A stretch of 32,000 nucleotides of DNA from Candidatus Electrothrix sp. GW3-4 (GTDB lineage Bacteria; Desulfobacterota; Desulfobulbia; Desulfobulbales; Desulfobulbaceae). Below the pieces are notes generated by a model. The model saw only the letters and a list, made by a program, of their open reading frames with translations. It was not told the origin of the DNA and ran no database searches. The DNA is taken from assembly GCF_037902255.1 (NCBI RefSeq), contig NZ_CP147990.1, positions 1,920,001-1,952,000 of the forward strand, given 5' to 3'. A program made the position numbers and the translations under genes. Below are positions 1 through 32,000 of this stretch, one piece after another; within the stretch, counting starts at the first letter, position 1; every line of letters starts with the position of its first letter.

Positions 1-107
1 CCCGTATTCTGGCAGGGAGCCATGACCTGATATGTATTGCCGGTTCACTTTATCTTGTTGGAATAGCTCGACAGCTGTTGTTAGGAGGACTTGTCGATGA
101 TGAATGA
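1..107 (+). CDS. 3' end of an upstream gene (partial); C-terminus resembles FolC/Mur-ligase family
   Basis: Frame 3 is open from the window edge to TGA at 105-107. It reads RILAGSHDLICIAGSLYLVGIARQLLLGGLVDDE. The GSLYLVG..R ending is typical of folylpolyglutamate synthase C-termini (recalled, not searched). It is absent from the ORF track because it has no start in the window. Confidence 0.4.
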   Translation, partial: RILAGSHDLICIAGSLYLVGIARQLLLGGLVDDE

Positions 108-384
108 AGATTTTATCTATGGTTTTGGTGTTGATGATTCAACTATCAGAGCAGAAAGAAGAAAAGCCAGGGAGCTGCGCAAGACCCGTTGGTGGCAACA
201 AAAGACGGCTGATGGCATCTGTCATTACTGTCAACGTAAGTTCCCTGTCAAAGAGCTGACTATGGATCATATCATTCCCCTGTCCAGAGGGGGCCGCTCC
301 ACCAAAGGGAATTTGGTTCCCTGTTGCAAGACATGTAACACGGCCAAAAAGACTGATCTGCCCCCGGAGCTTGAGGAGCTCTAA
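97..384 (+). CDS. small stand-alone HNH endonuclease
   Basis: HNH/zinc motif CHYC..(x13)..DHIIPLSRGG..NLVPCCKTCN. AGGAGG at 84-89 lies 7 nt before ATG 97, which I prefer over the track's TTG at 91. It overlaps the end of the upstream gene by 11 nt. Confidence 0.8.
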   Translation: MMNEDFIYGFGVDDSTIRAERRKARELRKTRWWQQKTADGICHYCQRKFPVKELTMDHIIPLSRGGRSTKGNLVPCCKTCNTAKKTDLPPELEEL

Positions 385-479
385 TGAGCACATCCCATCA
401 CTGACAAGCAGCTTTCACGTTTCCCATTAAGGCTGTTTGTCTCTCTCCTCCATCTCTTTTTTTCTTTTAACCATTCTCT

Positions 480-508
480 TTGACTTGTTTCTTCCTCTCA
501 TATAGAAT
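480..508 (+). promoter_or_regulatory. candidate sigma70 promoter for the peroxidase genes
   Basis: TTGACT (480-485), 17-nt spacer, TAGAAT (503-508), about 60 nt upstream of ATG 571. Confidence 0.35.
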
Positions 509-570
509 TATGAGCAAAATAGTAACACCACATCGCATGCCTTACCAATCCAATTAAATAGGAGGAAAAA

Positions 571-1566
571 ATGAAGATCAAAGCAGGTGTGATGTCCTTC
601 CTTTGCATGGCTCTTTTGGGCGCAGCAGGTGCTGTTGCCGCAGAGGAACCCATCCAACCCATTGCCCCGGTCAAGGAGATTAATTTGGCTAAGGCCGAAC
701 TGGGCAAGAAGCTCTTTTTTGATCCCCGCCTCTCCAAGTCAGGTTTTATCTCCTGTAACTCCTGTCATAATCTGAGCATGGGCGGCTCAGACAACCTCAA
801 GACCTCTATCGGCCATAACTGGCAGCAAGGCCCGATTAACGCACCCACTGTCCTGAACTCCAGCTTGAATTTTGTCCAATTCTGGGATGGCCGGGCAGAG
901 AGCCTGAAGGATCAGGCCGGAGGCCCCATTGCCAATCCCGGTGAAATGGCCCTGACCCATGCCCTGGCAAAAGGCATCCTGGAATCCATCCCTGGTTACG
1001 TCACCGAATTCACCCAGGTCTTTGGCGACAATACCGTCAATATTGATCGGGTCACCGATGCCATTGCTGAGTTTGAAAAGACCCTGGTTACCCCGAATTC
1101 CCGCTTTGACCAATGGCTCATGGGCGATAAGGAGGCCCTGACCGCTGATGAACAGGCTGGCTATAAACTGTTTAAGGACTCCGGCTGTATCTCCTGTCAT
1201 TACGGGGCAGGCATGGGAGGGACTTCTTTTCAAAAGATGGGGGTCATGGAAGAGTATAAGGCCAAGAGTCCGGCCGAGGGCCGCAAGGCTGTGACCGGTA
1301 AGGATGAAGATCGCTTTGCCTTTAAGGTCCCGACCCTGCGTAATGTGGAGCTGACCTACCCGTACTTCCATGACGGCGAGGCCGAGACCCTGACCGAGGC
1401 GGTTGACATCATGGGCCGCCTGCAGCTGGGTGCCAAATTCACCGATGAGCAGAACGCCCAGATCGTGGCCTTTCTCAAAAGTCTGACCGGTGAGCAGCCG
1501 TCATTTACTCTGCCCATCCTGCCGCCTTCCAGCGACAAGACGCCGCCACCCAAACCCTTTGAGTAA
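571..1566 (+). CDS. ccp: di-haem cytochrome c peroxidase (CCP/MauG family), copy 1
   Basis: Signal peptide, two haem c motifs (CNSCHN and CISCHYG), and the conserved FWDGRA, GPIANPGEM and PTLRNV blocks of bacterial CCPs. Confidence 0.9.
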   Translation: MKIKAGVMSFLCMALLGAAGAVAAEEPIQPIAPVKEINLAKAELGKKLFFDPRLSKSGFISCNSCHNLSMGGSDNLKTSIGHNWQQGPINAPTVLNSSLNFVQFWDGRAESLKDQAGGPIANPGEMALTHALAKGILESIPGYVTEFTQVFGDNTVNIDRVTDAIAEFEKTLVTPNSRFDQWLMGDKEALTADEQAGYKLFKDSGCISCHYGAGMGGTSFQKMGVMEEYKAKSPAEGRKAVTGKDEDRFAFKVPTLRNVELTYPYFHDGEAETLTEAVDIMGRLQLGAKFTDEQNAQIVAFLKSLTGEQPSFTLPILPPSSDKTPPPKPFE

Positions 1567-1656
1567 GATCCGGTCTTTTATGCCAACAAGTTGATCTATC
1601 TTTCGTCTCCCCGGCTCTGCCGGGGATTCTTTGAGGTATTTTTTGAGACACTTTCT

Positions 1657-2652
1657 ATGAAAAAAACAGTCGGCGTCATTCTCTTGACCTATGGGCTCTC
1701 CTTGGCTGTCAGTACAGCCGGAGCCGCCCAGAAACCGGTAGAACCCATTGCCCCGGCCACGGGCATTAACCAAGCAAAGGCTGAATTGGGCAAGAAGCTC
1801 TTTTTTGATCCCCGCCTCTCCAAATCAGGCTTTATCTCCTGCAATTCCTGCCATAACCTGAGCAGGGGCGGCACCGATAATCTGAAGACCTCCATTGGCC
1901 ATAACTGGCAGCAGGGCCCTATTAACTCGCCCACAGTCCTCAATTCCAGTATGAATTTTGTCCAGTTCTGGGATGGCCGGGCCAAGGACCTCCAGGATCA
2001 GGCGGGCGGACCCATTGCCAATCCCGGCGAGATGGCCTTTAGCCATGATCTGGCCGAAGAGGTGCTGCAATCCATCCCTGGCTACGTTGCCGAGTTCAAG
2101 AACGTCTTTGGCAAGGACAGGATCGCTATTGACCAGGTGACTGATGCCCTTGCCGAGTTTGAAAAGACCCTGGTTACCCCGAATTCCCGCTTTGATCAGT
2201 GGCTCAAGGGTGATAAAGAGGCCTTAACAGCAGAGGAACAGGCAGGCTATACCCTCTTTCAGGAGTCTGGTTGTATCTCCTGTCATTATGGGATGGCCAT
2301 GGGCGGGGGCAGCTTTTACAAGATGGGCATGGTGGAGGAGTTCAAGGCCAACAGCCCGTCCCAGGGGCGCAAGGACGTGACAGGGAAGGAAGAGCATTAT
2401 TTCATGTTCAAGGTCCCGACCCTGCGCAATGTGGAGCTGACCTCTCCCTATTTTCATGACGGATCGGCTCGGACCCTGTCCCAGGCCGTGGACACCATGG
2501 CCCGCCATCAGTTGGGCAAGAAGTTCACCCAGGAAGAAAATGGGCAACTGGTGGCCTTCCTGAAAACTTTGACAGGTGAGCAGCCCTCGTTTCCCCTGCC
2601 CATCCTGCCCCCTTCCAGCGAGACCACCCCACGTCCCAAGCCGTTTGAATAG
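1657..2652 (+). CDS. ccp: di-haem cytochrome c peroxidase, copy 2 (tandem paralogue)
   Basis: Same motifs as copy 1 (CNSCHN, CISCHYG). I chose the start at ATG 1657 (MKKTVGVILL signal peptide) rather than the track's TTG-like 1591 extension. Confidence 0.9.
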   Translation: MKKTVGVILLTYGLSLAVSTAGAAQKPVEPIAPATGINQAKAELGKKLFFDPRLSKSGFISCNSCHNLSRGGTDNLKTSIGHNWQQGPINSPTVLNSSMNFVQFWDGRAKDLQDQAGGPIANPGEMAFSHDLAEEVLQSIPGYVAEFKNVFGKDRIAIDQVTDALAEFEKTLVTPNSRFDQWLKGDKEALTAEEQAGYTLFQESGCISCHYGMAMGGGSFYKMGMVEEFKANSPSQGRKDVTGKEEHYFMFKVPTLRNVELTSPYFHDGSARTLSQAVDTMARHQLGKKFTQEENGQLVAFLKTLTGEQPSFPLPILPPSSETTPRPKPFE

Positions 2653-2759
2653 ATCAGTTCCCGGATTTCTTGCTGGCAGTCGGAGTTTCTTCGACTGCCT
2701 GACCTTTCCTTGGCAGTCTTTCCATCTGCCTTGGTTCTCCCCCTTTAAAAAAACACTGT

Positions 2760-3869
2760 ATGCGTCTCCCTAAGAAACAAAAAAGCACGGAACAGTCCAG
2801 GCCCTGTGGCTGAGTGGCGCAAGACCATTCGACAGTTCTGTCGAACGCACTTGCTGCATTCACCCCGCCGAAGAACACCAACCTGTTGGTCGGCCATGAA
2901 ACAGCAGACTCTGCGGCTATTTACCGTTTGTCCTCTGATGTCGCGACAATAAATACGGTCCGTCTTATCCCCCAGCCAGTTGCTGATCCCTACTGGTTCG
3001 GCCAGATTGCTGCTGCCAACGCCCTTGGCAAGGTCTACGCCTTGGGCGGCAGGCCGGTAACGGCCCTTAATATCGTCCTCTTTCCCGGCGAGCAGCAGAA
3101 GAGGGGGACCGTGCTGGAGGTGCTCAGGTTAGCCTTCTTTCCTTCCAGGCAGCTGGACCTGGGGATATTCCAGGAGATTCTCCGGGGTGGGCATGATAAG
3201 GTGATCGAGGCCGGGGCCTGCCTGGCGGGCGGTCAGTCCCTGCATGAGGCAGAGCCCCAATACGGGCTCTGTGTTAATGGGGTGGTGCATCCAGAGAAGA
3301 TTATCACCCCAACTGGTGCCCGAACCGGGGATGCCCTTATCTTAACCAAGCCTTTGGGGGCCGGGGTCCTTTTACAGGCGGTGCGCGCTGGCAAGTATCC
3401 TTTTCAGGATCTGGAAAAAGAGACCTTGCCGCACCTTGCCGCCTTGAACAACAAGACCCTGGAGGCAGCCCTTGAGTTTGACCTCCATGCCTGCGCCGAT
3501 GTGAGTAATGCTGGGATTCTTGGCTGTCTGCTGAACATCGCCCGTGGCGCTCAGGCCGGAGTTATGCTGAACTACCAAGACGTTGTTTTTTACCCAGGTG
3601 CGGTAGAGATGTATCAGAAAGGGGTGATAACGGACAGCAATAAGGCGAACCGGGCCCTGCTTGCCCGGCATGATCTGCGGATCCAAACAGGGCTGTCAGC
3701 GGCTGAAACGGAACTCCTTTATGATCCGCAGGTTTCCGGCGGGTTATTGCTGGCCCTGCCCAAGGACCAGGCACTGGACTTGCTGGCGGCCTTGCGTGAT
3801 AAGGGGGTGAAAGAGGCTGTTTGTATCGGTGAAATAGTTGATGAGCCTGTCGGGATAAGGATTAAGTAG
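2760..3869 (+). CDS. selD: selenophosphate synthetase (SelD)-like protein with in-frame UGA (Sec) at 2811-2813
   Basis: PurM-fold SelD blocks are present: NLLVGHET, FGQIAAANALGKVYALGG, LTKPLGAG, DPQVSGGLLLAL. The frame is open from ATG 2760 except for one TGA at 2811. By hand alignment that TGA falls on the catalytic Cys17/Sec position of E. coli SelD. The track shows only the 2814-3869 part. Confidence 0.7.
2828..2845 (+). promoter_or_regulatory. SECIS-like hairpin downstream of the selD UGA
   Basis: Perfect palindrome TTCGACAGTTCTGTCGAA: a 7-bp stem with loop GTTC, starting 14 nt after the TGA. GCG (2817-2819) and CGC (2846-2848) could extend the helix. Confidence 0.45.
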
Positions 3870-3875
3870 TGTCAA

Positions 3876-3908
3876 ACCGACAGCCCCTCAGGCTGTCGGT
3901 CCTTTTTC
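3876..3908 (+). terminator. Rho-independent terminator after selD
   Basis: 10-bp stem ACCGACAGCC/GGCTGTCGGT, loop CCTCA, then CCTTTTTC. Confidence 0.7.
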
Positions 3909-4153
3909 AGTAACGAATCATTTGATTTTGTGAGTGAAGACCTTGTCAAGGCAGCCCTCCCACCACCTATGGTACAAAAACCACTCTATCAGCTTGCCTA
4001 CCACCACCCAAAACCGTTATACTGGCGCCTGAACAGGCAACATCCTGGAAGCGCGATCTGTCTTCGCCTCTTATAATCCCAGACTTCCGCACAGGACGAT
4101 TTCATTCATCGCCCTCATCTGCGTACAAGCCAATAAAAAAAGGAGAACATCCT

Positions 4154-5335
4154 GTGAAGAAAACATTCCGGTTTATGGCCGCACTCTGTAGCCTCGTCCT
4201 CTGCTTTACCCTGACCTCCTGCGGCTCCGGTAGAAAAAAGGCCATCAAAGTAGGCCTGAACATCCCCATGACCGGTGATATCCCCAAGGTCGGTGAAGGG
4301 AGCAAATATGCTGCTGAGATGTGGCTGGAGGAGATCAACAAGGCCGGAGGCATTGAGGTTGGCGGTGAAAAATACGCTGTTGAGCTTGTCATTGAGGATA
4401 ATGAATCCAAGGCCGAATCAGCGGTTAAGGCCAACACCAAGCTGATCACCCAGGACGACGTCCTGATTATCATTGGTCCGCAATCCTCTAAACAGGCCAT
4501 TCCGGCCGGTGATGTGGCCAATAATTATGCGACTCCGATGATCAGTCCCTGGTCCACCAACCCGGATACCACGGCCAACCGCCCCTATGTCTTCCGGGGT
4601 TGCTTCCTTGACCCCTTCCAGGGACCAGTCTTGGCCAATTTCATCACCGATGAGTTCAAGTTTAGCAAGGCCGCAGTGCTCTATGATGTGGCCAGCGATT
4701 ATCCCAAGGGCTTGGCTGAATTCTTTAAGAAATCATGGGAAGAGAAACACGGCACAGGCTCAGTGGTGGCCTATGAGAGTTTCACCACCAGAGACACCGA
4801 TTTCAGCTCCCAGCTGACCAAGATCATCCGCTCCGGCGCTGAGGTGCTCTTTACTCCGCAGTACTATAATGAGGTCGCCCTGATTGTACAGCAGGCCAAG
4901 GATCTGGGCTGGCAAGGCCCCATTGTAGGCAGCGATAGCTGGGGCTCAGCCGAGACCATTGAGCTCTGCGGTAAGGCCTGTTACGGCCAGTTCTTCAGTA
5001 CCCATTATGCAGCGGCCGGAGCCCAGGGTGCCACCAAGGCCTTTATTGATCGCTACAAGGCCAACTATGGTTATGTCCCTGATGACGTGGCCGCCCTGAC
5101 CTGGGATGCCCTGGGGCTGGCCCAGGCCGCCATTGAGGGGGCCGGAGAAATCAGCGGTCGGGTGAAAGATGATCGCCAGGCCGTTCGTGATGCTCTGGCC
5201 AAGGTCAAGGATTTTCAAGGGATCACCGGCAAGATGACCTTTACCGAGGAGGGAGACCCCAAGAAATGCGCGGTCATTGTCAAGATCAGCGATAAGGGAG
5301 AGTACGAATTTTACAAATCGATTTGTCCGGAATAA
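4154..5335 (+). CDS. ABC-transporter substrate-binding lipoprotein, LivJ/LivK (branched-chain amino acid, Peripla_BP_6) type
   Basis: Lipobox LTSCGS after a signal peptide. The protein shows type-I periplasmic binding protein sequence character throughout. AGGAG lies 8 nt upstream of GTG 4154. No permease or ATPase genes are adjacent. Confidence 0.8.
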   Translation: MKKTFRFMAALCSLVLCFTLTSCGSGRKKAIKVGLNIPMTGDIPKVGEGSKYAAEMWLEEINKAGGIEVGGEKYAVELVIEDNESKAESAVKANTKLITQDDVLIIIGPQSSKQAIPAGDVANNYATPMISPWSTNPDTTANRPYVFRGCFLDPFQGPVLANFITDEFKFSKAAVLYDVASDYPKGLAEFFKKSWEEKHGTGSVVAYESFTTRDTDFSSQLTKIIRSGAEVLFTPQYYNEVALIVQQAKDLGWQGPIVGSDSWGSAETIELCGKACYGQFFSTHYAAAGAQGATKAFIDRYKANYGYVPDDVAALTWDALGLAQAAIEGAGEISGRVKDDRQAVRDALAKVKDFQGITGKMTFTEEGDPKKCAVIVKISDKGEYEFYKSICPE

Positions 5336-5599
5336 ACTCCCATCCCAGCGGGCCGAGACAACGAAGCTTCACTGGCCTCTTTCATAGAAACCTGATAGGA
5401 TAGAGAAAGAAACAGCATCTGGCCCCGGTGCCAGATGCTCCAACCAGACACTGGCTAAAAGGGTTTTTCCGCCCCCTCTCCGCACGGAGGCGGGAGAGCA
5501 GCCTCAGGTCAATTGTAAGTGATTTTTTTCATCTGCACACAAGCACGGGTCATCAGGCCCGGAGCTTTGCTCTGTTTGCTATGACCAAGAGAGTCTCTG

Positions 5600-6727
5600 A
5601 TGTCCTTCCTCTACGATGCCCTTTCTTCCGCCTGGAACCTGCTGAACCAATCAGCCGTCTATATGCTCTTCGGTCTGCTGGTCAGTGGCTTGCTCAAAGA
5701 ATATCTCTCTCCCACCTATATCGCCAATCACTTGGGCTCTGGTCGTTTTAAGTCGGTATTCAAGGCAGCCCTGCTCGGCATCCCTGTCCCGCTCTGTTCC
5801 TGCGGTGTCCTGCCCGCAGCCGCCACCCTGAAAAAACAAGGGGCCAATAACGGGGCCGTGACCGCCTTTTTGATCTCCACCCCGGAATCCGGGATTGACT
5901 CCATTTCCATTACCTGGGCCCTGCTTGATCCGATCATGACCATTGCCCGTCCGGTTTCTGCCTTTCTTTCTGCGGCCATTGCCGGAACAGCAGAAAACCT
6001 TTTTTCTTTTTCCGGCTCAGCGCCTACAAGCACGCTAGGACAGCAAAACAAGGCCACAGTAGCCGAGAAAAACTCTTGCGGCTGTGGCTGCGACAAGGAG
6101 GAACAAGAAAAAATTTTCCTAGGAGAAGCCGGGACAAAGAAGAGCTTTCTCAAAGAATTTCCTGGAAAACTCAAGGCAGGTATCAGGTACGCGGTCTTTG
6201 ATATCTGGAAGGAGCTGGCGGGTTGGTTCTTCGTTGGTATCCTGCTGGCTGGCGTCATCACCGTGCTCCTGCCTGATACCTTTATTACGGCCTATCTCGG
6301 TGGTGGCCTGGGATCTATGCTCCTGATGCTGGTGATCGGCATTCCCCTCTATATCTGCGCCACGGCCTCTACTCCTATCGCCGCAGCCTTTCTCCTCAAG
6401 GGGGTGAGCCCAGGGGCAGCCTTGATCTTTCTCCTGGTCGGTCCAGCCACGAATATCACCTCTCTCTCCGTGTTGATGGGTCTTCTCGGCAAACGGACTG
6501 TAGCCATCTACCTCACCTCTATCGCCCTTGTCAGTGTTACCTGTGGGCTCATCCTGGATGCCGTGTACAGTATGCTCGGCATCTCTGTTCTGGCTGCGGT
6601 GGCAAGGCATGGGGAGCTCCTGCCTGAACAGCTGAAGCTCGCAGCGAGCATCCTCCTTCTTATCCTCTCCATTCGCCCGCTAAAAAACAGCCTGCAACGA
6701 CGCTTTGGTCAAAAAAAGAAAGATTAA
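5600..6727 (+). CDS. DUF318/ArsP-type permease (SO_0444-like putative metal efflux permease)
   Basis: Multi-pass membrane protein with the family-typical CSCGVLP motif in an early TM helix and a Cys-rich cytoplasmic loop (SCGCGCD). Confidence 0.7.
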   Translation: MSFLYDALSSAWNLLNQSAVYMLFGLLVSGLLKEYLSPTYIANHLGSGRFKSVFKAALLGIPVPLCSCGVLPAAATLKKQGANNGAVTAFLISTPESGIDSISITWALLDPIMTIARPVSAFLSAAIAGTAENLFSFSGSAPTSTLGQQNKATVAEKNSCGCGCDKEEQEKIFLGEAGTKKSFLKEFPGKLKAGIRYAVFDIWKELAGWFFVGILLAGVITVLLPDTFITAYLGGGLGSMLLMLVIGIPLYICATASTPIAAAFLLKGVSPGAALIFLLVGPATNITSLSVLMGLLGKRTVAIYLTSIALVSVTCGLILDAVYSMLGISVLAAVARHGELLPEQLKLAASILLLILSIRPLKNSLQRRFGQKKKD

Positions 6728-6741
6728 AACCGTTCTATAGG

Positions 6742-6777
6742 ATGTGCTGAAGTCAAAGTGTGCAGAACACATTTTTA
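6742..6777 (+). terminator. candidate terminator between the convergent permease and TerB-like genes
   Basis: Imperfect hairpin ATGTGCTG...CAGAACACAT followed by TTTTT (6772-6776). Confidence 0.35.
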
Positions 6778-7260
6778 TTCTGATAATGACTCAAGTATAC
6801 TGAAAAAACAGGCCTTTTCATCTGGATTAAAACGCTCTTCGAAGTCATAAGGATAATCCGTGACCGAACAGGAGGCAATATCCATACATGCAGCGAGCAG
6901 CGAGCTTCTCAGTCTTTCATTGTCTCCTTTATCAGCAGCTGAAAGCCGGACTGGTTTGACAAAATTTCTCAAAGTGCTCATAAGGTCAGCTGAGGGGCGT
7001 TCTTCGATAAACTGTTCTGCAAAGTCTCTTGCTGCCTGAAAAGAAAGAACCTGACATCCAGCAAGTCGGTTCACATGTTCAACATGTCGTTCAATATAAT
7101 TTTCAAGTGCGGCAATCTCGCCCCGCTGCGTCAGACCGTCCGCCCACATCATTTCTATGAGCGGAATGAGGTCAATCAGATAGACCTGCTCTTCGGTAAT
7201 GCCGTACCCTTTCAGAGCTTTCAAAGCGTCTTTGCGTGATATAACGATGTGTTCTACCAT
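6775..7260 (-). CDS. TerB-like (tellurite-resistance TerB/DjlA-N fold) protein
   Basis: 161-aa acidic helical protein with the MMWADGLTQRGEIAALENYI motif, characteristic of TerB-family domains. The assignment rests on motif recall only. Confidence 0.5.
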   Translation of the reverse strand: MVEHIVISRKDALKALKGYGITEEQVYLIDLIPLIEMMWADGLTQRGEIAALENYIERHVEHVNRLAGCQVLSFQAARDFAEQFIEERPSADLMSTLRNFVKPVRLSAADKGDNERLRSSLLAACMDIASCSVTDYPYDFEERFNPDEKACFFSILESLSE

Positions 7261-7477
7261 TGATCCCTTCCTCCAGTTATCTTATAAAGGGGATATCCTT
7301 TCCCCGCAACAACAAAACATTACCACTGCATCCCCAAAAAGCAAGTGGAAACTCCTCGACATTTACTCACAACCACTTAATTCCATAAGAAAAGAAGTCA
7401 TACACAACCCCATCCTTCCTCTCGTATCGTTCAATGCACCCTCTGTTGAACCTTGATCCGTTGCTCTTCAGACCGTA

Positions 7478-7813
7478 TCACCCGCTCAGCAACAGCCCAG
7501 AGCGCGGCACTCCCCCCATTCCAGCGAGATGACAAAGCGGCATGGTGACAAAGTTCTGCTCCCCAGGATAGGGCAGAATCGAACCCTGGGTGATAAATTC
7601 CAAGATAATATAGACGAGGTAGGTTGGAGTGAAGTGAACAAGGTGGCAAGAGAGGACACGCCAAAGTTTACCTTGGACAACAGCATAACGGTCCAAAATC
7701 CAGAGCGAATGAAGCTGAGAAAAAAAAGGGTAAGCACCGGCAGGGGTAGCCGGTGCTCTGTTCTTAAGCAGGATCTTGGACAGAATCAGGCCTGTCTGCT
7801 CTTTGTCCGCCAT
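7478..7813 (-). pseudogene. truncated rhomboid/rhombosortase-like fragment
   Basis: LWRVLSCHLVHFTPTYLVYI matches the WR..T.H...HF....H...N block of rhomboid TM2, but Tyr and Ile sit at the His/Asn positions. The ORF ends about 50 residues later, so the region that would carry the catalytic His is absent. The neighbouring minus frame also reads a GxSG-like GGSAALW. Confidence 0.3.
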
Positions 7814-7874
7814 ACCCCGCATCCAACCGCAAGGACCAGCAGGAGAAGGTAGGCAAGATTTATGTCGCTTCTTG

Positions 7875-9227
7875 CTAAATGCGGTCGGCCCGTCGGATGA
7901 CATCACAGAGCTCCAAGGCTATATTGGAGATCTCTTTTTCATCCTCACCCTCAGCCATGACCCGGATGACCGGTTCAGTTCCAGAAGGCCGGACCAGGAT
8001 ACGTCCTCGTTTGCCGAGCTGTTCTTCAGCTGCCTGCAAGGCCTCTGAAAAACCCTGGATCTGCTCTGGTGCAATCTTGCTGGACATGCGGACGTTTTCC
8101 AGCACCTGCGGGTACGAGGTCATAATATCTGCCAATGCAGAGAGGGGCTTTTTCTTTTTAATCATAATCGCCAACAACTGCAGGGCGGCAAGAATGCCGT
8201 CACCCGTGGTGTTATGATCAAGAAAGACCAGATGTCCAGACTGCTCTCCGCCAAAATTATAGCCCTTGGCCCGCATCGTCTCCACAACATAACGATCCCC
8301 CACATTGGCCCGTACCAGCTGCCCTCCCAGGTCAGCCATAACCTTTTCCAGGCCCATATTGCTCATCACGGTGGCAACCAGGGTCTTCTTCTTCAGCTTT
8401 CTGCGGCTGACCAGATCAGAGGCGCAGATGGCCATGATATGATCCCCATCCACAATGGCCCCTGTCTCATCACAGACAATGAGCCGATCTCCATCACCAT
8501 CAAGGGCCAAGCCAATATCTGCACCGAGCTGTTTGACCTTTTCTGCCATGACCTCGGGATGGAGGGCCCCGCAATTCTTGTTGATGTTTTTACCGTCCGG
8601 CTCAACACCGATGCAGGTCACCTTGGCTCCGAATTCGGCAAAGACGTGCGGTGCGACCTTATAGGTAGCCCCATGAGCACAGTCAAGAACAATATGAAAA
8701 TCATCCAGGGTATACTTATCAGGAAAGGTATGTTTCAAAAAAACAATATAACGCCCACAGGCATCGTCAATCCGCGTAGCCTTTCCTACCTCATCAGCCA
8801 CCGGCCTGAGGGCCGCCATTTTTTGAGAAAAAATCAGATCCTCAATATCAAGCTCCGTCTCATCAGGGAGCTTGAATCCATCCCTGGAAAAGATCTTGAT
8901 CCCGTTATCCTGAAAAGGATTATGGGAGGCAGAGATAACCACCCCTGCATCGGCTCGCATTGAGGTCGTGATAAAGGCGATCCCAGGCGTGGGCAGGGGG
9001 CCCAGGAGCTGCACGTCAACGCCCATTGAACAGATTCCGGCGGCCAGTGCGTTTTCAATCATATAACCGGACAGTCTGGTATCTTTACCAATAACAATAT
9101 GATGGCGCTTGGTATTCTTTTTAACGATAAAGGCGATAGCCCGGCCCAGTTGCATGGCTATTTCTGTGGTCATGGGGTAGGTGTTGGCCACCCCGCGCAC
9201 ACCGTCTGTCCCAAAGAGTTGTCGCAT
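7875..9227 (-). CDS. glmM: phosphoglucosamine mutase
   Basis: Full-length match to GlmM signatures: active-site SASHNP, DGDGDR, GEQSGH, N-terminal FGTDGVRG. Confidence 0.95.
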
Positions 9228-9277
9228 AATCCTGCCTGATCAAAAGAGGGTTAACAAAAATGCCGAAGCCCTGCTGC

Positions 9278-10237
9278 TTATTCCTTTTTTTCAACGAGAG
9301 AAATCTTTACCTCTGTGGGCTTGTGAGAGATAATCTTGATTGGTTCGTGACCTGGCACCGAAACCCCATTGACCGTTACGGGCACCTGGCGGGGAAATTC
9401 TCCCGATCCTGCACTGACAGAGGCCCGGAAGAGCATGGAAAGTACCGGTGTCTCGCTGATTAATTTTTCAGGTATACCAGCAACAACCGTGAGAGAGTCC
9501 GGCTTCACCCGCACTTCCTGTGCACTATCACGAATATTAATGGGGATATTCCGCACCTTCTTTTCAACAAATTTATCCGCCACAGCCAACTTGGCAACAA
9601 CAGTGGTCTCACCGATGAGCTCCATAAATTCTGGGGAGAGATCCAGATGCACCGGAAGCGTGGTCGAATGGTTCAACCCGCTGAGGTTAATAACATAAGT
9701 TTTCAAGACCTGTTCCTGGGTGATAAGGCTTGCCGGACCAGAAACAAGGATCTTGTTAGGATTTAAGGAAACCTCTTTTAAAAAATATCCGTCCGCTACA
9801 TCGCCTTCAGTCACAGCAGTGAGAGGAAGCTCTCGTTCCACCAGTTTATCAATAGATAAGGTAATACTCGCCGGTTGCATCCTCAATATAGAGATACCAC
9901 TTGGCAGGGGAAAAGAAAGACTTTCGGTGTTCAGGACAATGGTGTCGGGCTTGGCCTCAGAAAGATCAAGTGACAGTGACGGCGGCCGGTTACGCACCTC
10001 CTGAATAATACCCCGGGGCCCGCGCAGGATCACAGAGACCTCTTTCTGATACTGATTATAAATAACCAGATTCTTCGGAAGATTGAGCACCTCTATCGGA
10101 ACACGCATGCTCACATCCATTTGATCTGTGCCCACAGCCAGAAACCAAACCAGAATACCAAGAGCAAGAGCAACCAGCTTCAGTAATAGATCTTTGTAAT
10201 TTACCTTTCTCTTCCAAATGTGTAATTGTTCAATCAT
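9278..10237 (-). CDS. cdaR: YbbR-domain protein CdaR (regulator of the diadenylate cyclase)
   Basis: N-terminal TM helix followed by repeated beta-rich YbbR-like segments. It sits in the conserved cdaA-cdaR-glmM order. I chose the start at ATG 10237 (MIEQLHIW), which overlaps the cdaA stop by 8 nt. Confidence 0.8.
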   Translation of the reverse strand: MIEQLHIWKRKVNYKDLLLKLVALALGILVWFLAVGTDQMDVSMRVPIEVLNLPKNLVIYNQYQKEVSVILRGPRGIIQEVRNRPPSLSLDLSEAKPDTIVLNTESLSFPLPSGISILRMQPASITLSIDKLVERELPLTAVTEGDVADGYFLKEVSLNPNKILVSGPASLITQEQVLKTYVINLSGLNHSTTLPVHLDLSPEFMELIGETTVVAKLAVADKFVEKKVRNIPINIRDSAQEVRVKPDSLTVVAGIPEKLISETPVLSMLFRASVSAGSGEFPRQVPVTVNGVSVPGHEPIKIISHKPTEVKISLVEKKE

Positions 10238-11081
10238 CAAGGGACGATCCTGTTTTATCCAATGATTTTCTCTGCTGGCTTGACCTATTTTTCGTCCATA
10301 AGGACTCGCTGCGGGAGTTGACAAGAAGTATTTCTTTTAAAAGGGCCTCCAGCTTGACCTCATCCCGCATAGGCGTAATATCCCCCCCCTGGACAACGGA
10401 AATCTCCTGGGTCTCCTCAGAAACAACAATCACCACGGCATCGGTTTCTTCAGAAAGGCCCAGGGCGGCCCGGTGTCGCGTCCCATAACGTTTATCGATA
10501 TCAGGATTTTTCGACAAAGGAAGCAGGCAGGCTGCTGAATGAATTCTTCCCTTTTTGATCACAACAGCACCATCATGCATGGGCGACATAGGGAAAAAAA
10601 GAGCCACCAAGAGTTCCTGTAGCAATTTGGCATCAAGAATAAAACCGGTTTCGATATATTCGGCTAAACCGGTGTCTCGTTCTATGATAATCAAGGCCCC
10701 TATACGGCGGCGGGCCATGTATACGGCCGCAGAAATGATTTCCGTGAGATCATGGGCTGCCATTTTCTGGCTTTTCAGAAAAGGCGTTCTGCCCATTTCT
10801 GTCAACACTCGACGGATATCATCCTGAAAGATAACAACCAGAATCAAAAGAATAGAACTGAGAAGATAGCGGAGCAGGAGCTGCAGGGTCAGCAGATCCA
10901 TCTGAATAGAGACAAAATAGATAAAACTGACCACCAAAATCCCGATCAGCATCTGCACCGCCCGAGTCCCCCGAATCAAAAGAATCGTCCGATAAATAAC
11001 AAAGGAAACGATCAAGATATCGATGAGATCCTGCCAGCGGACCGAGCGGGGAAAATTAAAGGTATGGAGAAAGTCAGGCAT
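10230..11081 (-). CDS. cdaA: diadenylate cyclase CdaA (c-di-AMP synthase)
   Basis: Three N-terminal TM helices plus a DisA_N domain with DGAVVI and GTRHRAALG motifs. Confidence 0.93.
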   Translation of the reverse strand: MPDFLHTFNFPRSVRWQDLIDILIVSFVIYRTILLIRGTRAVQMLIGILVVSFIYFVSIQMDLLTLQLLLRYLLSSILLILVVIFQDDIRRVLTEMGRTPFLKSQKMAAHDLTEIISAAVYMARRRIGALIIIERDTGLAEYIETGFILDAKLLQELLVALFFPMSPMHDGAVVIKKGRIHSAACLLPLSKNPDIDKRYGTRHRAALGLSEETDAVVIVVSEETQEISVVQGGDITPMRDEVKLEALLKEILLVNSRSESLWTKNRSSQQRKSLDKTGSSLDD

Positions 11082-11429
11082 AAAGGAAAATATGGGCTCG
11101 TCTCAAAAAATAGTCTTAATTTGCAGGCCTGTTTCTTTTTTGGCACTTTATCATAGTTGCAGAAAAAAAGGGGGCAGGAGAGCTGCATGTGGCCCCTCTT
11201 TTTCATTATTCTTTTTTATATCAATTTAACACGTTGACCGTATTATGCACAGGATAATCTCAGAAAGCCTGTGATTTTTCCTGGTTGCTGTAGTAAGCTT
11301 TCCGCCGCTATCCCGTCAATTAGCCTGACGGAAAAATAAAATGCCGCGTCTCGTCAAAAGACGAGCGAAAATCAACAAACAGAGCGAAATATTTCCTCTG
11401 GGAAATTCGCGGGAAACAACCAAAGCAGC

Positions 11430-12323
11430 ATGCTCAGACCACCATATAGCGAATATCAACGTCTCCATGTCTACTATCTGGATCAACGCAACCTGCCACC
11501 GATTACAGATCCAGACCTGATAGGTATCTGGATTGAAGATGAGACAGCCATCCTCTTTTTTCATCAGGCCAAAGAGGCGTTCATCCAGGCCCTTTGCCAG
11601 CAAACCGGGGCCTCTATTATCTATCAGGCAGATCTTGATTATCAGGACTGGGAGGCAGGGGTGAAGATCACCTCATTCGCCACCAAGACCTTACGGATTC
11701 GTCCAGTCTGGGAAGAACCAGCAGCGCAAGACAAGGTGAGCAAGGAAAAAACAGAGATTCTGCTCGATCCCAGTGTTATTTTTGGCTCTGGTTTTCACGC
11801 CACGACCCGGCTCTGCCTGGAGACCCTGGAGCTCCTCCTTCTGGAGTCTGGAATGCAGATCAACTCTGTTTTGGATCTGGGAACAGGGACAGGGCTGCTT
11901 GCCATAGCAGCTGCCAAACTCGGGGTAGAGCGGGTAACAGCCCTGGACAATAATCCCCTGGCAGTGGAGGTGGCCCAGGCCAATGCCGAACGCAATAACT
12001 GCGCTGATATCGTGAAGGTCCGGCCCTTCGATCTGATGGAGGGATTACCAGATATGGACCATGATCTGGTCATCACCAACCTCTACAAGGGACTCCTGAT
12101 CCGTCTCTTTCAGGATCAAAATTTCTGGCTTCCAGGGGCCTACATGGTTTCCGGCTTTATTCCTGGCATGGAGGCAGATCTGCTTGCAGCCCTACCAGCC
12201 AACAGGATTCAGATGCTCCATCGGGGCAATGCCGAACAATGGCGGTTATGGCTCCTCCAATATGCAGAGGAAAACCGGAACAACCAGAGAGGGAGCATAA
12301 CAGAGCTTCAAGTACACGAATGA
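11430..12323 (+). CDS. prmA: ribosomal protein L11 methyltransferase
   Basis: FGSGFHATTRLCLE and SAM-binding VLDLGTGTGLLAIAAAKLG motifs. Confidence 0.9.
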   Translation: MLRPPYSEYQRLHVYYLDQRNLPPITDPDLIGIWIEDETAILFFHQAKEAFIQALCQQTGASIIYQADLDYQDWEAGVKITSFATKTLRIRPVWEEPAAQDKVSKEKTEILLDPSVIFGSGFHATTRLCLETLELLLLESGMQINSVLDLGTGTGLLAIAAAKLGVERVTALDNNPLAVEVAQANAERNNCADIVKVRPFDLMEGLPDMDHDLVITNLYKGLLIRLFQDQNFWLPGAYMVSGFIPGMEADLLAALPANRIQMLHRGNAEQWRLWLLQYAEENRNNQRGSITELQVHE

Positions 12324-12751
12324 TTGCTGAACTCACCTCACTCCCCCTTACTGACCTCCTGGAGGCACTGGGCCTCATCTCCCTGCTCACCTTTCTCGGT
12401 AGCCTGCTTATCCTTCCCTGGTTGATCCTGAGCATGCAAGCGGATTATTTCATTCGTCACCACCAGGAGGTCGTTGCACGGCATCAACGACATCCGGTCC
12501 TTGCTATCATCATCTTCTTTCTCCGTAACAGCATCGGGTTCTGTGTAATGGTCGCCGGAATGGCCATGCTGGTGCTCCCTGGTCAGGGGATCTTGACCAT
12601 GGTGATCGGGTTTTCCCTCATGGATTTTCCCAAAAAACATCATCTCACCGACCGAATCATGGCAAATCGCAAAATCCAGCACTCGCTCAATTGGATCCGC
12701 CATAAGGGGGGCAAAGAGGACCTTATCTTTTTGCCGCCTGCTGCCCCATGA
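12320..12751 (+). CDS. small membrane protein with PGPGW-like motif
   Basis: ATG 12320 overlaps the prmA stop (ATGA), and its stop overlaps the mutY ATG (ATGA), indicating translational coupling. It has hydrophobic helices and LPGQGILTMVIGF, reminiscent of the PGPGW transmembrane family. The track's 12239 start would overlap prmA by 85 nt. Confidence 0.55.
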   Translation: MIAELTSLPLTDLLEALGLISLLTFLGSLLILPWLILSMQADYFIRHHQEVVARHQRHPVLAIIIFFLRNSIGFCVMVAGMAMLVLPGQGILTMVIGFSLMDFPKKHHLTDRIMANRKIQHSLNWIRHKGGKEDLIFLPPAAP

Positions 12752-13815
12752 AGAGCACCCTGATCCGCCAGGCCCTCCTTGCCTGGTTTGCGGAAAACCA
12801 ACGCCCCCTCCCCTGGCGCAGGGAATACCGACCCTACCATGTCTGGATCGCAGAGATCATGGGTCAGCAGACCCAAATGGACCGGGCGGTGACCTATTTC
12901 AACAACTGGATCAGGCAATTCCCGAACATCCCGACTCTTGCTGCGGCCTCAGAACAGGAGGTCGTCAAGGCCTGGGAAGGGCTGGGTTATTATAGCCGGG
13001 TGCGAAACATCCGCAAAACTGCTGACATCCTGGTCCAGGAATACGGGGCCAAGCTCCCCGATAATGAGCCCCAGCTCCTTGCCCTGCCTGGTATCGGGCC
13101 ATACACCGCAGCCGCCATCCTCTCCATTGCCTTTAATCGTCCGGTTCCCCTGTTGGATGCCAATGTGGAACGGATCCTCTGCCGACTTGACGATATCGAC
13201 CAGCCGGTCAAGCAGGTAGCGACCCGAAAGCTGCTCCTGCAACGCTGCTCTGACCTGCTGCCTGAAGATGATGCCCGACATTTCAACCAGGCCCTGATGG
13301 AATTCGGGGCCTTGATCTGCACCCCAAAAAGACCTGTCTGTTCGACCTGCCCACTCCAGCAATGGTGTCGCGCCTATGCAGGGGACATCGTTGACCTCCG
13401 TCCGGTCCCAGGGAAAAAGGAAAAGCGGATTGATATCTTCATGGCCTGCGGCATTATTGAGCACGGCGACCGCTTCTATATCCAGCAGCGCCGGGAAAAG
13501 GATGTCTGGGGTGGTTTATGGGAATTCCCTGGTGGACGTCTCAAAGAAGACGAACCCCCTGAGCAGGCTGCAATACGTGAGATCCTTGAGGAAACAGAAT
13601 TCCAGGTGACAGATCTACGCCCCTTTGCCACAGCGATCCACCATTACACAAAGTATCGCGTCACCTTAGAGGCCTTTTTCTGTCGCCTGGCAAGCAACCA
13701 GTCAATGACCCCGATCCTCCATGCCGCAAGTCAGTACAAGTGGGTGAGGCTCAATGAATTAAGCAGCTTTGCCTTCCCAGCTGGCCATCGCCAGTTGGTT
13801 GAAAAGATGGGCTAA
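12748..13815 (+). CDS. mutY: A/G-specific adenine DNA glycosylase
   Basis: HhH-GPD domain (LPGIGPYTAAAI), Fe-S cluster loop CTPKRPVCSTCPLQQWC, and a C-terminal NUDIX-like domain (GLWEFPGG). Confidence 0.92.
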   Translation: MKSTLIRQALLAWFAENQRPLPWRREYRPYHVWIAEIMGQQTQMDRAVTYFNNWIRQFPNIPTLAAASEQEVVKAWEGLGYYSRVRNIRKTADILVQEYGAKLPDNEPQLLALPGIGPYTAAAILSIAFNRPVPLLDANVERILCRLDDIDQPVKQVATRKLLLQRCSDLLPEDDARHFNQALMEFGALICTPKRPVCSTCPLQQWCRAYAGDIVDLRPVPGKKEKRIDIFMACGIIEHGDRFYIQQRREKDVWGGLWEFPGGRLKEDEPPEQAAIREILEETEFQVTDLRPFATAIHHYTKYRVTLEAFFCRLASNQSMTPILHAASQYKWVRLNELSSFAFPAGHRQLVEKMG

Positions 13816-13833
13816 ATCTTGTAGGTACTATAG

Positions 13834-13866
13834 GGGGAATCCCCTGTGATTCCCCTTTTATCATTT
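13834..13866 (+). terminator. Rho-independent terminator after mutY
   Basis: Stem GGGGAATC/GATTCCCC, loop CCCTGT, followed by TTTTATCATTTTT. Confidence 0.6.
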
Positions 13867-13911
13867 TTGGGCAGGCACAGGTACCTGTCCCTATAACAAC
13901 AAGGAAAACCT

Positions 13912-14127
13912 ATGAAGATCACTATTGAATACTGCACGGCGTGAAACTACAAACCCAGGGCCTCCGGTCTGGAGGACGAGTTAAAAAAGGAATTCGGCGC
14001 TGAGGTGGAGCTTATTCCCGGTTCTGGCGGCGTATTCACTGTTTGCGTAGATGGCAAGCAGGTCTTTTCCAAACATGAAACCGGGCGTTTTCCCAATAAT
14101 GGGGAGATTGTCGGCCTGCTTCGTTAA
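13912..14127 (+). CDS. SelW/SelT/Rdx-family selenoprotein (CxxU redox motif), 71 aa, UGA = Sec at 13942-13944
   Basis: My translation is MKITIEYCTAUNYKPRASGLEDELKKEFGAEVELIPGSGGVFTVCVDGKQVFSKHETGRFPNNGEIVGLLR. The IEYC..U, LIPG..G.F.V.VDG and FSK...GRFP blocks are the Rdx-family signature. AAGGA lies 6 nt before the ATG. The gene is absent from the ORF track because of the TGA at codon 11. Confidence 0.8.
13961..13975 (+). promoter_or_regulatory. SECIS-like hairpin downstream of the selW-like UGA
   Basis: CCTCC-GGTCT-GGAGG, starting 16 nt after the TGA. The apical loop contains GGUCU, resembling the AGGUCU apical loop I recall from the E. coli fdhF SECIS. Confidence 0.45.
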
Positions 14128-14140
14128 GCAGCAGTTCGGA

Positions 14141-14159
14141 CCCGGTGCCCAGCACCGGG
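14141..14159 (+). terminator. hairpin after the selW-like gene (weak terminator candidate)
   Basis: CCCGGTGC-CCA-GCACCGGG, 8-bp GC-rich stem. The downstream tract CTTCTTCCC is only moderately T-rich. Confidence 0.35.
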
Positions 14160-14350
14160 CCTTCTTCCCTATTACCTATTATAGTGGACCCAAATCTTCA
14201 TGTACTTGATGCCGCTGTCGCTATCTCAGCCGCTCTCTGGAGCCTGAACTTACGTTATTCAGGAACAACTCTATTCAGTTTGAAATATCTCCCCCTTGAT
14301 TTCAAGGTTGACAACCTGAGAAGAAATCAGGTAGACATTGACCTACGTTT

Positions 14351-14437
14351 CACTGGGGGTGCTTTGGACAAAGCTGAGAGAGGTCTGTGCCTCAACCCTT
14401 GGAACCTGATACGGTTCATACCGTCGTAGGGATAGTG
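14351..14437 (+). promoter_or_regulatory. TPP (thiamine pyrophosphate) riboswitch, THI-box
   Basis: CACTGGGGGTGC...GCTGAGAGA...ACCCTTGGAACCTGATACGGTTCATACCGTCGTAGGGATAGTG matches the THI element consensus (GGGGUGC, CUGAGA, ACCCUUxGAACCUGAUxxGGxUAAUxCCxGCGUAGGGA). P1 closes as CACT/AGTG. It lies upstream of thiS. Confidence 0.9.
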
Positions 14438-14600
14438 ATGAAAGCGTCGCAGAAGTTCCTTTTTGCCCTTCTTTCTTCCTCTCCCCGCATTTTTTGTTTT
14501 TTGTGATTTTGTAACTCTCTCCGGTTAGTTTCCCCCTTATCACCACCTGGGAGATAAAGGGCAGACACGCAGGTTTGCCCCTACTATTACTAATATTTCC

Positions 14601-14798
14601 ATGCATATTATTCTAAACGGCGAACAGACAGCAATCACCAGCCCAACTCTGCTTGCAATGGTTAAGGAAAAGGGCTTTGATCTGGATAGCGTGATTGCAG
14701 AAGTCAATCTGCAGCTGATAAAAAAAGACGACTGGGAACAGACCACTCTTGCTGAAGGCGACAGGGTGGAGTTGCTCAGTTTTGTAGGAGGTGGATGA
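14601..14798 (+). CDS. thiS: sulfur-carrier protein ThiS
   Basis: 65-aa ubiquitin-like protein ending in GG (FVGGG). It sits directly upstream of thiG with an overlapping stop/start. Confidence 0.9.
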
Positions 14799-15586
14799 TG
14801 TCCACAAGAGAAACAGAAGATGACACCCTGTATTTTGGCGATGTTGCTTTTTCCAGTCGCCTGCTTACCGGGACCGGCAAATTTGCCTCACGGGATATAA
14901 TTGCCCCAATGTTGGAGGCCAGCGGCTCAGAGCTGATTACCGTGGCCCTGCGCAGGGTAGATCCTAAGGCCAAGGAAAAAGATATCCTCCAGTACATCCC
15001 CAAATCAGTGCATATCCTCCCTAATACCTCGGGTGCCCGGACTGCTGAGGAGTCTGTGCGCATTGCCCGGATTGCGCGGGAGGCGGGTTGTGGTGCTTTT
15101 ATCAAGATCGAGGTGATCACCGACATGAAGTACCTGCTGCCGGATAATGCTGGCACCCTCAAGGCCACCGAGATCCTGGCTAAGGAGGGCTTTATTGTCC
15201 TGCCCTATATGATGCCGGATATCACCGTGACCAAACAGCTCCACGATGCCGGGGCCGCCGCCATCATGCCCCTGGGATCGCCCATCGGGACCAACCGGGG
15301 CCTGGAAATGAAGACCATGATCAAGCGGATTATCGAAATCAGCAAGCTGCCCGTGGTGGTGGATGCAGGTATTGGTCGTCCTTCCCAGGCAGCAGAGGCT
15401 ATGGAGATGGGCGCAGATGCGGTTTTGGTCAACACGGCCATTGCTACCAGTTATGATCCTGTGGCAGCAGGCAAGGCCTTTGCCTTAGCTGTTCAGGCGG
15501 GTCGGATGGCGTACTTGGCCCAGATGGCTGGTGAAAAGACCTATGCTGAAGCTTCCTCACCTCTGACCGGTTTTTTGAGGCAATAA
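14795..15586 (+). CDS. thiG: thiazole synthase
   Basis: Full-length ThiG character: [37 protein letters not shown]. Confidence 0.95.
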
Positions 15587-15587
15587 C

Positions 15588-16697
15588 ATGTCCTTTCATG
15601 ATGAAATTGTCCGCTTGGAGTCCTTTGATTTTGAGGAATATTTTCGCTCTGTGCGGCCCGAGGATGTGCGTAATTCCTTAGATCGGGATGAGCTGGATCA
15701 GCGCGATCTGCTCAACCTGCTTTCTCTGACAGCGCAGGATTTCCTGGAGGAAATGGCGCAAAAGGCCCGTCAGGTGACCCGTCAGTATTTTGGTAATATT
15801 ATCAGCCTGTATGCGCCACTTTATATCTCCGATCATTGCTCTAACCTCTGTACCTATTGCGGTTTTAATGCAGGAGTGGATTTTACCCGGACCAAGTTGT
15901 CCCTGGAGGAGATTGAGCGGGAGGCCGCAGCCATTGCTGCTACCGGCATCCGGCATATTTTAATCCTGACGGGCGAGGCTCCGGCCCAGACCCCTCTTGC
16001 CTATTTAGAAGAGACGGTCAAGATCATGAAAAAATACTTTTCCTCTATTGCTCTGGAAATTTTCCCCATGGACGAGGAAGACTACCGGGTGCTGTGTCAG
16101 GCCGGGGCTGATTCCCTGACCGTGTATCAGGAGGTTTATGATCGAGATATATATAAAGAGGTCCATCCTAAGGGGCGAAAGGCTGATTATACATATCGGT
16201 TACTCACCCCGGAACGCGGGGCACGGGCAGGTTTTCGGGCCTTGAATATCGGAGCCCTGTTTGGTTTGGGCGAGCCACGTAAGGAAGCCTGCATAGCAGC
16301 TTTGCATGCTCGTTGGCTGGAGCTGGAGTTTCCCGACGTGGAGGTCTCGCTCTCTCTGCCACGCATGACCAAGGCCAAGGGGATTATTGAACCGAAGAAT
16401 ATTTTGTCCGATATTGATTTTGTCCAATTCATGCTGGCCTGGCGGCTCTTTATGCCCCGGCTGGGTATCACTATCTCTACTCGTGAATCTGCCGAGTTCC
16501 GTGATCGTTTGATCCATCTCGGCGCAACGCGTTTTTCCTCCGGTTCCAAGACCGGGGTTGGTGAGTATTCCCTGAAGGATCATGCCGAAGCCACGGTGCA
16601 GTTCGAGGTAACTGATGGTCGGAGCGTGGATGAGGTGGCGGATATGATCCGGCAGAGTGGATATCAGCCGGTGTTTAAGGATTGGGAGATGGTGTAA
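15588..16697 (+). CDS. thiH: 2-iminoacetate synthase (tyrosine lyase), radical SAM
   Basis: Radical-SAM CSNLCTYCGF motif, about 370 aa, in thiS-thiG-thiH order. Confidence 0.9.
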   Translation: MSFHDEIVRLESFDFEEYFRSVRPEDVRNSLDRDELDQRDLLNLLSLTAQDFLEEMAQKARQVTRQYFGNIISLYAPLYISDHCSNLCTYCGFNAGVDFTRTKLSLEEIEREAAAIAATGIRHILILTGEAPAQTPLAYLEETVKIMKKYFSSIALEIFPMDEEDYRVLCQAGADSLTVYQEVYDRDIYKEVHPKGRKADYTYRLLTPERGARAGFRALNIGALFGLGEPRKEACIAALHARWLELEFPDVEVSLSLPRMTKAKGIIEPKNILSDIDFVQFMLAWRLFMPRLGITISTRESAEFRDRLIHLGATRFSSGSKTGVGEYSLKDHAEATVQFEVTDGRSVDEVADMIRQSGYQPVFKDWEMV

Positions 16698-16837
16698 AAA
16701 GGTTACTCAACCTGTTATGGAGATATCGAGAGAAGCAAGGCAGAGGTGATGGTCGAGATGATCTATCAAGGTAAGTGTCTGTCGATACGTAAGGATTAGA
16801 AAGTTGCACTGATCCTGATATTCAGATGAGGTAATCA

Positions 16838-17389
16838 GTGAATATTTTTACAGCGGCAGTAAATGGATTTACCATCGTGATTGAGAAGATAGGGATTGCC
16901 TTCAAAGCTATCCTGATCGGGATGAGAATCTTGTTCGTTGCAATTATTGATGCCTTTCTATCCTTTTCAAAGTGGCTCGGAAGAAAGATACTTAATGCAA
17001 TAACATGGCTTTTCAAACTGTATTTGTCTTTTGAAAGCGGTTGTATTCCCATAGTACAAAAAGCTGTGGGAATATTGATCAGATTGCGATGGGGAGTTGT
17101 TATCTTATCGATCTTATATGCTGTTTTGAGATATCTTGGCCTAACGGCTTTCATTTTGTCAGTTGCTGTTTGCGGCGTGCTTATCTTAATAGGATATTCG
17201 GAGGCTGAGCATGAAGAGAAACAGTGGGAAAAGGTTATAAATACCATCAATGAGTACGTTGCTCGTTATTTGAAATACGTGATTCGAGTTTTGATATTTA
17301 TCTTTTCTATCTATATGCTTCCAAGAACCTGCTATGTATCAATAGTGCTAATCCAGGCGATACTAAACCTATTTGGTTATTCAACGTGA
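16838..17389 (+). CDS. hypothetical multi-pass membrane protein (orphan, AT-rich)
   Basis: 183-aa ORF with GTG start and several long hydrophobic segments. I recognise no family motif. It is visibly more AT-rich than the flanking thi genes. Confidence 0.45.
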   Translation: MNIFTAAVNGFTIVIEKIGIAFKAILIGMRILFVAIIDAFLSFSKWLGRKILNAITWLFKLYLSFESGCIPIVQKAVGILIRLRWGVVILSILYAVLRYLGLTAFILSVAVCGVLILIGYSEAEHEEKQWEKVINTINEYVARYLKYVIRVLIFIFSIYMLPRTCYVSIVLIQAILNLFGYST

Positions 17390-17399
17390 ATGCACAACG

Positions 17400-17483
17400 A
17401 TGACAGCAGACAATATCCTCGATCTTAAACCACTCTCCACCGAAGGCGGCTATTTCCGCAGAACCTACGAACAATACTGGTAA
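17400..17483 (+). pseudogene. 27-codon remnant of a DUF985 cupin gene (5' fragment)
   Basis: It reads MTADNILDLKPLSTEGGYFRRTYEQYW*, against MIHNDIIALLSLEPHPYEGGYFRRTYES at the start of the intact cupin gene (20119). There is a 31-nt identical run, 17441-17471 = 20169-20199. Confidence 0.55.
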
Positions 17484-17485
17484 CT

Positions 17486-17529
17486 ATGGCACGAAAACTC
17501 ATCAGCTTTGACTGGGCCATGAAAAAGCT
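17486..17529 (+). repeat. duplicated 5' end of the rpn-family gene (44 nt, 1 mismatch vs 19174-19217)
   Basis: ATGGCACGAAAACTCATCAGCTTTGACTGGGCCATGAAAAAGCT here, against ATGGCACGAAAACTCATCAGCTTCGACTGGGCCATGAAAAAGCT at 19174. Similarity ends abruptly after this. Confidence 0.7.
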
Positions 17530-17600
17530 ACGTTGCACTCCGCTTTCTACTGCCGGTTATGGCTGGCGTTAGGATAGGAATTAACTTCTGTGTATTCACC

Positions 17601-19049
17601 ATGATTAATTTCGATAATACGTATTCAAAACTTCCAGAAAGGTTTTTCAAGCGCAATAAACCTGCCCATTTTCCTGATCCAAAACTGTTGGCCTTTAATT
17701 CCGAACTTGCCGCTGAATTGGAAATTGCCGGTCCAGTTTCTGGAATGGAGAACAGGACTGAAGAAAGTGTATACTCAGATGATGACCTCGCTCAAATTTT
17801 CTCAGGCCAGAAAATTCTTCCCGGCTCAGACCCCTTATCGCAGGCTTACGCTGGCTATCAATTTGGTCAACCCGTTGCACAATTAGGAGACGGGCGAGCG
17901 CATTATCTTGGAGAAACTAACGGGTTTGAATTGCAGCTCAAAGGTTCCGGGCGGACAGCGTTCTCCAGGGATGGAGACGGTCGTTCCTCACTTGGCCCGG
18001 TCATCAGAGAATACCTGGTGAGTGAAGCAATGGCAGTCCTGGGAGTGCCGACCACCCGTGCTCTGGCAGCAGTGCGAACAGGGGAGGAGGTTGTACGCCA
18101 GTTCGGTCCGGAACCGGGAGGAGTCTTCACCCGGGTTGCCCCCACGCATGTGAGGGTCGGCACGTTTCAGTATTTTACTTTTAAAAATGATTTAGAAGCC
18201 ATAGAAATATTGCTGAAGTATGTTGTTGAGCGCTTCTATCCAGAACTTCAGAATTTACCAGTGGCCGATCAATGTATAGGGGTGTTACAAGCTCTTACGT
18301 GCAGGCAGGCAAAACTCATCGCACACTGGAAGTCACTGGGCTTCATTCATGGAGTGATGAACACTGATAACTTTTCAGTTATCGGGATTACAATCGACTA
18401 TGGTCCCTGCGCGTTCATGGATCAATTTTCATACGATAAGGTATTCAGCTCTATTGATCGAAACGGCAGGTACAGCTACGCAAACCAAACAGCTATTGCC
18501 AAGTGGAACCTTTTCCGGCTGGCAGAATGTTTTGTTCCATTGATTCGAGATGATGAAGCGCAATCTATACAGCTCCTCACAACGGCTTTGGAAGGAAAAA
18601 TGGAAATGTTCGAAAAGGCTGAACACAAAGCGATGACTGCAAAATTGGGATTGCCACCAGGGGCAGAACAGACAGAATTGGTTTACCTTTTTTTAGCGTA
18701 TTGCGAAAATGAACAATTGGACTTCACCTTAGCTTTCAGAAAGCTACCAGAACTCTATTATAATCAAACAGATTTTTTCCCGCAGACAACAGAGCTTTCT
18801 GCCTTCACTGAAAAATGGAAAGCCCATAAGCCGGATGTTGAAAAATTGCATGCCATAAATCCGCTGATCATTCCCCGCAATCATCAGGTGGAACGGGTTA
18901 TTCAGTCATGCTATCAGGGAAATGACGAGCCGTTTTTCCAGATGCTCGAAGCTGGAAAAAAACCATTTGAGAAAAATGAGGCCCTTGCTGAATTCGCCAT
19001 GCCACCTAAGAAAAATGAAATTGTGAGACAGACATACTGTGGGACCTGA
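17601..19049 (+). CDS. selO: protein adenylyltransferase SelO (YdiU/UPF0061 pseudokinase-fold AMPylase)
   Basis: YAGYQFGQ, LGDGRA, LQLKGSGRTAFSR, HGVMNTDN and IDYGPCAFMD blocks, with a C-terminal ...TYCGT. I prefer the start at ATG 17601 (MINFDNTY) over 17559. Confidence 0.88.
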   Translation: MINFDNTYSKLPERFFKRNKPAHFPDPKLLAFNSELAAELEIAGPVSGMENRTEESVYSDDDLAQIFSGQKILPGSDPLSQAYAGYQFGQPVAQLGDGRAHYLGETNGFELQLKGSGRTAFSRDGDGRSSLGPVIREYLVSEAMAVLGVPTTRALAAVRTGEEVVRQFGPEPGGVFTRVAPTHVRVGTFQYFTFKNDLEAIEILLKYVVERFYPELQNLPVADQCIGVLQALTCRQAKLIAHWKSLGFIHGVMNTDNFSVIGITIDYGPCAFMDQFSYDKVFSSIDRNGRYSYANQTAIAKWNLFRLAECFVPLIRDDEAQSIQLLTTALEGKMEMFEKAEHKAMTAKLGLPPGAEQTELVYLFLAYCENEQLDFTLAFRKLPELYYNQTDFFPQTTELSAFTEKWKAHKPDVEKLHAINPLIIPRNHQVERVIQSCYQGNDEPFFQMLEAGKKPFEKNEALAEFAMPPKKNEIVRQTYCGT

Positions 19050-19173
19050 GACTGCTGCGTCACTGGAGAAGAACAACTCAAAGGTTCTACCTGCTGACAG
19101 GTCATTGTACTAAAGGAAGATCAGGATCAATTGGAAGTGAAGTTCTTAAGGCACTTAATCTGGAGACTACCAT

Positions 19174-20097
19174 ATGGCACGAAAACTCATCAGCTTCGAC
19201 TGGGCCATGAAAAAGCTCCTGCGGAGCAAGGCCAATTTCGACATCCTGGAAGGTTTTCTCAGCGAACTCCTGAAAGAGGATATCCATATTCTGGAAATCC
19301 TTGAGAGCGAAGGCAATCAGGAAGAAGAGCAGGACAAGTTCAACAGGGTGGACCTGAAGGTCAGGAATCAGAACAATGAATTAATGATTATTGAGGTACA
19401 GTACGACCGCGAGCTTGATTACCTCCAGCGTATTCTCTTCGGCACTTCCAAAGTCATCACAGAGCATCTTCAGGAAGGCGATCCCTATTCCGCTGTGGTC
19501 AAAGTAATCTCCGTAAATATCCTTTACTTTGATCTCGGTCAGGGAACAGATTATGTCTATCACGGCTCAACTTCTTTTCAAGGTATTCACAACCAGGATA
19601 TTCTTCAACTGTCAGAAAAGCAGCAGGCCCTTTATCAGAAGCAGGAAGTGTATCAGATTTTTCCAGAATATTACCTTATCAAGGTGAATAGTTTCAACGA
19701 TATTGCCAAGGACAGCTTGGATGAATGGATATATTTCCTCAAAAATGAGGAGATCAAAGAGGAATTTCAGGCTAGAGGTCTAAGGAAAGCCAAACACGAG
19801 CTTGACATCATGAAACTTCCTGATAATGAGCGACGAGCCTACGAACGGCATCGGGAGAATCTGCATTACCGGGCAAGCATGTTTGAAACCTCCTATACTG
19901 CCGCTGTGTTGGAAGGAAGAATTGAGGGAAAGAAAGAAGGATTAAAAGAAGGGGAACAACGGGGAGAAAAGAAAAAAGCCCTGCAAGTCGCACGGAAGCT
20001 TCTTCAAGCTGGCACATTGGATATCAAAACCATTGCAGATATGACAGAACTGACAGAGGAAGAAGTCAGAGCTTTGCAGACAGAGAATGACGATTAA
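19174..20097 (+). mobile_element. Rpn-family recombination-promoting nuclease / PD-(D/E)XK putative transposase (Transposase_31-like)
   Basis: N-terminal FDWAMKKLL..ILEGFLSELL and DLKVRN...IIEVQ (PD-(D/E)XK core), with a C-terminal charged helical tail, as in the TIGR01784/RpnA-like family (motif recall). Confidence 0.8.
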
Positions 20098-20118
20098 CCT
20101 TTTTGCAAGGCGTTTGTA

Positions 20119-20625
20119 ATGATTCACAACGATATTATCGCTCTCCTTAGCCTCGAACCCCATCCCTACGAAGGCGGCTATTTCCGCAGAACCTACGAAT
20201 CCGACCTGTCCTGCAACACGAAAAACGGTAGCAGAATGCTGCTGACCTCCATCTATTTTTTGCTAACGAAGGACAGCCCTATCGGTTGCTTATGCAGAAA
20301 CAAGTCCGACATCATCCATTATCACCATATCGGCGCATCCATTAAATACACCATTGTTTCCCCGGAAGGGGTGCTTTCCGAAAAGATTCTCGGTCCCCAT
20401 CTTGCCGATGGAGAAACTCTGCAATTGCTGGTTCCCGGCGGTTGGTGGAAGGCATCGCGACTATGCCCTGGTGACTGCGATTATGGGCTGATCAGTGAAG
20501 CTGTCTCGCCGGGTTTTGAATACGCGGATAACGATATTGCTACGGAAGAACAGATCCAACAGCTTTTCCCGGATATACACCCGATGCTGGCCGAGTACAT
20601 TAAACGGAGTTCAACCTATCCATAA
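20119..20625 (+). CDS. cupin-fold protein, DUF985 family
   Basis: The N-terminal LxxHPEGGYFRxTY-type motif (HPYEGGYFRRTYES) and a size of about 170 aa are typical for DUF985 cupins. Confidence 0.7.
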   Translation: MIHNDIIALLSLEPHPYEGGYFRRTYESDLSCNTKNGSRMLLTSIYFLLTKDSPIGCLCRNKSDIIHYHHIGASIKYTIVSPEGVLSEKILGPHLADGETLQLLVPGGWWKASRLCPGDCDYGLISEAVSPGFEYADNDIATEEQIQQLFPDIHPMLAEYIKRSSTYP

Positions 20626-20645
20626 TCTTTCTTTTTCCAACCATT

Positions 20646-21692
20646 ATGAGCGAAAACAGATTACTTGACGCAAATATTAATCGTTCTGCTGAAGGACTCC
20701 GGGTTCTGGAAGACATTGCCCGCTTCCGCCTGGATAATCAACGGCTTTCCGCCGCCATCCGCAGTCTGCGCCACAGGGTACGGGACCTGTTCAAAGGCCG
20801 AGAGCACTCCCTGCTGGCGGCAAGAAATGCCAGCGCCGATGTGGGACAAACCACCTCTCAGCAGGAGACCGGCTCAGATCAGCGTAACGACCTGAGGGAC
20901 ACAGTACTGTCGAATTTTAAACGAGTCCAGGAGGCCAGTAGGAGCATAGAAGAAATTCTCAAGACCAAGGGAGAGTACACTGCGGGCAAGATCGTGGAAG
21001 AGTTGCGTTTTTCCGTGTACGAGCTGGAAGTAGAGTTGATGTCCTTCTTCAGTCGTCAATTACCAGCTGGGATCTATGGTATCTTGGGGGAAAAATTTTC
21101 TTTGGGACGCAGCAATGTGCAGGTGGCTCAGGAGATGGTAGATGCCGGAATCTCGGTGCTCCAGTACCGGGAAAAACTCAAGGACAAGAGCATTAAGGCC
21201 ATCTATGAGGAATGCCTAGCTATTCGTCAGATTACCCGCGATGCAGGTGTGCCCTTTATCGTGAACGATTATGCTGATATTGCCCTGATGGTGGAGGCGG
21301 ACGGGATTCACCAGGGACAGGATGATATTCCCATTAAGGCCCTGCGCCAAATTGCCCCGGATATGATCCTTGGCTGCTCCACCCACTCCCCGGCACAGGC
21401 TCAACAGGCTATTGATGATGGAGCAGATTATATCGGGGTGGGCCCAATCTTTACCACCCAAACCAAGGAAGATGTCTGCGCGGCTGTAGGGCTGGAATAT
21501 CTGGACCATGTGATCAAGCATCACGATATTCCCTTTGTTGCGATAGGAGGCATTAAACGAAATAATCTTGCCCAGGTGCTTGAGCGAGGGGCTAAGACCG
21601 TGTGCTTGGTCACTGAGATCATCGGAGCCGAGGATATTGGAAAACGAATCAAAGAAATTCAGGAAATTTTTAACGCAGGAGAAGAGAGATGA
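20646..21692 (+). CDS. thiE: thiamine-phosphate synthase with an N-terminal extension of about 140 aa
   Basis: The C-terminal 210 aa carry ThiE blocks: LQYREK, FIVNDYADIA, DGIHQGQDD, GCSTHS, DYIGVGPIFTT, VAIGGI. I do not recognise the N-terminal part. Confidence 0.88.
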   Translation: MSENRLLDANINRSAEGLRVLEDIARFRLDNQRLSAAIRSLRHRVRDLFKGREHSLLAARNASADVGQTTSQQETGSDQRNDLRDTVLSNFKRVQEASRSIEEILKTKGEYTAGKIVEELRFSVYELEVELMSFFSRQLPAGIYGILGEKFSLGRSNVQVAQEMVDAGISVLQYREKLKDKSIKAIYEECLAIRQITRDAGVPFIVNDYADIALMVEADGIHQGQDDIPIKALRQIAPDMILGCSTHSPAQAQQAIDDGADYIGVGPIFTTQTKEDVCAAVGLEYLDHVIKHHDIPFVAIGGIKRNNLAQVLERGAKTVCLVTEIIGAEDIGKRIKEIQEIFNAGEER

Positions 21693-22969
21693 GAGAGTAT
21701 ACCACCCAAATGGATGCGGCCAGCAAGGGAATCGTGACCCCGCAGATAGCTGAAGTTCTGAGAAATGAGGCTATTTCCAAGCAAGACCTTATGGATCGCC
21801 TGGCCAAGGGACATATTGCGATCCCGGCTAATCGGAATCATAAGAATCTTCGGGCTGGCGGAGTTGGCCAGGGCCTAAAGACCAAGATCAACGTGAACTT
21901 AGGCGTATCCAAGGATGTCTGCTCCTTTGACGGCGAGATGAACAAGGCCCAGTTAGCCCTGGATTTCAAGGCCGATGCCATCATGGATCTCAGTGTGTCC
22001 GGTGACACCGAGGGTTTCAGGAAACGATTGGTCAAGGAGGTTCCCGTGATGATCGGGACCGTGCCCATCTACGACACCCTGACCCGAACCGGCAAAGCCA
22101 CTGAGGAACTCACCCTGGATGACTGGTTTAGGACCGTGGAGATCCATGCGGAAAACGGTATTGATTTTATCACCATCCATGCTGGCCTAACCAGTAAATG
22201 TGTCCAAAGTATCACGACCAATCCTCGCCTCTGTGGGATCGTGAGCCGGGGCGGCTCCATCCTCTTTGAGTGGATCAAGAAGACCGGAACGGAAAATCCT
22301 TTTTATGAGCATTTTGACCGTCTGCTGGATATTTGTGAAAAACATGATGTTTGTATCAGCCTGGGCGATGGCCTGCGGCCTGGTGCTATCAAGGACTCTA
22401 CCGATGCCCCCCAGATTGAGGAGCTGATCACCCTGGGCGAGCTCACCAAGCAGGCCTGGGAACGCAAGGTGCAGGTGATGATTGAAGGGCCCGGTCATGT
22501 GCCCCTGCACGAGGTCGAAATGAATATGAAGCTCCAGAAAAAGCTCTGTCATAATGCCCCATTTTATGTACTCGGACCGCTGGTCACCGATATTGCTCCG
22601 GGCTATGACCATATCACCTCTGCCATTGGTGGGGCCCTGGCTGCCATGCACGGGGCCGATTTCCTTTGCTATGTCACCCCGGCAGAGCATCTGCGCCTGC
22701 CTTCTGCCGATGACGTGAAGGAGGGTATCATTGCCTCCAAGATTGCCGCCCATGCTGGCGACCTGGCCAAAGGTATTCCCGGAGCCATTGACCGCGACAA
22801 TGCCATGAGCAAGGCACGGGGTGCGTTGGATTGGGATGGGCAGTTTGCCCAGGCCCTTGATCCGGAAAAGGCCCAGGCCTATCGGGATTCTTCCAAGCCT
22901 AAGGACGGCGATGTCTGCACCATGTGCGGGGATTTCTGTGCTGTCAAGCGGGTGGAAGGCTTGCTGTAG
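21689..22969 (+). CDS. thiC: phosphomethylpyrimidine synthase (short-form ThiC), radical SAM
   Basis: ThiC blocks include NxNLGxS, DxxMDLS, GTVPIYD, ITIHAG, MIEGPGHVP and the C-terminal CTMCGDFCA cluster motif. ATGA overlap with thiE. Confidence 0.95.
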   Translation: MREYTTQMDAASKGIVTPQIAEVLRNEAISKQDLMDRLAKGHIAIPANRNHKNLRAGGVGQGLKTKINVNLGVSKDVCSFDGEMNKAQLALDFKADAIMDLSVSGDTEGFRKRLVKEVPVMIGTVPIYDTLTRTGKATEELTLDDWFRTVEIHAENGIDFITIHAGLTSKCVQSITTNPRLCGIVSRGGSILFEWIKKTGTENPFYEHFDRLLDICEKHDVCISLGDGLRPGAIKDSTDAPQIEELITLGELTKQAWERKVQVMIEGPGHVPLHEVEMNMKLQKKLCHNAPFYVLGPLVTDIAPGYDHITSAIGGALAAMHGADFLCYVTPAEHLRLPSADDVKEGIIASKIAAHAGDLAKGIPGAIDRDNAMSKARGALDWDGQFAQALDPEKAQAYRDSSKPKDGDVCTMCGDFCAVKRVEGLL

Positions 22970-22980
22970 TTTTTTCCCAT

Positions 22981-23016
22981 CGACTGCCGGAGCGTGCAAT
23001 CTAGGCCCGGCAGTCG
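22981..23016 (+). terminator. inverted repeat after thiC (possible terminator)
   Basis: 10-bp arms CGACTGCCGG / CCGGCAGTCG with a 16-nt loop. There is no immediate T-run, though T-rich sequence follows about 15 nt later. Confidence 0.35.
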
Positions 23017-23279
23017 GCTTGCGAGGTTATGCTTTTCTTTTCATCGCGTTTCCCTTATCGTGCTCCTATACAAAACTATCTCACCAGCTCAGGGCCACCC
23101 ACTGAGTATAAATACATCCAGGCTACTTATCGCAAGGAGTACACCTTGACTAGCATAGCCCCTCCCTGAGCTACCTCTGTAAGCAGCAGGGCGATTTTGC
23201 AGCAGAAGGTGTGCATAGGCCCTGCTCTGCTGATTGCGGCTAATTCGTCCCTTGCCCAACGGATTTCTAAAAAATATCT

Positions 23280-23309
23280 TTGGACATCCTTCCAAATTTA
23301 TTATACAAT
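23280..23309 (+). promoter_or_regulatory. candidate sigma70 promoter for the AAA-FGE operon
   Basis: TTGGAC (23280-23285), 18-nt spacer, TACAAT (23304-23309). This would give a leader of about 190 nt. Confidence 0.3.
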
Positions 23310-23499
23310 TTTCTTAAATATTACCTTCATGACTACTGAACAAAAAGCTTCTCTTTCGTCTTTTTAACGTAGGACAGGAGCCTTACAGGTTCAGTTTTTG
23401 TTATCCCGGCCTGCCGGGATAAGGGGGTATTATAGACATATCAATCCCTCTAAATAACGTACAGAGCAGGCGAGTAATCAGAAACAAGGTGAGCGGAAT

Positions 23500-24804
23500 A
23501 TGAGCAGCGATGGGCCCCGCCCTCAAAAAATAAGGGTTGGCCAACGTATAAAACTCAATCGATGTCAATCCTGGGATGAGAGCTTTCATATCTTTGATGA
23601 AGAGTCCGCCTTTGCCATAGAAATGGCCTTGGCTACCGGGCGACCTCTCCTGGTCCGAGGAGAACCGGGCAGCGGCAAAAGCCAGTTAGCCCAGGCAGCG
23701 GCCCAGGAACTGGATCGTTATTTTATCGCGGAAAGCATCACTGTCGCTTCTGAAGGGCGCGACCTCCTTTGGAAATATGACCCCGTGGCTCGTCTGAGTG
23801 AGGCCCAGACCCGGGCTGCGGAATCAGCCCTGAGGCAACAGCGAAGAATTCTCCGCCGGGAAGGACAAGAGATGCAGGCACTGGCTGCTGAAGTGGCTTC
23901 CACGCAACAATCCAACACTTCCCAAAAAAAGAAAATCGCCCGGCATAGAAAAAAGAAATCATCCCGCCAGAGGAGCAAAAAAAATTACCAGTTCAACAGG
24001 AGTACTGTTCCCAAAACGATCACTCGGATTGAGATTCCTGCGGTAAAAGACCAGGAGTACGGCCTGCGTCCGGGTAATTTTATCAGTCCCGGTGTCCTAT
24101 GGTGGGTTTTTGATTGTGTCTCTGCCTATAAGCAGTACAAAAGATGCCGCTATCCTTTTTATAAACCAGGATTTCTCTATGAGGAAATCAACGAGCTTGA
24201 GACTGCCGATCGCGGTTTTGTCCTGCTGATAGATGAAATTGACAAAGCCGATCCCTCCCTGCCCAACACCCTTCTTGAAGTATTAGGAAATAGTGGCTTT
24301 CACGTGCCCATGCTTGATGAGTCTGTCGGCATGGCGCCAGGGATAAAGAAACCGCTGGTGATTATTACAACCAACGGGGAAGAAGAGCTCCCTGCCGCCT
24401 TTGTCCGACGCTGCCTGGTTCTCAATCTCCATGTTGATGACAAGCAATACCTCCGTACCTGGTGGAAACAGCAGGTGGAAACAGCAGCGCTGCCCTCGAC
24501 CTCAGAGGATTTGTCTCAGGAAAAAATGCTTATTCTTTGGTTGATCCAACGGGCGGAGGTTCATTTTGAAGGTATCTTCACTGATAAAGTCAAGATAAAG
24601 GCCGCCCAATTACTCGTCAAAGATCGTCGGGCAGCACAGCGATTTGGTGGGGTGAAACCAGGGCAGGCAGAATTTCTCGATCTCCTCAGGGCCTTGCGGG
24701 ATATGCCTGTGCCCAAGTATTCAGGAGAAGCCTTGGAACAATACCAGTTGGCCTTATTGAAAAAAATCAGTCGCTATGCACTGGCAAAGTCGGTTGCAGA
24801 CTGA
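23500..24804 (+). CDS. MoxR/AAA_5-like AAA+ ATPase with a K/R/Q-rich low-complexity insertion
   Basis: Walker A GEPGSGKS (23659-23682), Walker B VLLIDEIDKAD, sensor-1 VIITTN, FVRRC arginine. About 70 aa of QQRRILRRE...QKKKIARHRKKKSSRQRSKK lie between Walker A and B (about 23800-24000). Confidence 0.8.
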   Translation: MSSDGPRPQKIRVGQRIKLNRCQSWDESFHIFDEESAFAIEMALATGRPLLVRGEPGSGKSQLAQAAAQELDRYFIAESITVASEGRDLLWKYDPVARLSEAQTRAAESALRQQRRILRREGQEMQALAAEVASTQQSNTSQKKKIARHRKKKSSRQRSKKNYQFNRSTVPKTITRIEIPAVKDQEYGLRPGNFISPGVLWWVFDCVSAYKQYKRCRYPFYKPGFLYEEINELETADRGFVLLIDEIDKADPSLPNTLLEVLGNSGFHVPMLDESVGMAPGIKKPLVIITTNGEEELPAAFVRRCLVLNLHVDDKQYLRTWWKQQVETAALPSTSEDLSQEKMLILWLIQRAEVHFEGIFTDKVKIKAAQLLVKDRRAAQRFGGVKPGQAEFLDLLRALRDMPVPKYSGEALEQYQLALLKKISRYALAKSVAD

Positions 24805-24822
24805 GTTACGCCTGATTGCCCC

Positions 24823-27303
24823 ATGACGAGATTGAAGAGACAAGTCAGCAGGGCTGATATCCTTCGCTTGCTTGCGGTTTCGCGAACAGCTTCTGCTGAT
24901 GCTGCGGCAAAATTAGCCGGTTATATTCCTGAGCAAGGAAGCAACCAGTCTCAAGGGAAAAAGATTACTCGTTCACATATAGCCTCTCATGCACGGTCCC
25001 ATCGGGCCCAGCTTTCTTCCCTTAAGCTGGCTGAAAAAAAAGAAATCAGCCGCAACCTGCCTCTGGAGGCATTCTGGTATCTCTCAGAAAGAAAGGGGCT
25101 CAAAAAAACACTCCATCACTTGGCTGACCCGCAAGGACAGGCCACCTCAGAGGAAAGAAGGAGTATCCTGGCCGGAGCACTCCATAAGGTCAGGCCCCTG
25201 AGTGCCGAGGAACTCTCTGTAACGGAATTTACCCCCTGTCCTGGAGCCCCCTTGCCTGCTTGCCAACATACCGTTGCCAATCCACCACAGACTCAGGTGC
25301 AAAAACAAGCTCCCTTTGAGCCAGATATAGAAAGCCTTGTCACCTCAACCTCTGAATTCATTGCTCTTCATTGCCAGAAAAGTAAACAAACAAGGGAAAC
25401 TCCCTGCAAAACAAGAGCTGAAAAAAAGAGGACGCTCCGTTTTCAACGCCGTCTGCGTCGTCTGCTCGGTTTGCTGTCAGTAGCCACGTATATTGAACCT
25501 TCTTTACTACAAGAAGTTGTTCGTCTCATCCCCTCTTCTCTCCCCGATATTGCCACAGAGACAGCCCTTCAATGGCATCCAGATATTGAGCGGGACAGCA
25601 AAAACCATCTTGAGCTCCGGCCTGAAAAAAAAAGCGTTTATCACCAGATTTTTGCCCAGGAAACATCTCCACTCCAGGCCGAGATGCTGGGGTTATTGCG
25701 CCAGCGCGATGCAACGAGTTCCCCGTTTCTTTTTGCCCTGGAACTCCTTCCGGTTTTGCCTCTTCTTCACTCTACCACTCTGCAGAAACAGATTACTGTA
25801 TGGCTGGAGGCATTTATATTGCGCTTTGTCCGTACTTGGTTTGAGCGCCAAGAGGACAGGACTCTCATTAAGCAGGCTGAGCAACTCCTTGATCTCATGG
25901 AAAGGCTGCCCAAAGAACACAAAAGGCCATTGACAGCACGTTCCTTTCTCTACGGCATCGTGCATCGGAACGCCCTGCGGACCGGTGAAACCCTCCCTGC
26001 GGAATATAATCCAGAAGCAGTTATTCAGACAGTCCAGAAGTTGATGTCACCGGTCCGCTATCAGGTCCTGCAACAGGGAGAACGGTTTTTTCTCTATCCA
26101 AGCGATGAAATAGCCTTACTCCAGCTACCAGGAAGCCCTCTTGTTGAACTTGAATTGTCTGTGGATTGTCTCCTGTTGTATAAGGGGGGGATGGCCACCC
26201 TGCCTGTCCGGCCAGGAGAGTTGGTGTATGACTGCACAGGTCAGGAGGAAGCTTTCTTTGTACAAACCCCAACAGAACAGCTCGTTTTCAACAGCTGTTT
26301 TCGTCCTTCTTGGGCGCAGGCCATAGGCCGCCACACCAAGGGGTTCTTTGTCGATGCCCCTTGGCTTGGCAAAACATATCGTTTAACCTGGAAAAACAGC
26401 ACAGGTGAGGGGCCAGGAAGGTGGATTGGTAACGGGGATCTGCAAACAGATCAGCATGGTCTCTTTGTTGATCTCAAAATTAAGAAGCAGGTGATACAAC
26501 GGTTCCGGAGGATCATCCCTGATTGGTTTATGATGGGCTCTCCGGAGGATGAACCGGAACGGGAAAGCTGGGGCAAGGAATCATTACATGAGGTCATTTT
26601 GACCAAGGGATTCTGGGTTGCTGACACCGCAGTGACCCAAAGGCTATGGCAGGCGGTTGTCGGTGATAATCCCAGTCGTTTCCAAGGAGTTGACCACCCT
26701 GTCGAACAGGTCAGTTATCACGATGCACTCTTTTTTCTCCAGCGCCTGAATGCGCTTATCCCAGGAGTTAGGGCCCGTTTACTGACAGAGGCGGAGTGGG
26801 AATACTGTTGCCGAGCAGGTACTGCTACCCCTTTTTCTTTTGGGACCTGCATTACTCCTGATCAGGTGAACTATAATGGTCAATACCCTTATCACACAGG
26901 GTCCATGGGAAGAAACAGGCAACAATCTGTTACCGTCAGATCATTCCCCTGCAATGCCTGGGGATTATTTGAAATGCATGGCAATGTCTGGGAGTGGTGT
27001 CAGGATTACTGGCAGGAAGATCTCTTTTCTGAAGAACCCCAACGGGATCCGCAAGGACCAGAAAACGGTGAGTTCCAAGTCGTACGAGGCGGATCTTGGT
27101 TTTTGGCCGGTCGCGGAGTCCGTTCAGCCGTTCGCGGCAAGTTTGCCCCGCATTTCCGCAACTCGCGTATCGGTTTTCGCATTGCTCTGACCCCGAAAGA
27201 AGAGAGAGACAAGGGGCAGAAACCTTCTCTTCATGCGCCCAAAGCAGCACCCCGACCAAGCCACCTTGAGGAGATGCTGAGCTGGTTCAGGGCCAAGTCA
27301 TAA
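24823..27303 (+). CDS. 826-aa protein: unrecognised N-terminal region of about 560 aa plus a C-terminal FGE-sulfatase (SUMF1/EgtB/PvdO-like) domain
   Basis: The C-terminal domain (about 26500-27190) carries MGSPEDEPER, HEVILTKGFWVADTAVTQ, PVEQVSYHDA, LLTEAEWEYCCRAGT, NAWGLFEMHGNVWEWCQD, VVRGGSW and IGFRIAL. It begins 18 nt after the ATPase gene. Confidence 0.8.
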   Translation: MTRLKRQVSRADILRLLAVSRTASADAAAKLAGYIPEQGSNQSQGKKITRSHIASHARSHRAQLSSLKLAEKKEISRNLPLEAFWYLSERKGLKKTLHHLADPQGQATSEERRSILAGALHKVRPLSAEELSVTEFTPCPGAPLPACQHTVANPPQTQVQKQAPFEPDIESLVTSTSEFIALHCQKSKQTRETPCKTRAEKKRTLRFQRRLRRLLGLLSVATYIEPSLLQEVVRLIPSSLPDIATETALQWHPDIERDSKNHLELRPEKKSVYHQIFAQETSPLQAEMLGLLRQRDATSSPFLFALELLPVLPLLHSTTLQKQITVWLEAFILRFVRTWFERQEDRTLIKQAEQLLDLMERLPKEHKRPLTARSFLYGIVHRNALRTGETLPAEYNPEAVIQTVQKLMSPVRYQVLQQGERFFLYPSDEIALLQLPGSPLVELELSVDCLLLYKGGMATLPVRPGELVYDCTGQEEAFFVQTPTEQLVFNSCFRPSWAQAIGRHTKGFFVDAPWLGKTYRLTWKNSTGEGPGRWIGNGDLQTDQHGLFVDLKIKKQVIQRFRRIIPDWFMMGSPEDEPERESWGKESLHEVILTKGFWVADTAVTQRLWQAVVGDNPSRFQGVDHPVEQVSYHDALFFLQRLNALIPGVRARLLTEAEWEYCCRAGTATPFSFGTCITPDQVNYNGQYPYHTGSMGRNRQQSVTVRSFPCNAWGLFEMHGNVWEWCQDYWQEDLFSEEPQRDPQGPENGEFQVVRGGSWFLAGRGVRSAVRGKFAPHFRNSRIGFRIALTPKEERDKGQKPSLHAPKAAPRPSHLEEMLSWFRAKS

Positions 27304-27328
27304 TCCCCCACACCATTGCGGAACCACG

Positions 27329-28204
27329 ATGCAAGCGAAAGAGGAAGAAAAAAAGGTCGTCGATGAGGACTCAATGCCAACCACGGGGATGTGTTTTCGC
27401 AATCATCTTTCCCCACCTCAATTTCCCACCCCTTGGGCTGTGGATTGGGGGGAGGACAGGTACGGGCTGTGGATGAGTTTTGCCTTGAACCAGATCAGGC
27501 AAACCCTCCGCTGGATCAGACCAGGAACCTTTCTCATGGGGGCGACAAAGGACGAAAATGGACAACGGCCCTGGCTGGGCCGGGAAACACAACACAAGGT
27601 AACTCTGACCAAGGGGTTCTGGCTGGCTGACACCACGGTTACCCAGGAAATGTGGTACACTGTAATGCACCTTTCTCCAAGCGGCTTCAGAGGTGATCAG
27701 AACCCAGTTGAACGAATAAGCTGGCACGATGCCCAAATCTTTGTTCAGCGTCTCCAGCGACGTATACCAGGTCTTCATGCACGACTGCCCACAGAGGCGG
27801 AATGGGAATATGCCTGTCGAGCAGGGACAACTTCTCCCTTTTCCTTGGGGCCTGATATCTCCCCGGAACAGGTCAACTATAACGGCAGATACCCCTACCG
27901 CTCTCAAGAAAAAGGCCTTTTCCGCAAAAGGACCGTTATAGCAAAAAGTCTCCCTCGCAATAGCTGGGGATTATACGAAATGCATGGCAATGTCTGGGAG
28001 TGGTGTCAGGATTATTGGCAGCCCGACCTGGAAACACGGCCTTCAGTTAATCCGCAAGGAGCAAAGAGGGGAAACTACCGCTCAATACGCGGAGGCTCCT
28101 GGGTAAGTGACGCCTGTTTTATCCGTTCAGCCTGCCGCGACCGCTTTGCACCAGATTATTGCCTTGGCAGTGTGGGGGTGAGACTGGCAATAAATGCGGA
28201 GTAG
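27329..28204 (+). CDS. stand-alone FGE-sulfatase (SUMF1/EgtB/PvdO-like) domain protein
   Basis: RWIRPGTFLMGATKDE, HKVTLTKGFWLADTTVTQ, PVERISWHDA, LPTEAEWEYACRAGT, NSWGLYEMHGNVWEWCQD, IRGGSW, VGVRLAI. It starts 25 nt after the previous gene. Confidence 0.85.
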   Translation: MQAKEEEKKVVDEDSMPTTGMCFRNHLSPPQFPTPWAVDWGEDRYGLWMSFALNQIRQTLRWIRPGTFLMGATKDENGQRPWLGRETQHKVTLTKGFWLADTTVTQEMWYTVMHLSPSGFRGDQNPVERISWHDAQIFVQRLQRRIPGLHARLPTEAEWEYACRAGTTSPFSLGPDISPEQVNYNGRYPYRSQEKGLFRKRTVIAKSLPRNSWGLYEMHGNVWEWCQDYWQPDLETRPSVNPQGAKRGNYRSIRGGSWVSDACFIRSACRDRFAPDYCLGSVGVRLAINAE

Positions 28205-28260
28205 GAAAATCAGGACAATGCGTCGCTTATTGCCTCAAGAAAAAAGAGACGGATCCTAAA

Positions 28261-28671
28261 TTATGCGGCAGTATCATAGTAGCCGTAATAAGAAATTTTA
28301 CACTTACTCATATAGATACCGTTTCTCCCGCAGGAAGAGCAGCGAACCTTTTGAGATTTTTTTGGGGTAACAAAATTTGTACTCAGCAGGGTGCGCAGAA
28401 CAAGAGATTTCGGGTAGGCAGCATCCACCAATGCGGTAAAGACAAAGTCGTACATGGTTATCTTTTTTTGGCATTGACATCTGCATGCCTCCGACTCAAA
28501 AAAATACGCATTATTGCTCAATGTGCCGGAATAAACATCAAGCAGACGTTCTATCGCCTCGATATCAGACTGCTTTACCGGAGATATTCGTGATTCCTCT
28601 CCGTTGTCAACGAACCGTAACTCGCCGAACCCATCTTTTGTCATCGACTTGATTAAATAATAATAGCTCAT
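28261..28671 (-). CDS. hypothetical Cys-rich protein (possible zinc ribbon)
   Basis: I prefer the start at the internal ATG 28671 (MSYYYLIK), which has GGGAG 6 nt upstream. It contains CRCQC and CSSCGRNG. I recognise no family. It is convergent with the FGE-like gene. Confidence 0.4.
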   Translation of the reverse strand: MSYYYLIKSMTKDGFGELRFVDNGEESRISPVKQSDIEAIERLLDVYSGTLSNNAYFFESEACRCQCQKKITMYDFVFTALVDAAYPKSLVLRTLLSTNFVTPKKSQKVRCSSCGRNGIYMSKCKISYYGYYDTAA

Positions 28672-29227
28672 AATGCTCCCTTTTCGCTCTGGCCCTTTGT
28701 GCTTTTTGGAGATTCTGCCTTCTGCCCTTCTCAACTGACTTTTTTTATTCAGAAGAGCAAGGAATATACCGAGAAATAATCCCCACACCATCAAGAGAAG
28801 CTATCTTGTTCTTCTTTCGCAATAAATCAATATTCATTTTTAGCAGAATAACAACCTGCCACTCCTTATTTATCCGCACTTAACAGATATTTATTACATA
28901 GCCCATTTCTGCTATCGGGTATTTTTAACCCAATGGATCAAGGAGGATTACAACGACAGGAAGGGAGCATTTCACCATGCCAAAATGTATATTTTTTACA
29001 CAACCAACAAATACCTTCTGGGTAAAATACAAGGTAAAATGGAGGCCTCATGAGTCATGAGAAAAAAATTACAGGAAAAAACCACTCACATCTATAACAA
29101 AAAAATACAAAACCAAGAAGCTACCCTTTTTCTACAGCAAGATAGGAGGAGCCGTTAGAGACAGGTCATCCCTCTGATCAGTCACACCATATCGGGTAAA
29201 AAATATACACTTAAAGTACGAATAAAG

Positions 29228-29256
29228 TTGACAGGCAGCGCCAGGAAACGTATCGT
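29228..29256 (+). promoter_or_regulatory. candidate sigma70 promoter for the structured leader
   Basis: TTGACA (29228-29233), 17-nt spacer, TATCGT (29251-29256). Confidence 0.35.
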
Positions 29257-29286
29257 TAAAATATATATAAGGCGTGCTTATTAACG

Positions 29287-29398
29287 AGCAGGTGCCTTGC
29301 TTTCTGGATGAGCCGGAAAGCTGATAAAGCCACAGCCGCCGTGAGGCGGTGTCGGAAAGCCACGGATCTCCAATAAGGAGACCGCCGGGCTACCTGCT
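29287..29398 (+). promoter_or_regulatory. structured 5' leader; possible divergent cobalamin (B12) riboswitch
   Basis: The closing helix is AGCAGGTGCC (29287-29296) / GGC-T-ACCTGCT (29388-29398). GCCACAG is followed by the GNRA hairpin GCCGCC-GTGA-GGCGGT and then GGAAAGCC, mirroring the GCCACUG-hairpin-GGGAAGGC core I recall. AAGGAGACCGCCGGGC resembles the B12 box (..GGAGACCKGCC). The hairpin TCTCC-AATAA-GGAGA is also present. The GGUGnAAnUCC element is not evident. Confidence 0.4.
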
Positions 29399-29426
29399 TT
29401 TCCTTTCATATCAGGAGGCATAAGTT

Positions 29427-29651
29427 ATGCGTACCACGGAATCCGCACCCCACCTCGATTCAATCATTGCGACAGGACCTCTTCCTGCCCACGTAGACCT
29501 TTTTTTTCTCGCGCAAGAGAAATACCATCCGGCCCATTGCACACCCCTTTCTGACTCTGCACAGCAATCTTTAGCCCAAGAAACAGCCCTTGTTAACTCA
29601 CAACTTCAAGCGCAGTACCAATTGCATCCGAAATTTCTTCAATCATCTTAA
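29427..29651 (+). CDS. hypothetical 74-aa protein
   Basis: ATG is preceded by AGGAGG at 8-nt spacing. It is the first ORF after the structured leader. No recognisable motif. Confidence 0.4.
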   Translation: MRTTESAPHLDSIIATGPLPAHVDLFFLAQEKYHPAHCTPLSDSAQQSLAQETALVNSQLQAQYQLHPKFLQSS

Positions 29652-29720
29652 TCGAGCCAGGCTCTTTTAGTGATGAGCTATACCCTATTAAAGTCATGAA
29701 GAAACATTAAGGAGCAGATC

Positions 29721-30434
29721 ATGAAAACAGAAAAAGTATATTCAATTCATTTTGATTTTCGACAGAAAGAGCAGAAAAGGATACTTGAGTACATGCAGCA
29801 GAGAGGATATAAGCTGCTGGGATTTAAAGGCGCTGAAGGGGATGGACAGGTTGCAGGTATTCCTGTTTGGTTCTCTGTTCCATATATCAGAATGGCTGGT
29901 GAGGTGAGGAATGTCTATCAGTCGCTCTACAAGGTATATTATGTAGACTCGTCAACAGCGTCAGACAAGGCAATTCGCATGACAGCCCTGTCCGAGGTCG
30001 TGGAGCTTGGTTCCAAAGTGACCCTGCAGAAAGATGGCCACTTTACAGTTGAACCAGGTGGCCCTGAAAACGCCATACTCTTTATCAACAACAGAGCTGT
30101 TGATAGCGGAACCATTACCGTTGGCCTGGCGTCCCTTATTAACGGAAGCTACGCGCCGTTTTGCGCCTTCAAGGCTGTTCCGCAGAAGCCACTACATATG
30201 GCGCCCAACGATAAAATTTGCTTATTTGCAGTTCCTACAGTGACAAGAGCAGGCTCAGTTGCAGCCCAAGCTGTTACGGAGGGGGCATTATTCGAGCTTG
30301 ATGCGCCGCATAACTGTTTACACCTGAAAATGAAACAGGAAGGAGATGGGTTCAACCCGGTATCCTGGGGTATGCCAGTTAGAGAGGTGCATCCAGGAGA
30401 CCCACTGACCCAGTTAATGGATTGCCATCATTAA
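29721..30434 (+). CDS. hypothetical 237-aa protein
   Basis: AAGGAG lies 7 nt upstream of the ATG. The reading frame is clean and is followed by a strong terminator. I recognise no family motif. Confidence 0.6.
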   Translation: MKTEKVYSIHFDFRQKEQKRILEYMQQRGYKLLGFKGAEGDGQVAGIPVWFSVPYIRMAGEVRNVYQSLYKVYYVDSSTASDKAIRMTALSEVVELGSKVTLQKDGHFTVEPGGPENAILFINNRAVDSGTITVGLASLINGSYAPFCAFKAVPQKPLHMAPNDKICLFAVPTVTRAGSVAAQAVTEGALFELDAPHNCLHLKMKQEGDGFNPVSWGMPVREVHPGDPLTQLMDCHH

Positions 30435-30498
30435 CAGACACCCACTCTCGGCCTCCCGGGACTGACTGAGAAGACCTTTATACAGACAAAGGCAGCTG

Positions 30499-30540
30499 AT
30501 CGGGTTTTTCCTGTACAAGGAAAAACCCGATTTATTTTTT
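30499..30540 (+). terminator. strong Rho-independent terminator
   Basis: 13-bp stem ATCGGGTTTTTCC / GGAAAAACCCGAT, loop TGTACAA, then TTTATTTTTT. Confidence 0.85.
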
Positions 30541-30651
30541 CTCTTGCCCTTGCAAAAAAACGCATTTCTTGTCAAATATATCCGTTGCAGAAAATACTCA
30601 GGCAAAACCTCACTATCTCCCCACCAATATTATCAGGTAATTTATCAGATA

Positions 30652-30969
30652 ATGGAAAAAAAATACTGCCTTGTTATAACGTCCTACGCAGATGAAGAAA
30701 ATGGCAAAAAAATCATTGACGCCCTCCTCACGGCACGCTTAGCGGCCTGTGTCCAGGTCATACCAATCCAGAGCTATTACCATTGGCAGGGAAAAAGAGC
30801 CAGCGATGAAGAAAAACTCCTCCTCATCAAAACAAAATCCTCTCTGTACAGCAAAGTGCAGGAGGTTATTATTACTCATCACGCTTATGAACTCCCTGAG
30901 GTCATTCAAGTGCCGATCTCAGCAGGTTCTGCTGGATATCTGCATTGGCTTGAAAAAGAATGCTGTTAA
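30652..30969 (+). CDS. cutA: divalent-cation tolerance protein CutA
   Basis: A 105-aa product from ATG 30652, with LAACVQ, YxWxG and ELPE blocks typical of CutA1. The track's 30544 start adds an unlikely 36-aa extension that runs into the terminator tail. Confidence 0.85.
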   Translation: MEKKYCLVITSYADEENGKKIIDALLTARLAACVQVIPIQSYYHWQGKRASDEEKLLLIKTKSSLYSKVQEVIITHHAYELPEVIQVPISAGSAGYLHWLEKECC

Positions 30970-31964
30970 CCCTTCCTATGTCCTTTTTACTTGTTCTTTT
31001 TTTAGCCTGTCTTCTAGACCTTATTTTCGGAGACCCACGCTGGCTTCCCCACCCGGTCCGGCTTATCGGACGAGTTGCTCTATTGGCAGAATCTCTGACC
31101 AGAAAGCTGCCCGTAACCGCATATAAGAGTGGTAGATTGACTGTACTGATTGTACTATGCTGCACCGGAGGAGCCTGTCTTGGTCTTTTTTTCTTGTTAT
31201 CCTCCTCATCGCAGCCCTTGTTTATCTTGGGCGCGACCCTTGCTCTCTACACCACTCTTGCAGCCCGCGATCTGATCTTTCATGCCCGCCAGGTTGTTGA
31301 TGCACTCGCGCTTGATATGGAAACAGCCAGGAAACAGGTAGGTATGATTGTGGGAAGAGATACTGACCAGCTGGATACTGCAGGCATTGTTCGGGCCTGT
31401 GTGGAGAGCGTTGCAGAAAATATGTCAGATGGGATTATCGCACCATTATTTTGGTCGCTGATCGGTGCCGGGCTTGGTCAATCCTTGAGCGGGACTCCGA
31501 TTATCTGGGGGGTAACAGCTGCGATGCTCTATAAGGCCGTCAATACCATGGACTCCATATTCGGATATAAAAACACGCGCTACCTGCAATTCGGCTCCAG
31601 TGCAGCCCACCTTGATGATCTGGTCAACTTTCTCCCTGCCCGAATTTCAGGGATCTCTCTTGTTCTTGCATCCCTGCTCTGCCGTTGTGATATGAAAAAT
31701 AGTTTTCGGATTCTCCGAAGAGACCGGAAGCAGCACAGTAGCCCCAATGCGGGTTGGCCAGAGGCAGCTATGGCTGGCGCCTTGGGGATTCAGCTTGGCG
31801 GCGACTCCTCATATTTTGGCAAAATAACCCAAAAACCAACTATAGGCGATGCCCTTGTACGGCCAGTGACAACCCACATCTTCCAGGCAAACACGCTGAT
31901 TTTACTAGCATCATTACTCTGCCTTCTCTTTTTTAGCGCCCTCTATGCATTGTTTCTTTTTTAG
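30960..31964 (+). CDS. cbiB: adenosylcobinamide-phosphate synthase (CbiB/CobD)
   Basis: Membrane protein with an N-terminal LLDLIFGDPRWLPHPVRLIG, plus NxxDGIIAPLFW and SPNAGWPEAAMAGALG blocks characteristic of CbiB. It overlaps the cutA stop by 10 nt. Confidence 0.9.
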   Translation: MLLTLPMSFLLVLFLACLLDLIFGDPRWLPHPVRLIGRVALLAESLTRKLPVTAYKSGRLTVLIVLCCTGGACLGLFFLLSSSSQPLFILGATLALYTTLAARDLIFHARQVVDALALDMETARKQVGMIVGRDTDQLDTAGIVRACVESVAENMSDGIIAPLFWSLIGAGLGQSLSGTPIIWGVTAAMLYKAVNTMDSIFGYKNTRYLQFGSSAAHLDDLVNFLPARISGISLVLASLLCRCDMKNSFRILRRDRKQHSSPNAGWPEAAMAGALGIQLGGDSSYFGKITQKPTIGDALVRPVTTHIFQANTLILLASLLCLLFFSALYALFLF

Positions 31965-32000
31965 GAGTACTCAGTGAATCTTCACCACACCTGCTTGTAA

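Follow-up and report, generated by a model that had tools for sequence, protein, structure and literature searches.

MoxR-vWA ternary conflict systems with FGS domains have been predicted computationally (Kaur, Burroughs, Iyer, and Aravind, eLife 2020 and 2021; PMC7159879 and PMC8195603), with the classes VMAP, iSTAND, iSTAND2, and TERNS3. The gene order VMAP→MoxR→vWA is described there as strictly kept in the VMAP class, and the linker-effector of iSTAND2 and TERNS3 systems is encoded apart from the vWA gene (Kaur et al. 2021). FGS domains were proposed to be sensors of invaders, and the systems were found to be statistically tied to multicellular bacteria, in which they were proposed as the basis of an apoptosis-like immunity (Kaur et al.). 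The supplement to the 2020 paper is an organism list only, in which the relatives reported below are not named. We found no experimental work on ternary systems in the literature and no publication that links cable bacteria to the genes described here.

The locus analyzed here consists of three genes, g1, g2, and g3, at positions 23500 to 28204 (plus strand) of a 32-kb stretch of DNA (the window) from the 4.6-Mb genome of the cable bacterium Candidatus Electrothrix sp. GW3-4. The open reading frame coordinates agree with a first-pass annotation of this DNA, which had described three co-directional, operon-like genes with intergenic gaps of 18 and 25 nt. The 530 nt that separate thiC from g1 are noncoding and contain a candidate sigma-70-type promoter, TGGACA-17-TACAAT (positions 23281 to 23309, plus strand; 10/12 matches in a consensus scan), which is weak evidence because such sites are no more numerous in this region than in shuffled sequence. 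The genes had also been placed in an AT-richer accessory stretch, and this description does not hold. The GC content of the three genes is 0.49 to 0.54, not AT-richer than the window mean, and the AT-rich stretch sits downstream, at ~28000 to 30500. The locus is syntenic between Electrothrix species, and g1 has diverged at the same rate as cobD and cutA (65%, 65%, and 63% identity, respectively, to strain YB6). The window offers no context of a nitric oxide reductase or of Rubisco. As had been reported, there is also no nearby sulfatase, judged from the window ORFs that were scanned and from the annotation of the syntenic E. communis region.

The first gene, g1 (positions 23500 to 24804, plus strand), encodes a MoxR-class AAA+ ATPase of 434 residues with all catalytic motifs intact. 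It matches Pfam AAA_5 (E = 3e-11) in two stretches that flank an insert, and Walker A K60, Walker B D245/E246, sensor-1 N292, and the arginine-finger residues R303/R304 are invariant in an alignment of 18 homologues. The motifs GEPGSGKS, LLIDEIDKAD, and VIITTN that had been read in g1 are all present, and the MoxR/AAA_5-like assignment made at that time is borne out by the Pfam match, the invariant catalytic residues, and a Foldseek search, in which the top PDB matches of the AF2 model (pLDDT 79.6) are NorQ, CbbQ, and MoxR CHU_0153. NorQ and CbbQ are the closest solved folds (Foldseek E values of 7e-9 to 6e-8). In the predicted order of elements, paired short strands break helix 2 and a hairpin precedes sensor 1, and based on this order g1 is predicted to have the MoxR-type helix-2 insert and pre-sensor-1 hairpin.

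The additional insert of g1 (positions 23806 to 24060, plus strand; residues ~103 to 187, delimited by alignment with insert-less homologues) confirms the earlier report of a basic insertion between Walker A and Walker B, but at ~85 residues it is longer than the ~70 residues then estimated. It is specific to cable bacteria: every orthologue from Electrothrix and Electronema has it, and it is missing from other homologues. All cable-bacterial orthologues keep the motif [RK]KKxxAR[HY][RK]KKK (here KKKIARHRKKK) within it, and in g1 the insert has a net charge of +13 over residues 139 to 187 and a dN/dS of 0.20. AF2 places a helix at residues 95 to 139, followed by pLDDT values of <50 at residues 139 to 185, with flanking strands at residues 91 to 93 and 195 to 197; the insert is thereby predicted to form a long helix and, beyond it, a polybasic loop that is disordered.

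The second gene, g2 (positions 24823 to 27303, plus strand), encodes a long FGS protein of 826 residues. Its counterpart is colinear with the ATPase gene in all relatives, and residues 211 to 826 of g2 are 37% identical to residues 326 to 954 of a 1,001-residue Methylomonas protein. Single-sequence and five-sequence-profile searches with the N-terminal 560 residues matched cable-bacterial proteins only, and the gammaproteobacterial relatives of g2 were found via the gene neighborhoods of ATPase homologues. The first-pass annotation had found the first ~560 residues unrecognizable and had described them as helical and then beta-rich. Both statements stand: nothing in Pfam matches residues 1 to 560, and the AF2 model of g2, which is poor overall (pLDDT 59.8), has helices at residues 194 to 405 (pLDDT 80 to 92) and strands at residues ~410 to 571 (pLDDT 65 to 84).

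At the N terminus of g2 are conserved helices with the motif VSRADILRLLA...LAGY (residues 1 to 35, positions 24823 to 24927, plus strand; alignment A1). An HMM made from the N termini of non-cable proteins only matches residues 7 to 37 of g2 (E = 1.3e-3, with ~9,000 ORFs searched) and matches the Electronema orthologue at 4.6e-7; we interpret these helices as kept from the ancestral protein. They are followed by a basic, low-complexity, mostly disordered linker (residues 36 to 210, positions 24928 to 25452, plus strand; AF2 pLDDT mostly <50, net charge +12, dN/dS 0.32), which we interpret as standing in the place of a deleted vWA-like domain. The alpha-helical middle domain (residues 211 to 405, positions 25453 to 26037, plus strand) is homologous to the equivalent region of the non-cable long proteins and gave no match in a PDB fold search; its position makes it a probable equivalent of the linker that Kaur et al. 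2021 call "vWA-L." A beta-rich region (residues 406 to 560, positions 26038 to 26502, plus strand), which is conserved with the gammaproteobacterial homologues, leads into the FGS domain (positions 26503 to 27192, plus strand). This is a noncatalytic FGE-sulfatase/C-type-lectin fold that matches Pfam FGE-sulfatase (PF03781) at residues 569 to 788 (E = 1e-39, above the gathering score). Its dN/dS is 0.06, and the segment GGSWFLxGRGVRSAVRGKF, a putative ligand site, is nearly invariant across cable bacteria. The C-terminal tail (positions 27193 to 27303, plus strand; dN/dS 0.94) ends in a short amphipathic basic helix, LEEMLSWFRAKS, modeled by AF2 at residues 814 to 824, and a similar terminal helix is found in other cable-bacterial long proteins and in the Methylomonas long protein. 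On sequence grounds, g2 is the vWA-less counterpart of the "vWA component" of ternary systems.

The third gene, g3 (positions 27329 to 28204, plus strand), encodes a stand-alone FGS protein of 291 residues that matches PF03781 at residues 62 to 287 (E = 6e-41, above the gathering score) and is a paralogue of the C-terminal domain of g2, to which it is 51% identical. The short FGS gene comes after the long one in most relatives. Catalytic FGE (SUMF1) has two Cu(I)-binding cysteines, C336 and C341 in the human enzyme. In alignments with human FGE, which extend over ~165 residues, g2 has a cysteine at neither position, and g3 has a serine at the C336 position; the sole nearby cysteine of g3 is not conserved in its orthologues. 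Across orthologues from different species, S, N, A, D, or C occupies the C336 position, and I, V, or A is found at C341, in agreement with the earlier observation that the cysteine pair is missing from both proteins. Although g2 and g3 share the fold and family of FGE, they lack the copper-binding cysteine pair and a conserved sulfatase partner, and we conclude from these alignments that they are not members of FGE in the enzymatic sense. The annotation label "formylglycine-generating enzyme family protein" is misleading for these genes.

A gene neighborhood survey, which the first-pass annotation had proposed as a check, showed that the combination of ATPase, long FGS protein, and short FGS protein is recurrent. 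The core ATPase→long FGS(→short FGS) is kept in ~25 loci from at least 6 phyla, and full cassettes are carried by Gammaproteobacteria, Betaproteobacteria, Verrucomicrobia, Planctomycetes, Acidobacteria, and Myxococcota. In every non-cable locus examined, a further gene directly adjoins the ATPase gene on its upstream side. An identifiable effector head is present on this upstream gene in 15 of the 18 non-cable loci scanned. The heads recorded among these 18 are TIR in 6, trypsin-like in 4, SEFIR in 3, and TCAD9, PNP, metallophosphatase, and the esterase DUF676 in 1 each, and Trypco1 or Trypco2 genes lie beside the trypsin-headed genes at four loci (L001, L002, L010, and L089). The upstream proteins have a common C-terminal domain, for which an HMM made from 16 of them matches independent members at 1e-14 to 1e-16; this third component has no VMAP-C match in Pfam, and a PDB profile search with it was empty. 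Compared with the genes in TIR, trypsin, Trypco, and TCAD9 cassettes, g1 is 41 to 48% identical and g2 is 31 to 37% identical.

The long proteins of the non-cable relatives contain a segment that g2 does not have. An HMM of this segment (alignment A3) matches the non-cable long proteins at 1e-48 to 1e-68. In hhalign it is similar to VWA_CoxE (E = 1e-4, probability 56%, with a VWA_CoxE alignment that we built ourselves), with both hallmark Asp residues of vWA domains, which stand at the ends of strands 1 and 4, aligned, while Pfam scans and a PDB profile search for vWA in the relatives were negative or marginal. That these proteins carry a vWA-like domain is therefore a moderately supported assignment from sequence comparison. 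In two relatives, Contendobacter and Accumulibacter (L013 and L014), template/variable repeats of a diversity-generating retroelement (DGR), with adenine-specific mismatches, hit both FGS genes. The gene order of the relatives and their FGS and DGR associations agree with what Kaur et al. describe. The tie to NTPase-centered conflict systems with FGS domains that had been suggested earlier is thus upheld by the cassettes of the relatives. The suggestion that the three genes are a candidate undescribed system is not, since the core corresponds to the downstream part of the MoxR-vWA ternary systems (PMC7159879 and PMC8195603). What is new here is the cable-bacterial form; the class of system had already been predicted.

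The cable-bacterial form differs from its relatives in what is missing. Both the third component and the vWA-like segment are still present in the nearest relatives outside the cable bacteria. The vWA-like HMM has no match in g2 or in the cable-bacterial long proteins of L005 and L008, the HMM for the C-terminal domain of the third component has none in the window or in cable loci L005 to L008, and the cable loci examined later show no candidate third-component gene by annotation. The first-pass annotation had recognized neither a vWA partner nor an effector, and the HMM results agree with this. We interpret these absences, from the sequence comparisons, as lineage-specific losses in cable bacteria rather than failures of recognition. 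Since g2 keeps the N-terminal motif that precedes the vWA-like domain in the relatives, that domain appears to have been deleted internally and not split off.

The remaining genes are well conserved. Values of dN/dS are 0.11 for g1, 0.21 for g2, and 0.14 for g3, compared with 0.05 for thiC and 0.14 for cobD, and this purifying selection indicates that they are real genes rather than chance ORFs. Among the matches from cable bacteria, for which multicellularity is obligate, essentially all named genomes (Electrothrix and Electronema) are represented, with intact reading frames in all those seen. The genes move as a unit, and their neighborhoods differ between the two genera. The Ca. E. gigas locus is without the short FGS gene, so the set of three is not strictly invariant. 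Taken together, these comparisons indicate that the cable-bacterial form has been inherited vertically across Electrothrix and Electronema.

We consider it probable that the three genes are a cable-specific reduced derivative of a MoxR-vWA ternary conflict system, with FGS domains as its output and recognition modules. The ancestral cassette would have had a third component bearing a variable effector head, followed by the MoxR ATPase, the long protein, and the short FGS protein; the ancestral long protein would have comprised the N-terminal helix, vWA-like domain, helical linker, beta region, and FGS domain, and some copies would have been diversified by a DGR. The ancestor shared by Electrothrix and Electronema would then have lost the third-component gene and the vWA-like domain inside the long protein, and its ATPase would have gained a helical stalk and polybasic loop, apparently at the tip of the helix-2-insert hairpin. 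The remaining three genes would have stayed intact and been inherited vertically under purifying selection. In such a derivative, a MoxR hexamer may spend ATP on remodeling or cycling complexes of the two lectin-like FGS proteins, with g2 tethered to the ATPase by the N-terminal helices that it has kept. The two FGS proteins may bind a conserved, probably endogenous ligand without triggering a suicide effector, and the polybasic insert may add a contact near the pore for a polyanion, such as nucleic acid, polyphosphate, or an acidic protein.

The loss of the killing component and of one docking domain from genes that are otherwise so carefully conserved suggests that the module now has another job. 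The genes probably form a functional, effector-less derivative, that is, an ATP-driven remodeler with two noncatalytic ligand-binding proteins, which may have been exapted; a domesticated or repurposed binding-and-remodeling device is the most likely description, and a formylglycine-generating enzyme is not. A more specific proposal, which we offer only tentatively, is that the cable ancestor domesticated a ternary system into a lineage-defining housekeeping module that does not serve defense, in which a MoxR chaperone with a polybasic pore-side insert acts with two lectin-like FGS adaptors that recognize a conserved endogenous target. If so, candidates for this target would include a part of the multicellular envelope that is glycosylated or polyanionic and a step in the assembly of the conductive fiber or its cofactor.

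It is rather unlikely that the three genes are still an immune sensor whose third-component effector, separate vWA protein, or both are encoded elsewhere and act in trans. The separate vWA and helical linker-effector genes of iSTAND2 and TERNS3 systems and the proposed invader-sensing role of FGS domains (Kaur et al. 2021) are consistent with this, as is the fact that our survey covered 32 kb of the 4.6-Mb genome. However, in 8 of 8 cable loci from the two genera, the three genes (or two of them) stand without partners in unrelated neighborhoods, while in every non-cable locus examined the third component adjoins the ATPase gene, and the VMAP gene order reported by Kaur et al. is likewise strict. 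The pre-vWA motif of g2 argues for internal deletion and against a split, and the housekeeping-like rate and invariant g2 site are unlike those of fast-evolving conflict genes. 

PADLOC v2, as the first-pass annotation had expected, returned no named system for the three genes, only matches at the level of Walker A (e.g., mad8 at 4e-5); even with the complete cassettes of Methylomonas and Thiothrix, PADLOC matches nothing but the effector heads. Two identities suggested by profile searches were rejected as similarity of a generic AAA kind: the PADLOC mad8 match is a Walker A stretch only, and the NCBIfam MadB_ATPase match scores 57 bits, far from the cutoff of 475 bits.

We regard it as very unlikely that the reduced form is a decaying, nonfunctional remnant of a defense system. 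The effector gene, vWA domain, and DGR are gone, residues 36 to 210 of g2 are of low complexity, its C-terminal tail is near neutral, and Ca. E. gigas has no g3. Against decay, no frame is broken in any named Electrothrix or Electronema genome seen, dN/dS is 0.06 to 0.21 over the domains and as low as 0.20 even in the insert, and the catalytic residues of the ATPase are all invariant.

More improbable still is that g2 and g3 are true formylglycine-generating enzymes or other FGE-fold enzymes (EgtB/OvoA/PvdO-like oxidases) that act, assisted by the ATPase, in the maturation of a sulfatase or metabolite. The PF03781 matches are strong, human and bacterial FGE structures are among the PDB sequence matches, and the Electronema halotolerans locus has a sulfatase 1.6 kb upstream. 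However, no orthologue has the cysteine pair, of 8 cable loci only 1 has a sulfatase nearby and the scanned window ORFs include none, NCBIfam scores are far under all equivalog cutoffs (PvdO, 77 to 90 versus 500; EgtB, 39 to 59 versus 360), and the DinB-type iron domain of EgtB/OvoA is missing by Pfam. Scarcely credible in the same measure is the idea that g2 and g3 are DGR targets like their Contendobacter and Accumulibacter relatives: among PDB sequences g3 matches best to TvpA, a DGR variable protein (2y3c; E = 1.3e-20), and both FGS genes of those relatives are genuine targets, but the script that finds template/variable repeats in L013 and L014 finds none in the window, no reverse transcriptase turned up among those window ORFs that were scanned or in the syntenic E. 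communis annotation, and the equivalents of the variable region are constrained and not hypervariable (dN/dS 0.20 for g3 residues 251 to 291; the g2 segment nearly invariant).

The reduced derivative of a ternary system that we favor no longer has a death effector, a vWA adaptor, or a means of diversification and is nevertheless strongly constrained throughout the family. It is a candidate case of the repurposing of an immune module, and a natural "minimal core" (an ATPase and two FGS proteins) for studying the MoxR-FGS interaction alone.

Of the known systems, the paired MoxR ATPases and adaptors NorQD and CbbQO, which serve the maturation or activation of enzyme complexes, resemble g1 and g2 in that a single-ring MoxR ATPase is encoded beside a large adaptor protein. 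In contrast to NorD and CbbO, which grip the client by a vWA/MIDAS, g2 is without a vWA domain and ends in a lectin-like FGS domain. The likeness to the ternary systems extends to a MoxR-class ATPase, to a downstream long protein with a helical linker and C-terminal FGS domain, and to the presence of homologues of all three genes in cassettes of the order third component→MoxR→vWA-FGS(→FGS); cable bacteria also have the multicellular habit with which these systems are statistically associated (Kaur et al.). What sets the cable form apart from the ternary systems is the absence of a third component, vWA domain, and DGR (in the cable loci and window examined), the extra polybasic insert of its ATPase, and a stand-alone short FGS gene that is not described in the available portions of Kaur et al. 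It evolves at housekeeping rates rather than rapidly, and instead of a patchy distribution it shows vertical inheritance and a near-universal presence within one family.

The three genes are ORFs on the + strand at 23500-24804 (g1, the MoxR/AAA_5 ATPase, 434 aa), 24823-27303 (g2, the long protein with a formylglycine-generating enzyme [FGE] fold, 826 aa), and 27329-28204 (g3, the short FGE-fold protein, 291 aa), and they are separated by gaps of 18 nt (g1/g2) and 25 nt (g2/g3). Upstream, thiC is followed by a 530-nt noncoding gap and then by g1, the exact protein of which is found in NCBI for the cable bacterium Candidatus Electrothrix sp. GW3-4 on a 4.64-Mb contig. In Pfam, g1 matches AAA_5 in two separate stretches, the FGE-sulfatase domain covers residues 569 to 788 of g2 and residues 62 to 287 of g3, and residues 1 to 560 of g2 have no Pfam domain. 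The first-pass annotation had placed this trio in an AT-richer accessory stretch, which is unsupported, since the GC content of the trio (0.49 to 0.54) equals the window average and the AT-rich stretch lies downstream.

Alignment with human FGE bears out the earlier claim that both proteins lack the FGE Cys pair. The g2 protein has Cys at neither the C336 nor the C341 position, Ser occupies the C336 position in g3, and none of the orthologues in any lineage has both cysteines together. The NCBIfam scores are also far under all equivalog cutoffs. These results speak against g2 and g3 being FGEs. The earlier statement that no sulfatase is nearby also holds for the window ORFs scanned, which encode cytochrome c peroxidases, GlmM, MutY, SelO, and thi gene products but include no sulfatase. 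In Ca. Electronema halotolerans (locus L093), a PF00884 sulfatase gene (L093 80-1723) is found 1.6 kb upstream, separated from the trio by a GYF/AIM24 gene and a VanZ gene. Since this is the only cable-bacterial locus with a sulfatase nearby, the proximity is probably coincidental.

In both Oceanospirillum and Methylomonas, an ATPase homologue that lacks the insert lies in a five-gene cassette, which runs from Trypco2 through a ~490-aa trypsin-like protein and the ATPase to a long (~1000 aa) and then a short (~270 to 300 aa) FGE-fold protein. A wider genome-collection scan, in which genes were then classified by phmmer, detected the core of ATPase, long protein, and (not always) short protein also in Verrucomicrobia, Nitrosomonas, Holophagae, Thiothrix, Contendobacter, Accumulibacter, Isosphaeraceae, Planctomycetaceae, Polyangiaceae, Lysobacterales, a Lamellibrachia symbiont, and Alteromonadales. 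Co-occurrence of the three genes, which the first-pass annotation had posed as a question, recurs across many lineages, not always with the short protein. In every surveyed noncable lineage, a 460- to 770-aa gene adjoins the ATPase gene upstream, and the N-terminal heads of these upstream genes vary from locus to locus: among 18 scanned, 6 are TIR, 3 are SEFIR, 4 are trypsin-like, and TCAD9 ("ternary complex associated domain 9"), PNP/UDP phosphorylase, metallophosphatase, and DUF676 esterase heads occur once each. The upstream proteins have a C-terminal domain in common, and an HMM based on 16 of these proteins picks up two independent members (1e-14 and 1e-16); searches aimed at the class of this third component gave no VMAP-C match in Pfam and no match in PDB. 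Genes adjoining the noncable cassettes include those for Trypco1, SLATT, Fic, and cNMP-binding proteins.

Kaur et al. 2020 (PMC7159879) describe MoxR–vWA ternary systems as having a third component with variable peptidase or TIR heads, Trypco1/2 genes that adjoin trypsin-like heads, and frequent linkage to diversity-generating retroelements (DGRs), and they give the VMAP class a strict gene order of third component, MoxR, and vWA component. The 2021 follow-up (PMC8195603) describes a helical "vWA-L" linker between vWA and effector and recasts noncatalytic FGE-sulfatase/C-type-lectin fold (FGS) domains as lectin-like sensors that detect invaders inside the cell. The cassettes of the relatives fit this published description. 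A segment of ~190 aa that is confined to the noncable long proteins shows a Rossmann-like pattern in which presumed strands 1 and 4 end in Asp. When this segment is compared with genuine VWA_CoxE proteins by hhalign, both Asp residues are matched (E value of 1.1e-4, probability of 56%, 148 columns), but Pfam and PDB sequence searches gave no confirmation of vWA identity, and we therefore term the segment "vWA-like," an assignment that is moderately supported. Four loci (L023, L028, L031, and L041, from Streptomyces, Rhodocyclaceae, and Methylibium) have a related ATPase followed by a stand-alone 320- to 360-aa homologue of this segment without an FGS domain and may be a simpler form related to the family, with only two genes.

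Two relatives have classical DGR signatures, Contendobacter (L013; repeats at 10475-10604, 12246-12378, and 13217-13349) and Accumulibacter (L014; repeats at 13613-13742, 14451-14580, and 15415-15542). In both, a single template repeat, located between the two FGS genes, is matched by variable regions in the long and the short gene alike, and 13/14 to 20/22 of the mismatches fall at template adenines. Another locus, L024, has a degraded version of these repeats. No template/variable repeat was found in the window.

Eight cable-bacterial loci were compared (the window, L005-L008, and L093-L096). All have the genes for the ATPase and the long FGS protein, all except Ca. Electrothrix gigas have the short FGS gene, and no third-component gene was found in any of them. 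In Ca. E. gigas (L094), tblastn with g3 matches only the long gene and detected no short FGS gene; farther downstream in this locus are two ParE-like toxin pairs. The Ca. E. communis locus has full synteny with the window, and the neighborhoods of the trio are unrelated between cable lineages. The closest noncable relatives still have the upstream gene, which in one of them is Trypco1 together with a trypsin-like protein, and their long proteins match the vWA-like HMM at 1e-48 to 1e-53, while this HMM has no match in g2 or its cable orthologues. A motif HMM built from noncable N termini alone matches g2 residues 7 to 37, and g2 residues 211 to 826 are 37% identical to Methylomonas residues 326 to 954. 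Because g2 retains the N-terminal motif and aligns again from residue 211, the vWA-like domain was lost by internal deletion. The helical middle domain (g2 residues 211 to 405) begins at residue ~320 to 350 in noncable proteins versus residue 139 to 224 in cable proteins, and a phmmer search of the full database with this domain returned only 75 cluster representatives.

An alignment of g1 with 17 homologues shows no variation in Walker A, Walker B, sensor 1, or the RR motif. In cable bacteria, the ATPases have ~85 additional residues (about residues 103 to 187 of g1), which separate the conserved DPVARLxxAQ block from the conserved PGVLWW block, and a second, smaller insert (about residues 317 to 345) that is also found in three uncultured relatives. 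Homologues with the main insert were returned for nearly all of the named genomes of Electrothrix and Electronema. The main insert has the core [RK]KKxxAR[HY][RK]KKK, which is kept from Electrothrix through Electronema, and residues 139 to 187 of g1 have a net charge of +13. In the AlphaFold2 model (pLDDT 79.6, pTM 0.74), the insert region is predicted as a long helix (residues 95 to 139) followed by a disordered loop (139 to 185), and short strands at 91 to 93 and 195 to 197 flank it and interrupt helix 2. Based on this order of secondary-structure elements, we infer that the insert is placed at the helix-2-insert hairpin, which in established AAA+ topology belongs to the MoxR/MCM/dynein clade. 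Among solved folds, NorQ, CbbQ, and a MoxR protein come nearest to g1, and the nearest PDB sequences are midasin AAA modules.

Between the window and Ca. E. communis, dN/dS is 0.11 for g1 (0.20 for its insert), 0.21 for g2, and 0.14 for g3, with values of 0.05 for neighboring thiC and 0.14 for neighboring cobD. Within g2, it is 0.32 for the linker (residues 36 to 210), 0.06 for the FGS domain, and 0.94 for the C-terminal tail. Identity with strain YB6 is 65% for g1, 65% for cobD, and 63% for cutA, and the protein divergence of the trio tracks that of its housekeeping neighbors. The g2 sequence GGSWFLxGRGVRSAVRGKF, which corresponds to the DGR variable region of the relatives, is almost invariant in cable bacteria, and its g3 equivalent differs between species. 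This is a pattern of vertical inheritance under constraint, and neither of decay nor of arms-race evolution. Over 71 nt, g2 (26945-27015) and g3 (27951-28021) share 90% identity, although their domains are only ~51% identical as proteins. This points to local gene conversion between these paralogues or else to strong constraint on the codons of the WGLxEMHGNVWEWCQDYWQ motif. At the C terminus of the long FGS proteins is a short, basic, amphipathic helix (LEEMLSWFRAKS, LRNILNRLRGAS, IRDRWHQLRKKSRK), found at 27265-27300 in the window (g2 residues 815 to 826) and in the long proteins of L096, L005, L093, and L002. This helix persists although the tail around it evolves almost neutrally, and it could serve in membrane targeting or docking.

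Elsewhere in the window, a c-di-GMP-I riboswitch (29319-29397, + strand; RF01051, 54 bits) lies ~320 nt upstream of ORF 29721-30434, which encodes a conserved 237-aa protein of unknown function (84% identical to its Ca. E. communis counterpart and 60% to that of strain YB6) with no PDB sequence match. This may be a c-di-GMP-controlled, Electrothrix-specific gene. An ordinary TPP riboswitch (14345-14450, + strand; RF00059, 79 bits) precedes thiS-thiG-thiH, and an Rpn-family PD-(D/E)XK (PDDEXK_2) nuclease/transposase-like gene (19174-20097, + strand) lies within the thiamine gene cluster and is found also in Ca. E. communis (L096 3420-4367). Two tandem di-heme cytochrome c peroxidase (CCP_MauG) paralogues are at 571-2652 (+ strand).

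The trio consists of an intact MoxR ATPase and two noncatalytic FGS proteins under purifying selection, from which the third component, the vWA-like domain, and the DGR have been lost and in which a polybasic insert has been gained. The ATPase hexamer would remodel FGS-protein complexes, with g2 docking on it via the retained N-terminal helices, the FGS domains binding a conserved ligand, and the insert giving a polyanion contact near the pore. Since an enzymatic effector is missing, the output would be binding, sequestration, or remodeling. Alternatively, a trans-encoded partner might keep the trio an immune system, which we regard as unlikely, and the remaining rival explanations have small probabilities. 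We favor, with modest confidence, an effector-less MoxR–FGS derivative that works by the mechanism proposed here and whose role may be either immune or housekeeping.

The parent class, MoxR–vWA ternary systems, is already published, on computational grounds only. PADLOC v2 does not model this class, and the trio matches none of its named systems, as the first-pass annotation had supposed. We found no paper that mentions the trio genes in cable bacteria. Since the parent class is published and the cable-bacterial genes are not in the literature found, what is new is the cable form, which provides a natural minimal core of these systems and may be a case of domestication in a bacterium that is obligately multicellular.
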